NCBI GenBank assembly: GCA_041658285.1
Contig: JBBAAP010000002.1
Span: 44,252-108,251 of the forward strand
From: Candidatus Brocadiia bacterium
GTDB taxonomy: Bacteria; Planctomycetota; MHYJ01; JACQXL01
Reading direction: 5' to 3'
DNA length: 64,000 bases
Of the stretch, positions 1 through 64,000 are shown in pieces (positions within the stretch are counted from its first letter, which is position 1; each line of letters begins with the position of its first letter). The notes under the pieces are model-generated. The model made no database searches. It saw only the letters and a list, made by a program, of their open reading frames with translations, and had not been told where the DNA came from. Both the position numbers and the translations under genes were made by a program.

Positions 1-167
1 ATATTTCCGAAAGCCGAAGATATTACCAAGAAGATATCATCGATCCGCCGGTAGTCCTGGAGAAAAAAGGATTGATAAAGGTACCAGATAGCATCGGGCT
101 GGGCGCTCAGGTTATAAAATCTCGCCTGAATAAATACGTGGTGAACAAACTGACTAAAAAGCTCTAA
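1..167 (+). CDS. 3' fragment of an enolase-superfamily (mandelate racemase / muconate-lactonizing enzyme-like) gene, truncated by the window edge
   Basis: Frame 3 is open from the window edge to TAA at 165-167. It translates to ...YYQEDIIDPPVVLEKKGLIKVPDSIGLGAQVIKSRLNKYVVNKLTKKL, and the VPDxxGLG C-terminal tail is typical of MR/MLE enzymes. Confidence 0.4.
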   Translation, partial: ISESRRYYQEDIIDPPVVLEKKGLIKVPDSIGLGAQVIKSRLNKYVVNKLTKKL

Positions 168-178
168 GGTCGCCCTGA

Positions 179-1735
179 TTATTTATCGTCAGACTCATCT
201 GCTTTACCGATCTCACCCTTGGTTGGATGGAGATACCAAATATCATTTACCAAAACCCATAATTGCTTTTGAGGTGCCTGTTGTACGGCATTAGCCTGAT
301 CCGATTTAATTAAAAGTATAATATTGACTTCGGCCCATCGGGTATTTCCCGGCATCATTTCTTTTATCCCCGGGTGCCAGTCTTTGGGCATAATAACAGA
401 CTTATCTTGTTTAAACCCCACCAGTTTTACCCCCTGCACTTCGGCCCAGGTAAATTGGAGTTGGAGCAACTTCTTTAAACGCTGTTTTAAGGCGTCTTCG
501 GATAATCGCGCCCTCAAGGCCTTTTTTAGTCCGTCAAATATAATGGGATTAAAATACGGAATTGCATCATCATAACGCCGATCTATCAAAATACCGCAGA
601 ATTCCGACACGCGTTTATCAAGAGCTTCCTTCGTTTGGTCAATTTCCATAGCCGGTTCTTTGGGTTTTACGGTAACAGTCGATAACTCGGTTAAACCTTT
701 CCCTTTTGGATTAATGCCCTTGCGCGTTTCCATGTAAGCCAGCATTAATCCAATGATAACAGCCGTAATTGCGGCTCCGACCATATACCAAACCATACCA
801 CGCGATTTATTTTTCGGTGCGGGTTTATCGATATCAGAAGCCGCCAATAAAGTCTTGCTCGAAAAACTGTTATCCGTCGCGATCCCCGAGCCAATAATCA
901 TATCAAGATCTGACATCAGTTCATTACAATTCTGGTAACGCTTATCAGGGTTTTTAGCCATCATTTTATTTATAATCAGACAAACCTCTTCGGGCAATTC
1001 CGGAGCCAGCTTACGCGGGTCAACGTGCTGTTTATTGATGTGCTGCATTATAACCGCCACCGGGGTATCACCTTCAAAAGGCCTCTGCCCTGTTAGTGCA
1101 TAATAATATGTAACGCCCAAAGAGTATATATCCGCCCGGCCGTCAACTGACATGCTCTGAGCCTGTTCGGGCGCCAAATAATGCGGTGTCCCCAGGATGT
1201 CGCCCGGCTGGGAAAGGTGGCTGGCCACGTCCAAAACCCGGGCCAAGCCGAAATCCATAAGCTTAACCTCGCCGTCATAATTAACCATGATATTTTCCGG
1301 CTTGACATCCCGATGTATTATACCTTTATGGTGAGCAACCCCCAAAGCCTTGGCCATATCACGAATAATCCTGGTTGCCTCAAGTACAGGCAATTTACCG
1401 CAGCCGCGAAGTATTTTAGCCATAGTCTCGCCCTGGGCAAATTGCATGATGATGAAATATATCTCTGGCTCGCCGGCCTGTTCGGCCGGGGCTTTTCCGA
1501 CATTGAGTATCTGAACAATATTGGAATGCTCCAGCTGGGCCGCGGCCCGGGCTTCGCGGACAAAGCGCTTTACCCGTTCCGGTTCGCGGGCAAACGAAGG
1601 CGGAAGTATTTTAACCGCTACTGTTTTATTAAGTCCCAGATGATGAGCTTTATAAACCGTGCCCATACCGCCGGCCCCGACCTTGACAATCAGCCGGCAG
1701 CCGCCGACGACCTTATTAATGATAGCATCTTCCAT
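179..1735 (-). CDS. Hanks-type serine/threonine protein kinase with one TM helix and a C-terminal extracytoplasmic domain
   Basis: It has a glycine loop GAGGMGTVYKA, the catalytic loop HRDVKPENIM, DFGLAR and the APE motif. A hydrophobic segment WYMVGAAITAVIIGLMLAY is followed by about 180 aa of soluble C-terminus. Confidence 0.85.
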   Translation of the reverse strand: MEDAIINKVVGGCRLIVKVGAGGMGTVYKAHHLGLNKTVAVKILPPSFAREPERVKRFVREARAAAQLEHSNIVQILNVGKAPAEQAGEPEIYFIIMQFAQGETMAKILRGCGKLPVLEATRIIRDMAKALGVAHHKGIIHRDVKPENIMVNYDGEVKLMDFGLARVLDVASHLSQPGDILGTPHYLAPEQAQSMSVDGRADIYSLGVTYYYALTGQRPFEGDTPVAVIMQHINKQHVDPRKLAPELPEEVCLIINKMMAKNPDKRYQNCNELMSDLDMIIGSGIATDNSFSSKTLLAASDIDKPAPKNKSRGMVWYMVGAAITAVIIGLMLAYMETRKGINPKGKGLTELSTVTVKPKEPAMEIDQTKEALDKRVSEFCGILIDRRYDDAIPYFNPIIFDGLKKALRARLSEDALKQRLKKLLQLQFTWAEVQGVKLVGFKQDKSVIMPKDWHPGIKEMMPGNTRWAEVNIILLIKSDQANAVQQAPQKQLWVLVNDIWYLHPTKGEIGKADESDDK

Positions 1736-1762
1736 TGTCTAATATAACGCTCTAAGCCATGA

Positions 1763-2128
1763 CTATATTTTATTAGCAGTAAATACTTTTTCGAAATCGA
1801 ACCCGTTCTTAAAATCTTCCCGAGAATCCTTCTCGGTTTTACCCAGCAGCCCGTTTTCGACCAAGTTAAATACTATCTCACCGAAATCCTCTGATGTGCG
1901 AACACCCCAGGTGTAAAAAACGGTCTTGCCCATCGGGCCGAATTGCTCCAACGCATAATCACGTATACCTTCCAGTAATTCCTGGCCGGTCACATGCCGG
2001 CGTTCGCCGATGCGTTTTATGGTGTATTCTAACGCCTCATAGACAAAAGCATATGCCTCTCGAGCATAGCGGGCGTCCTTTTTCAGAATTGAGGCCAGTT
2101 CTTCAGATTTGTCTTCCATTAAAGGCAA
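1763..2128 (-). CDS. Conserved hypothetical protein (121 aa, acidic)
   Basis: This is a clean ORF lying between the kinase and metG. I recognise no catalytic motif. Confidence 0.35.
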   Translation of the reverse strand: MPLMEDKSEELASILKKDARYAREAYAFVYEALEYTIKRIGERRHVTGQELLEGIRDYALEQFGPMGKTVFYTWGVRTSEDFGEIVFNLVENGLLGKTEKDSREDFKNGFDFEKVFTANKI

Positions 2129-2171
2129 GTATATTCCGAAACAGATTAAATGTCAAAATAAATCCATCCGC

Positions 2172-3728
2172 TTAAACAATGGCTTCGCCGGCATCTTCAA
2201 TCCGCGGGAATAACGCCACGCCCTTACTGGTCTTCAGGCCTTCCGATAAACCGCCCCACTGTAAATCCTGAGGCATCTTGGGTACCGCACCGGCCAGACC
2301 CAGCTGCAGAATGATTGACTTAGCCGTATCCGGCATAAACGGCGCTATCAAAACTGCGACAATCCTGATAGTTTCGGCAAGCGTATACATTACCTGCGGT
2401 AATTCCGGAGATTTATTTTTAGCCATCGTCCACGGCTTGGCCACATCTATAAATTTATTGCTTTCCCTGATTATGGACCATATCTCTTCCAACGCCAGGT
2501 GAAATTCTAACCTGTCCAGATGCTCCATGACCATTTCCGCCTTGAGCACATCACCGTGTTTGTGCACGCCGCAGGAACCAACCCTGGCCGTGAATTTAGG
2601 GTCTGATTTGGTGGGAATCTTGCCGTCAAAGTATTTTTCCAGCATGGTCAGCGTCCTAAGAAGCAGATTACCCAGATCATTCCCGAGTTCATTATTATAC
2701 CGGCTGTAAAGCGCCGGATATGAAAAATCACCGTCCAGCCCGAAAGGAATCTCTTTCATTAAAAAATACCGTAAACCATCAATGCCCACCTTGGCAATCA
2801 CATCCGCCGGATAAATCACGTTGCCTTTTGACTTGGAAATCTTGTCGCGGTTCATGGTCCACCATCCGTGAGCAAAAACCTTTTTAGGAAGCGGTAATCC
2901 GGCTGACATCAGCAGGCATGGCCATATCACCGAATGAAACCACAGGATATCTTTGGCAATAAGATGAACATCAGCCGGCCAAAATTCCCGATACTTACCC
3001 TGCTCGTTTGGATAACCCAATGCCGAAATGTAGTTTATCAAAGCGTCAAACCAGACCCAAATAACCTGCGACGGGTCATTAGGCAACGGGATACCCCATT
3101 CCAACTCCGCCCGGCTGACGCTGACGTCCTCCATGCCTGATTCTACCCTGTTGAATATCTCGTTATACCGGTACGATGGCTCGATAAACTGGGGATTATT
3201 CTTCAAGTGCTCAAGCAGTTTGCCCTGATATTTGCTGAGTTTGAAGAAATAGTTCTCCTCTTCAAAGTATTCGCCTTCGCGCTGGCAAACCGGGCATTTC
3301 TTGTCCGGAGATTCCTTCAGAGAAATATATCTTTCGCACGGTGAGCAATACCAGCCGGAATATTTGCCCTTATAGATATCACCGTTCTGGTGTATCTTCT
3401 GAAACAAAGCCTTAACCGCACTCTCATGCGCCGGGTCAGTCGTCCGGATAAAAAAGTCGTATGAAAGGTTAAGCCTCTTCCAGGCCTCCTTGAATTTAGG
3501 CGCTAATCTATCGGTAAATTCTTTTGGACTCAAACCGGTCTGCTGGGCCGCCCGGGCTATCTTCTGTCCATGCTCATCTGTACCGGTCAGAAAAAACACA
3601 TCGTCCCCGCACATACGCCTGTATCGGGCCATCACGTCTGCCGCAATGGTAGTATATGCCGTGCCTATGTGCGGCTCGGCATTCAAGTAATATATCGGAG
3701 TGGTAATGTAAAATTTCTTATTTGACAT
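2172..3728 (-). CDS. metG: Methionine--tRNA ligase
   Basis: It has the class I HIGH motif (PHIGTAYT), KISKSKGN (KMSKS) and a zinc knuckle CSPCERY...CPVCQ, in a length typical for a MetRS core. Confidence 0.9.
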   Translation of the reverse strand: MSNKKFYITTPIYYLNAEPHIGTAYTTIAADVMARYRRMCGDDVFFLTGTDEHGQKIARAAQQTGLSPKEFTDRLAPKFKEAWKRLNLSYDFFIRTTDPAHESAVKALFQKIHQNGDIYKGKYSGWYCSPCERYISLKESPDKKCPVCQREGEYFEEENYFFKLSKYQGKLLEHLKNNPQFIEPSYRYNEIFNRVESGMEDVSVSRAELEWGIPLPNDPSQVIWVWFDALINYISALGYPNEQGKYREFWPADVHLIAKDILWFHSVIWPCLLMSAGLPLPKKVFAHGWWTMNRDKISKSKGNVIYPADVIAKVGIDGLRYFLMKEIPFGLDGDFSYPALYSRYNNELGNDLGNLLLRTLTMLEKYFDGKIPTKSDPKFTARVGSCGVHKHGDVLKAEMVMEHLDRLEFHLALEEIWSIIRESNKFIDVAKPWTMAKNKSPELPQVMYTLAETIRIVAVLIAPFMPDTAKSIILQLGLAGAVPKMPQDLQWGGLSEGLKTSKGVALFPRIEDAGEAIV

Positions 3729-4659
3729 TGGTATCGTTCTTCCCGGGTTCTTTTTCCTGAACCTTAAGGGTCGGCTGCTTCATAATCTCAAGTATCTCAT
3801 CAGCTGTAACCTTTATTTTATCGCCGTTAGCAATCTCAACAAGAACGGATTGACTGAGCAAGTCTACGTTGATTATCTCTCCCGTTCCTTTGGGGGTCCT
3901 GACAACAGCGCCTTTTCTGGGCAACTGGGTTTTAAGCTCGTTATAGAAAGCGTCCTCGAATCGCAGGCAACACATCAAACGACCACAATAACCTGAAATC
4001 TTGGTCGGATCCAGCGTCGTCTTCTGGGTTTTAGCCATCCTCATAGTCACGGGCTCAAGTTCCTTAACACAAGTCTTGCAACAAAGTTCATGCCCGCAAT
4101 GACCGACATCACCCAGCAGACGCGCCTCATCACGCACGCCGACCTGGTGCATCTCAATCCGCGTGCGGTATTCCTTGGCCAGTTCCTTGACAAGTTCCCT
4201 AAAATCAATACGGCCTTCGGCCATAAAATAGAATACTATCTTCTCCCCGCCCAGCAGGTATTCTACATAAACAATATTTATAGGCAGGTTAAATGCCTTG
4301 GCTTTTTCGGCGCAAAACTTTAATGCGGCCGGTTTTTTTTCCTTCTCTATCTTCTTAAGCTCTTCTAAATCCTGTACCGACAGCTTGCGCAAAATCTCAC
4401 CCATCCGGATCTGTGTCGACTGAGGCGCCGGCGAAGGTTGTGACGGAGCGGCCGAATTTACTGCCGGTTGCGCCTGCTGATTTGGAATGCCTGCCGACTG
4501 GAGCGGCTGCACCAGCTCCGGCTGGGACATGACCGTGCCGATTTCAGTACCCCGGTCGGTCCTGATAACACACTTGTCGCCCAGCTTCAGTCCCGGGACA
4601 TTCCCGTTAAAATTAGAAATCAGCTGTTCCGCGCCATAACGAATCGTTATTAACCACAT
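3718..4659 (-). CDS. yaaT: PSP1 domain protein (RicT/YaaT family)
   Basis: It has the PSP1 signature GYCGRLMCCLRFE and HCGHELCCKTC. It sits at the conserved position next to holB and tmk. Confidence 0.7.
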   Translation of the reverse strand: MWLITIRYGAEQLISNFNGNVPGLKLGDKCVIRTDRGTEIGTVMSQPELVQPLQSAGIPNQQAQPAVNSAAPSQPSPAPQSTQIRMGEILRKLSVQDLEELKKIEKEKKPAALKFCAEKAKAFNLPINIVYVEYLLGGEKIVFYFMAEGRIDFRELVKELAKEYRTRIEMHQVGVRDEARLLGDVGHCGHELCCKTCVKELEPVTMRMAKTQKTTLDPTKISGYCGRLMCCLRFEDAFYNELKTQLPRKGAVVRTPKGTGEIINVDLLSQSVLVEIANGDKIKVTADEILEIMKQPTLKVQEKEPGKNDTNVK

Positions 4660-4664
4660 ATTTA

Positions 4665-5705
4665 TTATGAAGCCTTTCTTAACAGCCTGCTGACATTAAG
4701 CAGGATGTTTTCCGTCACTAAAGTTATGTTGGCATTAAGCCTGATATATTGCTCGCCGGCCAGTATCTGCTCTATGGCCAAGCGCACTGAATCAGTATTA
4801 ACCGCCTTGTACCATTTCTTGATCTCTCCAGCCTTATCCTGATTAATTACAAATATATCTTTTATATAACCGGATAGCAATATATCTCGGAGAAAAAGTC
4901 CTATCATTTTGAATTGCTGGATAATCTTTTCCCTCTGTTTTTCCATCGAGGCATTTCCGGACTTGGCATAATCCATCATCCCAAATGAAATATCCTGAAA
5001 CGGGTTATCAGCGCACAGGCTGTCTATCAGCCATTTGCGCTGGTCCAGAATGTTACTTGAATGTATCCTCATACCGCTGCCGATGCTGCCATCCGAAAGA
5101 TAAGCCAGCAGCCTGGCTTCGGGCTGGGTCACTTTAAGGTTGTCCGTAAAAAACTTCTCCAATATTACCTGCTTTATCGGGTAAAAATGAATCGTCTGGC
5201 ATCTCGATACCACCGTGGGAAGAATTGATTCCGGATGCGCCGTAACCAGTATGAAAATACAATCCTTGGGCGGCTCCTCCAGTGATTTTAACAGCGCGTT
5301 GGCTGCGTCCTGATCCATCCGGTCGGCATCGTTGAATATGAATATCCGGCTGCCGGTGATAAACGGCCTCATGGCGATTTCATCCTCCACCTGGCGTACC
5401 GTATCTATAGATATGGTCTGTTTGTCTTCAGGAACTTCGTTTACGTGCAGGTTGGGATGAGCCCCTTTTTCCGCCCAGTTGCATGACCGGCATTGGCCAA
5501 CCGCCCGGCTGGCCCGTTCGGACGGGCATCCCGTGCCTTTGTCGCATAACAATACCCTGGCCAGCGCCAGGGCGAAATGAAGCTTGCCCACGCCCTCCGG
5601 CCCGGCGAAAAGATACGTATGCCCCAAACGCTTTGAATCTATCGCCTTGCTAAATATCTCCGCGGCCGGTTCCTGTCCAATAACACCGCTGAATCCTTTA
5701 TTCAT
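4665..5705 (-). CDS. holB: DNA polymerase III subunit delta'
   Basis: It has an AAA+ clamp-loader fold with GPEGVGK, a zinc module CPSERASRAVGQCRSC and SRC. It sits in tmk-holB synteny. Confidence 0.8.
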   Translation of the reverse strand: MNKGFSGVIGQEPAAEIFSKAIDSKRLGHTYLFAGPEGVGKLHFALALARVLLCDKGTGCPSERASRAVGQCRSCNWAEKGAHPNLHVNEVPEDKQTISIDTVRQVEDEIAMRPFITGSRIFIFNDADRMDQDAANALLKSLEEPPKDCIFILVTAHPESILPTVVSRCQTIHFYPIKQVILEKFFTDNLKVTQPEARLLAYLSDGSIGSGMRIHSSNILDQRKWLIDSLCADNPFQDISFGMMDYAKSGNASMEKQREKIIQQFKMIGLFLRDILLSGYIKDIFVINQDKAGEIKKWYKAVNTDSVRLAIEQILAGEQYIRLNANITLVTENILLNVSRLLRKAS

Positions 5706-5710
5706 ATATA

Positions 5711-6352
5711 TTATTTTAACCGCAGTTTCCTAGCCACGATATTTACCAGCTCTTTATGGACCTGGCTGACCGGCCGGTCCGCGTCAATCAGCGCCGAATT
5801 TGCGCCCGAACGGCCCAGCGCCCTGAAACCCAGCCGGACCTTGCGGTGGAAAGCCAGTTTTTTCCTCTCCATCCGGTCAAACGAGCTCCTGACGCCTTTC
5901 TTGATCCGGTTCAATCCAGCATCAGACTTGATATCCAAAATAACCAGGGCGTCCGGCTTCAGTCCGCACGTGGCGATCTCGCACATTTGCATTATGCTGT
6001 TGCGGTTGATTCCTCCGCCGTAACCCTGATAAGCGATGGTTGATGACAGGAACCTGTCCGCGATAACGGTTTTGCCCAGCCGTAATGCCGGTATGATGAC
6101 ATCGGCCACCAGTTGCGCCCGGCTGGCCATATACAGGAAAAGCTCCGTTTCCGGAGTCATCCGCTTATTGCGCGTATCCAGCAGTATCCGCCTGATCTGT
6201 TCGCTGATGGCGGTCGAGCCCGGTTCGCGCACCACACAAACATTATGGCCGCGGCGCTTCAGGTAACCGGCCAGCAGCTTCACCTGGGTCGATTTACCTG
6301 AACCATCCGGGCCGTCTATGACAATAAACTTTCCCTGTTTCATATTAATCAA
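5711..6352 (-). CDS. tmk: Thymidylate kinase
   Basis: It has the P-loop IVIDGPDGSGKST, a DR motif and a LID region. Confidence 0.9.
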   Translation of the reverse strand: MINMKQGKFIVIDGPDGSGKSTQVKLLAGYLKRRGHNVCVVREPGSTAISEQIRRILLDTRNKRMTPETELFLYMASRAQLVADVIIPALRLGKTVIADRFLSSTIAYQGYGGGINRNSIMQMCEIATCGLKPDALVILDIKSDAGLNRIKKGVRSSFDRMERKKLAFHRKVRLGFRALGRSGANSALIDADRPVSQVHKELVNIVARKLRLK

Positions 6353-6393
6353 TAAAAATTACTTACAACACCCATAAAGTCAAGTATTTTCTC

Positions 6394-6421
6394 TTGACGC
6401 CGGTTGCAAAAAGAATAAAAT
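6394..6421 (+). promoter_or_regulatory. Sigma70-like promoter upstream of ruvC (TTGACG-N16-TAAAAT), with a very short leader
   Basis: TTGACG lies at 6394-6399 and TAAAAT at 6416-6421. The ATG is at 6431, which suggests a near-leaderless transcript. Confidence 0.35.
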
Positions 6422-6430
6422 AGCGCGGAA

Positions 6431-6919
6431 ATGAATCAAAGAATACTCGGCATTGACCCGGGCACGCTGGTAGTCGGATACTGCATCCTTGATATAACCG
6501 GCATTAATAACAAATCCCGGATTGTCGAATACGGCATAGTCAAAGCCTCCACTAAAGATAACAAAGATTTAGGAAGCCGGCTTAACAAGATATACCAGGA
6601 ACTAACCGAGATAATCAAGCTCCACAAACCGACCGCGATGGCGCTGGAAAACGTCTTCTACGCCAAGGACGTCCAGGCAATGGTCAAGCTGGGCGAAGGC
6701 CGGGCCATCGCTATCCTGGCCGCGGCGCAAGCCGGTATCCCCCTCTTTGAATACTCGCCGGCCGAGGTCAAGAAGTCCGTCACCGGCAACGGCCGGGCCG
6801 ATAAGACCCAGGTGGCCGAGATGGTCAAGCACATCCTGGGATTATCCGAAATTCCCAAACCGGCTGACGCCTCCGACGCCATCGCCATCGCTCTCTGCCA
6901 TACCCATCGAACTCTCTAA
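6431..6919 (+). CDS. ruvC: Crossover junction endodeoxyribonuclease RuvC
   Basis: ILGIDPGTLVVGYCIL is the RNase H-like fold with the catalytic Asp. The 162 aa length is typical. Confidence 0.85.
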   Translation: MNQRILGIDPGTLVVGYCILDITGINNKSRIVEYGIVKASTKDNKDLGSRLNKIYQELTEIIKLHKPTAMALENVFYAKDVQAMVKLGEGRAIAILAAAQAGIPLFEYSPAEVKKSVTGNGRADKTQVAEMVKHILGLSEIPKPADASDAIAIALCHTHRTL

Positions 6920-7045
6920 CCACTGAAGGCACTGAAATCACTGAATTCAATCTTGATCTGTGGCTCCGTGGTTATCTTCCTTCCCCTAAAAAATAATTAT
7001 TCGCGCTTTCGTGTAGATTCGTGTTCATTCGTGGTTAAATTTGGC

Positions 7046-7816
7046 TCAGCGGCGTTGCCGCATCACCTCGGCCAGCACGATGGCCGTAGAATGGCTCAAT
7101 GACAGGGACGGCACTTCTTTTGGATTTGCGTGTTTATCCGGATTAAGCGGCATGGGAATGGTGAAAAATCCGCTGCATAATTCCCTGAGCGCACCGGACA
7201 ACCCGCGTTTTTCGCCACCCAACGCCATTACCACCGGCCCGGTGAAATCGATGTCATACATCGTCCGCCGTACCCGGGGCATCGCACCGAAAACCTTGAG
7301 ACCGGATTTCTTCAGTTCGGGCAGGATATCGGATTCCCTTTCCACCTTGACTAACGGCATCCATTCATAAACGCCGGCCGAGGCGCGCGAAACGGCCAGC
7401 TGGTCGAAATTCCAGATATGCTTCTTCAGCAAGACCGCGTCCACGCCTATCGCCCCGGCCGTGCGGAGGATGAATCCCAGGTTCTGCTCGTCTTCAACGC
7501 CTTCCAATAACAGCAGGAACGGAGACACTTTTGACTTCTTTACCAAAGTCAGCAATTCCTCCGGCTTGGTCAGCGGCCTGTTTGAAGCAAGCGCAATCAG
7601 GCCGGCGTGAGTGCCGCCCTTGCTCATCTTGTCCAGCTCTTCCGGCGAACAGGTCTTGACCGGCACGCCCTGCTGTTCGGCCAAAGCAATGACATCCTGC
7701 GTCTTCTCGCGATGAGCGCTCCAGGACACCAGAATCAATTCAAACCTTCTCTGGCGCGCCTGTAACGCCGAAAGAATACACTGTCTGCCTTCAAGTTGTT
7801 CTGACATATCAATCAA
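7046..7816 (-). CDS. TrmH/SpoU-family RNA 2'-O-methyltransferase (RlmB-like)
   Basis: The SPOUT motifs are LLLLEGVEDEQNLGFILRTAGAIGVDAVLL and ALGGEKRGL. Confidence 0.75.
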   Translation of the reverse strand: MIDMSEQLEGRQCILSALQARQRRFELILVSWSAHREKTQDVIALAEQQGVPVKTCSPEELDKMSKGGTHAGLIALASNRPLTKPEELLTLVKKSKVSPFLLLLEGVEDEQNLGFILRTAGAIGVDAVLLKKHIWNFDQLAVSRASAGVYEWMPLVKVERESDILPELKKSGLKVFGAMPRVRRTMYDIDFTGPVVMALGGEKRGLSGALRELCSGFFTIPMPLNPDKHANPKEVPSLSLSHSTAIVLAEVMRQRR

Positions 7817-7993
7817 TCATCGCATTCTTTTATCCGGCTGTCAAGCTTAGCCACGGATTAACACGGATGAATTACAAACACTAATGCACTCGAATAGACA
7901 CAAATAATTTATTATTTTCACTATTTCGGTCTTTCGTGGTCGAAATTAATCTTAATCAATGGCCTCCGTGTCCTCTGTGGCTGAATTGAGCAG

Positions 7994-8947
7994 CTATTTG
8001 GACTTGCCCGACCTGGGATGTGCTTTGTCGTAGACCTCTTTGAGCCGGGTAGTGGTGACGTGGGTATATATCTGGGTGGTAGAGATGCTCCGATGGCCAA
8101 GCAATTCCTGGACGCCGCGCAAATCGGCGCCGTGGTCCAACAGGTGCGTGGCAAACGTATGGCGTAAAGTATGCGGCGATATCTTGCGGTTATTCAGGCC
8201 GCTCAACCCGGCATAAAGCGTGATATTACGCCGGATGCTCCGGTCCGTCAGGTGTGCCGATTTGTGCCGGCTGTGGCTGACGAACAGAAACGAATTCAGT
8301 TCGACCGATTCGCCGCTGATTTGTTTGCGCTCGCTTAGATATTTCTCAATGGCCTTGACGGCGTAACTGCCGATGGGCACCAGCCGTTCCTTTTTCCCCT
8401 TGCCCAGCACATGAGCCACCGAGCTGGACAAATCCACATCCTTGATGCGCAGGTTGGCTATCTCGCTGACCCGCACCCCGCTGCTGTAAAGGAACTCCAT
8501 AATCGCCTCGTCCCGCAGTCCGATGATGCCCGTAGCATAAGCCTTTTTGCCCCTGATGACAGCCAGAGGCTCGAGCAGCATCTTGTTCATCTCCTGCTCG
8601 CTCAGGAACTCCGGTATCTTTTTGTCCAACCGCGGCTGGCGTATCAGAACCATCGGGTTACTTTCGATAAAACGGTTCTGAAGCAAGTACTTAAAAAACG
8701 ATTTAAGCGCGGCAATCTTGCGGGCGATGGACGCCTTCTGCAGGTTCACCTCCCGCATATGGAGCAGATAACTCCGAAGGGTCAGGTTGTCAATGGCCTT
8801 GGGGTCAGGGAAAACTTTGGCGTTACTGCTTTTGGCCACGAAGGTGATGAATTGGTCCAAGTCCTTGGCGTAAGCCCGGAGCGTTTCCGGCGAGTAATTC
8901 CGGTTGTATTGCAGGTGTTCCAGGAAATTCTTAACGTAATCGGCCAT
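7994..8947 (-). CDS. xerC: Tyrosine recombinase XerC/XerD
   Basis: The N-terminal core-binding region is LRAYAKDL. The C-terminal catalytic region is HTLRHTFATHLL...LLGHRSISTTQIYTHV with the catalytic Tyr. Confidence 0.8.
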   Translation of the reverse strand: MADYVKNFLEHLQYNRNYSPETLRAYAKDLDQFITFVAKSSNAKVFPDPKAIDNLTLRSYLLHMREVNLQKASIARKIAALKSFFKYLLQNRFIESNPMVLIRQPRLDKKIPEFLSEQEMNKMLLEPLAVIRGKKAYATGIIGLRDEAIMEFLYSSGVRVSEIANLRIKDVDLSSSVAHVLGKGKKERLVPIGSYAVKAIEKYLSERKQISGESVELNSFLFVSHSRHKSAHLTDRSIRRNITLYAGLSGLNNRKISPHTLRHTFATHLLDHGADLRGVQELLGHRSISTTQIYTHVTTTRLKEVYDKAHPRSGKSK

Positions 8948-9111
8948 AAATATTCTTACTGCCGGTCTTCGATTCTCAGTTATCTTATCGGCAAAAACAG
9001 CCGGTCCGGCTCAGGAATTAGCCGTAAACCAAAATCCGCCGGAACGGCCCGGCGCCATTCCTGCATTAAACGCGCTTTCGCAGAGATATCGGCAATAACC
9101 GGTATTTTTGC

Positions 9112-9140
9112 TTGACAAATTTAATAATATTAGCATTATG
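9112..9140 (+). promoter_or_regulatory. Sigma70-like promoter (TTGACA-N17-ATTATG) for the 9146 gene
   Basis: TTGACA lies at 9112-9117 and a -10-like hexamer about 17 nt downstream. The start codon follows about 5 nt after that. Confidence 0.3.
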
Positions 9141-9145
9141 CAACT

Positions 9146-10225
9146 ATGCGCAGGAAAATAATACTCGCCTTAGGATTGATTGCCTTAATCTCAACCAATA
9201 TAATCTTATCATCGGCCGATGATGCCGAGCTGGCCGGAGCCGTCTACCAATCCGGCCTGAACGCCTTTAAGCAAAACAAGTTCGATGATGCCGCCCAAAA
9301 ATTCGCCCGGGCGCTGGAATACAAAAGCGATTATACCGAGGCTATGTTCAAGCTGGCCGAGTGCCACGAAAAACTCCGTAATAGCCAGCAGGCCGTCCGG
9401 TATTACCGCCAATCGGCCCGGCAGGTTGCCTCCAAAACCGACTCCTCCACGGAAGAACGCAACATCCTCCAGCAATCGCGTAAAGTGCTTGAAAAACTCG
9501 ATGTCCGCGGCACCCAGTTCAATACCGCCAAATCCAAGCAAATTGACATCCTGCTCAAGATGGCCAACGACTGCGCCGGACGAAAGTACTTTGGCTTCGC
9601 CCGCAGGATTTACGAACAGATACTGATTATCGACCCCGGCAACAAAACCGCCGCCGACGCCATGGAAAAACTGGCCGCCGGCCAACCGGTCGAAAGCCCG
9701 GATTCCAAAACCGCCGGCAAGGCCAAATCAGTATTCAACGGCAAAAACCTGGACGGCTGGCAGTTCGACAGCAACATCTGGCTTAACCTCTGGTCTATCG
9801 AGGAAGGCTGCCTGGCATTCAACAAAAAACCCTTGTCGCCCAAGGCCGGACCCAGCCTCGAGCCCAGCGCCCTGAAACTCGCCGGACAACTGCCGGACAA
9901 CTACGTCATGTCAATGGAAATGTTCATCGAAAAGCGCCTGCCGTCCGCGCGCGAATGCTGTATCAGCTTCCTTTACGGCGAATCCAAAATACCACAGGGC
10001 CAGGCCAATATCATCACCATGCAACGGGCCAAGATAAACTTCGAAAAGACCGGCATCTGGGAAAAGATAAAATTTACCAAGAAAGGCAACGAATACGCCA
10101 TCGAAGGCGCCAACACCAAGAAATTCAACGGCGTCTTCGAACCCTACAATACCCAATGCATCGGCTTTTACATCCACGGCTTCGTCGTCAAAATCCGCAA
10201 TATCACCGTCAAGGAAACTCAATAG
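9146..10225 (+). CDS. Secreted protein with an N-terminal TPR-like helical region and a C-terminal DUF1080 (LamG-like jelly-roll / 3-keto-disaccharide hydrolase family) domain
   Basis: It has a signal peptide MRRKIILALGLIALIST, and KSVFNGKNLDGWQF...WSIEEGCLAF matches DUF1080-type proteins. Confidence 0.5.
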   Translation: MRRKIILALGLIALISTNIILSSADDAELAGAVYQSGLNAFKQNKFDDAAQKFARALEYKSDYTEAMFKLAECHEKLRNSQQAVRYYRQSARQVASKTDSSTEERNILQQSRKVLEKLDVRGTQFNTAKSKQIDILLKMANDCAGRKYFGFARRIYEQILIIDPGNKTAADAMEKLAAGQPVESPDSKTAGKAKSVFNGKNLDGWQFDSNIWLNLWSIEEGCLAFNKKPLSPKAGPSLEPSALKLAGQLPDNYVMSMEMFIEKRLPSARECCISFLYGESKIPQGQANIITMQRAKINFEKTGIWEKIKFTKKGNEYAIEGANTKKFNGVFEPYNTQCIGFYIHGFVVKIRNITVKETQ

Positions 10226-10351
10226 GATACTACCCACCAATAGAGTTTCCATCTTTTTTCATCCCTTCGTGCTTTCGTGGTAAAAAAAGGCTGGACTAAA
10301 AATAGTATTCTCTGTGTTCTCCGTGTCCTCAGTGGTTAAATAGCGGCACTC

Positions 10352-10993
10352 TTATCTTAAAAACCTACTCGCCTTGGCGAAAAGATGCACCCAGAGCGGG
10401 CTGGTCCGCCTAATAAGGTGGGCCGATGACAGGTTGTGTTTGAACTCCTGGGCTGATGTAAACGGCTCGATTTCCACGCAGGCCGCCCCGTATTCGGACC
10501 GGGTATGCGCGTCACTGCCGGCCGTAATGACCTTGTTATGAAGTTGTGCAAATCGTCTGGCCTCGTCGTTATCGGCGCTGAAAAGGTTGCGCGCATTGAA
10601 TCCCTCGATGATGTCCACCTGCCCGGCTATCCGTTTCAGGGCCTCGAAACTGAGTCGCGACTTGCGTAGGCGGCAGAACGGGTGCGGCACGCCCACCAGA
10701 CCGCCCTGGGCCTTTATCCGGTTGATGGTTTCCTCCGGAGACAGCCCGGCCGAAATGGGCTGAGTCAGGAAGAATCCGATAATCTCGCCCTCGGCCGTAT
10801 GGATTTCTTCGGACACGATGACCGTAAACCCGGCCGGAGCCATGGCTTTGAGTGCCAGCGCGCCGGTGATGGTATTATGGTCGGTCACGGCCAGGCCGTC
10901 CAGGTGCTTTTGCCGGGCCACCCTAAGGACGTTAGCCAGGGACAGCGTCCCGTCCGGTGAATAATTGGTATGGACATGGCAATCAATCCTCAT
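10352..10993 (-). CDS. PHP-domain metal-dependent phosphoesterase
   Basis: MRIDCHVHTNYSPDG...VTDHNTI is the PHP signature. The start is moved from the table's GTG at 11020 to the ATG at 10993, because that GTG lies inside the conserved intergenic CACGAAT motif. Confidence 0.75.
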   Translation of the reverse strand: MRIDCHVHTNYSPDGTLSLANVLRVARQKHLDGLAVTDHNTITGALALKAMAPAGFTVIVSEEIHTAEGEIIGFFLTQPISAGLSPEETINRIKAQGGLVGVPHPFCRLRKSRLSFEALKRIAGQVDIIEGFNARNLFSADNDEARRFAQLHNKVITAGSDAHTRSEYGAACVEIEPFTSAQEFKHNLSSAHLIRRTSPLWVHLFAKASRFLR

Positions 10994-11317
10994 CGTCCAT
11001 AGATTAACACGAATAAACACGAATGACTACTAATTTAGATATTTAATTTAAGTAAGCGGACCCGCCTGACTGACGCCCACCCGGATGAATATCCGTTCGG
11101 ACGGGTAGTCGGACAGGTTTAGCAGATATTGCAGATAAGTATAAATAATAAGGGCGCTGGGATTAGCCCAGCGCCCACCTTCGTGTCAATTCGAATTTAT
11201 TCGTGCATATTCGTGTTTATTCTAGGTATCCGCGTAACCAAATATTTATCGAAGTGAACACGCCATTCTTTCTTAGTGCTACTAGGAACAACGTGACGTA
11301 GAGGCAGTGCGTAGCCT

Positions 11318-11345
11318 CCTGGAAGGACTTAGATCCAGATGTACC
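11318..11345 (+). terminator. Candidate intrinsic terminator on the plus strand (CCCCGC-cttg-GCGGGG followed by a T-rich tract)
   Basis: A hairpin with a 6-7 bp GC stem is followed by TTAATCTTTTA. Both flanking genes are on the minus strand, so it would terminate an unannotated plus-strand transcript. Confidence 0.3.
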
Positions 11346-11447
11346 CCGCCTTGGCGGGGTTAATCTTTTATCATCTGAACAGAGCCTATTAGGAACAGTT
11401 CGACCAACGGGAGTTACTGTCCCTTATCCCGAGCGTAGTCTCGGGGT

Positions 11448-12572
11448 CTATTCAATGTATCCCTTAACCCATATGTTCGTAGATGTGAACACACCCGATT
11501 TGGTTATCAGCACCTTAATCATCCGTGTCCCATCAGTGGCAAGAGTGGCTTCCTTATACGCATTATTATTCACCCCTACCGTGTTCTGCCATATAAAATG
11601 TATAGTACTTGACCCATAATCCGCACCGGACCGTCTGCCAAGAACCGTGAGTATCTGCTCCATCCCGACCGGGACGCTCATTGCGTTCAACTGCATCTCC
11701 AATATTACAGCAGTCGCCGTAACCGGAATCACCGCCGACAGGTCTATGAGCTGGTCCACATCCGTCATCGAGTTCTCGGAGAACACCAAGGTTTGAGACG
11801 GCAACAGGGTCAACTGCATCCCGCCCGCACCGCCGGTAGGCGGAGCTATCCAATTGAATTTACCCGTCGCCGCATCGAAAGACAGAATCTGCCCGTCCGT
11901 AGGCGGAGCCAGGTTATAGAGCAGTTCGTGGTTGATGGATGCCAGCGCAATCTTGACCCAATCAACGGCCCGGTCGGCAATCTTTCCGTTGGTAATACTT
12001 GTCTCTGCCAACTTGTCTCCGGTCACAGCCAGGTCTGCTATCTCGTCCGTCGCCACTGGCGGAACGAGCGGCCTCGTGACACCGCCAGCCATCGGTTTCC
12101 ATTCCAGCTTGAGTTGTGCCGCATTGTATGTAGGAACCTCACCGTCTGCCGGAGAATCTATCGCCGCTAATTTGGTCGGGGTGACTTCGCCCGCGCCGAT
12201 TTTGGATGAAGTAACCGCGCCTTCGTTGAGTTTGATGGATGTAACCGAGTGGGTGTCCAATTTATCAGGGGTTATGGCGCCATCGGCGATTTTCTGAGCC
12301 ACTATCGCCCCATCGGCTATCTTAGCCGTACCAACGGCATTATCGGGCAAAGGCGTAAGGGTAATGTCCGGACCGAGCTTAGCCGCGGTCACGGCACCGT
12401 CGGAGATATCATCGGTCTGGACCTGCCCGGCTCCGATATCGGCTCCGGTAATGGTCTCATCCTTAATCTTAGCCGTGGTCACGGAATTATCGGCAATCTT
12501 ATCTTCCGTGACTGCCTGTTCCGAAATCTGGGGCGAGGTCACCTCGCCATTTGCGTATCTGTGTCTGAACAT
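11448..12572 (-). CDS. Phage tail-fibre-like repeat protein: about 12 tandem ~11 aa repeats (consensus I-x-D-G-A-V-T-x-x-K-I/L) with a C-terminal globular head domain
   Basis: The repeats run ...AVTAAKLGPD...AVGTAKIADGAIVAQKIADGAITPDKLDTHSVTSIKLNEGAVTSSKIGAGEVTPTKL. The start is set at the ATG at 12572, preceded by the Shine-Dalgarno sequence AAGGGGG. The ORF-table start at 12662 covers the motif region. Confidence 0.5.
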   Translation of the reverse strand: MFRHRYANGEVTSPQISEQAVTEDKIADNSVTTAKIKDETITGADIGAGQVQTDDISDGAVTAAKLGPDITLTPLPDNAVGTAKIADGAIVAQKIADGAITPDKLDTHSVTSIKLNEGAVTSSKIGAGEVTPTKLAAIDSPADGEVPTYNAAQLKLEWKPMAGGVTRPLVPPVATDEIADLAVTGDKLAETSITNGKIADRAVDWVKIALASINHELLYNLAPPTDGQILSFDAATGKFNWIAPPTGGAGGMQLTLLPSQTLVFSENSMTDVDQLIDLSAVIPVTATAVILEMQLNAMSVPVGMEQILTVLGRRSGADYGSSTIHFIWQNTVGVNNNAYKEATLATDGTRMIKVLITKSGVFTSTNIWVKGYIE

Positions 12573-12730
12573 ATAGTTAACCCCCTTTTTAACACGAATT
12601 ACACGAATAGGACTAATCCCGCTAATATTTTTTATTCGTGCCCTTCGTATTATTAGTAACATTCGAGTTCTAATTAAAGTGCGGTCGGGGACGCCCCGCC
12701 CGTGCGAAGCGTCCCACTCGCACTGCCATA

Positions 12731-13531
12731 CTAAATCAGCACTATCCTTGCCCTGAGTTTGAGCGCGCCGCTGTTGACGTCGCTTTCATACTGGAGCACA
12801 GAATCAGTGGCCGTACCTCCAACCACGAACGGTTTTACCGTTGCAGCCTTGAAGGAATTAGCCAGGTCAGTCAGCCTGGTGTTCTGGGCGGCCAGTTCGG
12901 TCGCTTCCATATCCGCCTTAATAATTGAGATGCCGGTAATAACCAGCAAACTCGTTACGGCTGACTTGAACTGCTGTCTCAATCCAGTTTTGGTGAAGTC
13001 GTAAGGCCCGCCGTTGACAACCTCCATATGGTTGGTCATCCGGTTGGCCCGGGCATCACCGGTCATCCAATAGGTAACCTGCGGGACAATCAAACCCCTG
13101 ATTCGGTCCCCGGTAATCCTAAGGAGTCCCTTAGCCACGCCATTGGCCCAACGGTCCTTGGCCGCGTTTACCTTACCTTTAAAGAGCTTAGCCACTACAC
13201 CATCAATGGTCTCGAAAGCCTGGTCCAGGTGCTCCCGAAACTTGGCATAGGCGTTGGTCAAGCCCTTGTAATGGGCCTGACGGATGTTAGATGCGCTCCG
13301 ACCCGACTTAGCCACGAACCCCGGCGCAACCATAGGTCCCCATTTCTGGTTGCCAGGTTCCGCGACCTTTGACTGGTATTCCCCGTCATCGGGCAGAATC
13401 TCCACTATCCGATCGTGCATACGCTGGGCGTTGTTAGTCAAACCCTCAACCCACCGGTCCGGCATATCGCCCGACGGCTCAATGCTCGGAGGTATCGTTA
13501 CCAAAATATCCAGTTTAATTTCGTCTGCCAT
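12731..13531 (-). CDS. Hypothetical protein co-oriented with the fibre-like gene, possibly structural
   Basis: This 266 aa ORF has the RBS GTGAGG. I recognise no motifs. Confidence 0.35.
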   Translation of the reverse strand: MADEIKLDILVTIPPSIEPSGDMPDRWVEGLTNNAQRMHDRIVEILPDDGEYQSKVAEPGNQKWGPMVAPGFVAKSGRSASNIRQAHYKGLTNAYAKFREHLDQAFETIDGVVAKLFKGKVNAAKDRWANGVAKGLLRITGDRIRGLIVPQVTYWMTGDARANRMTNHMEVVNGGPYDFTKTGLRQQFKSAVTSLLVITGISIIKADMEATELAAQNTRLTDLANSFKAATVKPFVVGGTATDSVLQYESDVNSGALKLRARIVLI

Positions 13532-13726
13532 AAAAACCTCACTACCGAAGATATATCATAATCAGCCCAGCCGAGCCGCCGCGCCTTGCTCACCGCTCAC
13601 AGTGCGGCGTGGCGCCGATGACGGCCTCGGCTGAACTGTGGATTCACTTACGGTTCTTCTTTCCTTCAAGGTAATCCAAAATAATCCCAATGACTACCTG
13701 GATTATCCTCCTCCAGAAACCTGACA

Positions 13727-14470
13727 TCATTTGAAACATATATTGTTCTCCTCCAGAAAATCATAGATTTCCTGTATAGGTACAATTCCGCCCATAGTAG
13801 TTATAAGTTGGTCTTTATAAACCCTGACCCAAACAGAAATACCGATGACCTCATAGGTAGAGGCGTTCCCGTCATTCGACGGGACTAACGCGAACACCGG
13901 ACCGCCTGAGTTACCCGGTAAAATAGGAGCCGATATTTCGCAATAACCCGGCTCGATTATTGAGATGATGCCGTATGAAGGTCGCACCTTTAAGCCAAGC
14001 GAGCATCCAACGGCATAAACCGGGGTAAATATGTAAGGGGTATAATTCCGCGGAGCCAGAGTAGCGGAATAATTACAAATTCCAGATTTCAGATTACAGA
14101 TTTTAATTAAAGCCAGGTCTTTGGCGGTATCGGTCACCAATACCGTGGCATCAATCTCAATGTATTCGGGGTAAAACAACTCTACGGTTACGATCGATTC
14201 GTTATCAACCACGTGAGCGGCCGTTATTATGTAACCGTTAATAATAACGCCTGAACCGCAAGAAAACCCGGCCTTTATCCTGACGGTGGTATAGAGCATA
14301 GACTCGTAAAGCCCCTCAAACGGATTAACCGGCCCAACCTGCACCGGAACCTCCTTAGACAGGTCAATAACAAAGGTCTCGCCTTCAGGCGGCTCAAAGA
14401 CGCACCCGCCGACCATCGCAATTGACAAAAACCAATAAATTAATATCCTTCTCACTTGTGGTGTAACCAT
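13727..14470 (-). CDS. Trypsin-like (S1, HtrA/DegS-like catalytic core) serine protease, probable lipoprotein, with no PDZ domain
   Basis: The signal peptide has a lipobox-like VGGC. The catalytic His is in ITAAHVV and the catalytic Ser in GNSGGPVF. Confidence 0.7.
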   Translation of the reverse strand: MVTPQVRRILIYWFLSIAMVGGCVFEPPEGETFVIDLSKEVPVQVGPVNPFEGLYESMLYTTVRIKAGFSCGSGVIINGYIITAAHVVDNESIVTVELFYPEYIEIDATVLVTDTAKDLALIKICNLKSGICNYSATLAPRNYTPYIFTPVYAVGCSLGLKVRPSYGIISIIEPGYCEISAPILPGNSGGPVFALVPSNDGNASTYEVIGISVWVRVYKDQLITTMGGIVPIQEIYDFLEENNICFK

Positions 14471-14473
14471 AAA

Positions 14474-14701
14474 TCACCTATCCTCTCCGAAAAAGTTATC
14501 CAGCCATTCCCAGCGCGAGGTATTGGCGCAGTCCATCGGTTCGCTTATTTTAGGCGTAACCGTCACCGGTCCAGCCTCGTTTTCCGGGAATAAGGCGTCA
14601 TAGCAATACCGGCACAGCCGGACCCGCCGACAGGCGAAGGATATGATATCCCATTCCCGGGGTAGCTCCTTACCGCATTCTTTACACATCTTTCTTTCCA
14701 T
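14474..14701 (-). CDS. Small zinc-ribbon protein (CxxC...CxxC)
   Basis: MCKECGKEL...CRYC. It is the first gene of the protease operon. Confidence 0.4.
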   Translation of the reverse strand: MERKMCKECGKELPREWDIISFACRRVRLCRYCYDALFPENEAGPVTVTPKISEPMDCANTSRWEWLDNFFGEDR

Positions 14702-15047
14702 ATATACCTACCTTTTTAGTGGCTGTTAGCAACTCCGATGACCATCGGAGTGGCGTTATCTGCCACTTATCCCGACTATTCCGTCGGGGCCGGGGGGCTC
14801 TTCACTCTCTCCCCCATATATACACCCGTCGAGAACCACGAATGTCACAGGAAAAATGAGAATTTTGTAAAAATAATTCAGAAAGTTTTATGCCAAAGGC
14901 ACCATGCCCGAGGCAGGCGGAGACGAAGATTAAGCCGATTTAGCCGACAGGGTAGATTCCTTGACATAACCGGTTCAATCCTGTATAGATTCACGCCTTA
15001 CCCCGCTCTATCCGTCTTCATCCAAGAGCGGGAGACAGTTTATTGTT

Positions 15048-15077
15048 GCGGGATAACCCGCCGTAAGGCTCTCGTGG
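15048..15077 (+). promoter_or_regulatory. Candidate ECF-sigma-type promoter (GGGATAAC-N15-CGTG) 57 nt upstream of the sigma gene. The element has a second copy at 59124-59152.
   Basis: AAC and CGT lie 15 nt apart. The 30-mer recurs with 28/30 identity at 59124. Confidence 0.3.
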
Positions 15078-15134
15078 CTCCTTTAGCGCCACTGCGAAAC
15101 TAACGGACATCCCGCTTTCAGCAGGATTCGGCTT

Positions 15135-15755
15135 ATGCAGCAAGACACAAGAAGCGATGAGCAGTTGGCACGGGCATTTAAACTGGGCGAGGACCGGGCT
15201 TTCGACGAGCTCTACCGCAGGTATCTCAACCGTCTGCGTTTTTATATTTTAAAAATCAGCTGGTTCAAGGACGACATCTACCTCGAAGAAGTACTCCAGC
15301 AAATATTTATCGTCGTCTGCCAGGGGATAAAAATCGGCAAATTCGCGCCCTGGGATTATGTGCCGTCCGAAAAGATGAGCGGTACCTTCCGACGCTGGAT
15401 TTTTACGGTGGCACGGATTGAATGCTACAAACAGGACGAAAAACGCTCCTCCGGGCCGGTGCTGATGCCCAAACAGATCGCCGACGCCCTGCCGGACATG
15501 TTGGCCGATATGCGGCCGGATGCGGTTGAAGAGGTGGAGTCGCATCAGCACTTGACAAAAAAATTGGAAATGATACTATCGCACCTGACGGCGGATGACC
15601 AAAAGCTCTTCGAGCTGAAAAACAAAGGCGTAAAATACCAGGATATACTAAACGAGCCGGAGTTCAAAAACATACGCCTGGGCCCGCTCAGGATGCGATA
15701 CTGCCGAATACTGGACTTGATAAAAGAGTTATTAAAGAAAGACGAACAAGAATGA
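15135..15755 (+). CDS. ECF-type RNA polymerase sigma factor
   Basis: Region 2 is FDELYRRYLNRLRFY...FRRWIFTVARIECYKQDEKR and matches the FxxWLxxIARN...D..R pattern. The C-terminal region-4-like HTH is GVKYQDIL...RMRYCRILDLIKELL. Confidence 0.6.
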   Translation: MQQDTRSDEQLARAFKLGEDRAFDELYRRYLNRLRFYILKISWFKDDIYLEEVLQQIFIVVCQGIKIGKFAPWDYVPSEKMSGTFRRWIFTVARIECYKQDEKRSSGPVLMPKQIADALPDMLADMRPDAVEEVESHQHLTKKLEMILSHLTADDQKLFELKNKGVKYQDILNEPEFKNIRLGPLRMRYCRILDLIKELLKKDEQE

Positions 15756-16087
15756 AAAAAGAAAAGCCCGTCAAAAAGACCGTCCGCCGGGACAGTTGCG
15801 CCAAATACAAAATGGACATCCTGGACTACGTCACCGGAGATATGACTTTCATAACCGCGCAAAAACAGAAAGCACTGCTTATACACGTCCGGAAATGCCC
15901 CAGATGCCAGCAGGCATATTTTGAGTATGAAAACATCCACGCCGCGGCCCGAACCATAGGACGGGCCAAAAACCCGGCCTTCAAGGCGAAAATGGACGCT
16001 ATGCTCGAAACCATCAAGAAAAAATGCGCCAACAAAGGCGACAAGCCGCCAAGCTGTTCCGATGACAAGCCCGACAATAAAAAATAG
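15752..16087 (+). CDS. Zinc-binding anti-sigma factor (ZAS family, RsrA-like)
   Basis: C16...H46-x3-C49-x2-C52 (HVRKCPRC) matches the ZAS motif. It overlaps the sigma gene by 4 nt, has no TM helix, and carries extra Cys at 82 and 92. Confidence 0.55.
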   Translation: MKKEKPVKKTVRRDSCAKYKMDILDYVTGDMTFITAQKQKALLIHVRKCPRCQQAYFEYENIHAAARTIGRAKNPAFKAKMDAMLETIKKKCANKGDKPPSCSDDKPDNKK

Positions 16088-16576
16088 GGGTTATAGGGGT
16101 ACTCCATACCCCTAATCCCGGTTATCGACACAACCTATAAGGATTATCAACATCTACAGTCCCGGTTATTGACACCCCTAATACCGGTTATCAATATTCC
16201 TAATCCCGGTTATCGATACCCCCAATCCCGGTTATCGATACCCCTAATCCCGGTTATCAACATCCCTAATCCCGGTTTTCGATACTCCCTGCCTAAGTAA
16301 CGGTTATCTCCTATACCTGTTATCGATATCCCCTGTCCGGGTTTATCACACCTCCTATATAAATGGCCTACATCCCCTATCCGGGTTTATCACTCATCCG
16401 ATATAAATGGCCTACATCCCCTATCCCAGTTATCGATACCCACTACCCGAGCAGTAACCATCTCCTATACCGGTTTTCGATACACCCTATGCCCGTTTTC
16501 GATACACCCAATCCCGATTTACGATACAGGGATTAGGGGTTAGGGGGGAGGGGGGTAGGTATCTCCCCCCCCTCCA
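16088..16576. repeat. Degenerate tandem array of about 19 units of a 22 bp repeat (consensus CCTAATCCCGGTTATCGATACC, palindromic core TATCGATA), ending in a G-rich inverted repeat (GGGATTAGGGGTTAGGGGGGAGGGGGG...CTCCCCCCCCTCC)
   Basis: Direct reading shows units adjacent with no spacers. The central units are near-identical and the flanks degenerate. The array lies between the convergent anti-sigma and GT2 genes. Confidence 0.9.
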
Positions 16577-16769
16577 AATATGCATGAGCAAAGCCTCCTA
16601 ATCAAATAATTAACTCTATAAGATTAGGATATATTAGAATTTGGGAGCGGGGAAAAGCTGATTTACCAAAAATGACGCCAGGAAATGGGCATAAATAGTG
16701 AATTATCCGGCTGGGGAAGTGTCCCTCTAGACCCACGAGAATATTATCTTTTAGCGGGCATCCTGCTTT

Positions 16770-17705
16770 TTAGATATCGAAATTGATTCTTTCCTTTTCG
16801 ATAACCAAAGGCCTTTTGAATATCTGGGTATGAATAGCCCCGATATACTCGCCTAATATACCAAGGAAGAACAGTTGGACCGAAGCGAAAAAGAATAATC
16901 CGATGACTATAGGCGCAATACCTAATGAAAAACTCTGCCAGAAAATGATTTTATAGACTAAATAAGTAAAAGCCGTTAAGAAACTTATTGTACCCAGGAC
17001 AAAACCCACTATCGTCGCAAGCCTCAACGGTATCTTGGAATAACTGGTTATACCCACCATCGCCAGGTTATATAAGTAATAGAGATTTGTAGTGGTCCGG
17101 CCTTTATGGCGCGCCGGCTGGACGTATTCTATTCTGGCGGTCTCAAAACCTATTTCGGCAATAATACCCCTCAAGTAAGGATACATATCATTGATTTGCC
17201 TGAGGCTTTCTACCACCTTTTTATCGTACAGGCCAAAACCGGTAAAATGCTTTATCAACTCTGTGTTTGATAATTTGCCTAAAATCTTGTAGTATAAATT
17301 GCGCATAAATACCATGGGGAATGATTCTTTACGCCCTTTTATTATCCCTATCACTACTTTATAGCCCGATTCCCATTTCTTGATAAGTTCAGGTATCATC
17401 GATGGCGGGTCTTGCAAATCAGCCACGATTGAAATGGCCGCATCGCCTTTAGACTGCAACAATCCATAATAATGAGACCTCATGGCCTCAAAATTCCTGG
17501 AATTCACGATGATTTTAACATTTTTATCGTTTTGGGCGATTCCTTTTAATATTTCCACTGTCTTATCCTTGGACGCATTATCAATGAATATATGCTCGTA
17601 CTGGTAGTCTTTTAAATCAGCGAATACCTGCTTTACCTGTTTATAGACCTCGGCTACGTTTTCTTCCTCGTTATAGGTCGGCGTAACGATGCTTATTAGC
17701 TTCAT
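16770..17705 (-). CDS. GT2-family polyprenyl-phosphate glycosyltransferase (ArnC/GtrB/DPM1-like) with a C-terminal membrane anchor
   Basis: ISIVTPTYNEEENV carries the DxD-type GT-A motifs, and two C-terminal TM helices are present. It overlaps the GtrA-like gene by 4 nt. Confidence 0.8.
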   Translation of the reverse strand: MKLISIVTPTYNEEENVAEVYKQVKQVFADLKDYQYEHIFIDNASKDKTVEILKGIAQNDKNVKIIVNSRNFEAMRSHYYGLLQSKGDAAISIVADLQDPPSMIPELIKKWESGYKVVIGIIKGRKESFPMVFMRNLYYKILGKLSNTELIKHFTGFGLYDKKVVESLRQINDMYPYLRGIIAEIGFETARIEYVQPARHKGRTTTNLYYLYNLAMVGITSYSKIPLRLATIVGFVLGTISFLTAFTYLVYKIIFWQSFSLGIAPIVIGLFFFASVQLFFLGILGEYIGAIHTQIFKRPLVIEKERINFDI

Positions 17706-18070
17706 TTCTGCTCCTTGAATACGTATTTTTTATTAAGGATGAATGACAATACGGCCAGCGGCAATATCAATATCGCCCCGGCTAAATACATATTAACCTC
17801 TAACATATTGAATATTTTAAGGCAAGCTATATTCAACAGGTAAATAACCGCATAAACGCCTATGAATTTAAAAAGAAGGCTGTTACGGTTGCTTTTGAAT
17901 ACGAATATGCCGGTGGTCTTAAAATTGAAGAGCACGCCCAGAATGGTGGATGCCAAAGCGGCGATGGTATAATGCAGGCCGATATAAATAAATAATGCGT
18001 ATATGGAATATCCGAAAACGGTATTGACGCCGCCGACAATCAGAAAGCGTATGAATTGATGGTTCAGCAC
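17702..18070 (-). CDS. GtrA-family small membrane protein (polyprenyl-P-sugar flippase component-like)
   Basis: It has four TM helices, FIRFLIVGGVNTVFGY, and is 122 aa long. Confidence 0.7.
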   Translation of the reverse strand: MLNHQFIRFLIVGGVNTVFGYSIYALFIYIGLHYTIAALASTILGVLFNFKTTGIFVFKSNRNSLLFKFIGVYAVIYLLNIACLKIFNMLEVNMYLAGAILILPLAVLSFILNKKYVFKEQK

Positions 18071-18109
18071 AATTTATATTGTTTTATTGCATGCCTTATT
18101 CACTAATCT

Positions 18110-19225
18110 CTATTTCTTGGATATTATCTTAACCAACGATTCGCATACAAAATCAACATCTTCTTCGGTCAGATTAGCGGCTGAGGCCAGGGAAATACCT
18201 CTTTTCTCTACTTTTTCCGCCTCCGGATTGGGAAATCTTGGCGGGCCGAAAAAAGGAAATAAACTCATTCTTGGGAATGCCGGCCGGCAATGGATGTTAA
18301 GTTCTTTCAGTCGCTTGACAACCTCATCCCTCGACACTGAAATATTATCCTGGAGCAGTATGGACGGATAACAGTAATTGCTTTTGCAGTCTTTTTTCTC
18401 CTTGATGATTTTGAGACCTTTTATATCTTTCAACCTTTGATAATACCAATCAAATATCTGCCGTTTTTTGGCAACCAGCTCGTTGATTCTTTCTACTTGA
18501 GCCAGCGCAATGGCCGCGGTCAAGTTGGCAATGGTATATTGATATCCGAGCATATCTGACCAAAAAACGGCCTTTGAGTCAGTCCGACCCATCGAAGCCA
18601 ACAAGCAAGCTTTTTCATATAGTTTATCATCATTCGTAACAAATACTCCGCCTTCGCCGCTGGCCGCTATTTTAGCCCCCTGAAAGCTGAAACAGGCAAT
18701 ATCTCCAAAAGTCCCTGTTTTTTGTCCTTTGAACTCCGCGCCTAATGATGGGGCGGCATCTTCTATAACTTTCAGGTTATGCTCTTTGGCTATGGCCATT
18801 ATTTCATCCATTTGCGCCGGATAACCGAATGTATGAACCAGCATTATCGCCTTAGTTTTATTGGTAATAGCTTTCTTTATGGCTTTAGGATCGATGCACC
18901 AGGAATCAGAGTCAATATCGACGAATACCACCTTAGCCCCGGTGTAAGCGATAGAGTACGATGTCGCCACCCAGCTGAAATCAGTGCAGATGACCTCGTC
19001 GCCCTCTTGAAGCCCCAGCGATGCGTTGGCCAGGTGAAGAGCCACAGTACAGCAATGCGTAGCCAAGGCGTGTTTCATCCCCAAATAATCGCAGACAGCC
19101 TTTTCTAGCTTTTTTGTATGCATGTCAAATGTCTCATACCAACCGTTCTTGGCGGCATCAACCACATAATCTATTTCTTTCTGCGTAATCCACGGTCCGG
19201 CAAAACTTATTTTTTTCCTTTGCAT
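18110..19225 (-). CDS. DegT/DnrJ/EryC1/StrS-family PLP-dependent sugar aminotransferase (ArnB-like)
   Basis: It is 371 aa and has the conserved Lys region and fold-type I AAT motifs, in a context with GT2 and GtrA genes. Confidence 0.85.
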   Translation of the reverse strand: MQRKKISFAGPWITQKEIDYVVDAAKNGWYETFDMHTKKLEKAVCDYLGMKHALATHCCTVALHLANASLGLQEGDEVICTDFSWVATSYSIAYTGAKVVFVDIDSDSWCIDPKAIKKAITNKTKAIMLVHTFGYPAQMDEIMAIAKEHNLKVIEDAAPSLGAEFKGQKTGTFGDIACFSFQGAKIAASGEGGVFVTNDDKLYEKACLLASMGRTDSKAVFWSDMLGYQYTIANLTAAIALAQVERINELVAKKRQIFDWYYQRLKDIKGLKIIKEKKDCKSNYCYPSILLQDNISVSRDEVVKRLKELNIHCRPAFPRMSLFPFFGPPRFPNPEAEKVEKRGISLASAANLTEEDVDFVCESLVKIISKK

Positions 19226-19241
19226 AGAAGATACTCCTTTT

Positions 19242-20396
19242 TTATAACTTGAGCAATCTTATGCTCGCCTCTGCCAACTCCTGCTCGCTTTTGGCGAAGC
19301 AAAACCTGACTATATTCTCACCGCCCTTTGAGTGATAAAATGCTTCTCCCGGCACTGTGGCCACGCCGGTTTTTTTCAACAAATACATGGACTTATCCTT
19401 GCTGGTCTTACCCGGCAATATATCGACATCGGCCAGGATGTAATACGCCCCTTTCGGGGCAAACGGCGTTAAGCCTATCCGGGAAAGAATATTGCAGATT
19501 TCGTTTCTTTTCAAATAGTATTTACGGCAAAGATTCTGGTAAAAGCTATCCGGCAATTTCATTATGCCGTTAGCCACGCCCATTTGAAGCGGCGTCGGGC
19601 CGCAGACATAGACCAAATCGTTGATATAACCTATCATCTTAGCCCATTTAGAGTCACAAACGCAATATCCTATGCGCCATCCGGTTATGCTGAATGCCTT
19701 GGAATAGCCGGAGATAGTAATTGTCCGGTTTTTTATTTCACTTAATGACCCGGGGCTTATGTGCTTCAGGCCGTCATAAACAAAATATTCGTATATCTCA
19801 TCGGTAAACACAAAAAAGTCGTGTTTTATCGCTAATCTGGCTATATCCTTCAATTCGGCCAAAGAAAAAACCTTACCGGCCGGATTTGACGGGGTGTTTA
19901 TCATTATGCCCTTGGTGCGCGGGCCGATAGCCTTAGCCAGGTCTTTCAAGTCAAACGACCAATCCGGCGGAGACAACTTCACATAAACCGGTTTTGCCCC
20001 GGCCGCAATCAAAGTATTGATATGGTATTCGTAATACGGCTCAAAAATAATGACTTCGTCTCCGGGGTTAAGCAAAGCTAGGCAGGCGCAATAAAATGCA
20101 CCGGTAGAGCCGGCAGAAACCACCACATCTGTTTCAGGGTTCGCATATATTCCATTATGCCGTTTCATCTTGGCCGCGATGGCATTACGCAATTCAGGCA
20201 GACCGTCATGCCGACTATAATAATTCAAGCCGTCATCCATGGCCTTTACGGCTCCCTTCTTAACAGCCGTTGGCAAGGGCATATTACATACGCCCTGCGA
20301 CATATTGATGCCACCCGCTTTTTCGCATTCCACTGACATATTGCGGATCTCTGAACGCACCAGTCTGGATGAACGCTTGCTTACTGACAACTTCAT
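19242..20396 (-). CDS. Class I/II PLP-dependent aminotransferase
   Basis: It is 384 aa and has an SGYSKAFS-type Lys motif and aspartate-aminotransferase-like organisation. Confidence 0.7.
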   Translation of the reverse strand: MKLSVSKRSSRLVRSEIRNMSVECEKAGGINMSQGVCNMPLPTAVKKGAVKAMDDGLNYYSRHDGLPELRNAIAAKMKRHNGIYANPETDVVVSAGSTGAFYCACLALLNPGDEVIIFEPYYEYHINTLIAAGAKPVYVKLSPPDWSFDLKDLAKAIGPRTKGIMINTPSNPAGKVFSLAELKDIARLAIKHDFFVFTDEIYEYFVYDGLKHISPGSLSEIKNRTITISGYSKAFSITGWRIGYCVCDSKWAKMIGYINDLVYVCGPTPLQMGVANGIMKLPDSFYQNLCRKYYLKRNEICNILSRIGLTPFAPKGAYYILADVDILPGKTSKDKSMYLLKKTGVATVPGEAFYHSKGGENIVRFCFAKSEQELAEASIRLLKL

Positions 20397-20397
20397 A

Positions 20398-21027
20398 TTA
20401 TTTCACTTTCAGGGACAGAAGCATTTCAACATAATATCGTTTTATCGCGCCGGTGTAATTTGCGGGCGCCTCAACCCATTCGATTCTATCCTCTTTTTCG
20501 ATTCTTATCAAAGGTATCCGTCCTTTTTCCATGAAACCAAGCCTATCATAAAGGTTTAATGCCTTGGCATTGTCTGACATGACTTTCAGGGAATAATTTC
20601 CAAGATTCAAATTCTTTTGCCCCCATTCCATCATGTTTTTTATTGCATCGCCAATCAAGCCGGGACAACCCGGCTCGCCGCGGACAATATTATCGATTTC
20701 ACATATATTCTTATCATAATCAAACCTGAATAAACCTATATGCCCGATGTACTTATTTTTTACTTTTATTACAAACAACAACCTATCAGGCGTTTCAATC
20801 ACACCTTTTTGAAACCATTTTGTCGTGCCTTCTACCGTGACCTTGAATTGGGCCGGGAACCACATTTCATGTTGTTTCCGCCAGTTGGCAAGCAAACCCA
20901 TTAAAACTTGGTCTTGTGCGCATTCATCAGTCATCAGAATAAGGTCATATTCGCAGCCATTCAAATTACCCTTGATAATATCATCACCGAAATGGCTGTA
21001 TTTTAATTTTTTGATTCTTTCGAGCAT
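20398..21027 (-). CDS. GNAT-like N-acetyltransferase (PseH-like sugar N-acetyltransferase); weak call
   Basis: It is 209 aa, has the GNAT motif-A-like RGEPGCPGLIGDAI, and sits in a sugar-modification context. Confidence 0.4.
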   Translation of the reverse strand: MLERIKKLKYSHFGDDIIKGNLNGCEYDLILMTDECAQDQVLMGLLANWRKQHEMWFPAQFKVTVEGTTKWFQKGVIETPDRLLFVIKVKNKYIGHIGLFRFDYDKNICEIDNIVRGEPGCPGLIGDAIKNMMEWGQKNLNLGNYSLKVMSDNAKALNLYDRLGFMEKGRIPLIRIEKEDRIEWVEAPANYTGAIKRYYVEMLLSLKVK

Positions 21028-21052
21028 GCTTATGAATTGTAAAGGATTCCTA

Positions 21053-22849
21053 TTATTCTTTAATAGGTTTTATCACCATTTCACTGTTAAATTCCGCCCT
21101 GCTTAAAAATGGGTACATATCTTCAAGCGGCTTAGAAATCATAACGCCATCTGATTTTTTATATGAAGCGACCGTAGGCACAATCTCCTGGTTTCTTAAA
21201 CACATAACCTCGCATATTACGGCTTTGGAATAGGCTAATACTTTCTTTAATACCACATCAAGGTCTTTGCTGCGCGGCACCTTGAAATACTTGATGCCGT
21301 ACGCGGCAGCAATCTTTTGCACGCTGGGAAATGACACGCCGGAAGTCGAATCCGTTCCGATAAAACGCTTATCAAAAAACTTACCCTGGGTCGCCCTTAT
21401 GGACAGATAACCGTCATTGTTCCACACAAAAAGCTTGATGGGAAGTTTATAATGCACTACGGTTTGCAACTCCTGGATATTCATCTGGAATGAACCGTCC
21501 CCGGTAATACCGATAGTTTCCTTTTTATTCCTGGCGACGCAGACGCCGATGGCCGCCGGCAAGGTATATCCCATTTCCGCCTGTCCGCCGGATGTAATAT
21601 ACCGTTGTCCGTTTTTCAGCTGGATACCCTGGGAGGTAGCATAAAATGACGAGCCGGCATCTGAAACGACGGCCGAATCGGATTTCAGCTGTCTTGAAAG
21701 CCGGTCAACAAAATAGTAAAGATTTACGCCTTTTTTTTCTGATGCATATTCAGGCAAACAAACCGGATACTTTTTTTTCCATTCAAAGCATTTAGCCGCC
21801 CATCTTTGAGTATCTGGTTTTGGCTGACCCCTCATAGCCGTTATGAATTTACCGGCATCGGCATTAATGAATAGATTTATCTTTATAGTCTTTTTACGGT
21901 GCTCTTCCGGATCAATATCAATCACGGCTATCTTTGCCTGCCGGGCAAAGGTGTCATAAGCATGGCCGGTAGAACTTACGCTTAACCGGCTGCCGATGGC
22001 TATGACCAGGTCTGCATTCTGTACGGCAAGATTTCCGGCCCTATCCCCTTTGTTGCCTATGCGCCCTATGAATAAGGGGTGCGCGCTGGGCAGGATATTT
22101 ATCCCCAGCCGTGAAGCAACAACCGGAATACGGTAATTTTCGATGAATTTCCGGAACTTATCTATGGATTTTGACAGGCGAACACCCTGCCCCGCTATTA
22201 TGACCGGCCTTTGGGCCCGAGTAAGCCATTTGCTTATTGTATTTATTTCATCTTTGGTAGGTTCTTCTTTATATTTTTTAGCTAATTTTTTAGCGTCAAA
22301 TTTTTTAAGCTTTGACTCATCAATAATAGAGCTCTGCACATCAAGCGGTATATCAAGCCAGACCGGACCGGGACGCCCTGTTTTGGCAAGATAAGTTGCT
22401 TTATCCAGGTAATATTTTATTTCATATGGGTCATTGACCATAACCGCATATTTAGTCAGAGGCTCAACTATCGCGATTATGTCTGCTTCCTGGACCCCGA
22501 ATTGCCTTAATTTCAGGCCGGAATTGCGGACGGTCTCGCTGCGCTTAGATTGTCCTGAAATAAACATGCAAGGCACATTATCCTGCCAGGCGTTCAAAAG
22601 TCCGGTAATAGCGTTAGTCCCGCCGCACCCTGTCGTAACATAAGCGACTCCAAAATTTTCGTTATATTTAGCGTAGGACACGGCGGCCATTGCTGAGGCT
22701 TGTTCATGATGATTGCAAATAGCTTTGAGCTTGGGATGTTGCACAATGCCATCCGAGAGAAACATCATCCCTCCGCCGGAGACCATAAATACGTCCTTAA
22801 CCCCTAATTTATAAACGTAATCGGCAATATAATCAGCTATTCTTATCAT
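21053..22849 (-). CDS. Thiamine-pyrophosphate-dependent enzyme of the acetolactate synthase large-subunit family (YerE-like branched-sugar synthase candidate)
   Basis: It has the N-terminal TPP-Pyr domain, a central domain and the C-terminal TPP-binding GDGxF-N motif (ITGDGSFQMNIQEL). It sits adjacent to ddhABC. Confidence 0.8.
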   Translation of the reverse strand: MIRIADYIADYVYKLGVKDVFMVSGGGMMFLSDGIVQHPKLKAICNHHEQASAMAAVSYAKYNENFGVAYVTTGCGGTNAITGLLNAWQDNVPCMFISGQSKRSETVRNSGLKLRQFGVQEADIIAIVEPLTKYAVMVNDPYEIKYYLDKATYLAKTGRPGPVWLDIPLDVQSSIIDESKLKKFDAKKLAKKYKEEPTKDEINTISKWLTRAQRPVIIAGQGVRLSKSIDKFRKFIENYRIPVVASRLGINILPSAHPLFIGRIGNKGDRAGNLAVQNADLVIAIGSRLSVSSTGHAYDTFARQAKIAVIDIDPEEHRKKTIKINLFINADAGKFITAMRGQPKPDTQRWAAKCFEWKKKYPVCLPEYASEKKGVNLYYFVDRLSRQLKSDSAVVSDAGSSFYATSQGIQLKNGQRYITSGGQAEMGYTLPAAIGVCVARNKKETIGITGDGSFQMNIQELQTVVHYKLPIKLFVWNNDGYLSIRATQGKFFDKRFIGTDSTSGVSFPSVQKIAAAYGIKYFKVPRSKDLDVVLKKVLAYSKAVICEVMCLRNQEIVPTVASYKKSDGVMISKPLEDMYPFLSRAEFNSEMVIKPIKE

Positions 22850-22876
22850 AAATTAAGTTATTACTAAACTATATTA

Positions 22877-23626
22877 TTATATCGTAATAATCTTATCGTC
22901 TACTGCAACAAATGATTGCTTAAAAACCTTCTGTGCGTGTGATTGTGCTAATTTCCGGTCTTTTAACGATGTGTAAACGCTGGCGTCGAAATGGGTCAGA
23001 TATAATTTCGCGACTTTGGATTCCTTAGCAATCCCGGCGGCTGATTCCGGGTTTAAATGCGGCCATTCGGGGTTTACCTGCCCGCTTCTGAAAGCACATT
23101 CAGTTATCAGGATATCGGCGTTTTTGGCTATTTTTACGGCGTTTGGACAATATCCAGTATCCGGACAATAGCTGATAACCCTGGAATCGGTTTCTATCCG
23201 GCATCCTATCGTCATATCAGAGTGCTTGAGCCTGCTGACGGATATCTTGAACGGCAGCCTGGGCCGATCTTTCGGCAGTTCAAAAATGTCAACCTTAAAC
23301 GGCAGTTTACTAAAATCAATGGTATAAGGAGACTTGATAATTCTCCCTAGTGCACTTTTAGCGCCAACCGAGCTCAATATTGTAAGTTTTTTTAAAAACC
23401 GCAGTTTTGCCAGGGTATGCATGCCTTCTATATGGTCTAAATGGAAGTGGCTCAGAAAAAGGTATGCGGGCTTGGGATTATTTGAATCTATGTACCGGCC
23501 TAATTTATGAATTCCGTTGCCGGCATCCAGAACGATAAGGAATTGTTCGGTATTGATAAGAGTGCATATGGTGTTGCCTGTATTGGTGTCATACCAACCG
23601 TTGGTCCCTAAAAAAACGATTTGCAT
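22877..23626 (-). CDS. MBL-fold metallo-hydrolase
   Basis: The metallo-beta-lactamase motif is LSHFHLDHIEG. Confidence 0.7.
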   Translation of the reverse strand: MQIVFLGTNGWYDTNTGNTICTLINTEQFLIVLDAGNGIHKLGRYIDSNNPKPAYLFLSHFHLDHIEGMHTLAKLRFLKKLTILSSVGAKSALGRIIKSPYTIDFSKLPFKVDIFELPKDRPRLPFKISVSRLKHSDMTIGCRIETDSRVISYCPDTGYCPNAVKIAKNADILITECAFRSGQVNPEWPHLNPESAAGIAKESKVAKLYLTHFDASVYTSLKDRKLAQSHAQKVFKQSFVAVDDKIITI

Positions 23627-23627
23627 C

Positions 23628-24968
23628 TTATTCCCCGGTAAAATCCTTTATGCTCTTTATTATGTATTCTATCATCCCTTTTTTCATGCCCGGATAGACG
23701 CCCAGCCAGAATGACTGGTTCATTATCATATCGGTATTTTCCAGGCTCCCGATTGTTCTGTAACCCTTTTTGGATTTACGCATCTCGTCAAAACAGGGAT
23801 GTTTTATGATATTACCGCTAAAAAGCATCCGGGTCTGGATATTCCGGCCTTCCAGGTAGTTGACCAGTTCTTCCCTGCTAAAACCGGCATCTTCCTTTAC
23901 CGTTAGCATGAATCCGAACCAGCTGGGGTCCGTATTGCGCGATATCTCGGGAAGGATAAATTTATGGCTCAGGCCGAATAACCCATTCTTAAGTGATTGC
24001 CAGTTATTTTTCCTATCTTTTATGAAAGCAGGAAGCTTCTTCAATTGGGCGCAACCGATGGCCGCCTGCATATCAGTGGCCTTAAGGTTATACCCCAGAT
24101 GCGAATAGACATATTTATGGTCATAGCCGAACGGCAGTTCCCCGAATTTCTGGGTGAACCTGCTCCGGCAGGTGTTATCTTTACCGGACGGGCAAACGCA
24201 ATCACGCCCCCAATCCCTGAACGATTCAATCAGTTTCTTTAATAACGGATCATTGGTGTAAACCGCCCCGCCTTCCCCCATGGTCATATGATGCGGCGGA
24301 TAAAAGCTTGATGTCCCGATATGGCCGACGGTGCCGGTATACCGCCATTTGCCTTTATATAAATACCTGGAGCCCAACGAATCGCAGTTGTCTTCTATCA
24401 GCCATAAACCGTGCTTATTGCAGAATTCTTTTACTTTGGTTATGTCAAAGGGGTTGCCCAAAGTATGCGCAAAAATAACCGCTTTTGTTTTAGATGACAG
24501 CGCTTTTTCAAGCAAAGAACAATCAACGTTGTATGACGGCAGGCTGACATCAACAAACACAGGCACGGCGCCATATTGGATTATCGGCACGACCGTGGTC
24601 GGGAACCCGGCCGCCACGGTTATGACCTCATCACCTCTTTTTATCCGGCGCGGCCCGAGCCTGGGCGAGGTCAGGGCCATAAAGGCCAGCAGATTTGCCG
24701 AAGAACCGGAATTTACCAAGGAACAATACCTAACACCCAGGAATTCAGCCAGATTTTTTTCGAATTCGGCGGCGTATTTTCCGGTGGTCAACCAGAAGTC
24801 AAGCGCCGAATCGATTAAAGCGCTGATTTCCCGCTCGTCAAAGACACGCCCGGCATACGAGATACGATCACCAGGCTTGAATGCCCCGGTCTTCCTGTGG
24901 ACCAGCCGGTAATAACGGCCAGCTAAACTCATTATCTGTTTTTTAACACTGTCTCCGGAATCATTCAT
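23628..24968 (-). CDS. ddhC: CDP-6-deoxy-D-xylo-4-hexulose-3-dehydrase (E1, RfbH/DdhC)
   Basis: It is near-collinear with Yersinia DdhC: WLTTGKY, SGSSANLLA, VITVAAGFPTTV, FRDWGRDC, FGYDHKYVYSHLGYNLK.TDMQAA and DPSWFGF. The start is set at the MNDSG methionine to avoid overlap with ddhB. Confidence 0.85.
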   Translation of the reverse strand: MNDSGDSVKKQIMSLAGRYYRLVHRKTGAFKPGDRISYAGRVFDEREISALIDSALDFWLTTGKYAAEFEKNLAEFLGVRYCSLVNSGSSANLLAFMALTSPRLGPRRIKRGDEVITVAAGFPTTVVPIIQYGAVPVFVDVSLPSYNVDCSLLEKALSSKTKAVIFAHTLGNPFDITKVKEFCNKHGLWLIEDNCDSLGSRYLYKGKWRYTGTVGHIGTSSFYPPHHMTMGEGGAVYTNDPLLKKLIESFRDWGRDCVCPSGKDNTCRSRFTQKFGELPFGYDHKYVYSHLGYNLKATDMQAAIGCAQLKKLPAFIKDRKNNWQSLKNGLFGLSHKFILPEISRNTDPSWFGFMLTVKEDAGFSREELVNYLEGRNIQTRMLFSGNIIKHPCFDEMRKSKKGYRTIGSLENTDMIMNQSFWLGVYPGMKKGMIEYIIKSIKDFTGE

Positions 24969-24969
24969 A

Positions 24970-26055
24970 TCACACCTTTTGATTACCTGAGGAATATTCT
25001 TTAATCTGTTCCAGGCAAACATTCCTGAGGTTTGCCTTGTGCTTATAAGCCAAGGACCACTGGACCACCTTATCCAGGGCGTAAGAAAGATTCCAGCGCG
25101 GTTTCCAGCCCAGTAAAGCCCTGGCCTTGAAACAATTAAGCTTCAGGTAACCGGCTTCGTGGAGATGCTGTCTCTTGTCCACCACGTAAAAAGCATCTTT
25201 ACCCCATTTTTGGCAGAGTGTTTTAACAACCCATTCCACCGGTTGGGCATCTTTTTCGTCCGGCCCGAAATTCCATGCCTGGGCGTATCGGGGACCATTT
25301 TTGTAAAGTTTTTGGGCCAGGATAAGGTAACCGGCCAAAGGTTCCAGCACATACTGCCACGGTCTGATTGCCTTGGGATTCCTTATGATGATTTTTTTTC
25401 CTTTTAATAAAAAGTTTACGCAATCCGGAATAAGCCGGTCTCGCGCCCAGTCGCCGCCTCCGATGACATTCCCGGCCCGGGCGGTGGCCACAGCAACTCC
25501 GTGGGCGCGGTATTTATCCGGGTTGAAATAAGAATTGCGGTAAGCAGATGTCACCAGCTCCGAGCAAGCCTTACTGCTGGAATACGGGTCATAACCGCCC
25601 AGCGGGTCATTTTCCTTATACCCTTTAAGTACTTCCAGATTCTCATAGCATTTATCGGTAGTAACATTTATGATTGCCTTTACGCCTTTGCATTGCCTGA
25701 CGGACTCAAGGAGATTAACCGTGCCCATAATGTTTATGGCATAGGTCTCTACCGGCAGTTTATATGAATCGCGCACCAACGGCTGGGCCGCCATATGTAT
25801 GACGATTTCCGGCCGGGCCGACAAAATGGATTTTATCAACGACCGCAAATCACGGACATCCGCGATATTAGATTTGACCAATTTGTTTATCCGACACAAA
25901 TCGTACAAGCTTGGCTTTGTCGGCGGGTTTAAGGCATAACCGATAACCTTAGCGCCGAGAGAATGGAGCCAAAGACATAACCAGGAACCTTTGAAGCCGG
26001 TATGGCCGGTTATGAAAACCCTTTTATTGCGCCAAAAATTATTATCAACTGTCAT
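24970..26055 (-). CDS. ddhB: CDP-glucose 4,6-dehydratase
   Basis: It has the Rossmann motif GHTGFKGSWL and the SDR YxxxK, and is 361 aa as RfbG. Confidence 0.85.
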   Translation of the reverse strand: MTVDNNFWRNKRVFITGHTGFKGSWLCLWLHSLGAKVIGYALNPPTKPSLYDLCRINKLVKSNIADVRDLRSLIKSILSARPEIVIHMAAQPLVRDSYKLPVETYAINIMGTVNLLESVRQCKGVKAIINVTTDKCYENLEVLKGYKENDPLGGYDPYSSSKACSELVTSAYRNSYFNPDKYRAHGVAVATARAGNVIGGGDWARDRLIPDCVNFLLKGKKIIIRNPKAIRPWQYVLEPLAGYLILAQKLYKNGPRYAQAWNFGPDEKDAQPVEWVVKTLCQKWGKDAFYVVDKRQHLHEAGYLKLNCFKARALLGWKPRWNLSYALDKVVQWSLAYKHKANLRNVCLEQIKEYSSGNQKV

Positions 26056-26832
26056 TTAACGCCAGACCTTCCACGGCGCCTTATCGGCCGCCCAAAGGTT
26101 TTCTAAATAGTTCTTGTCCCTTAACGTATCCATCGGCTGGAAAAATCCTTTATGTTTAAACGCCTTTAGCTGACCTCTTTTTGCCAATGCCTCCAGCGGC
26201 TGTCTCTCCAAAATAGTGCTGTCATCTTTCAGGTAATCAAATATGGCCGGCTCAAATACGAAAAATCCGGCGTTTATCCAGCCGCCCTCACCCTTAGGCT
26301 TTTCCTGAAATCCTTTTACTGAATCATTTTGAGACAAATCAAGAACCCCGAACCTGCCTACAGGTTGGGATGCCGTAACAGTCGCTGTCTTGCCGTGCGC
26401 TTTATGGAATTTAACGGCCGCTTTGATATCCACATCGGCCACGCCATCGCCGTAAGTAAGCATAAATGAAGCTTTGCCCACATAGTCTTTAATCCTTTTC
26501 AGCCGACCGCCGGTCATCGTTTCAAGCCCGGTATTTACCAGGGTAACCTTCCACGGTTCGGCCGTATGGGTATGAATTATCTTTTTATTTTGGTTCTTAA
26601 AATCAAAGGTGACATTAGATTCGTGCAGGAAGTAGTTGGCAAAATACTCTTTTATGACATACCCCTTGTATCCCAGGCAGATGATAAAATCGTTGAATCC
26701 GTAATGCGAATAGATTTTCATGATGTGCCAAAGAACAGGTTTTTCGCCGATTTCAATCATCGGCTTGGGTTTAAGCTGAGATTCCTCGCTTATTCTGGAG
26801 CCCAAACCACCGGCAAGTATAACGACTTTCAT
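26056..26832 (-). CDS. ddhA: Glucose-1-phosphate cytidylyltransferase
   Basis: MKVVILAGGLGSRISEE...KPMIEIGEKPVLWHIM is typical of RfbF/DdhA. The length is 258 aa. Confidence 0.85.
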   Translation of the reverse strand: MKVVILAGGLGSRISEESQLKPKPMIEIGEKPVLWHIMKIYSHYGFNDFIICLGYKGYVIKEYFANYFLHESNVTFDFKNQNKKIIHTHTAEPWKVTLVNTGLETMTGGRLKRIKDYVGKASFMLTYGDGVADVDIKAAVKFHKAHGKTATVTASQPVGRFGVLDLSQNDSVKGFQEKPKGEGGWINAGFFVFEPAIFDYLKDDSTILERQPLEALAKRGQLKAFKHKGFFQPMDTLRDKNYLENLWAADKAPWKVWR

Positions 26833-26855
26833 AAAAAGCTCCTTATGTGAAAATT

Positions 26856-28682
26856 TTATTTCAGGTAAATACTAGAAATCATTAATGATAAAGGCCTATC
26901 ATCTTCACTCCAACCCTTTTCCTTGGGAACCACCGCATAGTTAGATTGTATTTTCAAATTAATCAAACTATTTCGTTCAACATCAAGTTCAACTCTAAAA
27001 CTCTCACCCGGCTTAATGACTTTTGTAACAGATAATTTACCATCTATAAAAATCTCTACTTCATTAGGTTCAAAATTACCCGGAAGATAACCGTCAAGTA
27101 CCAGCTTGCCTTCTCCACCGCTTTTAAAAATCGCTTTGGCATTTTTGCCGACCCATTTATCCTGATACCAGCCATCCATCAGCATAGCTGTTTGCAAAGT
27201 ATTTCCAATCTTTTTACCTGCTTCATAATATACATTCAAATTATATTTTTCCATAATTTTCAAGCCATTAATAGTAGTATTCAAATCTGTTATAAATGGC
27301 GTCACGCCCCGTTCATCAACGGGCATTTCATCCGCAGAGACAAAGGCATACGGCACCATCACGGCAAAGTATTTTTTTACATACGGGGCGCGTTTCCAAT
27401 CGTAAATCTCTGAATATATAAGCGCTGAAACAATATAAAATATTATGGCGCTCATTATTAAAATAGGCTTATTTCCAAGCACTCTTTTCATTATATTTTC
27501 ACTCCCCGCATTCCCAGAGCCTCTCAGTAGCTGGGCCTTTTGCTGTATACTATAAATCAATATCCAAATTATGCCTACTATGCCAAACTTATAATGAACG
27601 GTATACCAACGGTCCGTGCCGCCAACCCAATCCCAGGGCCGGCCTATCAATACAAGAATTATTATGCCAAAAGTATACATTATCAATGCTATCGGGAGAA
27701 AAGTTTTCGTCCACATTTTTGAGGAAATGTATAATTTCAAGGAGTATAAATAAATAAGCATTAAAAAGAAACCGTTCAAGAGCAATACAGCAGAACTCGT
27801 ATGGACGTATTCGTGAATGGTCCTGCTGATTATGCCGTTACTGAGGGATGCCAGGATGAATTTAATCACGTGTAGCGGCTGCGAGATTATGCTTATTATT
27901 TTATTCGAAATCCCATTTACAGCCGGATCATTTTGTACTGAGATATGGCCTTTCAAGTAAATTATATAATATAGAAATAGCGAAATCATTAATAGAAGGG
28001 TATTAACAAAAAAACTTTTATCAATTTTTTTGGCAGTAACGAATTTTAATAAATAGAAAATAAAAACCGCCGGTATCCAGGCAAAAGAATACGCTGTCCC
28101 GAATATCAAGATTGACATCAATATCATTACTCCAAGTATTGTATATTTGATTTTAGAGGCCTTTTCCTCAAACATAATTTGGTCCAATAATGCAATTGTT
28201 ATCAAAAAGCAGGCTATGCTCATCCTCACCTGGATGTCCATCCCCCCCCCGATTCCCTGTGACACATTAAACATGACAAAGACAATGAGAATGAAAGATA
28301 TCGGTATGAATAATAAGGCATTAAAATGAAACAAGCTTTTCCTATACCTCAAATAAATGGCGATTGAACTTAATAATATCAAGCTCAAATTTATATAAGC
28401 GTCGAAAAACGCGTTCAGGTGGAAAAAGATTACATTTACAAGAAAAAGTACGTTGTAGCCAAACAAACCGTGTTCGCCGAAAGGAAACCATAAATCCTTG
28501 AATCCCAGAATGCCTTGGTGAAACTTCTCGACTAAAGGCAAATGAACAAACCAGGCCTGCCATATGACATTAACGATGCTGCTATGGATAAAAATAAAAT
28601 AATAAGCGCAAAAAGACAGCAATATTAGTATTATTAAATACTTTTCCCAAATTGAAGTTTTGTTATTCTCAAATGTTTCCAT
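26856..28682 (-). CDS. Polytopic membrane protein (more than 12 TM helices) with a ~180 aa C-terminal soluble domain; candidate GT-C-type (ArnT/PMT-like) glycosyltransferase or polymerase
   Basis: The call rests on hydrophobicity pattern only. I recognise no catalytic motif. Confidence 0.4.
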   Translation of the reverse strand: METFENNKTSIWEKYLIILILLSFCAYYFIFIHSSIVNVIWQAWFVHLPLVEKFHQGILGFKDLWFPFGEHGLFGYNVLFLVNVIFFHLNAFFDAYINLSLILLSSIAIYLRYRKSLFHFNALLFIPISFILIVFVMFNVSQGIGGGMDIQVRMSIACFLITIALLDQIMFEEKASKIKYTILGVMILMSILIFGTAYSFAWIPAVFIFYLLKFVTAKKIDKSFFVNTLLLMISLFLYYIIYLKGHISVQNDPAVNGISNKIISIISQPLHVIKFILASLSNGIISRTIHEYVHTSSAVLLLNGFFLMLIYLYSLKLYISSKMWTKTFLPIALIMYTFGIIILVLIGRPWDWVGGTDRWYTVHYKFGIVGIIWILIYSIQQKAQLLRGSGNAGSENIMKRVLGNKPILIMSAIIFYIVSALIYSEIYDWKRAPYVKKYFAVMVPYAFVSADEMPVDERGVTPFITDLNTTINGLKIMEKYNLNVYYEAGKKIGNTLQTAMLMDGWYQDKWVGKNAKAIFKSGGEGKLVLDGYLPGNFEPNEVEIFIDGKLSVTKVIKPGESFRVELDVERNSLINLKIQSNYAVVPKEKGWSEDDRPLSLMISSIYLK

Positions 28683-28776
28683 AAATCCAAATATTTATTT
28701 CTATCAATAATCTATCGTTTTACCGAACTAACAACTTATTACCTTGTTAATGTATTATCCTTTATACTAAATCGCC

Positions 28777-29469
28777 TTAAGGGAAAATTTGTTTTATTGC
28801 CTTATGATAATCTTCGGGTACGCCTATGTCTATGAAGTAATTCCTACTGGCAAAACCTATTATATTATTATCGGCTATTATCCCGGGAAGGAAATCTATT
28901 TCAAAGCTGAATTTGCCCGGGGAACCGGACATTTTTCTCTTCAGGAATCCTGTTCCCGCCAGATATACCCCGCCGTTTATATGCGCTTTTTTATAAAACG
29001 CCTTTTCCTTAAAACATATTATTTTATTATTCCCGTCTAATTCGACTATGCCGTACCGATCGGAATCCGTTATTTCCTTAACAGCTATGGTCATATCCGC
29101 TTTTTTGTCGTTATGAAACTGTTTCAAGCCATTGATATCACACTTAAAAATAGTATCACCGTTCAGGATAAGAACCTGTTCTCCTGAACACAAGGTCAAC
29201 GCCTTCTTTATGGCTCCGCCGGTGCCCAAAGGCTCGGTTTCCTCGGAGTATTTCAGCTTTATCCCATGCCAGATGTCCCCGAAACGTTCTTTTATCAACT
29301 CGCGCCTGTACCCTACCGCCAGGATGACGGTATCCGCGTAATTTTTGATGTCCGCAAATAGGTATTCCAGGAATGGCCGGCCGTTTATGTCTATCAACGG
29401 CTTGGGGATATCTTTGGAGATTTCTTTGAGGCGTGTGCCCTTACCGCCCGCTAAAATAATCGCTTGCAT
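28777..29469 (-). CDS. Sugar-1-phosphate nucleotidyltransferase (HddC-like D-glycero-D-manno-heptose-1-phosphate guanylyltransferase)
   Basis: MQAIILAGGKGTRLKEIS..PKPLIDINGRPFLEYLF is the NTP-transferase fold. It is 230 aa. Confidence 0.7.
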   Translation of the reverse strand: MQAIILAGGKGTRLKEISKDIPKPLIDINGRPFLEYLFADIKNYADTVILAVGYRRELIKERFGDIWHGIKLKYSEETEPLGTGGAIKKALTLCSGEQVLILNGDTIFKCDINGLKQFHNDKKADMTIAVKEITDSDRYGIVELDGNNKIICFKEKAFYKKAHINGGVYLAGTGFLKRKMSGSPGKFSFEIDFLPGIIADNNIIGFASRNYFIDIGVPEDYHKAIKQIFP

Positions 29470-29613
29470 ATTTTACTAAGTTTCAACCACGAATGTACAC
29501 GAATAAACACTAATATTATTTTTATTTTAACCGCGGATTATACTAATTTTACTGATTATTATTAATTTGTAATGTTACAAGTCTCTTTAAAGTCACTGTT
29601 ATATTCAATCTGA

Positions 29614-30651
29614 TTACTTTGAAGTCCAGGCGGTCAGGCCGTGCTTGGTGAACTGGAACCTGCGGAACTCGCCGCCCAGCTTCTGGAGCGCCTGAATGAC
29701 CTTATACCGGGTATTCCTGGGGCAATAGAGCATCATAAACCCGCCGCCGCCGGCGCCTGACACCTTGCCGCCGGCCGCCCCGGCCTTTTTGGCGGTCTCA
29801 TATATCTCTTCTATCCGGGAATTGGTGATATTGCCGGCCGTCTTCTTCTTGTGATGCCAGCCATAATCGAGGATTTCTCCGATTTTGTTCAGCTCGTTTC
29901 TAAGCAAAGCTTCCTTAAGCATAACCGCCTGGGTTTTCAAGTGGTGCATGGCTTCCAGCGGCGCCTTCTTTTTATGGGTCACGTTCTTCACCTGCGATTC
30001 CACCACGGACGATGAGGTCCGGCTGGCGCCTGTATAGTAAAGCAGGGTGTTAAATTCCAGTTCGGCGATGGATTGCGATTTTATCCTGAGCGGATTGACG
30101 ATGACCTTGTCGCCCTGGTAGAACTCTATGAAATTGAACCCGCCGAAGGTGGCCGCATACTGGTCCTGCTTTCCGCCGGGAAGTTTCAGGTCCCGGCGCT
30201 CTATCTCGTAAGCCAGATGGGCTATATCGTATTCGCCCAACGGCAGGTTGAGCCATTCAACAAAAGCGCCCAAGATGGCCACGGTCAGCGTGGATGACGA
30301 ACCCAGGCCCGAGCCGGGCGGTGCGTCGACATAGGTGGTGATTTTGAACGATAGCGGACGGCCGTTATTGTAGTCCTTTACCACCCGGTTATAGACGCCC
30401 TTTATCAGGTCAAGATTGCCGTCCGGCCTGAGGTATCTGGCAGCCTTAAAAGTCAGAAACTTACCGCGGTCGACGGAATCTATGATTATTTGCTTGTCCT
30501 GATGCGGCTCTATTACGGCGTAGGCGTACATCGAGATGGTGGCGTTGAGTATCTGCCCGCCGTAAAGGTCGGAATAAGGCGAGACATCGGTTCCGCCACC
30601 GGCAAACCCGAGCCGCAAAGGCGCTTTGGCACGAATGATTCGGTTAGGCAT
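29614..30651 (-). CDS. GHMP sugar kinase (HddA-like heptose-7-phosphate kinase)
   Basis: RAKAPLRLGFAGGGTDVSPY plus the GHMP motif PPGSGLGSSS. Confidence 0.7.
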   Translation of the reverse strand: MPNRIIRAKAPLRLGFAGGGTDVSPYSDLYGGQILNATISMYAYAVIEPHQDKQIIIDSVDRGKFLTFKAARYLRPDGNLDLIKGVYNRVVKDYNNGRPLSFKITTYVDAPPGSGLGSSSTLTVAILGAFVEWLNLPLGEYDIAHLAYEIERRDLKLPGGKQDQYAATFGGFNFIEFYQGDKVIVNPLRIKSQSIAELEFNTLLYYTGASRTSSSVVESQVKNVTHKKKAPLEAMHHLKTQAVMLKEALLRNELNKIGEILDYGWHHKKKTAGNITNSRIEEIYETAKKAGAAGGKVSGAGGGGFMMLYCPRNTRYKVIQALQKLGGEFRRFQFTKHGLTAWTSK

Positions 30652-31677
30652 TTATCTCCTCAGGAATAATCTTCCCTTGCTGACATTGGCCCGCCAGTAC
30701 TCAAGCAGGTCCTGCATGGTGGTTTCAAATGGTATCTCCGGTTTCCAGCCGGTGTGTTTCTGGAATTTCCTGGTATCGGGTATCTGCAGGTCGGCGTCTA
30801 TCGGCCTTAATCTTTCCTTATCAACCTCTATTTTGATGTTTTTCACCTTGGCCAAGCTCAGCAAGTATTTGAGCATATCCCCGATAGTGCAGGAATAAGT
30901 GCCGCCGATGTTGTAATATTCGCCCGGAACAGGATTGACCGTAACCAGCATATAATAGGCCCGGACGGCGTCACGCACGTCGGCCCAGGTCCTCATTGAA
31001 TCCAGGTTGCCGACCTGGACCACCGGCGGAAGCAGTTTTGATTCTATCATAGCTATCTGCTTGGCAAAGGTGGATTCGGCGAAGACATCGCCCCGTCTGG
31101 GGCCGGTATGAGTAAACATCCGGGTGGACATGGCTTTAAGGCCATAGGCCTGGGCGTAGAAACGGCCGACCAGATCGGTGCCAACCTTGGATATGGCGTA
31201 AGGCGACGCCGGATGGAAGGACACTTCCTCGTTGATAGGCACTTTTTCCTTGGGCACCCGCCCGAACACCTCGGAAGACGAGCAGACGTGGATGAACGGG
31301 TCGATTGCCCCGGCATCCTTTGATTCCTTGATGGCCTCCATCAGCCGGGTGGTCCCGTTGATATTGGTATCCAGCGTGTCTATGGGCGAATCAAAGCTGG
31401 TCTTGGGATAGCTCTGGGCGGCCAGGTGAAAGACGTAATCAGGCAGAGATTTCTTGATGACCTCGCGCAGGGAGACATAGTCGCGCAGGTCGCCGTAGAG
31501 CAGGTAAACGCGGTCGTTTTTGTTGGCCCTGGGCAGGAGATGCTCGATGTTATCCAGCGGACTGCGCCAGCGGCACATGCCGTAAACGTCCCAATCGGTC
31601 TTGGCAAGCAGGAAGTCAGCCAGGTGAGACCCAACCATGCCGGTAACGCCCGTGATTAAAGCCTTCTTTTTACCCAT
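30652..31677 (-). CDS. GDP-mannose 4,6-dehydratase family (Gmd/DmhA-like)
   Basis: KKALITGVTGMVGSHLADFLL, SPYAISK (YxxxK) and FTHTGPRRG are collinear with Gmd. Confidence 0.8.
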   Translation of the reverse strand: MGKKKALITGVTGMVGSHLADFLLAKTDWDVYGMCRWRSPLDNIEHLLPRANKNDRVYLLYGDLRDYVSLREVIKKSLPDYVFHLAAQSYPKTSFDSPIDTLDTNINGTTRLMEAIKESKDAGAIDPFIHVCSSSEVFGRVPKEKVPINEEVSFHPASPYAISKVGTDLVGRFYAQAYGLKAMSTRMFTHTGPRRGDVFAESTFAKQIAMIESKLLPPVVQVGNLDSMRTWADVRDAVRAYYMLVTVNPVPGEYYNIGGTYSCTIGDMLKYLLSLAKVKNIKIEVDKERLRPIDADLQIPDTRKFQKHTGWKPEIPFETTMQDLLEYWRANVSKGRLFLRR

Positions 31678-31688
31678 AAACGCACCTC

Positions 31689-32543
31689 TTACTTGTTGAA
31701 CTCCTGCTTCATCGCCTCGGCCAAACTTATTGGTCTGCGGCCGAGCAGTTTTTCAAGATAAAGCGATTTCAGGTTGATAATTTTCGGCCGCGCCCGGTAA
31801 AATTCTTTACCAGGTTCCGCTATTTTCATCTGCAGGCTATTATCCACGACCCTTTTATATATTTCGGTAATATCCAGCTTGGAAACCAGATTATCACCGC
31901 AGATATTGAATACCGGGTTTTTTAATTTATCCCAGTTATTTTTTAGGGCGATAATCGCATCCAGCAGGTCATTGAGATAGATAACATTACGGGAAACCGG
32001 ATGATATATCTCGGCCGTCTGCTTTGTTTGAGAGCATTTTTGCAAGTAGGTGGTCATTTTATCGGCCTTGGAAAATATATAGGACATCCGAAATACCTTG
32101 AATTGCTTTTCGGGCAGGAACTGGCGTTCTATTTCGTTTTTCATCTGGGCGTATCTGCCGTGCGGGTTAGCAAGTGAATTCTCATCCACCTGATTTTGTG
32201 ACTCGCCGTAAACCGTATCCGAGGAAAAGAACAGCACCCGGGCCCGGCGTTCCAGGCATTTCCTGATGAAATAGGCCGTTCCGGTAACGTTTATCCGGTA
32301 TGCCATTTCGTATTGCTGTTCGCAGACATCAGGCAGGGAGATGGCCGCCAGGTGGGCGACGAAATCATCGGGGCTGATAAAACTGTAATCGAAATCGGCC
32401 GGCTTGTTCAGGTCCAAGCGCCGGCAATCAGGATTAAGAGGCACATTAAGAGCGGTGTACTTGATATCTTCCGTCCGGGTAAACCTTTCGATAAAGGCAT
32501 TTCCGATAAACCCCTCTTTACCGCCGACGACTAAAATACTCAT
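31689..32543 (-). CDS. Extended-SDR NAD(P)-dependent sugar epimerase/reductase (DmhB- or RfbD-like)
   Basis: It has a Rossmann N-terminus and YAQMK (YxxxK), and is 284 aa. Confidence 0.6.
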   Translation of the reverse strand: MSILVVGGKEGFIGNAFIERFTRTEDIKYTALNVPLNPDCRRLDLNKPADFDYSFISPDDFVAHLAAISLPDVCEQQYEMAYRINVTGTAYFIRKCLERRARVLFFSSDTVYGESQNQVDENSLANPHGRYAQMKNEIERQFLPEKQFKVFRMSYIFSKADKMTTYLQKCSQTKQTAEIYHPVSRNVIYLNDLLDAIIALKNNWDKLKNPVFNICGDNLVSKLDITEIYKRVVDNSLQMKIAEPGKEFYRARPKIINLKSLYLEKLLGRRPISLAEAMKQEFNK

Positions 32544-32549
32544 GTTCGC

Positions 32550-35500
32550 TTATTCCATCACGATGCCGATATCGCTAAAAATCTTCCTGAAAGTTTTATC
32601 AGCGTAATCCATTGAATTATTGTTTTTGACGTATTGTATAGATTGCTTGGAAATCTTATCCCATAAAAGATTATTCTTATAAAGCGATATCACCTTTCGG
32701 GCAAAATCATCGGCCTTATCGGTAATCATGGCCGTTTGGCCGTCCATCAAATTCAACCCCTCAGCCCCGATAGAAGTTGTGACCATAGGCAGGCCGAAAC
32801 TCATAGTCTGGATATTCTTGCCTTTTATGCCGGCGCCGTAACGAAGCGGCGAGACAAACACCCGGGCGTTCTCGAAATACGGCGCCACATCCTTGGCATA
32901 ACCAACCACCTTTACGCCCTTTTCGGGCGAATCCAAGGCCAGCACCTCCGGCGTCGGCTTACTGCCCACAATGGTCAATGTCACATCCGGTATGCCTGAT
33001 TTCACCAGCGGATAAACCTCCTTGATGAACCATTTGATGCCGTCGGCATTAGGCGGATGCTGGAACCCGCCCAAGAAGAATAATCCGTTTCTTTTGTTAA
33101 AACCGGCCTTGGAAAGGCTTATCTCCTGGATATAAGGGACAACCACTGTTTTCGCCTTGGGAAGCTCCTTGGCTACAATCTCTTTTTCCACCGGGCTCAG
33201 GGTCAGGGCAACGTCGCTCTTGGCTATCAGGTATAATTCCTTGGATTTATATTCTTTCGACCGCTTGAGCGCTTCCTTGTCGTTTTCGAGCAGGCCTTTC
33301 CGCTCCTCCCTGAGGAAATACAAGTCAACCAGGTCATACAAGACCTTGATGTTAGCCACGGATTTTATGGTATCAATATACGGCATCGCCACGTCCGGCC
33401 GGGTCAGGAAGGCAACATCTATATGCTTGCCGTAATTCTTGATGTATTTATTAAAATCATTAGGCCCGTAAACCAGTTCTATACCCATCTGCTCCAGTTC
33501 CGGTCCGTAAGGCTCGTAGCGGTAAAGGTTATGGGGCCAGAATATAATTTTAAAACCCATATTAAGGAATATCTTAAGGTACTCATACATCCTGACCGAG
33601 CCGGCATCCTGGTCCCAAGTGGGCACATTATTATCCATAAACAGCATTATCTTCTTATTGCGCGACCGGTCACGGGCTAGGAAGACGTTTTCGCCGTTCT
33701 TGAAATGCTCCTTTTCCAAAACTGTCTGCCACTTGCGGTAGAATTTTTGAGTATTAATGACCTGGTATTTTTTCATTCCCTGGGCGGTGTCGGTACCGGC
33801 GGTAACGCCTTCGAAATGGATTATTTCGGCTTTTGGCTGATACATCACCTTGTATCCTTTTTGCCTGACCCGGAACGCCAGGTCGGTATCCTCGCAATAG
33901 GCCGGGGCGTAGTATGTATCAAACAGGTCTTCGCCCTTGAGAACGCTTTTCCTGACCAGCAGGCAGGCGCCGGAACAATAATCCACCTCCTTGACATAGT
34001 TATATTCCCATTTCTTGGGGTCGTCGAGCCGGCCATAGTTCCAGGCAATGTTGATTGGGTCGTTCCAGATGATGCCGCCGGCCTCCTGGAGCCGGCCGTC
34101 GGGATAGACCAGCTTGGTCCCGACCAGGCCGATTTTATCATCCCTCTGGGCCAGGTCCGTCATCGCCTTAAGCCAACCTTTGGTTACCTTGGTATCGTTA
34201 TTCAAAAGGAGTATGTATTTGCCTTTGGACAGCTCCGCGCCCTTGTTGCAAGCACCGACGAATCCAAGATTAGTTTCGTTCCTAATGACCTTGATATTCT
34301 TTATCTTTGCCAACATTTGAGGCGTTTCGTCTTCCGATGCGTTATCTACGACAATCACCTCGTAAGGCGCGCCATCGGTATTTTCAACCAACGATTCCAG
34401 GCATTTATGGGTATATTCACACTTGTTCCAAACCGGGATGATGATAGAAACATCCGGTTTACTAACAGCCGGGAATTCTATGGCTTTCCATTCCCGGGAC
34501 TGGCCCGGTTCCGATTTGGGAAGTTCTTGAACAGGCGCAGTTTGCCGGACCGGCGGCGTCCAGACCTTGGATGTTTCATTCTTCCTCAACCATCTGAACG
34601 TAACCGCATTCCAGCAAAACCGCCAGGTTGCCTTGGCCATCCGCCGGCGCCGGCTGTCCAAGGGCAGGATAAAATTGCGAAACCTGTAATATACGGATAT
34701 AACCCGCCAGCCGTGCGAGTTATGGATTTCCTCGAGGTCATAGGCCATATGCCGGTTTTCCATCTGCAGGTTTGCGATATGGGTATTATTTTCATCTATC
34801 TCCTTTTGTAGTCTATTACCCCACTGCCCGCGCCTGACGCATTCAGCGTCCAATTCATCCACTTGTTTTTGCAGGCGCACGCCCCATTCACCTCGCTTAA
34901 CAATTTCATTATCCATATCCTTGATTTTAGCAGCATTATTATTTAGCTGTTTTTGAAGTGTCAGAATTTGCTCATCCTTATTAATGATTGTACCCTGCAA
35001 TTCTGACATTTTAAAATGACCGCTTGATAACTCGGCCTCTAACTTAACTATTTTTATGCGATTGACAGACAGATCTTTTTCTAATTCCACATTCCGTGCC
35101 TTCAACGCAGTAAACTCAACCCCCAGCTCCTTAAGCTGAACCTTATTATCGTTCAGGACAGCAACCATCTCCTCGAGATGTTTCTGGCGCTTATCAAGTT
35201 CAACCTCTAATTTAGAGATATGGTCCTTGATAAAGGTCTGGAGCAGGTTGATATTGGTGGTAACGGTGGTTTCCAGGGACTTGATGATACGTTCCTTATC
35301 GGAGATGGACTGATTAAGCCCGACAATAACCTGATTTTTCTGCCTGACCTCGGCATCCAAGCCCTGGCCCCACTTGCCCAGTTTTTCCGCCTCCTGCTGG
35401 AGCTCTGATATGCGCCGCCCCTGCCTGGTTAATTCCGCGTCCAGGCTTTTGCCCCAATCGCTCAGTTTTTTTATTTCTGCCTGGCGTTCGACCAATAAGC

Positions 35501-36689
35501 TATCACGTTCCTTATTGCCAGCATCTAATTCTTGACCCCATTTGCTAAGATTTTCTATTTCTTTCTGTAATTCGATGATTCTTTGGTTTCCTTGATTCAA
35601 CTCGGCATCTAATTGAATACTATGATTACTGAGCTTTTCTATTTCCGCTTGGCGTTCGACCAATAACTTATCCCGCTCTTTGCTGCCGGCATCTAATTCC
35701 TGTCCCCATTTGCCAAGCTTTTCTATTTCCACCTGTTGCGCTGCTAATAAGGTATCTTTTTCTTCGCCTTCTGATTCCAACGATTTTCCCCATTTACCAA
35801 TTTTTTGCACTTCATTTTGAAGCTCTACAATCCGTTTCTCGTATTGTTTTATCTGTTCATCCAGTGATTTACCCCATTTTGACAACTCTTCGATTTGGCT
35901 ATTTTGCGAAGAAATTAAATTATCCTTTTCCGCAAACAGTCTGAATGAAGTGTCCACAAGGTAGGAATTATATTTAATGTCAACCTTGCCGTTAGACGCA
36001 ACTGCAATGAAATAGAAAGGCTCTTTTCTCTTCACGCTCGCGTATTTAAGTTCCTTGCCTGAGCTTTTTAGGCTCAATTCCTGCCAGTCCCGATATGAAC
36101 CCTTTAAATCCCATATATTGGACGACGGAAATATCCTTTGCCCGAGAAATGAAGCGTTCTTGAAATACTTTTTCATCAAGCCGGAAAACTCGTTGATATC
36201 AAGCTCTTTTTTATGGAATGAATTTCGATAATTGCGTTTATTCGAATAAACTGGCTTATTTGGCGTAGAAACAATAAATAAACCATCATCCTTAAGCAGT
36301 CTTTTGACCTCTTTTAACAGCTTGGCCTGCTCTTTTATGTGCTCAAGGACCTCATAACATACTATGACATCGAATAAATTCTTACCTTTTAACGGAATGT
36401 CCCTGACATCGCCAATCTTGAATTTCAAGTTTTCCTGACGATACTTTTTTAAAGCGTGATTAATTGCGGCCTTATCAATATCAATGCCTATTACCGATTT
36501 AGCTGTTTGGGCCAAAAAAAACGACCCATACCCTTCGCCGCATCCTACATCTAGGACTTTTTTGTCTTTAACGAATTCCCCAGCGAACCCATAGCGATGC
36601 AGGTGCTCATAATGGGTATCCGCGGTCGGACCAACAGGAACGAACCGCTCCCCGGTCCATTCAAGATTTGTTGTTTTTTTTACTATCAT
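32550..36689 (-). CDS. Giant multidomain glycan-synthesis enzyme: class I SAM methyltransferase, ~350 aa coiled-coil with tandem KWG(K/Q)xLD repeats, a GT2 domain and a GT4 domain
   Basis: The MTase motif is VLDVGCGEGYGSF. The ~37 aa repeats read L(S/G)KWGxxLD. The GT2 domain is VSIIIPVWN...VVDNASED, and the GT4 C-terminus has the E-x7-E-type motifs. Confidence 0.75.
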   Translation of the reverse strand: MIVKKTTNLEWTGERFVPVGPTADTHYEHLHRYGFAGEFVKDKKVLDVGCGEGYGSFFLAQTAKSVIGIDIDKAAINHALKKYRQENLKFKIGDVRDIPLKGKNLFDVIVCYEVLEHIKEQAKLLKEVKRLLKDDGLFIVSTPNKPVYSNKRNYRNSFHKKELDINEFSGLMKKYFKNASFLGQRIFPSSNIWDLKGSYRDWQELSLKSSGKELKYASVKRKEPFYFIAVASNGKVDIKYNSYLVDTSFRLFAEKDNLISSQNSQIEELSKWGKSLDEQIKQYEKRIVELQNEVQKIGKWGKSLESEGEEKDTLLAAQQVEIEKLGKWGQELDAGSKERDKLLVERQAEIEKLSNHSIQLDAELNQGNQRIIELQKEIENLSKWGQELDAGNKERDSLLVERQAEIKKLSDWGKSLDAELTRQGRRISELQQEAEKLGKWGQGLDAEVRQKNQVIVGLNQSISDKERIIKSLETTVTTNINLLQTFIKDHISKLEVELDKRQKHLEEMVAVLNDNKVQLKELGVEFTALKARNVELEKDLSVNRIKIVKLEAELSSGHFKMSELQGTIINKDEQILTLQKQLNNNAAKIKDMDNEIVKRGEWGVRLQKQVDELDAECVRRGQWGNRLQKEIDENNTHIANLQMENRHMAYDLEEIHNSHGWRVISVYYRFRNFILPLDSRRRRMAKATWRFCWNAVTFRWLRKNETSKVWTPPVRQTAPVQELPKSEPGQSREWKAIEFPAVSKPDVSIIIPVWNKCEYTHKCLESLVENTDGAPYEVIVVDNASEDETPQMLAKIKNIKVIRNETNLGFVGACNKGAELSKGKYILLLNNDTKVTKGWLKAMTDLAQRDDKIGLVGTKLVYPDGRLQEAGGIIWNDPINIAWNYGRLDDPKKWEYNYVKEVDYCSGACLLVRKSVLKGEDLFDTYYAPAYCEDTDLAFRVRQKGYKVMYQPKAEIIHFEGVTAGTDTAQGMKKYQVINTQKFYRKWQTVLEKEHFKNGENVFLARDRSRNKKIMLFMDNNVPTWDQDAGSVRMYEYLKIFLNMGFKIIFWPHNLYRYEPYGPELEQMGIELVYGPNDFNKYIKNYGKHIDVAFLTRPDVAMPYIDTIKSVANIKVLYDLVDLYFLREERKGLLENDKEALKRSKEYKSKELYLIAKSDVALTLSPVEKEIVAKELPKAKTVVVPYIQEISLSKAGFNKRNGLFFLGGFQHPPNADGIKWFIKEVYPLVKSGIPDVTLTIVGSKPTPEVLALDSPEKGVKVVGYAKDVAPYFENARVFVSPLRYGAGIKGKNIQTMSFGLPMVTTSIGAEGLNLMDGQTAMITDKADDFARKVISLYKNNLLWDKISKQSIQYVKNNNSMDYADKTFRKIFSDIGIVME

Positions 36690-36703
36690 AACTAGATTAC
36701 GTT

Positions 36704-36934
36704 TTATTTAGTTTTAAAGTTAATATCGGCTGATTTCAAGCGCGGGTGTTTTTTATCCTTATCCGATACCAGAGGGTTCTGAACCGGCCAGGCGATGGCG
36801 ATATCCGGGTCGTTCCAAATAATTCCCCGGTCGTTCCCAAGCCAATCTTTGGTTGATTTTACACTCTTCATATAACAACAGGATAAGTAAACTATAAACC
36901 TGCCAATTGTCAATAAAACAGGACTACTATACAA
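36704..36934 (-). pseudogene. Orphan duplicate of the last ~25 codons of rfbC fused to unrelated upstream sequence; a remnant of the recombination that inserted the abiE cassette
   Basis: The 74 bp at 36762-36835 are identical to 38595-38668 inside rfbC. The encoded C-terminus GIIWNDPDIAIAWPVQNPLVSDKDKKHP matches RfbC. Confidence 0.7.
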
Positions 36935-37070
36935 ATCCGGTTATTTCCATCAAAGCCATTCTTAGCCCCGATTATTCATATCCACCCCGCTGGCGGGGCG
37001 GACCACATTAAAGTACTCGGGATTCCTCGGCCGTAAGTCTCTCGGTCACCCGTACGGGTGTCCTGCGAGG

Positions 37071-37745
37071 CTAACGGAAATTATTCACGCTAAACTCGTA
37101 AATAATCCGGGTTAATACCTTAAAATTGGCGGTTTTATAGTATCTGCGCTGGTCGGACTCCAGCAGTGAACCCAGCTTGACGGCGTAATCGTTCGGTTTT
37201 AGCGCGCTTATGACTTCTAATATCTGCCCGGCGGTTTCCCGGCTGGTTTGCGGCTTGACCCCTTTTTTCAGCAGGAACTCGATGTCAAAGGCATCACGGA
37301 TTTCCTTGCGGTCGAGAAACGCCTCTATTTTAGCCTGCATCATGTCGTCAAGCGATACGGCCCGGACCGGCACCTGGATGTCGGCATAACGGCTGTAGGC
37401 TATGGCCGATTCGGTCTTGATGTCTTTTTTCTCTTTGCGCACTTCTATTTTCAAACTGCGCGGAAAGTCCTTTGATTTGAGCTCCAGCAGAATGGTGTAG
37501 AATTTGTTCCGGCTGTCTTTCAGGGTGTACGCTCCGGACAAGCATTCTTTCAGGTTTTTGTATAACCCGGCCCGGTCAAGGTCATTGGTAATCCAGAAAT
37601 CAAGGTCTACGGAAAATCGGTTTAACCCGAAACACAGCCTGAGCATGGTCCCGCCGCCAAAGGTCAGGTTGCCCAACAACCGGGCGCTGTTGAGTTTGTC
37701 CAGAACCTCCATCTCAAACCGTTCCTGCTTGATCAAGTCTTGCAT
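37071..37745 (-). CDS. abiEii: AbiEii/AbiGii-family nucleotidyltransferase toxin (type IV TA)
   Basis: FGGGTMLRLCFGLNRFSVDLDFW matches the AbiEii GGTAL...R.S.DIDF nucleotidyltransferase motif. It is 224 aa and sits 4 nt downstream of the partner gene. Confidence 0.75.
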   Translation of the reverse strand: MQDLIKQERFEMEVLDKLNSARLLGNLTFGGGTMLRLCFGLNRFSVDLDFWITNDLDRAGLYKNLKECLSGAYTLKDSRNKFYTILLELKSKDFPRSLKIEVRKEKKDIKTESAIAYSRYADIQVPVRAVSLDDMMQAKIEAFLDRKEIRDAFDIEFLLKKGVKPQTSRETAGQILEVISALKPNDYAVKLGSLLESDQRRYYKTANFKVLTRIIYEFSVNNFR

Positions 37746-37748
37746 ATT

Positions 37749-38366
37749 TTATCCCTTGCGCACCATCAATAACTTATTAATCGCCGATTGCGTCCGGAGC
37801 GGGAATCTCCCGGCAATCCGCCTTAGTTCTTTCCTGTCCAGCCGGCCTAACGACAGCGAATTTAAATCCGGACGATATTTGCCGATGGAATAGAGATAGA
37901 GCGTATCTGCCAGAGCCTTTTCCGGCGTAGCGATAAAAATGCCGTCTTTTTTGACAAACCCGAAGTAAAGCCGTTTTTTCAGTTTGTAGTAGTTAAAGGC
38001 AACGCCTTTGATGTCATATTTGATGGAACGCTTAAGCGCGGCGCTTTCCGTAAAATTGCGCTGGACCTGGGTGGTCATGTCATAAATCCCCAGGGCGGTC
38101 ATAAATGAAATATAAGACGGCACCTGGAGAAAATTGGCGGCCTTTAAAAGCTCTTCAGACGATACATCAGCCCATTTCTGGGAAAAAGCGTAGACATTAT
38201 TTTTTAGCCGGGTGAATATGCCGTTTTTTACGTACCGGCTGCAGAGAACCCTGATTGATGCCGGCTTTATGCCCAGGACTCTTTGGAGTTCGACCGGGGT
38301 AAAATACATTTTTGACTGCAATGACGACAATTTGGGATAATTCATATTAACCCGCTTCTTCCGCAT
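37749..38366 (-). CDS. abiEi: AbiEi-family antitoxin / transcriptional regulator
   Basis: It is about 200 aa and sits immediately upstream of abiEii. It has an N-terminal winged-helix-like region. Confidence 0.55.
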   Translation of the reverse strand: MRKKRVNMNYPKLSSLQSKMYFTPVELQRVLGIKPASIRVLCSRYVKNGIFTRLKNNVYAFSQKWADVSSEELLKAANFLQVPSYISFMTALGIYDMTTQVQRNFTESAALKRSIKYDIKGVAFNYYKLKKRLYFGFVKKDGIFIATPEKALADTLYLYSIGKYRPDLNSLSLGRLDRKELRRIAGRFPLRTQSAINKLLMVRKG

Positions 38367-38554
38367 CTCATACTATGTATGAAAAAACAGCCATTCGTAA
38401 TCCCGGACCCAGGTGCCGGCATAGCGGCCATAACCATATTTATGGCAATTATGGTAAACATACTTAATTAACGTTTTTGTTAACTATATATTCTTAGTAA
38501 AATATGTCAATAAAAACTGAATTATGCGGAGAACCTTAATTTTACCACGAATTG

Positions 38555-39094
38555 TCACGAATGTTGCTTAAATGAAGGATGCTTCTTGTCCTTCTCCGAT
38601 ACCAGAGGGTTCTGAACCGGCCAGGCGATGGCGATATCCGGGTCGTTCCAAATAATTCCCCGGTCGTTGGCGGGCGAGTATTCTTCCGTACACTTATATA
38701 TCACGTCTGCCTGGTCGCTCAGCACCACGAACCCGTGCGCAAACCCGGCCGGCACATAGAGCATCATCTTGTTCAGCTCGGACAATTCGGCGCTGACCCA
38801 TTTGCCGTAGGTCGCGGACTTCCTGCGGATATCCACGGCCACGTCCCAGATCGCCCCCTTGACGCACCTGACCAGCTTGCCCTGCGCCTTGGGCGATTTC
38901 TGGTAATGCAAACCCCTTAATACGTTCCTGATTGAGTAAGAATGATTGTCCTGCAGGAAGTGCTCGGGTATGCCCATCGCGGTAAACTCGCTGTGCTTGT
39001 AGGTCTCGATGAAGAACCCGCGGGAGTCGGCAAAGACCTTGGGCTCGATGAGCACGACCTCGGGGATGGATAGTTTGGTAAAATTAAAACTCAT
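38555..39094 (-). CDS. rfbC: dTDP-4-dehydrorhamnose 3,5-epimerase
   Basis: It has the cupin fold motifs RGLHYQ, GKLVRCVKGAIWDVAVDIR and GFAHGFVVLSD. It is 179 aa. Confidence 0.9.
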   Translation of the reverse strand: MSFNFTKLSIPEVVLIEPKVFADSRGFFIETYKHSEFTAMGIPEHFLQDNHSYSIRNVLRGLHYQKSPKAQGKLVRCVKGAIWDVAVDIRRKSATYGKWVSAELSELNKMMLYVPAGFAHGFVVLSDQADVIYKCTEEYSPANDRGIIWNDPDIAIAWPVQNPLVSEKDKKHPSFKQHS

Positions 39095-39245
39095 AGTTAC
39101 CTTTCACCACAAAGGACACTAAGGACACAAAGAATACTTTTACATTTTCCCCATTCGCTAAGTTTACCCTGAGTATTATCGAAGGGCTCAGTGAGACTAC
39201 GCTCTCTATGATATATAGTCTATCGTCTTTTGTCTTTTTCCGAAA

Positions 39246-39443
39246 TCACATCTTCATCAGCCGGTCGACCATTTTCCTGAACGGTTTAGCCCGGTGGTTG
39301 ATAAATTCGTTATATTGGGTAACAAATTCCAGGTAGCTATCAACCCCGGTTTTACGGTTTTTGAAGGGATTATGCCGGTTTTTTGCTACCGCCCGCATGT
39401 CACGGGAAATAGCCGTTTGCTCAATCGTTTTAAGGGAAATCAT
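39246..39443 (-). CDS. Small basic protein (65 aa), downstream partner of the nucleotidyltransferase
   Basis: It overlaps the upstream gene by 4 nt (ATGA). I recognise no motifs. Confidence 0.3.
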   Translation of the reverse strand: MISLKTIEQTAISRDMRAVAKNRHNPFKNRKTGVDSYLEFVTQYNEFINHRAKPFRKMVDRLMKM

Positions 39444-40009
39444 AGCCCGTAACTCCGGTATAGTTTATTATATACATTGGCCATTTCAAACATGCTAAAA
39501 TACTTCTTTAACAACTTCCAGTCAAGCTTATTTCTATGGAGCGACATCAGCGCTTCGATATCGGGCAGGTCCTGCTTTTGGCGGACGGGGTCGTTATTGA
39601 TGGCCTGAAGTTTCAGGCCGATGATGTCTTCGGGCTTCAATACCCTGATTTTAAGCGCTCCGTTGAATATCTCTTTCTTACCGGCCCGTTTGAGCATCCC
39701 CAGGCTGACCGGGCGAAAGGCATACAAAAAGTCCACCTCGCCAAAAACATTCAAGTCTGAAACATATTGCCCCACGTTCTCGGTCTGGAAACGGCATTGA
39801 TAGCCGAGTTTCTTCATAATGACGTCAATTTGGTCGATATCGTCCCGGTCGGCCAGGAAATCTATATCCACGGTAGACCTCCCGGCGCCCCACAGCCCCA
39901 TGGCAAAACCGCCTATCAGCGCGTATTTGACACCTGACCGATCAAAGGCGACCAGCAGTTTCTGAAGCACTAATTTGAAGTCCATATATTTAGCCCTATT
40001 TTTAACCAC
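39440..40009 (-). CDS. Nucleotidyltransferase-fold protein sharing the AbiEii-like GG..A..L....R.S.DIDF motif
   Basis: IGGFAMGLWGAGRSTVDIDFLADRDD. The length is 189 aa. Confidence 0.55.
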   Translation of the reverse strand: MVKNRAKYMDFKLVLQKLLVAFDRSGVKYALIGGFAMGLWGAGRSTVDIDFLADRDDIDQIDVIMKKLGYQCRFQTENVGQYVSDLNVFGEVDFLYAFRPVSLGMLKRAGKKEIFNGALKIRVLKPEDIIGLKLQAINNDPVRQKQDLPDIEALMSLHRNKLDWKLLKKYFSMFEMANVYNKLYRSYGL

Positions 40010-40138
40010 GAAAGCCCGAAAAACTAAAAATTACTTTTATTCAACAGGGACTGAACGAGACCTTACTTTTTACAAGTCTCTTTATAGTCTATTTAAGTCC
40101 ATGTTAACACTATTCAGTGGCTTCAGTGCTCTCAGCGG

Positions 40139-41020
40139 TTATATTCCTTTGTTAAGAAATTTCTCCAGATATTGGCCGTAGGAGCTCTTTTTCAACGGTT
40201 CTATCAGTTTCTTAAACTGTTCTTTATCTATATAGCCCAATTCATAAGCCAGTTCTTCGACGCAGGCAATCTTCTGTCCCTGCCTCTTTTCGATAATAGC
40301 AATGAACTCGCTGGCCTCCAAGAGGTTCTCGCAGGAGCCGGTGTCCAGCCAGGCCGTTCCGCGGCCCAATAATTCCACCCTCAAAGCATTCTTCTTGAGG
40401 TATTCGCGGTTGACGTCGGTTATTTCCAGCTCGCCCCGGGCCGAGGGCTTGATGGACTTGGCTACCTTGACCACATTGTTATCGTAATAATACAGGCCGG
40501 TGACGGCGTAGTTTGATTTAGGATGCGCGGGCTTTTCCTCTATTGACAGCGCCTTGCCGGACTTGTCAAAATCGACCACGCCGTAGGCGACCGGGTTCTG
40601 GACGTAATAGCCGAATACCGTGGCGCCACGCTGAGCTTTGACATCGGCCACCACCCGCTTCATCAGGTTGGTCAGCCCGTGCCCGTAAAAGATGTTGTCG
40701 CCCAGCACCAGGCAGACGTCGTCCTTGCCGATGAACTCTTCACCGATGAGAAACGATTCGGCCAGACCCTTGGGCTGGAGCTGTTCTTTGTAGCTGAGCT
40801 TCAGGCCCAGGTGCGCGCCGTCGCCGAAGATAGCCTTGAACCGGGGCAGGTCCTGGGGTGTGGAGATTATCAGGATTTCCCGGATGCCGGATATCATCAG
40901 GATAGACAAGGGGTAGTATATCATCGGCTTGTCGTAAACGGGCAATAACTGCTTGCAGACGGCCTGAGTGATGGGATAGAGCCGGGTGCCGCTACCGCCG
41001 GCTAAGATGATACCTTTCAT
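40139..41020 (-). CDS. rfbA: Glucose-1-phosphate thymidylyltransferase
   Basis: [18 protein letters not shown]...[17 protein letters not shown] is canonical RmlA. It is 293 aa. Confidence 0.9.
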
Positions 41021-41095
41021 TTTATGCTCCTAACTTTTAGTACACAGATTAACCTGATTTAGCTGATAGTTTATTTCCCAGTTAAATCAACCCTG

Positions 41096-41371
41096 CTAAA
41101 TCCTTTGTGAAACTATTTTATAAACTACGGAGCGGTGCAAAATAGCCAAAACCCATACCTCGTTTTTGTTTACCTTATAAACAACCCGGTAGTCCCCGAC
41201 GCGCAGTTTCCAGTATCCACTCAAGGGCTTGCGCAGGGGGTGCCCGTATTTTTCTGGTTCAATGGTCAGCCGCGTTTCTATGGCGGTTGATATCCTGACA
41301 CGGGCGGTCTTGTCAATCGCCGGGATGTCGCTTTCCTTAACCTTATGGTGGTATAAAATTGTATAGGCCAT
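41096..41371 (-). CDS. RelE/ParE-family type II toxin
   Basis: It is 91 aa and has the RelE/StbE-like core GYWKLRVGDYRVVYKVNKNEVWVLAILHR. Confidence 0.75.
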   Translation of the reverse strand: MAYTILYHHKVKESDIPAIDKTARVRISTAIETRLTIEPEKYGHPLRKPLSGYWKLRVGDYRVVYKVNKNEVWVLAILHRSVVYKIVSQRI

Positions 41372-41378
41372 ATAGCCG

Positions 41379-41609
41379 TTATTTGGGAAATACCTGCCGG
41401 TGGGTCAGGGCTTTCTTGCGGTTAAATGTCCGCTCGCGCTCTTCGGCAACGCCGGTCAAGACTACGTCCTCGAAGTATTCAAGGCTCATACTGACCAGGT
41501 CCCGGACTTTATAAGAAAGCGAGACTCCGTCGTCATGGGCTAATTTTCTTATGGCCTGGTAAATGGGACGGTCTAAGACTACATTTATTCTGGGGTTCTT
41601 GGCTGACAT
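41379..41609 (-). CDS. Ribbon-helix-helix (CopG/ParD-like) antitoxin
   Basis: MSAKNPRINVVLDRPIYQAIRKLA is the RHH beta-strand and helix. The start is at the ATG at 41609, preceded by the Shine-Dalgarno sequence AAGGAG. The ORF-table N-terminal extension is unlikely to be real. Confidence 0.6.
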   Translation of the reverse strand: MSAKNPRINVVLDRPIYQAIRKLAHDDGVSLSYKVRDLVSMSLEYFEDVVLTGVAEERERTFNRKKALTHRQVFPK

Positions 41610-41748
41610 ATTAATGACTCCTTTCAACTGTAGTGTTACACTTCTGTAACACCTTGTCAAGAAATATTCAGTCATAGATTAGCATATATTTAACCACAGA
41701 TTAACACGAATAATAACGACTCCCGAAATAAATCTGTGTAATCTGTGG

Positions 41749-43314
41749 CTACGCGTATTTTCCTCGAAGTTCACGGTAGAGCGTTTTGCCGCTGGCCGTC
41801 CGGGGAATATCAACAGACTTGATAAAAACGACGCTCTTGGGCTTTTTATAGGCCGCCATCTTGTCGCGGCAGTAATCGATTATCTCTCTCTCGGTAGAGG
41901 TCTGACCTTCTTTGAGAACTATAAACGCCTTGACCGATTCACCCCATTTGTCGTCGGGCACGCCGATGACGGCGGATTCGAAAACCTTGGGATTGAGGGC
42001 CAGCGCCTCTTCGACCTCGGAGGGATAGACGTGCTCGCCACCGGTGATGATCATATTGTCCTTGCGGTCGACCAGGTAGTAATAGCCGTCGGCATCCTTT
42101 TTGGCCATATCGCCGGCGCTGAACCATTGGCCTTTGAAAACGGACTTGGTCTTGTCGGGCAGTTTGTAGTAGCCGTCAAAGAGCATCGGGCCGCGGGAAT
42201 AGAGCTCGCCCACCTGCCCGGCCGGCAGTTCCTTACCGGCGGAGTCGAGTATCTTGATGCGGTCGGTGCCGATGGATTCCTTGCCGATAGAGCCGGCCTT
42301 GCTGAGCTGTTCTTCAGGCCTGAGGATGGTGACAATACCGGCCTCGGTGGAGCCGTAGCCTTCGTAGAGCCGGGCGTTGGTGAAATATTCCATCACCCGC
42401 TTCTTGATTTCGCCCCGGGCCGGCGCCGAGGAGCACAACAGCTTGTTTATGGAGGACACGTCGTATTTAGCCCGGACATCGGCCGGCAGGCCGAGTATCA
42501 GGTTGTAATGGGTGGGGATGAGCGAGATAAAGGTGGCCTTTTCCCGGGCGACGATACCCAGGATTTCTTCGGGGTTGAAGTTCCGGGCCGGATGGACGTA
42601 GATACCGCCGCCGATATAGGTGAAGGTGAACGAGAAATAGGTGGTGTTAACGTGGCAGAGCGGCATAACGTTGAGGCAGATATCGTCCGGCCGGAAACTG
42701 AAATCACCGGCGTTTATGAGGTAGAATGCAATATATGATTCGTGCGACCGGAGCACGCCCTTGGGCTTGCCGGTGGTGCCCGAGGTATAGAGCAGAACCC
42801 AGGTGTCTTTGGGGTCGACCCGAATGCCGGGGTCCTTGTCCGGCGCGCTGTTCAGCCAGGATTCGTAATCAGATAAATTAGAGATTTGAGATTTGGAATG
42901 CGGGATATGGGATTTTATCTCAATGTAATGTTTTATTTGCGGCAGCTGCGGCTTTATTTGTTCAATCAGCGGAATGAATTCATCGTGGACGAAGAAGGCC
43001 TTGCTGTCGGCGTCGGCGGCGATGTAGGCGACGTCGGCCGGGCTAAGCCGGAAGTTTATGGGGTTGATGACGATACCGGTCCGGGCGCAGGCCAGATAGA
43101 GCTCGATGATTTCCAGGCAGTTTTCCAGCAGGCAGGAGACCTTGTCGCCCTTCTTGAGCCCCAACCCGAGCATGGCGTTGGATAATTTATCAATACGGGT
43201 GTTAAGCTGACTGAAGGTCAACAGCCGGGACTTGTCCTTAAGCGCCATCCGGTCCGCATACTTGGCGGCGTTGACCCGGAGCGTCTCGGCTAAGTTAAGC
43301 CATAATGCTGACAT
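41749..43314 (-). CDS. AMP-dependent synthetase/ligase (acyl-CoA or acyl-carrier ligase)
   Basis: It has the AMP-binding motif LYTSGTTGKPKGV, plus the GYGSTE and GEL motifs. Confidence 0.8.
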   Translation of the reverse strand: MSALWLNLAETLRVNAAKYADRMALKDKSRLLTFSQLNTRIDKLSNAMLGLGLKKGDKVSCLLENCLEIIELYLACARTGIVINPINFRLSPADVAYIAADADSKAFFVHDEFIPLIEQIKPQLPQIKHYIEIKSHIPHSKSQISNLSDYESWLNSAPDKDPGIRVDPKDTWVLLYTSGTTGKPKGVLRSHESYIAFYLINAGDFSFRPDDICLNVMPLCHVNTTYFSFTFTYIGGGIYVHPARNFNPEEILGIVAREKATFISLIPTHYNLILGLPADVRAKYDVSSINKLLCSSAPARGEIKKRVMEYFTNARLYEGYGSTEAGIVTILRPEEQLSKAGSIGKESIGTDRIKILDSAGKELPAGQVGELYSRGPMLFDGYYKLPDKTKSVFKGQWFSAGDMAKKDADGYYYLVDRKDNMIITGGEHVYPSEVEEALALNPKVFESAVIGVPDDKWGESVKAFIVLKEGQTSTEREIIDYCRDKMAAYKKPKSVVFIKSVDIPRTASGKTLYRELRGKYA

Positions 43315-43400
43315 CAGAAATACCTTTTTAGTAAGCGGATTAAGCTGATTTCACGGATAATTCTCAATCTGCAATTTGAAATCTGTAATCTCCCGTCCTC

Positions 43401-44729
43401 CTAGGCCTTAACTATCCTGCTTCTATTCTTGGTAACATTCTTGGTGGCGTTACGGCTGTCTATGACCAGCCGGCTGTTGTTGACTATCAACTGATAGTCG
43501 TAGGCGGTGTGGTCGGTAGCGATGACCACAGCGTCGTATTTCCTGAGCATCGGCACGGTCAGCTTTTGGGACTTGAACGGCGGCAGTTTGTAGTGCCTGA
43601 GTTCGGGCAGAGCCGGTATGTGCGGGTCGTTATACTGGACCCGGGCGCCCTTTTCCATAAAGAGCTCTATCAGCTTCAGGGCCGGCGATTCGCGCATATC
43701 GTCGACGTCTTTCTTGTAGGCCACGCCAAGGATGAGAATGCTGGAACCCTTGAGCGATTTGCCCAGATTGTTGAATTTCTCGGCGGTCTTGTTAACGACA
43801 TAATAAGGCATAGCCAGATTGACCTCACCGGCCAGCTCGATGAACCTGGTGGGCGTCTCGTACTGGCGCGCCTTCCAAGACAGGTAAAACGGGTCGATGG
43901 GGATGCAGTGCCCGCCCAAGCCGGGGCCGGGATAGAACGGCTGGAATCCGAATGGCTTGCTGGAGGCGGCGTTGATGACCTCCCAAACGTCGATGCCCAT
44001 CTTGTCAAAAAGCACCTTGAGCTCGTTGACCATAGCTATATTGATGCAGCGGTAGATATTTTCCAGCAGTTTGGTCGATTCAGCGGCCCGGGTCGATGAG
44101 ACGGGTACGACCTTCATAACCACCGCACCGTAGAGCGCCTGGGCCAGGACGCGGCTGTCCGGGTCGTCGGCGCCGACCACCTTGGGTATCTTTTCGGTAG
44201 AGTATTTAGCGTTGCCAGGGTCTTCGCGTTCAGGCGAAAAGGCCAGGAAGAAATCCTTAGCCGCCTTGAGCCCGGTCTGCTCCAGTATGGGCAGGCAGAC
44301 TTCGTCGGTGGTGCCGGGATAGGTGGTGCTTTCCAGGACGACCAGCTGTCCCTTGCGCAGGGTCCGGCGGATGGTCTGGGTGGTGTTGACGATGTATGAC
44401 ATATCCGGGTCGCGCATAATGGTCAACGGCGTGGGCACGCAGATGATGATGGCGTCCATATTCTTGAGCTGGCCGAAATCAGTCACGGCCTTGAACCCGC
44501 GCTTGAGCCTGATATCGTTGATGCTTTCAGCGGTAATATGCTTGATGTAAGACTTGCCGGCGTTCAGAGCGGACACCTTTTTATGATCGATATCAAACCC
44601 GGTCACGGGGAATCCGCGCAGTGCGAAGAGCCGGGCCAGCGGCAGGCCAACATAGCCCATGCCGATAATGCCGACTTTGGCTTTGCGTGTCTTTATCCGA
44701 TTCATCAGGTTGGCGGCTAACGGTTTCAT
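43401..44729 (-). CDS. UDP-sugar 6-dehydrogenase family (UDP-N-acetyl-D-mannosamine/glucosamine dehydrogenase-like)
   Basis: It has the N-terminal Rossmann VGIIGMGYVGLPLA and the catalytic Cys region GGHCIPIDP. The start is set at MKPLAAN. The ORF-table start at 44792 adds 21 aa that are probably spurious. Confidence 0.8.
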   Translation of the reverse strand: MKPLAANLMNRIKTRKAKVGIIGMGYVGLPLARLFALRGFPVTGFDIDHKKVSALNAGKSYIKHITAESINDIRLKRGFKAVTDFGQLKNMDAIIICVPTPLTIMRDPDMSYIVNTTQTIRRTLRKGQLVVLESTTYPGTTDEVCLPILEQTGLKAAKDFFLAFSPEREDPGNAKYSTEKIPKVVGADDPDSRVLAQALYGAVVMKVVPVSSTRAAESTKLLENIYRCINIAMVNELKVLFDKMGIDVWEVINAASSKPFGFQPFYPGPGLGGHCIPIDPFYLSWKARQYETPTRFIELAGEVNLAMPYYVVNKTAEKFNNLGKSLKGSSILILGVAYKKDVDDMRESPALKLIELFMEKGARVQYNDPHIPALPELRHYKLPPFKSQKLTVPMLRKYDAVVIATDHTAYDYQLIVNNSRLVIDSRNATKNVTKNRSRIVKA

Positions 44730-44792
44730 AATGGTACTCTTCTTTCTAATCGCCGTTAATCGGCGAGCCGGAGCTTGGGCTCCAGACTTCAT

Positions 44793-45215
44793 TTATCCGG
44801 GTTTATTATTAAACAATTTAGGGTCAATATTGTCCTGCCCGCCGCATTCGGGCGTGTAGCAGGTAACATTGGTAAAATCGCATTTGGCATTGCAGTTGGG
44901 ACAGGGAGCCGGCGGCGTTCGGGCTTCAAGCGTGTAGCCACATTCGGAACAACGCCACTTGGGTAGAATAGAATCTTTATAAGACGTGTTATCCAGCGCC
45001 AGGAACAGACGGGCAGGGTCAAAACCCGTCAAGACCTCGTTACCGACAACAATTACCGGGACAAAACGCTGGCCGGAGACCTTGACCACCTCGGTCCGGT
45101 CCGGGTCACCGGAGACATCTATATTCTCAAAGCTTATCTGCCGGCCCTTGAGGTAGGCCTTGAGCCTGATGCACTCCAGGCAGGACGGGATGGAATAAAC
45201 CTTAACCTTTTTCAT
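44793..45215 (-). CDS. Glutaredoxin-like domain (CLEC) fused to a C-terminal rubredoxin-like zinc ribbon
   Basis: The N-terminus has the thioredoxin-fold VYSIPSCLECIRLK. The C-terminus has WRCSECGY...CPNC. Confidence 0.6.
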   Translation of the reverse strand: MKKVKVYSIPSCLECIRLKAYLKGRQISFENIDVSGDPDRTEVVKVSGQRFVPVIVVGNEVLTGFDPARLFLALDNTSYKDSILPKWRCSECGYTLEARTPPAPCPNCNAKCDFTNVTCYTPECGGQDNIDPKLFNNKPG

Positions 45216-45216
45216 A

Positions 45217-45450
45217 TCATTCCTTGAGCAGTTCTTCTATCCGAATCGGGTCAAAGCCGATGACTATCTGGTCATCCATGGTAATGACCGGCACGCCGTA
45301 CTGGCCTGAGACCTCAAGCAATTCCTTGGCGTTGTCCGGGTCCTTGGAAACGTCGATATCCTCGAACAAAATATTGCGGCGGCTGAGGAAGTCCTTGACC
45401 TTTACGCACCAGGGACAGGTAGGCGTGCTGTAAACCTTTACCGTTTTCAT
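45217..45450 (-). CDS. Glutaredoxin-like protein (NrdH/YruB family, CPWC)
   Basis: VKVYSTPTCPWCVKVKDFL. It is 77 aa. Confidence 0.7.
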   Translation of the reverse strand: MKTVKVYSTPTCPWCVKVKDFLSRRNILFEDIDVSKDPDNAKELLEVSGQYGVPVITMDDQIVIGFDPIRIEELLKE

Positions 45451-46850
45451 GACTGCTCCTTGGCCGGTTGGCCCTTATCAGCTGGTTGGCCGATTAAATC
45501 GCGCACCAGAACGTTAAGATAATTATAACTGCGAATATCAAAATCACCTTCTTTTTTCAATCTTTTCGCGCTGTTGCCGGGCACGATAATCTTATTGAAG
45601 CCGAGCCGGACGGTTTCCTGCAACCTGCGGTCGATATGGCTGACCGGCCGGATTTCGCCGGCTAGTCCGACCTCACCGACAGCGACGATATCGGAAATGG
45701 GCCGGTTACGATAGCTGGAAACGATGGCCAGGGCGATGCCCAAATCCGCGGCCGGTTCATCTATCTTGACACCGCCAACGACGTTGACGAAGACGTCCTG
45801 CGAACCGAGCGGTATGGCCAGCCGGCGCTCGAGCACGGCCAGTATCATGGTGGTGCGATTGAAATCAACGCCGCTGACCCGGCGCGACGGCGCAGCGTAA
45901 TAAGAACGCGAGGTAAGAGCCTGGATTTCCAAGAGCAGCGGGCGGCTGCCGACCATGGACGGCACGATGACCGTGCCGGCCGTGTCTTTGTCACGCTGTG
46001 AGATAAACATATCGGACGGGTTGGTGACTTCAATCAAGCCGTCTTCCTGCATCTCGAATATGCCGATTTCGTTGGTCGAGCCAAAACGGTTCTTGACAGC
46101 CCGGAGCATGCGGAAAGACTGGAAACGGTCGCCTTCGAAATAAAGGACGCTGTCAACCAGGTGTTCGAGCGAGCGCGGCCCGGCCAACGAGCCATCCTTG
46201 GTGACGTGTCCGATAAGGAAAAGCGAAACGCCCAGCCGCTTACAGAGATAGACCATGGCCATGGCTGATTCGCGAACCTGAGTCAGGGTGCCGGGCGCAG
46301 TAGGTATTTCCGGACGGTAGACCATCTGGATGGAATCCACTACCACCAGGTCGGGTTTGTATTCCTCTATGTAAGAGCCGATAACATCGATATTGGTCTC
46401 GGAAGCCAGGAGCAGGTTATCCGAATCAACGCCCAGCCGCTCGGCCCGGAGCTTGGTCTGGAGAACCGATTCCTCGGCGCTGACATAGAGAACCTTCATG
46501 CCTTCCTTTGTAAGTTTGTGCGAGACCTGCAGAAGTAAGGTTGACTTGCCGATGCCCGGGTCGCCGCCGATAAGCGTGACCGAACCGATAACGATACCAC
46601 CGCCCAGGATGCGATCGAATTCCTTGATGTTGCTGATCAGGCGCGGCGCATCGGATAATTTGACTTGGCTAATAGGCTTGGGTCTCTCTCCGCCCAGCGA
46701 GGTTTTATTTTTCTGCTGGGACTGCGGCGCCATTATTTCTTCGGCCAGACTGCCCCACTCGCCGCACTCGGCGCAACGGCCGACCCACTTGGGCGCGGAG
46801 GAGCCGCATTTCTGGCAGACGTAAACGGTCTTAGGCCTTTTTAACTGCAT
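45447..46850 (-). CDS. radA: DNA repair protein RadA (Sms)
   Basis: It has the N-terminal zinc finger CQKCGS...CAECGEW, the Walker A motif GDPGIGKST, KNRFG and a Lon-like C-terminus. Confidence 0.9.
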   Translation of the reverse strand: MQLKRPKTVYVCQKCGSSAPKWVGRCAECGEWGSLAEEIMAPQSQQKNKTSLGGERPKPISQVKLSDAPRLISNIKEFDRILGGGIVIGSVTLIGGDPGIGKSTLLLQVSHKLTKEGMKVLYVSAEESVLQTKLRAERLGVDSDNLLLASETNIDVIGSYIEEYKPDLVVVDSIQMVYRPEIPTAPGTLTQVRESAMAMVYLCKRLGVSLFLIGHVTKDGSLAGPRSLEHLVDSVLYFEGDRFQSFRMLRAVKNRFGSTNEIGIFEMQEDGLIEVTNPSDMFISQRDKDTAGTVIVPSMVGSRPLLLEIQALTSRSYYAAPSRRVSGVDFNRTTMILAVLERRLAIPLGSQDVFVNVVGGVKIDEPAADLGIALAIVSSYRNRPISDIVAVGEVGLAGEIRPVSHIDRRLQETVRLGFNKIIVPGNSAKRLKKEGDFDIRSYNYLNVLVRDLIGQPADKGQPAKEQS

Positions 46851-47562
46851 AAAAAATCATGGCTAACAAGGCTATGGCAGCGGTTTCTACCCGCAAGATA
46901 GATGTTACCGGCAATCGCGCTTCTTTAAAACCGGCTTTAACCGCCTGTTCAATCTCTTCAGGCGTAAAATCGCCTTCCGGTCCGATAAGATACAATATCC
47001 GCCGGGTATTTCCACTTTTTTGCATCATTTCTTCCAACGAACCGTCCGGCGCGGACGGTACGGCAATCAGGGCTAAATCGTAATTAGCTATTTGGCCGAC
47101 CACATCTGTAAAATCCATGGGCGGGTGGATATGGAGCAGTGTATTCTGGCCGGTCTGTTTGGCCGCGGCCACGGCCAGGTTCTGCCAACGCCGGAGCTTG
47201 CGGTCGGCGTCGCGAACAATGCTGCGACGGGTAATGACCGGGATGAGTTCGGAAGCGCCCAGTTCAGCGGTTTTTTCGACCAGCCAATCCATGCGCGAGC
47301 CCTTGGGCATAGCCGAGGCCACGGTGATGTGCAGTTGCGCCGCCTGGACGTGCCGGGTTTCCATAATATCAAGCACCACCCGGTCCTTTTCCAAGACAGC
47401 CACCCGGGCCAGATAAGAATCACCCCGGCTGTTAAAAACCTCGACGTCACTGCCCTGTTTAAGGCGAAGAACATCTTTAAGGTGGTGAGACTGCACCTGG
47501 TCCAGGATGATTTTATCAGCCTGGGGCTGGCCGTAGAAATAGAATCTCTTTAAATGATTCAT
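46831..47562 (-). CDS. rsmE: 16S rRNA (uracil1498-N3)-methyltransferase
   Basis: MNHLKRFYFYGQ parallels the E. coli RsmE N-terminus. It has the PUA-like and SPOUT C-terminus GPEGDFTPEE. The start is chosen at MNHL. Confidence 0.7.
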   Translation of the reverse strand: MNHLKRFYFYGQPQADKIILDQVQSHHLKDVLRLKQGSDVEVFNSRGDSYLARVAVLEKDRVVLDIMETRHVQAAQLHITVASAMPKGSRMDWLVEKTAELGASELIPVITRRSIVRDADRKLRRWQNLAVAAAKQTGQNTLLHIHPPMDFTDVVGQIANYDLALIAVPSAPDGSLEEMMQKSGNTRRILYLIGPEGDFTPEEIEQAVKAGFKEARLPVTSILRVETAAIALLAMIFYAVKKA

Positions 47563-47644
47563 GAGGCATAGAATATAAGGCCAAACGACCGGAGTCAATT
47601 ATTTTATATACAGATATTGACAGGTATACCGCAATATGTAGGAT

Positions 47645-48649
47645 ATGAAGATTATGGAAAATCTAAATAGCTTGGATTTCGAGGTGCCTATAGTGGCGCT
47701 GGAAAAGAAGATTGCCGAGCTGGAGAAGTTTTCGTCCTTGGCTGACGTGGACCTGACGGACGAGATAAGCAAGCTCAGGCAGCGGGCCGACCGCTTAAAG
47801 CTGGATATCTACAAAAACCTGACGCCTTGGCGGCGGGTGCTGCTAGCCCGGCATCCCCAGCGGCCACTGGCTACGGATTTCATAGATTTGATATTCAAGG
47901 ATTTCATAGAACTCTACGGCGATCGCTCGTTCCGCGATGACAAAGCCATCGTCTGCGGGCTGGCCAAGCTGGATAACTTCAAAGTCATGGTAGTCGGCAC
48001 CCGGAAAGGTAAAAATACCATGGAACGGATGGAATCCAATTTCGGCTGTCCGCATCCGGAAGGCTACCGCAAATCGCTGTTAAAGATGCAGTTGGCCGAG
48101 AAATTCAAGCTACCGATTATCACGCTGATAAACACGCCGGGCGCGTATCCGGGCATCGGCGCCGAGGAACGCGGACAGGCGCTGGTCATTGCCAAGAACC
48201 TTTTTGAGATGTCGCGGATGCGGACGCCGATAATCTGCATCATCACCGGTGAAGGCGGCAGCGGCGGCGCGCTGGCCCTGGCCGTGGGCGACAAACTGGC
48301 CATAATGGAAAATGCCTACTTCTCGGTCATATCACCAGAAGGCTGCGCGGCCCTGCTCTGGCGCGACAGCAGTAAAGCGCCGGACGCGGCTAAAGCCCTG
48401 AAATTCACAGCCAAAGACCTGCTGGAGCTGGGCATTGTGGACGAGATCATACCTGAACCGCTGGGCGGCGCGCACCGGGATCATAAAACAACCGCGGAAA
48501 ACGTCAAAAAAGTAATTCTGCGCTACCTGAACGAACTGACCCAGATGCCGACCGAAGTGCTGCTTCAGAAGCGCTACGAGAAATTCAGAGCCATCGGCAA
48601 GTTTGTGGAGTTGCAGGAAAAAACCGCGGCGGAATTAAAAACCAAGTAA
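47645..48649 (+). CDS. accA: Acetyl-CoA carboxylase carboxyltransferase subunit alpha
   Basis: LDFEVPI..LE.KI.EL and GEGGSGGALA are collinear with AccA. Confidence 0.9.
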   Translation: MKIMENLNSLDFEVPIVALEKKIAELEKFSSLADVDLTDEISKLRQRADRLKLDIYKNLTPWRRVLLARHPQRPLATDFIDLIFKDFIELYGDRSFRDDKAIVCGLAKLDNFKVMVVGTRKGKNTMERMESNFGCPHPEGYRKSLLKMQLAEKFKLPIITLINTPGAYPGIGAEERGQALVIAKNLFEMSRMRTPIICIITGEGGSGGALALAVGDKLAIMENAYFSVISPEGCAALLWRDSSKAPDAAKALKFTAKDLLELGIVDEIIPEPLGGAHRDHKTTAENVKKVILRYLNELTQMPTEVLLQKRYEKFRAIGKFVELQEKTAAELKTK

Positions 48650-48652
48650 TTA

Positions 48653-48934
48653 TCAGATCTTAGCCAGCTTTTTCTTGATGTGATGCCCGGACTTAAAAAC
48701 AATAACCTTTTTAGCCGGTGCCATAAGCTTTTCACCGGTCTTAGGGTTACGAGCCTTGCGGGCCTTGCGCTGTTTTATCATGAACACCCCGAAGTTGCGC
48801 AATTCCAAACGCCCTTTCTTGATGACCGTATCTATTATCGTGTCCAGAGTGGTCTGGATGATTTTGATAACCGTGCTTTCGGACATGTTATGCTTAACCG
48901 CTACCTGGCGGGCAATATCTTTTTTGTGAATCAT
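48653..48934 (-). CDS. HU/IHF-family DNA-binding protein
   Basis: It is 93 aa and has the beta-arm region RNPKTGEKLMAPAKKVIVFKSG. Confidence 0.8.
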   Translation of the reverse strand: MIHKKDIARQVAVKHNMSESTVIKIIQTTLDTIIDTVIKKGRLELRNFGVFMIKQRKARKARNPKTGEKLMAPAKKVIVFKSGHHIKKKLAKI

Positions 48935-48939
48935 ATATG

Positions 48940-50244
48940 CTAATCGCGCTTTACCAGTTCCAGCGTCAAGGCAAGCTTTTTGGTATCTTTACCCCGAACA
49001 ACCGTGACTTCGACCTTGTCATTCTCCTTTTTGTTAAGCATGGCGAATTTAAGGTCTAACATATCGGCTATCGGCTGATTGTCAACAAAAATAATAATAT
49101 CATCCTTCTGAATCCCGGCTTTTGATGCGGCGCTGTTTGGAGCAATGTCCTTAACAGGCATTCCCTTCTTATCAGCCAGAGGCTGATCCAAAATTACTCC
49201 AAGCATCGGGCGAATCTGGTCAATCTTTAACACCTTGGTAAAGAACAAGTAATCAGCCGGGCTATTTTTGTGTTCTTCCAATATTTCCAATACTCCGCTG
49301 TTACCGTCCTCTGATTTATTCATAGGTTCCTTGTTTTCGGATATTTCAACGCCCAGAATAGTCCGGTAATCGAACTGGGTACGCCATTTGGCCCGCTCCG
49401 GAATACCGAAACGGAACATAATATGGCCGCCGCCCACGAAGACGACCATCTGGCCCGAAGCCGCGTCTTTGTCCAACCCGCGGAAGAAGCTGGCCACCGA
49501 ATCAGCCATGGTATCTTCCCAAACGCACTGCGATTCGTAAAAACTCTGGAAATTCTCCTCGGTAAACATACCCATCTGGATATGCGGGCGGAATCGCTCA
49601 TAGATGTAAAAACGATGTTCCTTATCGTTGATGTCTATCTTTTCGGGCAGAGATTTACGCTCTTCCGGGGTAAGCACCTTGAGTCCGCTACGGGCGACTT
49701 TCTTGCTAATCTCGGCCGGAGCGTTAAGGGCTACGACTTTTAAACCTTTTTCATACGAGAACGTGACCATAGGCTGGTACATCATCCACTCGAAACTCCA
49801 GCGGCTGTAATAATCAGTTTTGCGAAGCATTTCTTTCTCGTCTATCTTCTTGGCGATGTAATCGTCCAGAAATGACTGGTACGGGCGCTGGAACATTTCC
49901 ATGCCGATGGAAATTTTCCTGGTTTTGGAATTGCGCTCATAGACGGCCTTGAGAACCTTTTCCTGCATCTGGTGATGAGGCACACTGTCATGCGTTTCGC
50001 CCACGTAAACGACATTGGCCTTAGCCGCGTCGTCCATCATCTCGTCGAATGATACAAACTTCTTATTGCGTAAGTCATAAATCTTGCCAATCAGTTCAGC
50101 CGGGGGTATATTTTTAATGTCCTTAATCTCTATGACTTTGGGTGCTTCAGCCACCTTGGGAGTAACCGGCGTTTCGGCTGAGATAAAAGTCACCAGAGTA
50201 ACACAAATCAGGAACCATCCCAACAGATAAACTATTTTTTTCAT
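48940..50244 (-). CDS. ChaN-family (haem-binding uptake/Tiki-like) protein with a C-terminal PDZ domain
   Basis: It has a signal peptide, and ANVVYVGETHDSVPHH is the ChaN signature. The C-terminal PDZ reads GVILDQP...GMPVKDIAPNSAASKAGIQKDDIII. Confidence 0.6.
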   Translation of the reverse strand: MKKIVYLLGWFLICVTLVTFISAETPVTPKVAEAPKVIEIKDIKNIPPAELIGKIYDLRNKKFVSFDEMMDDAAKANVVYVGETHDSVPHHQMQEKVLKAVYERNSKTRKISIGMEMFQRPYQSFLDDYIAKKIDEKEMLRKTDYYSRWSFEWMMYQPMVTFSYEKGLKVVALNAPAEISKKVARSGLKVLTPEERKSLPEKIDINDKEHRFYIYERFRPHIQMGMFTEENFQSFYESQCVWEDTMADSVASFFRGLDKDAASGQMVVFVGGGHIMFRFGIPERAKWRTQFDYRTILGVEISENKEPMNKSEDGNSGVLEILEEHKNSPADYLFFTKVLKIDQIRPMLGVILDQPLADKKGMPVKDIAPNSAASKAGIQKDDIIIFVDNQPIADMLDLKFAMLNKKENDKVEVTVVRGKDTKKLALTLELVKRD

Positions 50245-50259
50245 ATCACGCCTTTCTTA

Positions 50260-50991
50260 TTATTTCAGAATATCGGACATACTGTACAGTCCGGGTTTGG
50301 CATTAGCAAGGAATTTAGCGGCATAAATGGCGCCCCGAGCGAATATGTCGCGGTTGTTGACCCGATGAGTCAGCTCGATGCGCTCCCCCAGGTTGCTGAA
50401 AACAACGGTATGGTCGCCGACCACGTCGCCTATCCGGAGTGAGTGTATGGGAATATTCTTATTGGACGCCTTGGCCACACATTCGGCCAACCGTTTGGCT
50501 GTACCGCTGGGGGCGTCTTTCTTAAACCGGTGATGGGTCTCAATTATCTCAGCGTCATAGTCCGGACCAAGCGTCCGGGCCGCCTCGGCACCCAGCCTGA
50601 AAAGCAGATTGGCGCCCAGGCTCATGTTCGGGCTCAACAGGCAGGGAATCACTTTTGACGCGGCCTTGATCTTATTGAGCTGTGTCTTATCGAAACCGGT
50701 GGTACCGATAACCAGCGGTATTTTATGCTTGCGACAGGCATCCAGACAACCCATAGCTCCGGCCGGGAGTGAAAAATCGATAGCTACATCAGCCTTTTTA
50801 TCGATGGCCGCGGATAACGTGACCCCGAGCGGTTTGCCCAGGCCGACCATCAGACCTACATCCTTACCTGATTGAGGATGCCCCGGGCGGTCAACGGCCA
50901 GAACCAGTTTAAATATTTTGGAATCGGTTGCCAGCCTGATTATAGACAAACCCATCCGTCCGGCCGCACCGTTGACTGCTAATGTAATCAT
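50260..50991 (-). CDS. dapB: 4-hydroxy-tetrahydrodipicolinate reductase
   Basis: MITLAVNGAAGRMG is the Rossmann N-terminus. It is about 243 aa. The start is chosen at MITLAV. Confidence 0.8.
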   Translation of the reverse strand: MITLAVNGAAGRMGLSIIRLATDSKIFKLVLAVDRPGHPQSGKDVGLMVGLGKPLGVTLSAAIDKKADVAIDFSLPAGAMGCLDACRKHKIPLVIGTTGFDKTQLNKIKAASKVIPCLLSPNMSLGANLLFRLGAEAARTLGPDYDAEIIETHHRFKKDAPSGTAKRLAECVAKASNKNIPIHSLRIGDVVGDHTVVFSNLGERIELTHRVNNRDIFARGAIYAAKFLANAKPGLYSMSDILK

Positions 50992-51079
50992 AATGATTTT
51001 GGAATTTGACCATATCTTCATATTTTAGTCAAAGAATTTATATACTTGATTTTATCTCTTTGCTATATATAATTCCGCT

Positions 51080-51922
51080 ATGCGACATTATTCCGCGATA
51101 TTTTTATTGATCCTATGCCTGTCCTTGATCGGATATGCGGCAACCCATGAAACCAACCAGTCGGGCGCCAATTCCGGTATAGCTGTCGGCCAATGGGTGC
51201 AATACCACATCAACCGTTACGATATCGACAAGTCCGAAACGAACAAGGACAACCTGTCATCCACGTCCGAGGCCGACATCAAAATGTCCATTACCGGCCG
51301 ACAGACGTTATACGAACAGGAGCTTTTCTGGGTCGAACTGGCAGTCAACCATGGCAAAGAATCACAACGCATCGTCAGGTTCCTGGCTGATTCCAAGGGA
51401 ACTCCTCAGCCGGAGAAAATAATCGTCAAGCACGGGCAACTGCCGGCCGTAGAAATGAACCTGCGGATATGGGAGATAAAAACCCGGATTACCCGGGAAA
51501 AACTGCTGGCCGAGATGCTGGGCAAGTTAAACCTGATACCGCTGACCCGGCTGGAGATACTGGATAAACCCATCGTTCCTGATAAGACTTCTAACGAGGC
51601 AAACCCCAAAGCAGAAAATAAGACTTCAGTCGCGGGAGAACCTGAAATATCTGGCGGCAAGACAATTTCAATAACAATCACATCCCAACCGGATATCAAG
51701 TCGCTGGCCTGCACCAAGCTGGTTACCAACCAGCCGGAAATCGGCCTATCAAGCGAAAGTCTTTATTCAAAAATAATACCCCTATCCGGGCTGGCCCGGC
51801 TTGAGATGATGCAGGATTCAACCAGGAAAAAGACCCAGACCATTATAACAATAACCGATTTCGGCCTGGCCGGAGCCGAGTCGCTGATTAACGAAAAAAC
51901 CAGGCAACTGGATTTCAAGTAG
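51080..51922 (+). CDS. Secreted hypothetical protein
   Basis: It has a signal peptide MRHYSAIFLLILCLSLIGYAA and no recognised domains. Confidence 0.35.
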   Translation: MRHYSAIFLLILCLSLIGYAATHETNQSGANSGIAVGQWVQYHINRYDIDKSETNKDNLSSTSEADIKMSITGRQTLYEQELFWVELAVNHGKESQRIVRFLADSKGTPQPEKIIVKHGQLPAVEMNLRIWEIKTRITREKLLAEMLGKLNLIPLTRLEILDKPIVPDKTSNEANPKAENKTSVAGEPEISGGKTISITITSQPDIKSLACTKLVTNQPEIGLSSESLYSKIIPLSGLARLEMMQDSTRKKTQTIITITDFGLAGAESLINEKTRQLDFK

Positions 51923-51934
51923 CCATATGAAAGT

Positions 51935-54900
51935 ATGCATATAGAGTATAGACCGTACAAAATTGCAATCCTATTCTTTACATTGTATTACATATTCACG
52001 CCTGCCATTTCAGCCGAGCCTGCCGTCAACGCGCCGCTGGTCGAGGTCATCTACACCTGGAACCAACCCAAAAACCCATTTGACGATATAATTTACCGGC
52101 GCCTGTCCAGAACGCTGGATAAAGAAGAAGCCGTTTATTATTACGCCATGTATGCCCGGTGCAAGGACGAAATACTGATTACCGGCGAGGACGATGTCCC
52201 TTTGCAGGAATGGCTGCCCGACCGGGTAATAGTCAACGGCAAAGCGCTTCAGTCAAACGATTACACCGGATACATCGGTAAAAGCCGGATTATCCTTTAT
52301 CAGCAATCGCCTTACGGACTGCTGGAACTGGGAGAGATGGACAAAAACGGGGTTTATGCTGAATCAATCGAATTCGTCAATACCACCGCGTCCCAGATAG
52401 GCCAAGAATCTCCGCCCAGCCTGTGGTATATCGGCGGTTCCATCCTGGGCGCGGCCAGCATTCTCGACTACGTCAAGAATGACAAGGAACCAACCAACCA
52501 CGCGCCTACAGCCTTATTTAATGTAATCCCTGAAACCGGTTCAACCAACACGGTGTTTTGGTTCGATGCCGGCACGTCATCCGATATCGACGAGCCAGTA
52601 CAAAACTTAATGGTGCGTTGGGACTGGGAAAACGACGGCGTCTGGGACACATCTTTCTCTATTGCCAAAACGATTACCCGGACATTCACCGCCGGCGCAC
52701 ATACGATAGCCATGCAGATGCGCGACAGCGCCGGCGCGTTTGTAACCGCGACCAAGACTATCACGGTCATAGCGCCGGGCGGACCGCTGGCCGCAACGCC
52801 TCAGCCGATATTCCATACCAACTTGCAACGAACCGGTCTGACCGCGATGGCCGGACCGGTTACAGACACCGTCAAGCGGCAATACGCCACCGGCGGCGTC
52901 ATCCAGTCATCGCCGGTGATTGCCGCTGACAACACCATTTATGCCGGCTCATTCGACGGCAAGGTCTATGCGCTCAACCCCAACGGCACGCTCAAATGGG
53001 CATCTCAGATTCTGGGACAGATATATTCCACTCCGGCCATCGGCTCAGACGGCACTCTATACATCGGCGCCGGCACGGCGCTATACGCCCTGAACAATAC
53101 CACCGGCGCGGTGAACTGGTCTTATAACACCGGCAACACAGTGCGTTCATCACCGGCCATCGGCGCGGACGGCACCATATATTTCGGCTCGGGCAACGGC
53201 AATATCTACGCCGTCAACTACGACGGTTCGTTCAAATGGCTATATCCGACCGGTGGCGCGGTTGATTCAGCTCCGGCTATTGCCGCGGACGGCACGCTCT
53301 ATATCGGGTCCAACGATAATTATTTATACGCCCTGGATACAAACCCTCTGTCATTGAGATGGAGATACCAAGCCGGCGGCGCGATTGTCGGAGTTCCGGC
53401 TGTCGGTGCGGACGGAACCGTTTATGCCGGCGCAACCAACGGAATTATCTATGCCATCAATCCCAACGGCACGCTCAAATGGACCGCCGCTACTGCCGGG
53501 CCGGTATATTCATCACCGGCCGTAAACGCCACCACGCTTCATGTCGGTTCTGACGATTTCAGTTTATATTCCATTGCCCTGGCTACCGGCGGCATCAACT
53601 GGTCTTTTCCAACCACGGCAACGATACGCTCTTCTCCGGCGATAGATACTACCGGCAATATCTATTTCGGCTCGGATGACGGCAGGGTTTATTGCCTCAA
53701 TTCAGCCGGGACTGTGGTCTGGAGCCGCGATATCGGCTCGGCGGTGCGTTCATCGCCGGCCATAAACAACAGCAATGTCGGCGCATCACCGGCGGTGGTT
53801 TATATCGGAGCCGATAACGGCAGCCTCTATACCATCGGCTCAGGCCCGGCTGACCCGGCTAATATCGTCCTGTCCAAAAAGGCCAATAAACAATACATCA
53901 CCATCGGGGAAATCATTACATATAATATTACCGTCAGCAATTTCACCTCCACCACCGATACATCTAATAATAATATCGTCATCGATACCATTCCGGCCGG
54001 GTTCAGGTATATCCCGGGCTCAAGCGTGATTGATGGGGTCAACTTGGCCGACCCGGTCATCACCGGCACGGCGCTGACATTCCCGGATTTAGACGCGATA
54101 GCGCCCGGCCAGACCAAGACGCTGTCGTATCAACTAATAGCCGGCAGCGGCCTGGCCAAAGGCCGATATGTCAACAGCGCCTATTGCGACTATTTTGACG
54201 TAATCTGGAAAACCTCGAACACGGCCAGCGAAGAAGTGATGGTCATTGACGACCCTCTTTTCGACCTGGGCACGATAATGGGCCGGGTATTCATAGATAC
54301 CAACGCCAACGGCGTATTTGACCAAGGCGAAAAGGGCGTGGCATCCGCAACAATAATAATGGAGAATGGCGTATTAGCAATAACTGATAAAGAGGGTATG
54401 TATCATATTCCGGCGGTCAAACCCGGCACACACCATTTAAAAATAGGCAGTTATGCCGAAGATTATTCGGTCGGGTTATCTCAAATAGTTCGGGTTACCG
54501 AAGGCCTGCTCCTAAAGGTTAATTTTGCAATCAACCCTAAATACTCAGACAATATATATAAAAATGGGTACGGCGGCGTTATGCTAGGCAGCGGCGAGAT
54601 AGGCTATTCATCTGTCAAAGGCAATACCGACCTGGCCAATCGTGATAAGCGTTTACAGAAAAGACTCTATACTGACGGCAGGCTGGCGTTTTATACAAAT
54701 TTTGTCATGCATCCCGAAGCCCACGTTATTGTTTCCTATGATACCGATAGAATCTCAAATAAAAATACTGATTTATTCAAATATACAGACCCGGACAAAT
54801 ATTACCCAACTTATGGCGATAATTCCAGGGTTTCTTATGAAGGCGCTAATACGCAGGGACCACTATATTTATTGGCGGAAATGGGCGACGGAAACACTCA

Positions 54901-57391
54901 CAAACTTGGTATAATAGTCGGCAACTATCAGACTAATATTAACAAAACTGAATTAATCAACTATAACCGCGCGCTGTATGGAGCAAATGTATATTTGGAT
55001 GTCCCGGTGCCAAAAGGATTTGACAGATTTGTGCTATTCCCCAATAATATTTCGCTTTTTACCAGCCAGTCGCGTCAGGTGCCGGCCGTGAATGAATTCC
55101 AATCAACCGGCGGCTCGTTCTACTACCTCAAGAACCAAAGCATAGTCACCGGTTCTGAAAAGGTTACCATAGAAACACGGGATAAGCTGTCAAACCTTAC
55201 ATTATCATCTGTCACCAAGGCGCGGGATATTGACTACGAGATAGATTATGGTAACGGCCGGATTATCTTCTTCCAACCGGTTGGAATGGTTCAGGAATCC
55301 AGCACCATAATATCCAGCAATATCCTTAACGGTAACCCGGTCTATATTAAAGTGGCTTACGAATACGAAACAGACGCACTTGATTATTCCAAAGGCGTTT
55401 ACGGCGGACGGATTGCCACGCCTAATATCGGGTTAACCTATATTCAGTCCCGAAATAATCGGGACGGAGTTTATCCCGCCTTCAGCGGGACTGCGGCTTC
55501 GCAAACTGATACGAATGATTATACGATCGGCGGAGCTGATGTGAACCTCAGTTTCCCGATTAGCGGAACCGGTTCCATTGACATCAAAGCCGAATACGCC
55601 CAGTCCGAGTCAACCGGAATACCGGACTACTTTTCGCTGGACGGCGGTTCCGGTTTCAGCCCGATCAGCACGACCAAGACCGACGGCAACGCCTATCTCT
55701 TAAAGACCAGGGCCGACATCACCAAGGATATCCAGACCAGCCTGGTTTACCAACGCACCGGTGAAGGATTCGAATCCACCGCTACTTCAGCCAACCAAGG
55801 CACACAGAAATACGGCATGAATACGACCATCAAAACCAGCGACAGGTTAAAATTCATGGTCGGTTATGACGCACAGGAAACGCTGGAACCCAATCCGGCC
55901 ACTATTGCCGGCACGCTCATAGGCGCGCAGAAAAACCAGACCGCTTTCCTGCAGGCAAATTGGGCGCTGGAGCCGGGGAAACTCAACCTAACCGGCGAAT
56001 ACCGGTATCAGGATGTAGAAATTCCGTCTACTGCCCTGTCTGATAACAACTCAGGGACAGATATCCTGGCCGCCCGGCTGGATTACCAATACACCAAACA
56101 AACCCGACTCTTTGTCGCCCAACAGTTTGCAATTCAGGATACCCCCACTAACCAATATTCCAACACCCAGACAACCTTGGGCGGCTCGACCATATTCTCG
56201 GATAAATCACAGCTATCGGTCCAGGGCTCGGTGGCCACAGACGCTTATTCGGTCCTGAGCGGTTTCTCGTATCCGGTCAGCTCCAGAACCAATATGTATA
56301 CCAATTACGGATTAGGCGCCTCTGATACCGAAGGCCAGACGATGACCTCGGCCATCGGCGGCCGAAGCCAGGTCACAAATAAAACATCCGTTTACGCACA
56401 GGAAGAATACAAGACCTCGGACAAGGAACAGATGGTTTCCAACAACCAAAAGGTGGGCGAGGAAACACAGCTAACATCAGAGTGGACCGTAAGGAACTCA
56501 TTTGAGACCGGCCTGGTCAATTACTTCGACGAAACACAGACCACAAGACAGGTCGTGTCAGTTAATGCACAATATAGCCACAAACCCGCCCGAACGACTG
56601 TTCAGTCGGGCGGGGACACAAAGGACACAAAGAATACGGAAGATCTAAAATCAGGCTTAACGACATTAAGCACCAAGTTAGAATTCCGGGCCGACAACGG
56701 TATTCAAAACAAGAAGCAATACCTGACCGCCAATAACCTCAAATATCAGTTGACCGAAGACCTATCCGGAATGTTGAGGTTGAACTGGGCTCGGACAGAC
56801 AACACCACTACCGATAAGGTCGAAAGCCTGTTCCGTGAATACGGCATCGGCACGGCGCTCCGGCCGGTCAAATGGGACAAATGGCTCCTTATTGCCAAGT
56901 ACACCTATCTGGAAGACATAAGGAACCAATCAAACAGCCAGATAAAAGCCAACATCTACGCCCTGGAAACGGCCTATGATATTTTACCCCCATTGCAAGT
57001 GGTTGAAAAATACGCGCACCGCCGGATGTCTGAGGAAATCGGCTATATCCCCGAGACCCACAGTAATACCGACTTATGGATAAACCGCATTAACTACACG
57101 TTTGGCGCTACAGCGCCATGGCGCTCTGCGAACACAAACCACCTGAAAAGCTTTATAGTCGGCGGCGAGTATCGTATCCTCAGAACCGAGGCAAAGAATT
57201 CACTGACAGACCAACTGACCGGAGGCACGACGGACAAAAAGACCGGCTATCTGGCGGAAATAGGATACAAGTTCGATAAGACCATGCATTTCGGCATCGG
57301 CTACAACTTCACCGACTTCACCGATAACCTGGAACATACCTATGACTATTCGGTGCGCGGATTCTTTATCCGGATGAATATTGCATATTAG
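51935..57391 (+). CDS. 1818 aa surface protein: signal peptide, about 10 PQQ-like beta-propeller repeats, a DUF11 conserved-repeat domain, an SdrD-B/Cna-B-like domain, and ~1000 aa of predicted outer-membrane beta-barrel region
   Basis: The repeats are TxYALNxNGTLKW(S/T)... The DUF11-like region is NIVLSKKANKQYITIGEIITYNITVSN. The Cna-B-like region is GRVFIDTNANGVFDQGE. The C-terminal half has alternating hydrophobic residues and ends in an aromatic residue (Y). Confidence 0.6.
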   Translation: MHIEYRPYKIAILFFTLYYIFTPAISAEPAVNAPLVEVIYTWNQPKNPFDDIIYRRLSRTLDKEEAVYYYAMYARCKDEILITGEDDVPLQEWLPDRVIVNGKALQSNDYTGYIGKSRIILYQQSPYGLLELGEMDKNGVYAESIEFVNTTASQIGQESPPSLWYIGGSILGAASILDYVKNDKEPTNHAPTALFNVIPETGSTNTVFWFDAGTSSDIDEPVQNLMVRWDWENDGVWDTSFSIAKTITRTFTAGAHTIAMQMRDSAGAFVTATKTITVIAPGGPLAATPQPIFHTNLQRTGLTAMAGPVTDTVKRQYATGGVIQSSPVIAADNTIYAGSFDGKVYALNPNGTLKWASQILGQIYSTPAIGSDGTLYIGAGTALYALNNTTGAVNWSYNTGNTVRSSPAIGADGTIYFGSGNGNIYAVNYDGSFKWLYPTGGAVDSAPAIAADGTLYIGSNDNYLYALDTNPLSLRWRYQAGGAIVGVPAVGADGTVYAGATNGIIYAINPNGTLKWTAATAGPVYSSPAVNATTLHVGSDDFSLYSIALATGGINWSFPTTATIRSSPAIDTTGNIYFGSDDGRVYCLNSAGTVVWSRDIGSAVRSSPAINNSNVGASPAVVYIGADNGSLYTIGSGPADPANIVLSKKANKQYITIGEIITYNITVSNFTSTTDTSNNNIVIDTIPAGFRYIPGSSVIDGVNLADPVITGTALTFPDLDAIAPGQTKTLSYQLIAGSGLAKGRYVNSAYCDYFDVIWKTSNTASEEVMVIDDPLFDLGTIMGRVFIDTNANGVFDQGEKGVASATIIMENGVLAITDKEGMYHIPAVKPGTHHLKIGSYAEDYSVGLSQIVRVTEGLLLKVNFAINPKYSDNIYKNGYGGVMLGSGEIGYSSVKGNTDLANRDKRLQKRLYTDGRLAFYTNFVMHPEAHVIVSYDTDRISNKNTDLFKYTDPDKYYPTYGDNSRVSYEGANTQGPLYLLAEMGDGNTHKLGIIVGNYQTNINKTELINYNRALYGANVYLDVPVPKGFDRFVLFPNNISLFTSQSRQVPAVNEFQSTGGSFYYLKNQSIVTGSEKVTIETRDKLSNLTLSSVTKARDIDYEIDYGNGRIIFFQPVGMVQESSTIISSNILNGNPVYIKVAYEYETDALDYSKGVYGGRIATPNIGLTYIQSRNNRDGVYPAFSGTAASQTDTNDYTIGGADVNLSFPISGTGSIDIKAEYAQSESTGIPDYFSLDGGSGFSPISTTKTDGNAYLLKTRADITKDIQTSLVYQRTGEGFESTATSANQGTQKYGMNTTIKTSDRLKFMVGYDAQETLEPNPATIAGTLIGAQKNQTAFLQANWALEPGKLNLTGEYRYQDVEIPSTALSDNNSGTDILAARLDYQYTKQTRLFVAQQFAIQDTPTNQYSNTQTTLGGSTIFSDKSQLSVQGSVATDAYSVLSGFSYPVSSRTNMYTNYGLGASDTEGQTMTSAIGGRSQVTNKTSVYAQEEYKTSDKEQMVSNNQKVGEETQLTSEWTVRNSFETGLVNYFDETQTTRQVVSVNAQYSHKPARTTVQSGGDTKDTKNTEDLKSGLTTLSTKLEFRADNGIQNKKQYLTANNLKYQLTEDLSGMLRLNWARTDNTTTDKVESLFREYGIGTALRPVKWDKWLLIAKYTYLEDIRNQSNSQIKANIYALETAYDILPPLQVVEKYAHRRMSEEIGYIPETHSNTDLWINRINYTFGATAPWRSANTNHLKSFIVGGEYRILRTEAKNSLTDQLTGGTTDKKTGYLAEIGYKFDKTMHFGIGYNFTDFTDNLEHTYDYSVRGFFIRMNIAY

Positions 57392-57567
57392 TGCCGGTTC
57401 GAGTGTAACGAGTTACCGGCACTTATCCCCGAGCATAGCGAGTGGGATTAGTGACACTTGGAGCCCTGCCCAAAGGCGGGACAGCGCAGCATCCTGTAAG
57501 GATAAACTCCGCGAATTATCCCTAGACCCTGAGAGGTCTTGGGCCAAGAACCCGTACGGGCTGCCAG

Positions 57568-58437
57568 CTATAATTGCAGATGTCTGAGTTGATTATCCGG
57601 CACGCGGAATCCCGACCAGTGCACGTATTCCTCGGTAGGCAGATTTTCGTATTGTTTCGGCGTGAGCGCCAGTATGAAACCGCCCTGAACGCTTATCTTG
57701 CGGTAATGCAGTTCGGCAAAGAACTTGTCATTGGGCATATCGGCGTGAATGCTCTTTAGCGTCTTAAAATCGTGGTAATCCTGGTTACTTCCGACGAAGC
57801 CGTCATAGGCGCTGTCTTTGACGTAATAAAGGTCTTTCCTCTTGTAATATTTATCCAACGCCTGGCTCCAAAAAAATATGCCTTTGACGCCGGTGGTGCC
57901 GTAGGAATATTTATGATCCAGCATATAACGGCTGACCTCGGTACGGATAAAGCGCCAGACTCCGGCAATCTTGGTAGCCGGCAGTTTGCCTTCCCTGACC
58001 AGCCGGTAAATCGTCCGGCGGTTGACGCCTAGCGCCTGGGCCACCTGATTCAAGGTCATCACCCCGCCCTCAAAGTTCATCCCTAAAACATGGCCGGGCA
58101 CATCGCGGCTATGAGTCAGGAATTGACGAACCTCTGACTGAAGAAACTGCCACCTGCCGCCTAACTTTACAGCGGGCAACTTCTTCACATTAATTAACCG
58201 ATAAATGGTAAACCGGCTTAGGCCCAGATATTCGCAGACCTCTTTCAGGGTCATCAGGCCGGGTTTAATAATGTATTTGGTTGGCGTTTTGTATACAAGC
58301 AGTTTCTCAACGTCCTTCTGTTCAAAACGCCACTGTCCGCCGATGCGCTTGGCAGGCAATTTCCCTGATTTGAGCAACCGGTAAACCGTGCGGGTAGAGA
58401 TACCCAGTTGTTTACAGACGTCATTTACAGTTAGCAT
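57568..58437 (-). CDS. DNA-binding protein with three tandem excisionase/MerR-type HTH domains and a ~140 aa uncharacterised C-terminal domain
   Basis: Three tandem copies of the LT(V/L)xxVxxxLG(I/L/V)SxxT(V/I)YRL(L/I)xxGKLPAxK(I/L)GGxWRF pattern. Confidence 0.6.
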   Translation of the reverse strand: MLTVNDVCKQLGISTRTVYRLLKSGKLPAKRIGGQWRFEQKDVEKLLVYKTPTKYIIKPGLMTLKEVCEYLGLSRFTIYRLINVKKLPAVKLGGRWQFLQSEVRQFLTHSRDVPGHVLGMNFEGGVMTLNQVAQALGVNRRTIYRLVREGKLPATKIAGVWRFIRTEVSRYMLDHKYSYGTTGVKGIFFWSQALDKYYKRKDLYYVKDSAYDGFVGSNQDYHDFKTLKSIHADMPNDKFFAELHYRKISVQGGFILALTPKQYENLPTEEYVHWSGFRVPDNQLRHLQL

Positions 58438-58582
58438 ATAAGTTATGTAAGCGGATTTAGCTGATTTATCAGATTTAGAACCATCGGCTTAATCTGCTTA
58501 ATCAGCTTACTAAACAGGACAAAATATGACAAGAAATGTAGTGCAATGTTGCAGGATAGGACAGGCTATGGCACTGACCAGT

Positions 58583-58936
58583 ACCTACACTACTACTACC
58601 CCCTGCCTACACCTCTACCACCCCTGGCCTACACCTCTACTACCTCTGGCCTGCACCTCTACTACCTCCGGCCTGCACCTCTACTACCTCCGGCCTACAC
58701 CTCTACTACCTCCAGCCTACACCTCTACTACCTCCAGCCTGCACCTCTACTACCTCCAGCCTACACCTCTACTACCCCCGGCCTACACCTCTACTACCTC
58801 CGGCCTTCACCTCTACTACCTCCGGCCTACACCTCTACTACCTCTGGCCTACACCTCTACTACCCCCGACCTACATCTATACTACCCCTGACTTACACCC
58901 ATATTACCTCCGGCTTACAGTCCTACCACTATCGGC
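58583..58936. repeat. Degenerate tandem array of about 16 units of a 22 bp pyrimidine-rich repeat (consensus CCTACACCTCTACTACCTCCGG)
   Basis: Direct reading shows near-identical central units and degenerate flanks, with no spacers. The six-frame ORFs here (58526..58891, 58546..58980) are translation artefacts of the repeat. Confidence 0.9.
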
Positions 58937-58957
58937 TTTCACATAGGGGTAGGCAGG

Positions 58958-59010
58958 AATGTGTGACGTCGCACATTTGAGAGCAGGTATAATGTTAGAC
59001 GTCTAACATT
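58958..59010. promoter_or_regulatory. Two 20 bp palindromes centred on GACGTC (AATGTGTGACGTCGCACATT and AATGTTAGACGTCTAACATT) spaced 33 bp centre-to-centre; candidate tandem operator for a dimeric regulator
   Basis: One is a perfect 20 bp palindrome and the other near-perfect (19/20). They lie immediately right of the 22 bp array. Confidence 0.4.
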
Positions 59011-59177
59011 TTACCAAGAAGGGTATTAAAAAAATGTTGGCCGGCAAACATTTACCAGATATGGTTATTGCGCTTCTATCCCGCTTTATTCATAAATGCC
59101 TTGCGGCGTTTGCATTCTGCGGTAGCGGGATAAACCGCCGTAAGGCTCTCGGGACCATCAAACTGCCAGAGTATAAT

Positions 59178-59600
59178 TTATGAATTATTCGGGTCTATCA
59201 GCTTGAGCCATTCATCCGGCGGGTCTATTTGCAGTCCCTTGAGGATTTTCTTGATGTAATCCGGTTCACGGGAATCAAACTGGTTGTGAGATGGAATACG
59301 ACAAAGAAATTGCAGGCTGGGAATATTTGTAACCAGGAGCGGTTCTATATGGAAATAAGTGTTGTGCTCGTCATAACTCATATCAATAATCTTCAAGAAT
59401 ACGAAAGGAAGATTGGTTGGGTCAGCGCTTTTGCCCTGAATCATTCCCCGGCTATACACCCCTAAGCCGGGCAGTGGACAGGAGCCTTTGAGGGCATCCC
59501 AATCCTCTAATTTGGTATGCCTGATACTGACATACTCGGCCTGCCTGGCCCTTTCCCAGTAAGGGCTTTGCGGGGTGTAAAGGACAATAATCTTTTTCAT
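59178..59600 (-). CDS. Hypothetical protein (140 aa) in a low-GC islet
   Basis: It is a clean ORF with local GC clearly below the window average. I recognise no motifs. Confidence 0.35.
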   Translation of the reverse strand: MKKIIVLYTPQSPYWERARQAEYVSIRHTKLEDWDALKGSCPLPGLGVYSRGMIQGKSADPTNLPFVFLKIIDMSYDEHNTYFHIEPLLVTNIPSLQFLCRIPSHNQFDSREPDYIKKILKGLQIDPPDEWLKLIDPNNS

Positions 59601-59709
59601 TATAAAAATAACCTCTGGCGCCGAAGCGCCATGGCGCCCTTATGGCGCCACTTTTCATTTCAGAAACATTTTCTGGTATCGCGTCCCCTAAATTTCCCTT
59701 ACTTATTTA

Positions 59710-60474
59710 TTAGGTGTTGCCCCCATTTTCGTTAATATCCTTAGAACTAACATATACTGTTACTGGAATCTTATGACCCTTCTCATATTCATATTTAAGT
59801 GCACCCAAAAATAGAATTTCAATAACACCTTCAGCCCTTTTGACCGCCGTTTTATAACTAATCCCATGAATGCCTATTATAACTAAGGCTAAAATAAAGA
59901 CTGGAATAATATTCCAAGGAATAGACGTAGTTCCATTTTTAAAAAGCAAAATTAGCCAAAAACATAGAGCAAAAACAGAACCGATTAATGCAGTTCCAAA
60001 ACCATGAACAATGTCTGAAAGACTATCTGTGCGTTCATTCGCTCCCTTAATTATACAGGATGTTTCTCTTCCAGCATGCCAAGTACCTGATACTACATGC
60101 CAAGCACCTGCTCTGCTTAATGCATTAGCTTTAACCTCCGTATCATCATTTTGACGACGTAATTCCAACCACTTCATTTTTTCGGCGCTTATAATTACTT
60201 CCTGATGATTAACACCGCAATAATCAAATCTTTTTGTCCAATACAATACGTGATAAATCATTCCTAAAAGATACCCTATTCCGGTCGCAGCAAAAATCAA
60301 AAGAGTTGTGGCCGAAATGTCAGATCCTGTTTTGGTTGCATCGGCTACAGCGTTCCTTATTGAGGGTGTGTGACACAGGAACAAATAAAAACCTAACTCA
60401 ATAAATAGTGCGGCACTTGGAAATATATAACGTAGGATACGTCTGGCTTCATTCATAGTGTTCTCCTTTTTCAA
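59710..60474 (-). CDS. Membrane protein with a 2 TM + ~85 aa soluble loop + 2 TM architecture, in a low-GC islet (~35-38% GC)
   Basis: Four clear hydrophobic helices are present, and the sequence is AT-rich. I recognise no motifs. Confidence 0.45.
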   Translation of the reverse strand: MKKENTMNEARRILRYIFPSAALFIELGFYLFLCHTPSIRNAVADATKTGSDISATTLLIFAATGIGYLLGMIYHVLYWTKRFDYCGVNHQEVIISAEKMKWLELRRQNDDTEVKANALSRAGAWHVVSGTWHAGRETSCIIKGANERTDSLSDIVHGFGTALIGSVFALCFWLILLFKNGTTSIPWNIIPVFILALVIIGIHGISYKTAVKRAEGVIEILFLGALKYEYEKGHKIPVTVYVSSKDINENGGNT

Positions 60475-60523
60475 ATTCCGGGGACGCCTTACTTATCTAT
60501 TCAGTATGCTGTCCCTCGAATTA

Positions 60524-63040
60524 TTACTGCCCCGCCTGCGTTGGGGTATTCCTCTGAGTAGTCGTCCCATCTCCTAATTGACCATTGTCGTTGAGTCCCC
60601 AAGCCCAGAATGAGCCGTCGGTTTTTAATGCACTGGTGTGAGCGCCACCAGCGGCGATGGCTGACCAGCCCGTGCCAATAAGCGTCGGGGTGTTCTTATT
60701 AATTGTTGTCCCGTCCCCTAATCGACCAAAGCCATTAGATCCCCATGCCCAGAGTGTGCCGTCGGTCTTTAAGGCAATGGCGTGCTCCTCACCAGCGGCG
60801 ATGGCAGAGAAGCCCGTGCCAATCAGTGTTGGGGTCAAGTTAGCATATATTGTTCCATCGGCTAATGCACCATACCCGTTCGAGCCCCAAGTATGAAGCG
60901 AGCCATCTGACTTTAAGGCAATGGTGTGATACCAACCAGCGGCGATGGCTGACCAACCCGTGCCAATAAGCGTCGGGATCAATTTATTAGTCCCGTATCC
61001 ACTTGTCCCATCGCCTAATTGACCAGACCTATTCCAGCCCCAAGTATAGAGCGAGCCATCTGATTTTAAGGCAACGGTGTGCTCGTAACCAGCGGCAATG
61101 ACTGACCAGTTGTTCTCAGTGCCAATCCGGGTTGGGGTAGTCTTACTTATCGTTGTCCCATCACCTAATTGACCATATTCGTTATATCCCCAAGTCCAAA
61201 GTGAGCCGTTTGCTTTCAAGGCGATGGTGTGCCAGCCTCCAGCAGCAATAGCTAACCAGTCAGTATCAGTACCAATACGAGTTGGGGTATTTTTATTAGT
61301 ACCAATTGTCCCATCACCCAATTGACCGTAGGCATTATCTCCCCAGGCCCAGAGTGTGCCATCGATCTTGAGGGCAATGTTGTACCCGACGCCAGCGTCA
61401 ATGGCTGACCAGTTGGTATCCGTGCCAATCCGGGTCGGGGTCAATCTATTAGTTGTTGTCCCATCGCCTAATTCACCATAGAAGTTCTGTCCCCAGGCAT
61501 AGAGCGAGCCATCGATCTTTAAGGCAATGGTGTGCCCGCTACCAGCCGCAATGACCGACCAATCTCTTGCCCTAACATATACTTCGTTAGAATAGGCGCT
61601 GGCGGCTACGTTGTTATAAGCCCGAACACGATAATAATAGGTCGAAGAAAGAGAAAGATTTGTATCTGTGTAGACGGAGGTATTTGCCGTTACTGTAATA
61701 AGGAGTGAATAGGCGGTATTTGTTACGCCCCGTTCTATCTCGTATCCGTCTTCATTATCAGTAGTATCAATCCAGTAAAGCGCTATTGCGGTACGTGAAA
61801 TGATTGTAAGAAGTCCTAAAGGCGCGATAAGTAGTGTGGTGGCTGATGCCTCGTTGGTGTAGGTGCTATCACCGTTTGAATTATAAGCCATGATGCGGTA
61901 AGAGTAGACCGTTCCATCTGTCAGTCCGGTATTGGAATAAGTAGTTAGATTGGCACTAACTGTAGTAATCTGTGTCCATATTCCACCTGCACCGGTCTTG
62001 CACTCTATCTTAAATCCGTCTTCATTACTGGAATTATCGGTCCAGGTGAGGTTAATCTGTGATGTTGACACGGTATTAGCCGACAGGATAGTCGGCGCAT
62101 TGAGAGCAATTGCATCAGATGCCTCGTTGGAATAGGCGGAATTAGTGGTTGCATTATACGCCCTGACCCGATAATAATAGATGGCACCATCTACCAAGCC
62201 GGTATTGGAATATGTGATGATATTTGCGCCTATGTCGGCAATCTGGCTATAGGTTCCGCCGGAGCCGGTTTTACGCTCTATTTTATAGCCGGTTTCATTA
62301 TCGGTATTATCCGTCCAGGTCAAATCAATCTGCGAAGAGGAAATAACCGCAACATTCAGCGATAACGGCGGCGCTATCTGAGTAGTAAAACTCCAGACCG
62401 TGCCAGTAGTCGTGCCGGTAGCATTCTTTGAGTCAATCCGCCAGTAATAAGTAGTGCTATATGTAAACGTGCCGGGATTATAACTCGTGCCGGACTGATT
62501 GATAATAAATGTTCCCGGCGAGGTCGTACCGAAATAAACATCATAAGAAGTAGCCCCGCTGGCTGATGCCCAACCTAACTGTTGATTAATAGACGCATTA
62601 ATTGTATTATTAGCCGGGCTTGGCGAGGTTACCTGTGCAGACGGTGCTATTTGCGTGATAAAGGTCCAGACATTACCGGTAGTTGTCCCAACACTATTTT
62701 TGGAATCTATCCGCCAGTAATAGGTGGTGCTATATGTAAGTGTATCAGGATTATAACTCGTGCCGGACTGATTGCCGACAAATGTCCCAGGTGCAGTTGT
62801 GCCGAAAAAGACATCATAAGAAGTTGCGCCACTGACAGAAGCCCAAGAGACTTGAGTAGTTGTTATCACATTAGTTGCGCTATTAGACGGTGTCGGTGAG
62901 GTTACTTGGGCAGTTGCGGTTGGTGTTCCGCTACTGCCACTTGAGCCACCAATGTCTCCACAACCGCCATAATTAAATGCGGTGATATAAGCAATAAACA
63001 TAATAACTGTGGCTGTTTTTAATATGGATTTACTGTGCAT
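60524..63040 (-). CDS. Secreted protein with ~5 N-terminal FN3-like repeats and a C-terminal seven-bladed RCC1-like beta-propeller
   Basis: It has a signal peptide. The repeated ~85 aa modules read ...SWASVSGATSYDV(F/Y)FGTT.PGTF..NQSGTSYNP.T.TYSTTYYWRIDSKN and YYYRVRAYN. Seven blade repeats follow the H(T/A)IALK.DGSL..WG.N..GQLGDGT pattern. Confidence 0.65.
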   Translation of the reverse strand: MHSKSILKTATVIMFIAYITAFNYGGCGDIGGSSGSSGTPTATAQVTSPTPSNSATNVITTTQVSWASVSGATSYDVFFGTTAPGTFVGNQSGTSYNPDTLTYSTTYYWRIDSKNSVGTTTGNVWTFITQIAPSAQVTSPSPANNTINASINQQLGWASASGATSYDVYFGTTSPGTFIINQSGTSYNPGTFTYSTTYYWRIDSKNATGTTTGTVWSFTTQIAPPLSLNVAVISSSQIDLTWTDNTDNETGYKIERKTGSGGTYSQIADIGANIITYSNTGLVDGAIYYYRVRAYNATTNSAYSNEASDAIALNAPTILSANTVSTSQINLTWTDNSSNEDGFKIECKTGAGGIWTQITTVSANLTTYSNTGLTDGTVYSYRIMAYNSNGDSTYTNEASATTLLIAPLGLLTIISRTAIALYWIDTTDNEDGYEIERGVTNTAYSLLITVTANTSVYTDTNLSLSSTYYYRVRAYNNVAASAYSNEVYVRARDWSVIAAGSGHTIALKIDGSLYAWGQNFYGELGDGTTTNRLTPTRIGTDTNWSAIDAGVGYNIALKIDGTLWAWGDNAYGQLGDGTIGTNKNTPTRIGTDTDWLAIAAGGWHTIALKANGSLWTWGYNEYGQLGDGTTISKTTPTRIGTENNWSVIAAGYEHTVALKSDGSLYTWGWNRSGQLGDGTSGYGTNKLIPTLIGTGWSAIAAGWYHTIALKSDGSLHTWGSNGYGALADGTIYANLTPTLIGTGFSAIAAGEEHAIALKTDGTLWAWGSNGFGRLGDGTTINKNTPTLIGTGWSAIAAGGAHTSALKTDGSFWAWGLNDNGQLGDGTTTQRNTPTQAGQ

Positions 63041-63226
63041 ACCGTCCTCCTTTTATCGGAGTTATTTCAGGAAAGAATATATCATATTTTATGCATATTA
63101 GTGAATTTTGTCAAGGGAATATATTGTTTTCGGGCAAGATTGCTTATCCCTTACTCTTAAGGAGGCTTCGCTTAGGCTACAGATTTTCCGGGCATAGTTT
63201 AGCCACATAAGAATCTGCGGCTACCC

Positions 63227-63886
63227 TTACAATATTTTGGTGCCGTTGATGACCAGTTTGAACTCGCATCCCAACAGCTTAGCCGCTTTTTGGCAGACCA
63301 CCATCCGGGTCAGGAATATCTCGAAGTATTCCATCACCTTGGATATGCGGTTGTCAATGGACAGTTCCAGGGTTATGGTCTTGTCCTTGGGATTGACCTG
63401 AATACGCGATTTCTTGACGGCGTAGTTGACCCGGTCGTGGATGTCAAAGTCTATCTCCTTGGCGGAACGGACTCGCGAGGAATGAACGTCAGCCTTGTCG
63501 GCTATGACCACCGCAGCCGAGATGGGGTTGACCGGCTCGCCACGCTCTTCGTCGTGGTTGCCGATGGCGCTGATTATCCGAGCGATGTCCTCATAATCAA
63601 CCCTGAGGTCTTTGAGTATGTGATAGGCCAGGAAGGCACTGGATATGCCATGGTCGTTGCGGTTGATAGTGTTGCCGATGTCATGCAGGTATCCGGCGAT
63701 AGCGCCGATGGTCTGGTCTTTGTCATCGTAGCCCAGCTTGGACAGGATGTTCTGGGTCATTCCGGCCACCAGTTTGGCGTGCCGCACGCCGTGCTCGGTA
63801 TATCCCATAGTGGCCAGATTGGCGTCGGCCATGGCCATAAAAGCTTTGGCCTGCTCGTTGTTCTTGACCTGTTCTAATGTTATCAT
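63227..63886 (-). CDS. HD-domain metal-dependent phosphohydrolase
   Basis: It has H..H (HGVRHAKLV), HDIG and a later D, the classic HD superfamily motifs. Confidence 0.7.
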   Translation of the reverse strand: MITLEQVKNNEQAKAFMAMADANLATMGYTEHGVRHAKLVAGMTQNILSKLGYDDKDQTIGAIAGYLHDIGNTINRNDHGISSAFLAYHILKDLRVDYEDIARIISAIGNHDEERGEPVNPISAAVVIADKADVHSSRVRSAKEIDFDIHDRVNYAVKKSRIQVNPKDKTITLELSIDNRISKVMEYFEIFLTRMVVCQKAAKLLGCEFKLVINGTKIL

Positions 63887-64000
63887 GCAAACTCCTTATA
63901 AGTAAGCGGATTCAGCCGATAGTGTGGCAGTTTGAACGTAGTGAATTACTGCCAACTATACTGGGCTGTAACTCGCTTTGCTCTAACAGCCCAAGTATTA

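Follow-up and report, generated by a model that had tools for sequence, protein, structure and literature searches.

Intergenic repeat arrays in the window

The stretch of DNA analysed here (the window, 64,000 nucleotides of a Candidatus Brocadiia genome) carries about ten pairs and six unpaired copies of a short arm, consisting of two to three heptamers CAC-N-R-A-T at 9-10 bp spacing with AAC preceding the outermost heptamer. None of the copies has an internal ORF. Paired copies comprise an arm reading CAC (C-arm) and a facing arm reading GTG (G-arm). Measured from the outer ends of paired and unpaired arms, stop codons are 1, 1, 1, 12, 14 and 17 nt away and six start codons 13-21 nt away, with two further ends just upstream of a sigma-70-like -35 box; these distances are those of the window, naive ORF calls on metagenome contigs being too noisy for automated distances. 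Such calls extend into the arms, as in ...TTNGHE and ...FVSIRG. Array-free spacers in the window measure 23-43 nt.

Element 1 (6917..6975, plus strand) starts on the RuvC stop codon, with a C-arm at 6917-6946 (TAACCACTGAA three times, period 9) and a G-arm at 6956-6975 (ATCTGTG, CTCCGTGGTTAT); its RNA fold reaches -16.7 kcal/mol (z -2.9). An unpaired minus-strand arm at 7000..7040, 12 nt past the SpoU stop codon, has four units (TTCGCG and three of TTCGTG) and ends in GTGGTTAAAT, the minus strand reading TTTAACCACGAAT.... Element 2 (7849..7982) extends from 14 nt past the stop codon of a XerC-like gene to just upstream of the SpoU -35 box. Its C-arm (7849-7905) comprises CCACGGAT and CACGGAT followed by the decaying units CACTAAT, CTCGAAT and CACAAAT, and is followed by inner G-units at 7924-7940 and a G-arm at 7963-7982 (CTCCGTG, CTCTGTGGCT), the whole folding at -38.1 kcal/mol (z -3.9). 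A weak element at 10231..10282 (CCCACCAAT ... CTTCGTG, CTTTCGTGGTA) lies in a region with no significant fold as a whole (z 0.0), and an unpaired minus-strand arm of three units (CTCTGTG, CTCCGTG, CTCAGTGGTTAAAT) stands at 10308..10341, 17 nt past the PHP stop codon. Element 4 (11004..11223), the site on which the sequence-only reading was founded, has its C-arm at 11004-11034 (TTAACACGAAT, AAACACGAAT, then CTACTAAT), 14 nt upstream of the PHP start codon, and its G-arm at 11179-11223 (TTCGTG, TTCGAA, TTCGTG, TTCGTG). Between the two arms, which pair with each other, lie 150 nt containing an intrinsic terminator (11152-11176), a second hairpin and an ATCTGC-type array (11111-11138); on the minus strand, 10990-11240 folds at -85.5 kcal/mol (z -5.5) with both arms paired. 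Element 5 (12589..12667), 20 nt upstream of the start codon of a 374-aa gene, combines a C-arm at 12589-12626 (TTAACACGAAT, TACACGAAT, GACTAAT, CGCTAAT) with a G-arm at 12634-12667 (ATTCGTG, CTTCGTA, ...), and its fold (z -3.95) was equalled in stability by none of 200 shuffles.

Further along, three unpaired plus-strand C-arms were found: at 29484..29514 (CAACCACGAAT, GTACACGAAT, AAACACTAAT), 18 nt upstream of an NTP-transferase start codon; at 38543..38562, with two units (TACCACGAAT, TGTCACGAAT), overlapping the rmlC stop codon and lying about 30 nt upstream of the -35 box of a strong sigma-70-like promoter (38510-38483); and at 39104..39135, a GGACAC variant of period 9 (CCACAAAG, GACACTAAG, GACACAAAG) about 13 nt upstream of the rmlC start codon. 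Element 9 (40002..40142) reaches from 1 nt off the rmlA stop codon to 21 nt before the next start codon, with a C-arm at 40002-40031 (TTAACCACGAAA, GCCCGAAA, ...) and a G-arm at 40112-40142 (ATTCAGTG, CTTCAGTG, CTCAGCGGTTAT); its minus-strand fold is -40.7 kcal/mol (z -4.1), outer ends paired. Upstream of the rmlA start codon, a variant plus-strand C-arm occupies 41040..41067 (CACAGAT, TAACCTGAT, TTAGCTGAT). Element 11 (41690..41751) runs from 1 nt off the stop codon of a 521-aa gene to 19 nt before the start codon of a 98-aa gene, through a C-arm at 41690-41720 (TTAACCACAGAT, TAACACGAAT) and a G-arm at 41732-41751 (ATCTGTG, TAATCTGTGGCTA), and folds at -22.7 kcal/mol (z -5.15). The 98-aa gene had been named an RHH antitoxin in the sequence-only reading; a family search gave it no family match. 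Two variant pairs complete the set. The pair at 43330..43393 (AGTAAGCGGAT, TAAGCTGAT, TTCACGGAT ... AATCTGC, AAATCTGT, AATCTCC) is a weaker member of the family because it has no stable fold (z -0.1), and the pair at 58447..58510 (GTAAGCGGAT, TTAGCTGAT, TTATCAGAT ... ATCGGCTTA, ATCTGCTTA, ATCAGCTTAC), in a divergent intergenic region, folds at -24.6 kcal/mol (z -5.2).

Enrichment and architecture of the arms

The arrays are far more frequent than chance would allow. The phased pair CACNRA-N3-4-CACNRA occurs 21 times in the window against 0.44 expected (200 second-order Markov simulations gave 3 at most), and non-coding DNA, which makes up 7.7% of the window, holds 19 of the pairs; the matches at 56617 and 57310, inside an 1818-aa ORF, are probably unrelated. 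CACGRAT itself is present 29 times (15.8 +/- 3.7 expected; none of 100 shuffles reached 29) and ACACGAAT 8 times (1.8 expected). The density of CACGAA/TTCGTG is 16-fold higher in intergenic than in coding DNA, and ACACGAA occurs ten times between genes and never within them. Autocorrelation of the intergenic DNA peaks at lags 9, 10 and 18, and TRF independently called arrays of period 9-10 at 6921, 7008, 10304, 11006, 11180, 29488, 39108, 43332, 58450 and 58483. Phased pairs reach 3.3 per 10 kb in the window, against 0.24 in 1.2 Mb of unrelated loci, and arrays about one per 3 kb. The claim of a repeated intergenic CACGRAT-type family in excess over both expectation and coding DNA is therefore borne out in the window, and all the sites cited for it were present, exactly where they had been placed or a few bases off. 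Rfam gave no match at gathering score anywhere in the window.

The canonical arm holds three CACGAAT heptamers phased 10 bp, with spacers that are purine-rich and otherwise free, and a conserved outer terminus (T)TAAC-C. Facing arms take the form 5'-TTAACCAC... loop 0-480 nt ...GTGGTTAA-3', which can fold back on either strand. Among the metagenome loci, arrays have three units in 164 cases, two in 110, four in 8 and five in 1, and units follow each other at 10 nt in 359 cases, 9 nt in 78 and 11 nt in 11. The proposed 10-11 bp spacing thus captured a genuine 10-bp phasing, the window itself showing spacings of 9 (12 cases) and 10 (9 cases). All window pairs are convergent, and across 120 metagenome contigs neighbouring arrays up to 150 nt apart are convergent in 51 cases, divergent in 7 and tandem in 40. 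The direct repeats first described are consequently real, not as stand-alone arrays but as the two arms of convergent inverted pairs, and the GGTTAA ending noted with them is seen in its corrected role, as the conserved outer terminus (AACC...GGTT).

Conservation is concentrated in the heptamers and the AAC terminus (80-100%), with arm-to-arm identity of 0.8-1.0 at heptamer positions (AACCAC...GTGGTT) and A 0.81, A 0.81 and C 0.92 for the bases preceding the first CAC. The third unit keeps 54-73% consensus even though it was left unfixed in the search pattern. The first two spacer positions of each unit, by comparison, agree between arms at chance level (0.48, 0.31, 0.31 and 0.33, against 0.46, 0.35, 0.29 and 0.32 expected from composition). 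Because the heptamers are conserved and the spacers free, the 10-bp phasing argues for sequence-specific protein recognition. Heptamers in the window are heterogeneous (CACTGAA, CACGGAT, CACAAAG, AGCTGAT), with further variant units AGCGGAT/AGCTGAT/ATCTGC at 11111-11138, 41040-41067, 43330-43393 and 58447-58510, and this diversity is hard to square with one specific binding protein.

Such recognition could be that of a regulator or nucleoid protein, an OmpR/PhoB-type response regulator or a MraZ/AbrB-like oligomer reading three boxes 10 bp apart and controlling neighbouring genes or structuring the chromosome. In MraZ operators, three or four short boxes containing GTG recur every 10 bp. The arrays likewise present phased boxes with conserved heptamers and free spacers, fit the OmpR/PhoB half-site pattern of 6-7 bp direct repeats at 10-11 bp centre to centre, and in several cases lie 13-21 nt upstream of start codons. 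We nevertheless regard an operator function, which the sequence-only reading had put forward in its OmpR/PhoB form, as improbable. Arrays also follow stop codons at gene 3' ends and occupy convergent junctions; they lie upstream of or outside recognisable -35/-10 elements without overlap, including both recognisable sigma-70-like promoters (7844-7816 and 38510-38483), and are absent from five of the window's six divergent, promoter-only regions. Their neighbours (RuvC, SpoU, PHP, rmlA/C, toxin-antitoxin genes) are unrelated in function and form no coherent regulon. The density of the arrays, their fast gain and loss between relatives and the several heptamer subtypes in one genome also stand against regulatory sites. 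An extended -10 promoter at the arm ends (TGGTTAAAT/TGGTAAAAT) was rejected, because these ends also run antisense into the 3' ends of genes and the recognisable TTGACA-N16-17-TAnnnT promoters occur elsewhere. Partial resemblances by eye to DnaA boxes, dif/XerD arms and CsrA GGA sites were not general across copies.

Hairpin potential and a possible RNA-level function

Seven window elements have significant hairpin potential (z -2.9 to -5.5) and are predicted to form long imperfect hairpins. Intercistronic stem-loops of this kind might serve the host as RNA, by acting as RNase III-type processing sites, as 3' or 5' stabilisers or as devices that couple or decouple genes, sequence conservation being secondary; stem-loops between phage T7 genes and REP-stabilised mRNAs are the models. 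Besides the hairpins themselves, such a role would suit three observations: outer ends abut stop codons and ribosome-binding sites, this arrangement recurs in a real phage (L227) between structural genes read in one direction, and in the window the sense strand folds better than the antisense strand at 12585-12665, 40000-40140 and 41685-41752. Over 16 tandem contexts, however, the sense/antisense asymmetry that G-U wobble selection would leave is absent (9 vs 7, Wilcoxon p 0.26). Spacers show no covariation and the variable heptamer position 4 covaries weakly between arms, the arms keep one polarity (CAC arm 5', GTG arm 3') even though swapping them would give an equally good fold, about six unpaired window arms are unable to form a hairpin, no U-tract follows the stems, and the positions are not kept in the closest relative. 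On balance, a host-useful RNA is an unlikely explanation. Arrays of the same geometry in compact phage genomes could nonetheless have a gene-expression function instead. Intrinsic terminators were also considered and rejected: the stems are followed by TTAAA/TAAAA and not by T-runs, and no terminator-like site coincides with the arms. Such sites are not enriched in the array-bearing regions either, with 8 against 7.1 expected at 6800-12800 and 3 against 6.4 expected at 38300-43500.

Turnover and spread in other genomes

The closest relative, locus L003, aligns with the window in four blocks at 81-89% nucleotide identity and shares none of its arrays; its RuvC leader contains an unpaired arm with no counterpart in the window. 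After this relative, the next PHP homologue is 59% identical. L003 also lacks the recombinase-bearing 4.3-kb segment at 6920-11260, at whose bounds arrays lie. A second presence/absence difference was found as a filled/empty pair between two related viral contigs. Mobility is inferred from these two differences, and neither the flanks of the compared pairs nor those of the viral pair contain a direct repeat that would mark a target-site duplication. Within 1.1 Mb of array-bearing loci, inspection by eye of ORFs spanning most of a convergent-array interval revealed no transposase between distant arms. When compared, the window's intergenic regions had only the arms in common, their interiors agreeing in nothing but a 20-nt module at 29575 and 40070. 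The elements are therefore not classical MITEs, since no transposase, target-site duplication or shared interior was found.

The array-bounded segment bears on a further possibility, namely that the arrays are site-specific recombination sites bounding exchangeable gene modules, comparable to integron attC sites or Acinetobacter pdif modules, with the XerC/D-like recombinase (7994-8947) or a similar enzyme acting on the folded palindromes. As in such sites, the palindromes are imperfect and of variable length, the outer triplets AAC...GTT are best conserved, several ends fit RYYYAAC/GTTRRRY (ATTTAAC...GTTAAAT at 7034-7040, 10335-10341 and 41690-41696), and copies begin at or just after stop codons. 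They bound cassette-like units: rmlC, a two-gene module (65 aa and 181 aa, the latter protein with NTP_transf_5/AbiEii-like matches), rmlA, and a RelE gene with its 98-aa upstream partner. The recombinase, however, scores as XerC/XerD (326 and 313 bits) and reaches 127 bits as an integron integrase, against a cut-off of 265. The arrays are dispersed and form no single co-oriented cassette array beside attI/intI, their arms are direct-repeat triplets instead of R/L box pairs, and phage structural operons carry the same arrays. Recombination sites in this sense are accordingly very improbable, and integron attC sites proper were rejected on the integrase score and the dispersed distribution.

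The canonical form of three units at 10 bp is spread over at least 120 metagenome contigs with GC contents of 0.44-0.66, the taxonomic range being known from a few named MAGs. Arrays occur in 47 viral stretches, some clearly of phages (terminase, portal and tail genes), in the same order of stop codon, arm, facing arm and ribosome-binding site. A consensus-element query of a plasmid collection gave no match, possibly owing to low-complexity filtering, and the full-text literature searched yielded no description of these phased-heptamer arrays.

Association with GxxExxY (PF13366) nucleases

In eight of eight independent loci picked by protein and not by repeat, convergent arrays bracket a gene of the GxxExxY family (PF13366). 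The loci belong to Planctomycetota, Chloroflexota, Desulfomonilia and viral contigs: L252; L253/L254, whose protein is NCBI-named Humisphaera; L255/L256 (protein named Anaerolineae); L257/L258 (protein named Desulfomonilia); and L261-L264 (viral). The heptamer subtype varies by locus (CACGAAT, CACGAAG, CACGAAA, CGCAGAA, CGCNAAA), both arms of each locus have the same subtype, and the AACC...GGTT terminus is kept throughout. In L253 and L255, the arrays adjoining the GxxExxY gene are the sole CAC-type arrays in 6-8 kb.

The protein, of about 125 aa, is modelled as a compact PD-(D/E)XK nuclease (pLDDT 95) with invariant D69, E79 and K81, and the nearest folds to the model are Cas4 SSO0001 and lambda exonuclease; a sequence search of the PDB gave no match. 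A single search scored more than 7,900 homologues, the closest named matches being from uncultured Humisphaera MAGs, and the function of the family is listed as unknown (PMC3424549). The link between arrays and nuclease is one of co-occurrence, because the window, the 10 kb flanking it on each side, L003-L005 and the 437 kb of viral stretches with arrays contain no GxxExxY gene. The direction of the association could equally be the opposite one, with GxxExxY cassettes inserting into hairpins already there.

Interpretation and significance

Altogether, the CACGRAT/TTCGTG repeats are best explained not as operators but as arms of short, palindromic, modular elements that make up a REP/MITE-like family and in their full form enclose a GxxExxY (PF13366) gene; we put the probability of this reading at about 0.6. 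The alternative offered by the sequence-only reading, a small REP/MITE-like repeat, is thereby supported and sharpened, the direct repeats being the terminal arms of inverted-repeat modules. Judged from sequence, the window copies appear to behave like REP/REPIN or MITE-type insertions, as they occupy otherwise short intercistronic spacers, share no common interior and differ from the nearest relative. Mobilisation in trans by GxxExxY nucleases is possible. More tentatively, the arms may be the cis-acting ends of an unrecognised class of selfish or mobile element with the GxxExxY nuclease as its enzyme; gene-bearing cassettes would then be autonomous, and the thousands of ORF-less hairpins in Planctomycetota, Chloroflexota, Desulfomonilia and phages, including all window copies, would be REPIN-/MITE-like dependants.

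Mechanistically, the phased heptamers would be read on one face of the DNA, or in a folded hairpin or cruciform, by a sequence-specific oligomeric protein, for which the GxxExxY nuclease acting in trans is the best candidate. Copies might spread or persist through homing-like break-and-repair events that leave no target duplication, and insertion may be tolerated because folding of the hairpin would rejoin the upstream stop codon with the downstream ribosome-binding site.

If correct, this explanation accounts for a conspicuous intergenic feature that the poorly studied class Candidatus Brocadiia shares with many genomes from soil, sediment and phages. The arrays mislead motif-based regulon prediction, are likely to create spurious ORF ends and can break assemblies. 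They also provide a first testable functional context for GxxExxY/PF13366 proteins, much as flanking REPs revealed the RAYT transposases, and their strict architecture of three units at 10 bp offers a concrete substrate for binding and cleavage assays. Should the nuclease-element reading hold, a very large protein family would gain a function and REP-RAYT a nuclease-based counterpart.

Comparison with known systems

Several known systems share individual features with these elements. Integron attC sites are likewise imperfect palindromes of variable length with AAC...GTT outer triplets, located directly after ORFs; they differ in their internal box architecture and in belonging to a single cassette array with an integron integrase, neither of which is found here. 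Cyanobacterial STRR and the TAACTGA repeats of Beggiatoaceae consist of contiguous heptamers (period 7) that run in the same direction as the downstream ORF, with a single inverted case (PMC4679880). They resemble the present arrays as abundant intergenic direct repeats of heptamers in 2-6 copies, frequently placed just a few nucleotides before start codons, of unknown function and with a patchy spread across phyla. In contrast to these almost never inverted repeats, the arrays described here have period 10 and form convergent inverted pairs.

In the intervening sequences (IVS) of 23S rRNA, an inverted-repeat stem also encloses a small ORF from a large family that has spread horizontally, and, as proposed for the present elements, the host tolerates the insertion because its RNA is made continuous again by the stem. 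Those insertions lie in rRNA helices and encode PF05635 four-helix-bundle proteins, whereas the present elements lie between protein-coding genes and are associated with PF13366. MITEs with subterminal repeats are similar in their terminal inverted repeats holding several putative protein-binding sites, in small ORF-less copies beside ORF-bearing relatives and in intergenic insertion; they differ in target-site duplication, conserved interior, uniform size and DDE transposase, none of which was found here.

The REP/REPIN-RAYT system shares short, high-copy extragenic repeats, often in inverted pairs folding as long hairpins, located between tandem or convergent genes, with a conserved terminal tag and no target duplications, and a candidate mobilising gene that is itself flanked by repeats in inverted orientation. 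Annotation of the window and its flanks shows no Y1 (HUH) RAYT gene. A REP unit is an imperfect palindrome of 20-40 nt with a GTAG or CGTC tag, mobilised by a Y1 (HUH) transposase, whereas a single arm here consists of three phased direct heptamers with the terminal tag AACC, the associated gene encodes a PF13366 PD-(D/E)XK nuclease, and the family spans several phyla as well as phages.

Enrichment and placement of the heptamer arrays

The heptamer arrays constitute a dispersed family of modular inverted-repeat elements that turns over fast; its members have defined termini and follow a strict three-by-ten layout. Copies without an open reading frame (ORF) fill intercistronic spacers in the window genome, and ORF-bearing copies carry a predicted nuclease. 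Taken as a whole, the reading of the arrays as REP/MITE-like elements is assigned a probability of about 0.6.

The repeat observation itself is real. The array cgtccatagaTTAACACGAATAAACACGAATGACtactaat (10994-11030) lies 14 nt 5' of the ATG of the minus-strand PHP-domain gene, and the further sites listed by the sequence-only reading were likewise found. Across the window, CACGRAT has 29 matches against 15.8 expected, ACACGAAT has 8 against 1.8, and the phased pair CACNRA-N3-4-CACNRA has 21 against 0.44, with 19 of the 21 pairs in non-coding DNA, which makes up 7.7% of the window. Intergenic enrichment of CACGAA is 16-fold, and ACACGAA occurs 10 times between genes and never in coding DNA. In addition, the autocorrelation of pooled intergenic DNA peaks at lags of 9-10 and 18, TRF independently calls the arrays, and phased pairs number 3.3 per 10 kb in the window versus 0.24 in unrelated loci. 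By these several independent measures, the motif family stands above chance and is largely intergenic, as had been claimed.

The arrays are concentrated in two stretches, 6.9-12.7 kb and 29.5-43.4 kb, and none was found within 10 kb beyond either end of the window. They are absent from five of the six divergent promoter-only regions of the window, and those five have canonical TTGACA-N16-17-TAnAAT promoters. An earlier suggestion that the arrays serve as OmpR/PhoB-type response-regulator operators was not supported, spacing being the only operator feature found, and a site for a regulator or nucleoid protein is considered distinctly improbable.

Anatomy and folding of the window elements

Arrays reading CAC-N-R-A on the plus strand are termed C-arms and those reading T-Y-N-G-T-G are termed G-arms. 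The order is C-arm to G-arm in every window intergenic region with both types. The outermost unit directly follows AAC (TTAACCAC...GTGGTTAA), and inner units degrade to ACTAAT- and CGAAT-like remnants and then to an AT-rich loop; no interior sequence is common to the window copies. Paired arms form long imperfect hairpins in which the element termini make up the outermost base pairs, on the plus strand at 6917-6975 (z -2.9) and 58440-58520 (z -5.2), and on the minus strand at 7845-7990 (z -3.9), 12585-12665 (z -3.95), 40000-40140 (z -4.1), 41685-41752 (z -5.15) and 10990-11240 (z -5.5). In the last of these, the arms pair across 150 nt in which a genuine intrinsic terminator and a further hairpin lie.

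Counted from the outermost CAC or GTG, outer ends lie 1, 1, 1, 12, 14 and 17 nt from stop codons and 13-21 nt from six start codons, and in two further cases (7844-7816 and 38510-38483) a sigma-70-like promoter lies between arm and start codon. Array-free spacers in the same operons measure 23-43 nt, so that an element with its two short flanks resembles an ordinary intercistronic spacer into which a sequence has been inserted. Such insertions might be made tolerable by the fold-back hairpin. A 20-nt module, TTACAAGTCTCTTTA(A/T)AGTC, also occurs at 29575-29594 and 40070-40089, in two otherwise unrelated intergenic regions, each time inside or adjoining a heptamer element.

Turnover among relatives and other repeats

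NCBI attributes a PHP protein identical to that of the window to a Candidatus Brocadiia MAG (Planctomycetota). The closest relative's fragment (L003) encodes a RuvC 80% identical to that of the window, and the two align in four blocks over syntenic genes at 81-89% nucleotide identity. L003 contains arrays of the same kind (TCTCTGTG x3 then GTGGTTAG; in the RuvC leader, CTTTGCG x3 then GCGGTAAAA) as well as ATCCG-type units, and none lies at a position shared with the window. The window conserves the promoter around the RuvC-leader array of L003 but lacks the array itself. Two further Planctomycetota loci (L004 and L005) also have such arrays, and no CACNRA arrays were found in the Brocadiaceae, Anammoxibacter, Omnitrophota and Nitrospirota loci.

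The window RuvC promoter (6385-6433; TTGACG-N16-TAAAAT) ends 9 nt before the ATG, implying a leaderless or near-leaderless mRNA; in L003 its -35 side is conserved and a 40-nt array-containing leader is found instead. Window ~6920-11260 has an extra 4.3 kb relative to L003 8790-9330, encoding SpoU, XerC/D-like, TPR and PHP genes. In L003, RuvC is followed by a 434-aa ORF with none of these four genes in between, and similarity resumes near window 11262. The segment is bounded on both sides by heptamer elements and may be an inserted or deleted island.

Two other kinds of repeat were encountered. At 16088-16560 lies a long, degenerate tandem array of about 18 copies, repeating every 22 nt (periods of 44 and 66 nt also score) with the approximate consensus AATCCCGGTTATCGACACCCCT. 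It is located between convergent genes, in an intergenic region of 682 nt, and terminates in G-run/C-run sequence (gggattaggggttaggggggaggggggtaggtatctccccccccctcc); CRISPR identity was rejected because it has no spacers. A second 22-nt array at 58584-58919 (CCTACACCTCTACTACCTCCGG; 15.3 copies, 89% matches) fills most of ORF 58546-58980, and its period cannot be that of a simple in-frame protein repeat. A third occurs at L003 11560-11660 (CCAATCAATGACCTCATTAACC), so arrays of this period may characterise the clade. Furthermore, a second dispersed family, unrelated to the heptamer arrays, occurs at window 11240-11447, 57392-57567, 59060-59177 and 63041-63226, at L003 8875-9130 and 9200-9330, and at 9900-10000 of L260. 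Its hairpin modules include TTAGGRACAGT-N14-ACTGTCCCTTATCCCG-N-CGGG and GGGCTGTTAGA-N-ACAGCCCAGTATA...CTGCCAGAGTATA; it is common to the window and L003, in differing contexts.

The canonical element in metagenomes and phages

An exact-pattern scan for AACCACGAATNNNCACGAAT returned at least 120 metagenome contigs, with a GC content of 0.44-0.66 among the array-bearing contigs inspected, and 47 stretches in the viral collection. Of the arrays at these loci, 164 have three units, 110 have two, 8 have four and 1 has five; the spacing is mostly 10 nt (359 cases, against 78 of 9 nt and 11 of 11 nt), and the arm consensus is ttAAC-CACGAAT-GRA-CACGAAT-RRA-CACGAAT. Neighbouring arrays no more than 150 nt apart are convergent in 51 cases, tandem in 40 and divergent in 7, a convergent excess indicating that polarity belongs to the element and not only to hairpin formation.

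Arm-to-arm agreement is 0.8-1.0 at heptamer positions and equals that predicted by composition at the first two spacer positions of each unit; the third unit, unconstrained by the search pattern, still shows 54-73% consensus. What is conserved is therefore the heptamers and their phasing, not a continuous helix, which favours recognition by a sequence-specific protein. Phasing at 10 bp, conserved boxes and unconstrained spacers together suggest that the heptamers are putative protein recognition sites. Alternatively, the elements could serve host RNA processing or stability, and three window elements do show the G-U wobble signature of RNA-level selection. However, sense and antisense folding energies did not differ over 16 pairs between co-directional genes (9 vs 7, p 0.26), so the signature is absent from this set, and such a host function is judged unlikely.

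No target-site duplications were seen at the elements, and inspection by eye found no transposase in ORFs spanning most of the interval between convergent arms. Terminase, portal, capsid and tail genes mark several of the array-bearing viral contigs as real phages. In one of them (L227), stop codon, C-arm, A-rich loop, G-arm, Shine-Dalgarno and ATG follow one another between co-directional structural genes, a geometry as in the window. Of two related viral contigs, one has an additional 75 nt containing an unpaired arm, again with no duplication. A subset of viral contigs (L208, L242, L246 and L209/L248) carries outward-facing arrays, of polarity opposite to the usual element: ...ATTCGTG x3-GTT, a partly palindromic spacer of ~30 nt (e.g. 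CCGGTTTTTCCGAGGATAAGAAGAA) and AAC-CACGAAT x3, flanked by contiguous period-7 CCACNRA runs (CCACCGACCACGAACCACCGA), the whole lying upstream of genes. This arrangement looks like a distinct regulatory or origin-like region.

Association with a predicted GxxExxY nuclease

Where the arms of a convergent pair are 370-410 nt apart, they enclose a ~130-aa ORF for a GxxExxY protein (PF13366, PDDEXK_3), the only family enriched beside arrays in all-against-all clustering of neighbouring ORFs. In eight of eight independent loci picked by protein and not by repeat, a C-arm precedes and a G-arm follows the gene, at distances of 0-130 nt. These comprise L252, three loci with proteins named by NCBI as Humisphaera (Planctomycetota; L253/L254), Anaerolineae (L255/L256) and Desulfomonilia (L257/L258), and four viral contigs (L261 to L264). 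In L253 and L255, CAC-type arrays occur only beside this gene within 6-8 kb. The heptamer subtype varies among loci (CACGAAT, CACGAAG, CACGAAA, CGCAGAA, CGCNAAA); within each locus both arms match and the AACC...GGTT terminus is kept. The GxxExxY genes are inserted, in the same direction, between pairs of housekeeping genes (PGK/Rpe, TsaD/thiolase, aminotransferase/amidohydrolase).

The start codon often lies inside the arm (CACGA-ATG-AAC-ACG-AAT), giving proteins that begin MNTN or MDTN. In L101, L143, L153 and other metagenome loci, ORFs run into arms and end ...TTNEHE, ...TTNGHE or ...FVSIRG, because CACGAATGA gives a stop codon in two frames. Arms probably cause spurious or altered protein termini in many annotations. 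At L257 2445-2513, a convergent CACGAA/TTCGTG pair lies inside an annotated 951-aa SNF2-helicase gene adjoined by a PglZ gene, as in BREX-like contexts. Unless the gene was called across an insertion, coding sequence can host arrays.

The structural model is a minimal PD-(D/E)XK nuclease (pLDDT 95; D69, E79 and K81 invariant), with Cas4 SSO0001 (E 4e-5), lambda exonuclease, RecE, tRNA-splicing endonuclease and a homing-endonuclease catalytic domain as nearest solved folds; no relative by sequence was found in the PDB. The only functional statement found in the literature gives 'unknown... multiple transfers' (PMC3424549). We tentatively propose that this candidate nuclease is the recognising protein, which would bind the phased heptamers and drive spread or maintenance of the elements by a break-repair route; such a route would leave no target duplication. 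Causality may also be reversed, with GxxExxY cassettes homing into pre-existing hairpins. GxxExxY genes were not found in the window or the 10 kb flanking it on each side, nor in L003-L005 and the viral stretches that carry arrays, so such a nuclease could act on the window copies only in trans. The element's link to this large family of functionally uncharacterised proteins is testable.

Comparison with known repeat systems

The element is of unusual architecture and broad distribution. It has no match in Rfam, and full-text literature searches turned up no description of these arrays. STRR and TAACTGA repeats differ from it in period and orientation. MITE membership was rejected on target duplication, shared interior and transposase. 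Recombination sites of the attC/pdif type are highly improbable, attC membership being rejected on the integrase. The heptamer elements also differ from REP sequences, having no palindromic unit, GTAG/CGTC tag or Y1 transposase and none of the defining REP features. The REP/MITE-like proposal of the sequence-only reading was nevertheless right in kind, and REP/REPIN-RAYT is the closest analogue in logic: both systems consist of dispersed extragenic repeats that form inverted doublets, together with an enzyme gene flanked by the repeats.

What the first reader, a model, noticed from the sequence alone, without database searches (positions are those of the whole stretch)
11448..16087. A divergent pair: ECF sigma / ZAS anti-sigma versus a zinc-ribbon / S1 protease lipoprotein / hypothetical / fibre-like repeat operon
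The 430 bp divergent region at 14702-15134 carries the candidate ECF promoter. On one side lie an ECF sigma and a cytoplasmic zinc anti-sigma with the full C..H-x3-C-x2-C redox motif (RsrA-like). On the other side lie a zinc-ribbon protein, a PDZ-less HtrA/DegS-core protease lipoprotein (GNSGGPVF), a hypothetical protein and a protein with about 12 phage-tail-fibre-like 11 aa repeats and a C-terminal head domain. A DegS-like protease beside an anti-sigma recalls regulated proteolysis circuits. The fibre-like protein in a non-prophage context could be an adhesin or a tailocin/contact-dependent component. Together this may be an envelope/thiol-stress module controlling a surface fibre.
Basis: inference. 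Interest (0 to 1): 0.55.

Follow-up and report, generated by a model that had tools for sequence, protein, structure and literature searches.

The report
Multi-copy planctomycete receptor-fibre cassette
This locus is one of at least a dozen copies, in one uncultured planctomycete genome, of a small gene cassette that makes a short phage-type binding fibre and a partner protein of unknown fold, here under its own sigma/anti-sigma switch, and it resembles the fibre sets that predatory Bdellovibrio uses to recognise prey.

Summary
All six genes exist as described, and a seventh conserved 31-aa gene was missed. The sigma factor is a divergent but real ECF sigma. The anti-sigma is a soluble protein with an invariant C…HxxxCxxC motif. 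The protease is an exported, PDZ-less S1 enzyme. The fibre has 15 ten-residue repeats, homologous to phage tail-fibre shafts, and a beta-sandwich head.

The locus is not a one-off stress module. It is one copy of a cassette family confined to Brocadiia-like Planctomycetota MAGs, with at least 13 fibre genes in the source MAG and about 10-13 copies in relatives.

- **Core:** the 266-aa protein followed by the fibre. The 266-aa protein gives a confident model with no Foldseek neighbour.
- **Mosaic fibres:** the fibre N-terminal type tracks the 266-aa subfamily exactly, while head types shuffle freely.
- **Head fold:** its closest solved structure is the tip of the Bdellovibrio Bd2133 MAT fibre.
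- **Accessories:** protease, peptide, zinc ribbon and sigma/anti-sigma are variable. The sigma/anti-sigma pair accompanies four complete cassettes in the source MAG.
- **DegS analogy:** unsupported, because the anti-sigma has no membrane segment and the protease tracks the 266-aa protein.

Best reading: a repertoire of tip-swappable receptor-binding fibres, each with a cognate docking protein and a private regulator. Where the fibre is displayed is not known.

The parts
11152..11176 (-). Terminator-like GC-rich hairpin plus T-rich tail, the likely end of the structural operon
11220..11333 (-). Degenerate relic of another fibre 3' end (ends ...GYLE-stop), a likely footprint of tip replacement by recombination
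   Evidence: tblastn (44% identity to the last 39 aa). The DNA alignment shows mismatches that are not adenine-specific, so it is not DGR-like. A similar relic lies downstream of the fibre in L002.
11448..12572 (-). Fibre gene, 374 aa from M31. It has a short conserved N-terminus (type A), 15 ten-residue repeats, and a C-terminal beta-sandwich head (about aa 254-374).
12731..13531 (-). 266-aa protein of an orphan family (subfamily Y1), the proposed cognate docking partner of the fibre N-terminus
13644..13739 (-). Conserved 31-aa hydrophobic/basic peptide gene (MFQMMSGFWRRIIQVVIGIILDYLEGKKNRK)
13727..14470 (-). Exported PDZ-less S1 (trypsin/HtrA-core) serine protease with a lipobox-like VGGC
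14474..14701 (-). 75-aa zinc-ribbon protein (CxxC...CxxC)
14702..14822 (-). Structured 5' leader of the structural operon: a G-rich hairpin, a CCCGAC-GGAAUA-GUCGGG hairpin, and a long third hairpin before the ribosome-binding site
   Evidence: Folds at -44.3 kcal/mol, z -3.7. It is conserved in L002, L058, L061, L037 and L032. There is no Rfam match.
14852..14864 (-). Conserved AATTCTCATTTTT box, 32-35 nt upstream of a TATATAT element
14961..14989 (+). Sigma-70-like promoter of the sigma operon (TTGACA, 17 nt, TATAGA). The TCCTTGAC core is conserved in L002 and L048.
   Evidence: Read from the sequence. The scan tool does not list it because the second hexamer ends in A.
15135..15755 (+). Divergent ECF-type sigma factor, 206 aa
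15752..16087 (+). Soluble ZAS-type anti-sigma, 111 aa. Its start overlaps the sigma stop codon. This copy lacks the DUF2582 domain found in the paralogues.
16106..16528 (.). Tandem array with a 22-bp period (about 19 units) at the regulator-side boundary of the cassette

Best explanation
The locus is one copy of a lineage-specific, multi-copy 'fibre cassette'.

Shown:
- The cassette core is the 266-aa protein followed by a short phage-type fibre.
- The fibre is a mosaic of a docking N-terminus, a 10-aa-repeat shaft homologous to phage tail fibres, and one of several interchangeable beta-sandwich heads.
- The N-terminal type always matches the subfamily of the adjacent 266-aa protein, while heads assort independently.
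- The source MAG carries at least 13 fibre genes.

Inferred:
- The 266-aa protein is the platform or adaptor that holds the (probably trimeric) fibre by its N-terminus. The head binds a target ligand. The genome therefore keeps a repertoire of binding specificities that it renews by tip swapping, as phages and Bdellovibrio do.
- In this copy the divergent ECF sigma, held by its soluble zinc anti-sigma, switches the structural operon on through the conserved promoter and leader. Each complete cassette of this MAG has its own divergent sigma/anti-sigma pair, which would allow the cassettes to be controlled separately.
- The exported S1 protease and the 31-aa peptide are accessory maturation, release or anchoring factors for the 266-aa protein and fibre. 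They are not anti-sigma processors.

Speculative: the fibres are displayed on the cell envelope for recognition of other cells, particles or prey, like Bdellovibrio MAT fibres.
For: Copy number and range:
- The 266-aa protein has 89 homologues, all from Planctomycetota or Brocadiia MAGs, with several per MAG.
- 53 related loci were found in GTDB genomes, about 10-13 per MAG.
- The family has 211 clusters at 50% identity, nearly all 255-270 aa long.
- At least 13 fibre paralogues carry the WC980 locus-tag prefix.

Synteny: the fibre directly follows the 266-aa gene in 33 of 43 loci with enough downstream DNA.

Mosaicism:
- Three N-terminal types combine with at least six head types.
- The 266-aa subfamily predicts the N-terminal type in every one of the 32 paired loci (two type-B calls made by eye). 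Head type is independent of both, with ARI about 0.
- Relics of earlier 3' ends lie downstream of the fibre in the window and in L002.
- L059 has the same head with a different N-terminus and a different 221-aa upstream partner.

Fibre nature:
- PHROG tail-fibre families match, as do 112 phage records annotated as tail fibre or host specificity protein.
- The head model has pLDDT of about 90. Its best PDB neighbours are the Bdellovibrio Bd2133 fibre tip entries: 8ok3 with TM 0.76 and rmsd 2.8 A, and 8ond with E 4.9e-6. Bd2133 belongs to a 21-member chimeric adhesin family (PMC10769870).

Regulation:
- The sigma profile matches ECF sigma structures, and the ZAS ligand residues are invariant.
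- Four complete cassettes with sigma and ZAS occur in one MAG.
- The AATTCTCA box, TATATAT element and hairpin leader are shared by cassettes whose proteins are only 35-65% identical.

Protease link:
- All 20 homologues have export signals, while none of 34 fibres does.
- Two family members are protease-266-aa fusions.
Against: - Neither the fibre nor the 266-aa protein has a recognisable signal peptide or membrane segment. Surface display therefore needs an unknown export route, or release by lysis.
- Linkage of the fibre N-terminal type with the 266-aa subfamily could reflect physical adjacency of the DNA (recombination breakpoints inside the fibre gene) rather than protein contact.
- 266-aa genes without a fibre exist in housekeeping contexts, so this protein has a role that does not need a fibre.
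- The sigma/anti-sigma pair is absent from most cassettes in other MAGs (4 of 29).
- No sigma-specific promoter motif could be assigned. The conserved box also occurs upstream of fibre-less copies with no detected sigma.
- Trimerisation, ligand binding and expression are all untested.
Confidence: 0.5

Rival explanations
1. The cassettes encode alternative receptor-binding fibres and their adaptors for a phage-tail-like particle (tailocin, extracellular contractile injection system, gene transfer agent or a resident phage) encoded elsewhere in the genome. The particle is assembled in the cytoplasm and released by lysis, so no signal peptides are needed.
For: - The fibre shaft is homologous to phage tail fibres.
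- Neither the fibre nor the 266-aa protein has an export signal.
- A docking end matched to a partner protein, with swappable tips, is the logic of phage receptor-binding proteins.
- Eight of 50 members of the 266-aa family weakly match one PHROG of unknown function (best E 4e-4).
Against: - No other phage or tail gene lies next to any of the roughly 60 loci inspected.
- The 266-aa protein has no match in 50,697 phage genomes.
- The pattern-limited IMG/VR viral scans found no relative of the 266-aa protein or of the fibre C-terminal 205 aa.
- The 266-aa model has no neighbour among predicted viral structures.
- Thirteen or more scattered fibre cassettes, each with an exported protease and a private sigma factor, are not known for any tailocin or injection system.
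- The rest of the genome could not be searched.
Confidence: 0.2
2. One reading: an envelope or thiol-stress circuit. A DegS-like protease relays a signal by cleaving the anti-sigma, which releases the ECF sigma to induce a surface fibre.
For: - The ZAS motif C...HxxxCxxC is present and invariant.
- The protease core resembles HtrA/DegS.
- The sigma pair and the operon are adjacent and co-conserved in several cassettes.
Against: - The anti-sigma has no membrane segment (highest 19-residue hydropathy 1.28), whereas the protease is exported in 20 of 20 homologues. Enzyme and proposed substrate are therefore in different compartments.
- The protease lacks the PDZ sensor that defines DegS.
- The protease occurs in many cassettes with no sigma pair and is fused to the 266-aa protein in two family members.
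- The paralogous anti-sigmas carry a DUF2582 winged-helix domain rather than a periplasmic sensor.
- A ZAS motif does not by itself imply redox sensing (established knowledge of ChrR and RslA).
Confidence: 0.06
3. The cassettes are an anti-phage or competition device. Examples would be fibres that mask or mimic receptors, decoys for phage proteins, or a fibre-targeted toxin (bacteriocin-like) in which the helical 266-aa protein is the effector.
For: - Many paralogous cassettes sit next to restriction-modification, OLD-type ATPase, toxin-antitoxin and nuclease genes.
- High copy number with rapid tip exchange is typical of arms-race loci.
- The protease domain weakly matches protease domains of defence proteins.
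Against: - No PADLOC system-level match, and nothing for the 266-aa protein.
- The window copy lies among housekeeping and polysaccharide genes.
- No immunity-like gene is consistently present.
- The 266-aa protein has no membrane-insertion or enzymatic signature.
Confidence: 0.12
4. The cassettes are decaying prophage remnants, or cargo of an uncharacterised mobile element, with no present function for the cell.
For: - The fibre shaft is of phage origin.
- Relic gene fragments are present.
- Repeat arrays flank the cassettes and neighbouring cargo is variable.
Against: - All genes are intact in dozens of copies whose proteins have diverged to 35-65% identity while keeping a constant length of 264-270 aa and invariant residues. 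This indicates long-term purifying selection.
- Gene order and the promoter/leader are conserved.
- No integrase or transposase is consistently adjacent. The XerC/D-like gene at 7994-8947 sits in a RuvC / DNA polymerase III housekeeping context.
Confidence: 0.07

Closest known systems
Bdellovibrio bacteriovorus MAT (mosaic adhesive trimer) fibres, e.g. Bd2133 (Caulton et al. 2024, PMC10769870)
   Same: - A cell-encoded, non-prophage, multi-copy family (21 in HD100; at least 13 here) of phage-like fibres.
- A conserved attachment end and chimeric, swappable tips.
- The window fibre's head is structurally closest to the Bd2133 beta-sandwich tip.
   Different: - MAT proteins are about 1000 aa with a signal peptide and a conserved ~130-aa N-terminal domain, and many end in an S74 chaperone-protease.
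- The fibres here are 280-460 aa with no signal peptide and only a ~10-aa conserved N-terminus.
- The attachment function appears to be supplied in trans by a separate 266-aa protein.
- A separate exported S1 protease is encoded, and some cassettes have a private sigma/anti-sigma pair.
- Sequence identity to Bd2133 is only 16%.
Phage tail-fibre / receptor-binding-protein modules (T7-like cyanophage tail fibres, 'host specificity protein J' repeats)
   Same: - Homologous 10-aa-repeat shaft.
- The N-terminus is matched to a partner protein while the C-terminal tips recombine.
- Relic 3' ends are left by tip replacement.
   Different: - No virion, tail or packaging genes nearby.
- The partner protein and the head are absent from phage genomes and viral contigs.
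- Regulation is by an ECF-type sigma factor, and an exported protease is part of the operon.
ECF sigma / ZAS anti-sigma pairs (SigR-RsrA, SigW-RsiW, SigE-ChrR)
   Same: - Overlapping sigma and anti-sigma genes.
- Sigma-2 and sigma-4 regions align with solved ECF sigma factors.
- The HxxxCxxC motif with an upstream Cys is invariant.
- The anti-sigma is soluble, like RsrA.
   Different: - Too divergent to reach the curated family thresholds.
- The anti-sigma paralogues carry a C-terminal DUF2582 winged-helix domain.
- The sigma operon has a housekeeping-type promoter, with no obvious autoregulated ECF promoter.
- Several paralogous pairs exist in the genome (four seen so far), each tied to its own fibre cassette.
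HtrA/DegS/DegP family serine proteases
   Same: Trypsin-like catalytic core with the GNSGGP motif, and export to the envelope.
   Different: - No PDZ domain.
- Scores are far below every family equivalog cut-off (50.7 bits against 416 for TIGR02037).
- It is genetically tied to the 266-aa protein (fusions), not to a membrane anti-sigma.

Membership tests
ECF (group IV) sigma-70 factors | Only sigma-2 and sigma-4 regions, alignable over the full length to known ECF sigma factors | tested here: met
   A profile of eight paralogues matches solved ECF sigma factors over profile positions 6-197 (8z6g E 1.6e-10; 1or7 sigma-E E 1.7e-8).
ECF (group IV) sigma-70 factors | Reaches the curated thresholds of the family models (TIGR02937, Pfam Sigma70_r2/r4) | tested here: not met
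   TIGR02937 scores 34.2 bits against a cut-off of 42.9. Sigma70_r2 scores 13.1 bits against 24. This is a divergent member.
ECF (group IV) sigma-70 factors | Directs transcription from a cognate promoter, usually including its own | not testable with these tools
   Only a sigma-70-like promoter is seen upstream of the sigma gene, and a conserved box plus leader upstream of the divergent operon.
ZAS (zinc-binding) anti-sigma factors | HxxxCxxC motif with an upstream Cys or His ligand in an N-terminal anti-sigma domain, encoded next to the sigma gene | tested here: met
   C16, H45, C49 and C52 are invariant in six paralogues. The profile hits RsiW at E 1.5e-4. The gene overlaps the sigma stop codon.
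ZAS (zinc-binding) anti-sigma factors | Redox-sensitive release of sigma (RsrA type) | not testable with these tools
   TIGR03988 (RsrA) scores only 12.7 bits against a cut-off of 62.5. The motif alone does not show redox sensing.
DegS-type regulated proteolysis of an anti-sigma | A membrane-spanning anti-sigma with a periplasmic domain that the protease can reach | tested here: not met
   No hydrophobic segment in any anti-sigma paralogue (highest 19-residue hydropathy 1.28).
DegS-type regulated proteolysis of an anti-sigma | A PDZ sensor domain on the protease | tested here: not met
   Only the Trypsin_2 and Trypsin domains are found in the 247-aa protein.
S1 (chymotrypsin-fold) serine peptidases | His-Asp-Ser triad in a trypsin-like domain above the family threshold | tested here: met
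   PF13365 scores 56.3 bits against a cut-off of 27.6. The AAHV, DLALI and GNSGGP motifs are read from the sequence.
Bdellovibrio MAT fibre family | Signal peptide followed by the conserved ~130-aa beta-rich N-terminal domain | tested here: not met
   None of 34 fibres has an N-terminal hydrophobic segment. The repeats begin at about residue 10. The family definition is taken from PMC10769870.
Bdellovibrio MAT fibre family | A multi-copy, cell-encoded family with chimeric tips, including the Bd2133-type beta-sandwich tip | tested here: met
   At least 13 paralogues, at least six head types, and a head model matching 8ok3 at TM 0.76.
Bdellovibrio MAT fibre family | Homotrimeric fibre displayed on the cell surface | not testable with these tools
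   Only monomer prediction was possible.
Phage tail fibres | Sequence homology to virion fibre proteins | tested here: met
   phrog_892 at E 6.4e-30. There are 112 phage records, with the shaft only at about 35% identity.
Phage tail fibres | Encoded within a phage or prophage structural module | tested here: not met
   No other virion gene is present in the window region or in about 60 related loci.
Diversity-generating retroelement target | A template repeat differing from the variable repeat at adenines, with a reverse transcriptase nearby | tested here: not met
   The downstream relic differs at all base types, and no reverse transcriptase is present in the locus.

The most novel reading that the evidence does not exclude
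A cell-owned recognition system of a new design. It would comprise a dozen or more interchangeable phage-derived receptor-binding fibres, each docked on a protein with a previously unseen fold and each wired to its own orthogonal ECF sigma/anti-sigma switch and structured leader RNA. An uncultured planctomycete could then choose which binding specificity to display, for prey, partner or particle recognition. The 22-bp-period arrays would mark the cassette boundary where new regulators and cargo are inserted.
Probability: 0.3. Interest if true: 0.8.

Novelty: new variant of a known kind. Interest (0 to 1): 0.62.

Why it matters
Cell-encoded repertoires of chimeric phage-like fibres have so far been described experimentally only in the predator Bdellovibrio. 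A structurally related but differently built repertoire in an unrelated, uncultured planctomycete lineage suggests two things. Domesticating phage receptor-binding modules for cellular recognition may be a recurrent strategy. These groundwater and sediment planctomycetes may also engage in specific cell-cell or cell-particle contact, possibly predation or attachment.

The cassette differs from the Bdellovibrio design in three ways:
- the docking protein is supplied in trans;
- the protease is a separate exported enzyme;
- some copies carry a private sigma factor.

The locus also offers three things for further work. One is an orphan protein family (211 clusters) with a confident model and no Foldseek neighbour. 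Another is a set of naturally orthogonal ECF sigma/anti-sigma pairs with a shared promoter architecture. The third is a panel of natural head domains that could be tested for ligand specificity.

Tried and rejected
1. **Capsid or encapsulin idea for the 266-aa protein** (its length, with a protease and a fibre beside it). Rejected: the model is mostly helical and has no Foldseek neighbour in PDB or BFVD (best E 0.65, TM at most 0.18). There is also no hit in Pfam, NCBIfam, PADLOC or PDB sequences.
2. **DGR-type diversification of the fibre tip.** The downstream copy of the 3' end is a degenerate relic with mismatches at all base types.
3. **Mobile element bounded by repeats or driven by the nearby recombinase.** No flanking direct repeats were found. 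The recombinase is XerC/D-like and lies in a housekeeping neighbourhood.
4. **Known defence system.** PADLOC gives only generic protease-domain hits.
5. **Known RNA family for the leader or the arrays.** No Rfam match at E up to 1.
6. **Consensus structure for the leader.** RNAalifold on six leaders supported only the middle hairpin, because indels spoil the alignment. The compensatory changes in the outer stem of the third hairpin are read by eye only.
7. **Common unit for the 22-bp arrays.** The units are no more alike than random sequences.
8. **Sigma homologues.** The word-indexed search found only the protein itself, so the sigma census rests on loci fetched through the 266-aa protein and the fibres.
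10. **The single PDB sequence hit of the fibre (9eg4 'orf16').** It belongs to the capsid entry of Legionella phage LME-1 and covers only the repeats.

Full report
**Observation.** The ORF map confirms six genes at the stated coordinates.

- On the minus strand lie a 75-aa CxxC...CxxC protein (14474-14701), a 247-aa S1 protease (13727-14470), a 266-aa protein (12731-13531) and the fibre (ORF 11448-12662).
- On the plus strand lie a 206-aa sigma-like protein (15135-15755) and a 111-aa protein (15752-16087) whose start overlaps the sigma stop codon.
- The protease matches Trypsin_2 (E 7.7e-15), has no PDZ domain, and carries the AAHV, DLALI and GNSGGP motifs.
- The public gene call on the source contig (ENA ERZ27247322, k141_428435) adds a 31-aa ORF at 13644-13739. 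It also starts the fibre at M31, giving 374 aa from 12572. An AAGGGGG ribosome-binding site precedes that ATG.
- The 31-aa peptide is nearly identical in the paralogues: MF(Q/R/K)MMSGFWRRII....
- The fibre repeats have a period of exactly 10 residues. There are 15 units in blocks of 6+6+3, and identity at lag 10 is 23% against about 5% background.

**Sigma and anti-sigma.**

- On its own the sigma is sub-threshold: TIGR02937 scores 34.2 bits against 42.9, and PRK12513 gives E 2.3e-12.
- An alignment of eight paralogues matches solved ECF sigma factors over their whole length (E 1.6e-10). It is therefore a divergent but genuine ECF-type sigma.
- In six anti-sigma paralogues C16, H45, C49 and C52 are invariant. 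Their profile matches the RsiW anti-sigma domain (E 1.5e-4).
- In the five longer paralogues the profile also matches DUF2582 winged-helix structures (E 1.5e-9).
- No paralogue has a hydrophobic segment. The anti-sigma is cytoplasmic.

**A multi-copy cassette.**

- The 266-aa protein has 89 word-sharing homologues, all from Planctomycetota or 'Candidatus Brocadiia' MAGs. Their lengths are 264-270 aa and there are several per MAG.
- A pattern scan of one genome per GTDB species returned 53 loci, with about 10-13 per MAG for three of the MAGs.
- An exhaustive profile search of 1.84 billion representatives found 211 clusters, almost all 255-270 aa long. The one named distant member checked is again planctomycetal.
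- The fibre is 100% identical to WC980_02235 of a 'Candidatus Brocadiia bacterium' MAG. That MAG holds at least 13 fibre paralogues.

**Census.** Iterated HMMs over 53 loci holding a 266-aa gene gave these frequencies:

| Gene | Loci with it / loci with enough flanking DNA |
|---|---|
| Fibre directly downstream of the 266-aa gene | 33 / 43 |
| Protease | 19 / 43 |
| 31-aa peptide | 13 / 50 |
| Zinc-ribbon protein | 15 / 39 |
| Sigma | 4 / 29 (six loci in all) |

- The core is the 266-aa gene plus the fibre. Everything else is accessory.
- Inside the source MAG the complete layout recurs in four cassettes: window, L002, L058 and L061. That layout is ZAS(-DUF2582) and sigma, divergent from (zinc ribbon), protease, (peptide), the 266-aa gene and the fibre.
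- In other MAGs the upstream position is often taken by small ORFs with weak similarity to sigma region 4 or LuxR-type HTH domains.

**Mosaic fibres and the docking inference.**

- Fibre N-termini fall into three types: A (M.YRRRYF.GQVTTP), B (MSLKPLEVKT) and C (MARTLYDR.NEIK). The C-terminal 60-110 residues fall into at least six unrelated head types, and every N-terminal type combines with several heads.
- Clustering the adjacent 266-aa proteins gives four subfamilies that predict the N-terminal type with no mismatch among 32 pairs: Y1 and Y2 pair with A, Y3 with B, and Y4 with C. Two of the Y3 fibres (L020, L041) escaped the automatic classifier and were assigned to type B by eye.
- Head type is independent of both the N-terminal type and the subfamily (ARI -0.05 and -0.03).
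- L059 carries the window's head type on a different N-terminus, behind a different 221-aa partner.
- Degenerate relics of a fibre 3' end lie just downstream of the fibre gene in the window (11220-11333) and in L002.
- This is the pattern of phage receptor-binding modules, with a docking end matched to its partner and tips exchanged by recombination. The caveat is that simple linkage of neighbouring DNA would give the same association.

**Structures.**

- The 266-aa protein gives a confident model (pLDDT 91.4, pTM 0.76). It is mostly helical with a small sheet formed by its N- and C-terminal strands.
- That model has no Foldseek neighbour in PDB or BFVD (best E 0.65, TM at most 0.18). The family has no PDB sequence hit.
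- It has no match in 50,697 phage genomes, and none was found by the pattern-limited scan of IMG/VR.
- The fibre's C-terminal 205 residues model as a disordered shaft and an eight-strand sandwich with pLDDT of about 90.
- The best PDB matches of that head are the C-terminal domains of the Bdellovibrio bacteriovorus Bd2133 fibre (8ond E 4.9e-6; 8ok3 TM 0.76, rmsd 2.8 A, 16% identity). Generic jelly-roll and CBM folds follow.
- Bd2133 belongs to the 21-member MAT family of chimeric, surface-displayed, phage-like adhesins. Its tip was described as a new fold (PMC10769870).
- The shaft, but not the head, is homologous to tail-fibre and host-specificity proteins in 112 phage records.

**Protease.**

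- All 20 full-length homologues start with a hydrophobic export segment. Only some of them, including the window copy, have a lipobox-like Cys.
- None of 34 fibres has such a segment. Only two of the 53 266-aa ORFs do, and these are probably over-long ORF calls.
- Two family members are fusions of a trypsin-like domain and the 266-aa domain (P0232 and P0243).
- Together with the soluble anti-sigma, this argues against a DegS-like circuit. It ties the protease to the structural proteins, although how cytoplasmic-looking substrates meet an exported enzyme is unexplained.

**Regulatory DNA and RNA.**

- The sigma operon is preceded by TTGACA, 17 nt and TATAGA (14961-14989). Its TCCTTGAC core is shared by L002 and L048.
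- Upstream of the structural operon, five cassettes share an AATTCTCA(T)TTT box, then 32-35 nt, a TATATAT-like element and a G-rich hairpin. The proteins of these cassettes are only 35-65% identical.
- The 8-mer lies 100-320 nt upstream of a cassette's first recognised gene, on the coding strand, in eight places: seven among the fetched loci plus the window. About 0.25 would be expected there by chance.
- The 121-nt leader folds at -44.3 kcal/mol (z -3.7) and has no Rfam match.
- Its middle hairpin keeps pairing through double changes (CCCGAC/GUCGGG against CCCGCG/CGCGGG).
- Which factor reads the box is unknown. The box also occurs upstream of three 266-aa genes with no sigma detected nearby (L018, L028, L036), of which L018 and L036 lack a fibre. 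No canonical ECF promoter could be assigned.

**Mechanism and ranking.**

- Shown: the multi-copy cassette, the mosaic fibres, the link between partner subfamily and N-terminal type, a genuine ECF/ZAS pair, the exported protease, and the conserved cis elements.
- Inferred: the 266-aa protein docks the fibre, the sigma drives the divergent operon, and the protease and peptide act in maturation or anchoring.
- Speculative: display on the cell envelope for target recognition, as with MAT fibres.
- Main rival (about 0.2): the cassettes supply fibres for a tail-like particle encoded elsewhere. The lack of export signals favours it. The absence of any tail gene near about 60 loci, and of the partner protein from phage data, argues against it.
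- Other rivals: defence or bacteriocin-like roles (about 0.12), inert remnants (about 0.07) and the DegS-type stress circuit (about 0.06).

**Verdict.** The locus is a new variant of the 'chimeric phage-like fibre repertoire' known from Bdellovibrio. It is built differently and sits in an unrelated, uncultured lineage. Interest is 0.62.

Noticed in passing
window 16106-16528; also L002 4149-4441, L032 2857-3215, L050 4335-4615, L052 4143-4454, L053 833-1125, L010 6-262, L041 155-517 and others: Tandem arrays with a strict 22-bp period (also 44, 66 or 88 bp) lie on the regulator side of the cassettes. Seventeen arrays of at least 5 units are upstream and none is downstream of the fibre. Unit sequences are unrelated between loci, so only the period is conserved. 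In some loci restriction-modification, ATPase or kinase genes sit between the array and the cassette.
   Followed up: partly
window 57568-58437 (-) and 58584-58919: A second 22-bp array (15 units of CCTACACCTCTACTACCTCCGG) lies directly upstream of a 289-aa protein made of at least three tandem HTH_17 (excisionase/MerR-like) domains. A tandem HTH protein next to a tandem array suggests a binding pair.
   Followed up: no
window 11220-11333 (-); L002 9958-10190: A degenerate copy of the last ~35 codons of a fibre gene (ending GYLE-stop) lies downstream of the intact fibre gene. It is probably left by tip replacement and is not DGR-like.
   Followed up: yes
L018, L022, L036, L045, L048 (also L031, L033): A subgroup of the 266-aa family ('MFTKKFELKLYVP...') stands alone, with no fibre or recognised protease, in housekeeping neighbourhoods. 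In L048 it still faces a sigma gene. In L018 a divergent trypsin-like ORF lies upstream.
   Followed up: partly
L059 7300-9380: A fibre with the same head as the window's has a different N-terminus. It follows a 221-aa protein unrelated to the 266-aa family, which may be a second kind of docking partner.
   Followed up: no
L005, L016, L019, L020, L042, L043, L049, L023, L052, L056: Many paralogous cassettes sit beside DNA methylase/restriction genes, OLD-type AAA ATPases, toxin-antitoxin-like genes, a ParB-like nuclease, a BRO-N protein and an excisionase-type HTH. These are variable, island-like neighbourhoods. The gene identities were read by eye from the translations and were not scanned.
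   Followed up: no
P0232 (610 aa), P0243 (541 aa): Two members of the 266-aa family have an N-terminal trypsin-like protease domain fused to the 266-aa domain. These could be true fusions or read-through gene calls.
   Followed up: partly
window 12573-12730 and 13532-13643 (-); L037 1173-1261 and 2234-2320: Every intercistronic gap of the operon holds a strong GC-rich hairpin followed by a TAAGAGAGGT-type ribosome-binding site. The 3' two-thirds of the leader model recurs before several genes of the cassettes. These may be processing or stability elements.
   Followed up: partly
L002 5756-6631 (-); L058 3422-5133 (-): Extra genes with no Pfam match, or only a faint one, lie between the sigma gene and the structural operon in two paralogous cassettes of the same MAG: a 291-aa protein in L002, and 268-, 171- and 141-aa proteins in L058.
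   Followed up: no

Follow-up and report, generated by a model that had tools for sequence, protein, structure and literature searches.

In a planctomycete genome, two convergent genes enclose, between their 3' ends, a long run of head-to-tail 22-bp repeats, here called W1, and the question is what kind of element it represents. The window, i.e. the whole stretch of DNA that was analysed (64,000 nucleotides), belongs to a 433-kb contig of a 'Candidatus Brocadiia' MAG (Planctomycetota). The contig carries RuvC, DapB, AccA and a tRNA synthetase, and since RuvC, DapB and AccA are encoded in the window, we assign W1 to a chromosome and not to a plasmid. The original prediction had described the locus as about 19 tandem copies of a unit with a palindromic dimer-binding site, repeated in the geometry of plasmid centromeres or of another cooperative protein-DNA array. 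The features discussed below are listed in Table 1.

Table 1. Features of the W1 and W2 loci, in window coordinates
Feature	Position	Strand	Basis or remark
Two ORFan genes (206 aa, 111 aa), left of W1	15135-16087	+	Labelled sigma/anti-sigma in the original prediction
Left cap hairpin, TAGGGGTA-ctcca-TACCCCTA	16094-16114	.	Inverted-repeat search; stem kept in both folds
W1 array	16109-16526	-	19 head-to-tail 22-bp units, 418 bp
W1 best-conserved block	16175-16284	-	Units 4-8; cores with 0-3 mismatches to CCGGTTATCGATAC
W1 higher-order 44-bp repeat, 2 copies	16329-16416	-	TRF 16328-16426: period 44, 92% matches
Inverted partial units, ACAGGGATTAGGGGTTAGGGG	16526-16546	.	91-93% complementary to the CCCCTAATCCC half of W1 units
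Right cap G-run/C-run hairpin, GGAGGGGGG-N11-CCCCCCTCC	16547-16575	.	Inverted-repeat search
GT2 glycosyltransferase and GtrA-like genes, converging on W1	16770-18070	-	Last genes of a low-GC polysaccharide cluster
Gene for 289-aa protein, candidate array binder	57568-58437	-	Three HTH_17 domains; MFA5793921.1
Promoter/leader segment between W2 and gene	58438-58583	-	TGTCCTATCCTGCAACATT..ACTACATTTCTTGTCATATTTTG; -35 TTGTCA, 17 nt, -10 TAAGCT
W2 array, 15 x 22 bp	58584-58919	-	TRF; sense unit CCGGAGGTAGTAGAGGTGTAGG
Three 20-bp palindromes AATGTnnGACGTCnnACATT, distal to W2	58958-59052	.	

The predicted tandem array is real. Written in 22-base rows from 16109, all 19 units fall into a single 22-bp register that runs unbroken to 16526. 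The plus-strand consensus of the unit is CCCCTAATCCCGGTTATCGATA; the G-rich minus strand, with the consensus GGGGTATCGATAACCGGGATAG, is treated as 'sense', the strand having been assigned by homology with the gene-linked arrays described below. Twelve units match the core (see Table 1) with at most three mismatches, all of them spaced at exactly 22n, and the four unrecognisable units (rows 16285, 16351, 16395 and 16439) leave the phase unshifted. The net indel over the 418 bp is zero, with a substitution divergence between units of ~40%. TRF resolved W1 into overlapping pieces with periods of 22, 44 and 66 (scores 116-211), and each copy of the 44-bp higher-order repeat consists of one recognisable and one divergent unit. 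A phased probe, GGTTATC-N15 x3, gave two matches against 0.00 expected from shuffles. The units abut, with a period equal to the unit length of 22 bp, and because there are no spacers W1 is not a CRISPR array, as had been correctly called.

Two details of the earlier description need correcting. The best-kept copies had been placed in the centre of the array, and they are in fact units 4 to 8; and the palindrome TATCGATA, said to occur in each unit, is exact in only four of the 19 (at 16211, 16233, 16321 and 16431) and was not found in any of the sister-array units compared. An assembly artefact had also been considered. The W1 locus is 100% identical, copy number included, in the only two assemblies that hold it (ENA ERZ27247322 and Logan SRR8449812, whose samples are possibly not independent), and the Logan contigs break at the G-run at 16543-16561, outside the array. 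Moreover, the units are just 57-67% alike, which makes assembly collapse unlikely. This unit-to-unit identity (0.57-0.67, compared with 0.8-0.9 for most other arrays) makes W1 the most degenerate of the set.

The neighbours of W1 comprise two ORFans, a trypsin-like protease, GT2, GtrA and aminotransferases. The two ORFans on the left have no Pfam match at E<=0.01, with faint Sigma70_r2 and r4_2 matches (E 0.08 and 0.15), and a search of 5.8 billion proteins returned no ORFan homologue. On the right, the best homologues of GT2 are at most 71% identical and come from many phyla. Both flanks thus look strain-specific, one as an apparent ORFan island and the other as a probably horizontally acquired polysaccharide cluster. 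No orthologous W1 locus was found in relatives through either the ORFan or the GT2 neighbour.

W1 does not stand alone: the same window contains a second 22-bp array, W2. Its units are 87-90% identical, and it lies upstream of the gene for a 289-aa triple-HTH protein, the sole triple-HTH gene known in the source genome. The W2 and W1 units agree at 11/22 positions only. Two further traits of W2 were considered as family markers and rejected. The AATGTnnGACGTCnnACATT palindrome, which is CRE-like, also adjoins arrays in L263 and L061 and is present at these three loci only, and an internal 11-bp half-repeat is seen within the units of W2 alone.

We examined ten distinct loci that encode homologues of the triple-HTH protein. 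At two of them (L131 and L262) the contig is cut exactly where the array would begin, and in all eight evaluable loci, with protein identities of 48-82%, a 21/22-bp array lies upstream of the gene. Besides W2, these are arrays of 18 copies in L126, at least 5 copies at a contig end in L128, 10 copies in L129/L130, short 21- and 22-bp arrays in L132/L133, 9 copies in L134/L135, 11 copies in L260/L261 and 15.5 copies in L263. Array and gene are separated by a conserved segment of ~90 bp, which contains a good predicted sigma-70-type promoter reading into the gene and which follows the gene-linked arrays that were compared. As judged from these sequences, an intact family member has three parts in order: 8-18 repeat units, the conserved promoter and the triple HTH_17 gene.

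The genes that flank this arrangement differ in every genome (GatB, LpxB, DprA, kinases, QRPTase), and one MAG carries two copies of it. Because the flanking genes change between genomes, array, promoter and gene behave as one module whose parts travel together. Unit types are also common to several genomes: L126, L128 and M1 agree at 17/22 positions, M2 and M3 at 17/22, and W2 and L134 at 15/22. They persist between genomes whose proteins are only ~65% identical, and this persistence favours constraint or mobility.

W1 itself is tied to these arrays by its unit. The minus-strand consensus of W1 matches the L126 unit, GGGTAATCTACACCCGGGATAT, at 16/22 positions, against a null (best of 44 rotations and strands, 2000 trials) with a mean of 10.2, a 99th percentile of 13 and a maximum of 15. 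By unit sequence, W1 belongs to the family of gene-linked 22-bp arrays. Neither a triple-HTH gene nor the conserved promoter segment nor any AATGTnnGACGTCnnACATT palindrome was found beside W1. Lacking the promoter segment and the gene, W1 is an orphan array and not a complete module, and as it also lacks the palindromes and is more degenerate than any other array compared, it is probably an ageing copy.

Orphan arrays are not restricted to this window. The original prediction had proposed searching related genomes for the repeat, and many arrays were indeed found there, with different units and the same period. A period of 22 is shared by W1, W2 and nine further arrays in relatives, and two arrays have a period of 21; in a periodicity census of ~150 kb of clade DNA, no non-coding periodic array was found outside periods 22, 44 and 21. 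Four arrays that were not chosen by any probe (W2, L040 array 1, L061 4456 and L125) share the 21/22-bp period, so the period is a property of the lineage and not an effect of the search.

A scan of a genome collection with GGTTATC-N15 x3 gave, among the matches listed, mostly unrelated 11-bp arrays, without the source genome, together with at least three contigs of the Planctomycetota MAG JAZDFB01. This congeneric MAG aligns to window positions 900-6907 with a nucleotide identity of 78-89% and is missing the segment that corresponds to 6920-11220. At three of its loci there are five or more 22-bp arrays with 3-13 copies each, to which L125 adds the 21-bp array; their units differ and keep strict register. 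Several of these arrays have G-run/C-run caps like those of W1, and two of them, at different loci, have the unit and a 50-bp end module in common. A triple-HTH gene was not found for this carrier of orphan arrays, the MAG being incomplete. Related arrays therefore occur at several intergenic loci per genome (W1 and W2; the JAZDFB01 set), at sites that are non-orthologous between relatives, and the orientation of the orphans relative to their neighbour genes is inconsistent. In a metagenome scan with CCGGGAT-N15 x3, no W1-type array appeared among the matches listed, which were mostly unrelated short 22-bp arrays, and none of the listed loci encodes the triple-HTH protein.

The candidate binder, MFA5793921.1, consists of three HTH_17 winged-helix domains (residues 1-48, 61-108 and 125-176) and a C-terminal alpha/beta domain of ~105 aa, modelled with moderate confidence, that matches no known family. 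There are ~30 homologue clusters, all of ~289 aa and all planctomycete where the source organism is named. The AlphaFold2 model has a mean pLDDT of 72, with values of ~82-85 for the winged-helix domains and lower ones for the C-terminal domain. By sequence, the nearest solved chains are RacA (best for domain 1, 5i41, E=0.02), Pukovnik Xis and BldC; by structure, a single domain superimposes on BldC with an rmsd of 1.2 A over 48 residues at 35% identity, with further matches to Xis, RacA, the pSK1 Par-centromere complex (8csh) and RdfS. BldC, Xis, RacA and pSK1 Par all act on repeated DNA, either by cooperative binding or in an architectural role. Each of the three domains has the fold of BldC, lambda Xis and 186 Apl, known members of which form short nucleoprotein filaments (PMC5859096; 10.1101/784983). 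While the array units differ strongly between loci, hardly any variation is seen in the recognition helices of domains 2 and 3, so the protein may read the promoter segment instead of the array. In domain 1, helix residues 15-16 (TR, RR, VR, VI, IS) vary roughly with unit type, in a sample far too small for a test.

Taken with the layout of the family, this fold makes a cooperative protein-DNA array, as put forward in the original prediction, plausible, whereas the palindromic dimer site and the ParR/parC mechanism proposed with it do not stand. Cooperative multimers of BldC assemble head-to-tail on direct repeats (PMC5859096), and directionality factors of the Apl type recognise direct repeats spaced by one helical turn (10.1101/784983). 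R388 StbA/stbS and pSK1 par are single-protein partition systems with a repeat centromere in their own promoter and no motor gene (10.1101/2022.04.29.490116). We tentatively favour, as quite possible, the reading that W1 is a partly decayed orphan within a lineage-specific set of direct-repeat arrays that serve as platforms for cooperative protein binding. The arrays would be multi-site DNA platforms on which the triple-HTH protein, or a paralogue, would assemble head-to-tail and cooperatively, in the manner of BldC, Xis and Apl on direct repeats and of StbA and pSK1 Par on the repeat centromeres of their own promoters. At the gene-linked arrays, such binding would lead to autoregulation, a nucleoprotein complex or both. 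An orphan such as W1 would either provide a secondary platform for binding or be the relic of an array that was once duplicated or transposed and has ceased to be homogenised; whether bound by the triple-HTH protein or by a paralogue, W1 may still be occupied.

Several observations count against this mechanism. W1 is degenerate, as expected for a relic, lacks the gene, promoter segment and palindromes, and has no known cognate protein; the W2 unit is unlike that of W1, a 66-bp superperiod is missing, the recognition helices of domains 2 and 3 are near-invariant, and the search for a triple-HTH gene of the incomplete MAG JAZDFB01 was negative. The superperiod (3 x 22 bp) had been predicted from the three domains and was rejected, as lags 3 and 6 were not elevated in nine arrays (p > 0.5); TRF scores 66-bp periods highly.

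A more ambitious version, which we consider unlikely, is that of an unrecognised chromosomal DNA-organising system. Here the triple Xis/BldC-type protein would polymerise on 22-bp arrays, with the array at its own promoter acting in cis and the orphans serving as anchoring, insulating or titration platforms. The array at its own promoter would then form a self-contained, possibly mobile 'single-protein centromere/operator' module, and the domain-1 helix residues may co-vary with the array unit type.

For W1 itself, the main rival to a binding platform is neutral satellite DNA. According to this explanation, which we regard as somewhat unlikely, W1 would be a neutral or selfish minisatellite spread by slippage, unequal exchange or duplication, with an inherited period and no function, and the gene-side arrays would persist by descent only. 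The degeneracy of W1 and its position between two strain-specific regions fit this account, as do the non-orthologous sites of the arrays in relatives and the numerous unrelated 22-bp arrays in other phyla and metagenomes. A precedent is offered by Kuenenia MBR1, whose 260 uncharacterised short tandem repeats were counted without explanation (PMC5854607). Growth by whole units, comparable to the 44-bp duplication in W1, can moreover hold the register without selection. However, a minisatellite would hardly be expected to be kept upstream of the triple-HTH gene at every evaluable locus while the proteins diverge and the flanks change, or to retain unit types between genomes that have diverged far past neutral alignability. 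The zero net indel of W1 in the face of its unit divergence speaks against it as well.

An action at the level of RNA or transcription, with W1 giving a G-rich repeat RNA or serving as a terminator or insulator with hairpin caps, is improbable. The caps themselves were correctly predicted: inverted G/C-run caps are present at both ends of W1, with a hairpin and a canonical G-quadruplex motif (plus strand, 16529-16555) at the right end. The left cap, with TAGGGGTA at 16094 and TACCCCTA at 16107, begins 7 nt past the stop codon of the upstream ORF and has, on the minus strand, a T6 run 11 nt downstream. The cap hairpins are stable in both folds, and this stability, the T6 run, the location between convergent 3' ends and a 'sense' strand that is G-rich in all arrays would suit such a role. 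On the other hand, folding is no better than for shuffles (z = -1.2 and -1.0), Rfam gave nothing at the gathering threshold (best match by E-value, E=0.99), and a tRNA search found none. In neither cap is the stem immediately followed by a canonical U-tract, GT2 already has a terminator-like site of its own at 16692-16675 (minus strand), and the orphans, as noted, have no consistent orientation. In addition, the conserved promoter lies downstream of the gene-linked arrays, which means that the array is not transcribed from that promoter.

The plasmid-type partition centromere of the original prediction, with ParR/parC-like iterons and palindromic dimer sites every two helical turns, is very improbable. 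The direct repeats of W1 do recur about every two helical turns, and the idea retains some merit for the intact sister arrays, which have a centromere/operator layout in front of a wHTH gene whose structural matches include the pSK1 Par domain. It fails for W1, which has no adjacent binder gene: no ParR or ParB gene lies next to it, and no ParA, ParM or TubZ, hence no motor, is present in the Pfam annotations within ~10 kb on each side. The context is chromosomal, W1 DNA has no match in 72,556 plasmids or 50,697 phages, and the full-length triple-HTH architecture is absent from the plasmid and phage collections, where only single- or double-domain matches were found. The dimer-site model also falls with the palindrome, which most W1 units and all of the sister units compared lack.

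A DnaA-box cluster (a datA-like titration site) or an iteron-type replication origin is scarcely credible and was rejected. In its favour, the unit cores TTATCGACA and TTATCAACA differ from the DnaA box TTATCCACA by a single mismatch, and 22-bp iterons are classic in plasmid origins; the Chlamydia plasmid, for instance, has four of this length (PMC3601068). Against it, the mismatch falls in the stringent CACA part, most W1 units have 2-3 mismatches, the box is missing from the sister arrays, cumulative GC skew runs straight with no inflection at 16 kb, and no rep-like Pfam match lies near W1. Moreover, genuine tandem DnaA-box arrays, as seen in other genomes, consist of perfect boxes repeated every 11 bp.

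We then compared the arrays with known repeat systems. Mycobacterial MIRU-VNTR and Borg repeats are also intergenic tandem arrays of one unit length at many loci, with locus-specific related units homogenised within arrays; MIRU units are 46-101 bp long and overlap gene ends. MIRUs are not known to be linked to a dedicated binding-protein gene, whereas here one class of arrays is tightly linked to a specific wHTH gene. Iterons of theta plasmids (R6K, pPS10, the Chlamydia plasmid) share the 22-bp period, the strict phasing and the position upstream of a gene for a DNA-binding protein; they differ in that the present arrays have no Rep_3/RepA-type initiator and no A+T-rich unwinding element, contain far more copies and occupy dispersed chromosomal loci.

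Among chromosomal systems, RacA of Bacillus subtilis, a MerR/Xis-like wHTH protein that resembles domain 1, marks centromere-like ram sites. The targets of RacA are dispersed, GC-rich inverted sequences of 14 bp that it contacts as a symmetric dimer (PMC5859096), in contrast to the long tandem arrays seen here. The StbA and pSK1 par systems share with the module a direct-repeat array in or upstream of the promoter of an HTH-type protein gene, but they are plasmid-borne with 9-12-bp repeats in 7-10 copies, while the modules are chromosomal, sometimes two per genome, and W1 itself has no binder gene beside it. Known BldC, Xis and Apl proteins have a single domain and recognise 9-11-bp repeats, 2-7 in number; the present protein instead fuses three such domains and adds a C-terminal one, and its putative targets are 22-bp repeats in arrays of 8-19 units, with orphans dispersed in the chromosome. 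A full-text literature search returned no description of the 22-bp arrays or of the triple-HTH module. Relative to known direct-repeat arrays of the Xis/BldC type, the triple fusion, the 22-bp unit, the array lengths of hundreds of bp and the dispersed orphans are the distinguishing features.

Planctomycetes of the class Brocadiia, among them the anammox bacteria, show an unusual cell biology and are almost intractable to genetics. Several short-read contigs end inside arrays of this type; since the arrays break short-read assemblies, recognising them aids the curation of MAGs. Should the arrays prove neutral, they would still constitute a family of minisatellites that is specific to this lineage and fixed in its period of 22 bp. 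With the conserved pairing of array and triple winged-helix protein, chromosome organisation or gene control in these bacteria becomes open to concrete tests; the pairing would also extend the head-to-tail binding mode of BldC and Xis to a protein with three covalently fused domains and to arrays that are hundreds of bp long.

The order 22-bp array, conserved promoter and triple-HTH_17 gene makes up a conserved module, found in the window (57568-59052) and at the homologous loci L126, L128, L129, L132, L134, L260 and L263 of related genomes. At L126, L128 and L131, an extra gene (147-152 aa, HTH_23/Terminase_5-like) was located between the array and the triple-HTH_17 gene, as were 2.7 copies of a 23-bp repeat. 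Using the window's triple-HTH_17 protein as a query, we also recovered more than 1000 plasmid records with a gene for a small protein. Its alignment (~30% identity) covers two HTH_17 domains that follow each other in the query, and it is a double-domain relative.

Three arrays, each from a different genome, are flanked distally by 20-bp palindromes (AATGTnnGACGTCnnACATT) with a CRE-like core (TGACGTCA), for which the chance expectation is 0.01 per window. In L061, a contig of the congeneric MAG JAZDFB01, a ParB-like gene is followed, immediately beyond its stop codon, by a 14-unit 22-bp array and a 3-unit array, with arrays and gene in convergent arrangement.

Several shorter sequences also recur in this clade. 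A 9-bp repeat motif (AAGCAGATT / TAAGCGGAT / AATCTGA) is found just 5' of several start codons and may represent a shared leader or promoter-proximal element. Short tandem 9-10-bp repeats of the CACGAATAAA / CACAGATAAA / TTCGTGTACA type recur between genes in the window and in related genomes. The end of the window (63919-63998) shares an 82-bp stretch (83% identity) with a non-syntenic place (8953-9034) in L125, another contig of the congeneric MAG; this stretch is a short dispersed sequence. The 144-150-bp tandem repeats reported by TRF at 60596-61561 are coding: they belong to the gene for an 838-aa RCC1/fn3 protein, whose RCC1 repeats they encode.

The window segment 6920-11220 is missing from L125, a syntenic contig, and is probably an inserted island adjoining ruvC. 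It is followed by a run of genes without recognizable families (11448-16087), of which the 404-aa repeat protein has a homologue in L125.

Coordinates and members of the features described
Feature	Window	Other sequences
SpoU methylase, tyrosine recombinase, TPR protein, PHP protein	6920-11220	
Family-less genes: 404-aa repeat protein, 266-aa ORF, 75-aa zinc-ribbon-like ORF, 206-aa and 111-aa ORFans	11448-16087	
Trypsin-like protease amid the family-less genes	13727-14470	
838-aa RCC1/fn3 protein	60524-63040	
20-bp palindromes AATGTnnGACGTCnnACATT	58958-59052	L263 88-139; L061 4388-4407
22-bp arrays and ParB-like gene, congeneric MAG		L061 4456-4830 and 4850-5761
Two-HTH_17-domain protein, plasmid matches H2-H10		Klebsiella and other enterobacterial conjugative plasmids
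9-bp motif	43327-43391, 58450-58509	L125 3129-3161; leaders of L134, L262, L263
9-10-bp tandem repeats	7008-7033, 11006-11024, 11180-11222, 29488-29515	L126 4878-4908; L260 1830-1855; L262 4236-4265; L263 1621-1647
11-bp DnaA-box arrays, Ca. Binatia MAGs		L008, L049, L072, L079, L082, L087, L092, L115, L116, L118
11-bp DnaA-box arrays, other		L025 (Pantoea edessiphila plasmid pSOE2); L048 (Nitrosomonas)
AAAAGGGTTATCCCTTTTACCC arrays, Bacteroidales MAG Gx485_bin121		L014, L021, L043, L044, L053, L073, L080, L083, L099, L104, L122

Outside the clade, the matches listed from the genome collection include long tandem arrays in which perfect DnaA boxes repeat every 11 bp (AGTTATCCACAGGTTATCCACA...); these lie on several Binatia chromosomes and on a small plasmid. 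Among the metagenome matches listed (L136-L255), unrelated metagenomes contain very many short 22-bp tandem arrays of 3-6 copies with the core GTCATCCCGG; the unit CGACAACATCCCGGAGGGGTAG appears in more than one place among these matches, and in L139 and L165 it lies close to each end of the contig. Finally, the Bacteroidales MAG Gx485_bin121 carries one 22-bp array (AAAAGGGTTATCCCTTTTACCC) on at least 11 contigs, often at contig ends, and these arrays are an independent family of dispersed 22-bp arrays in another phylum.
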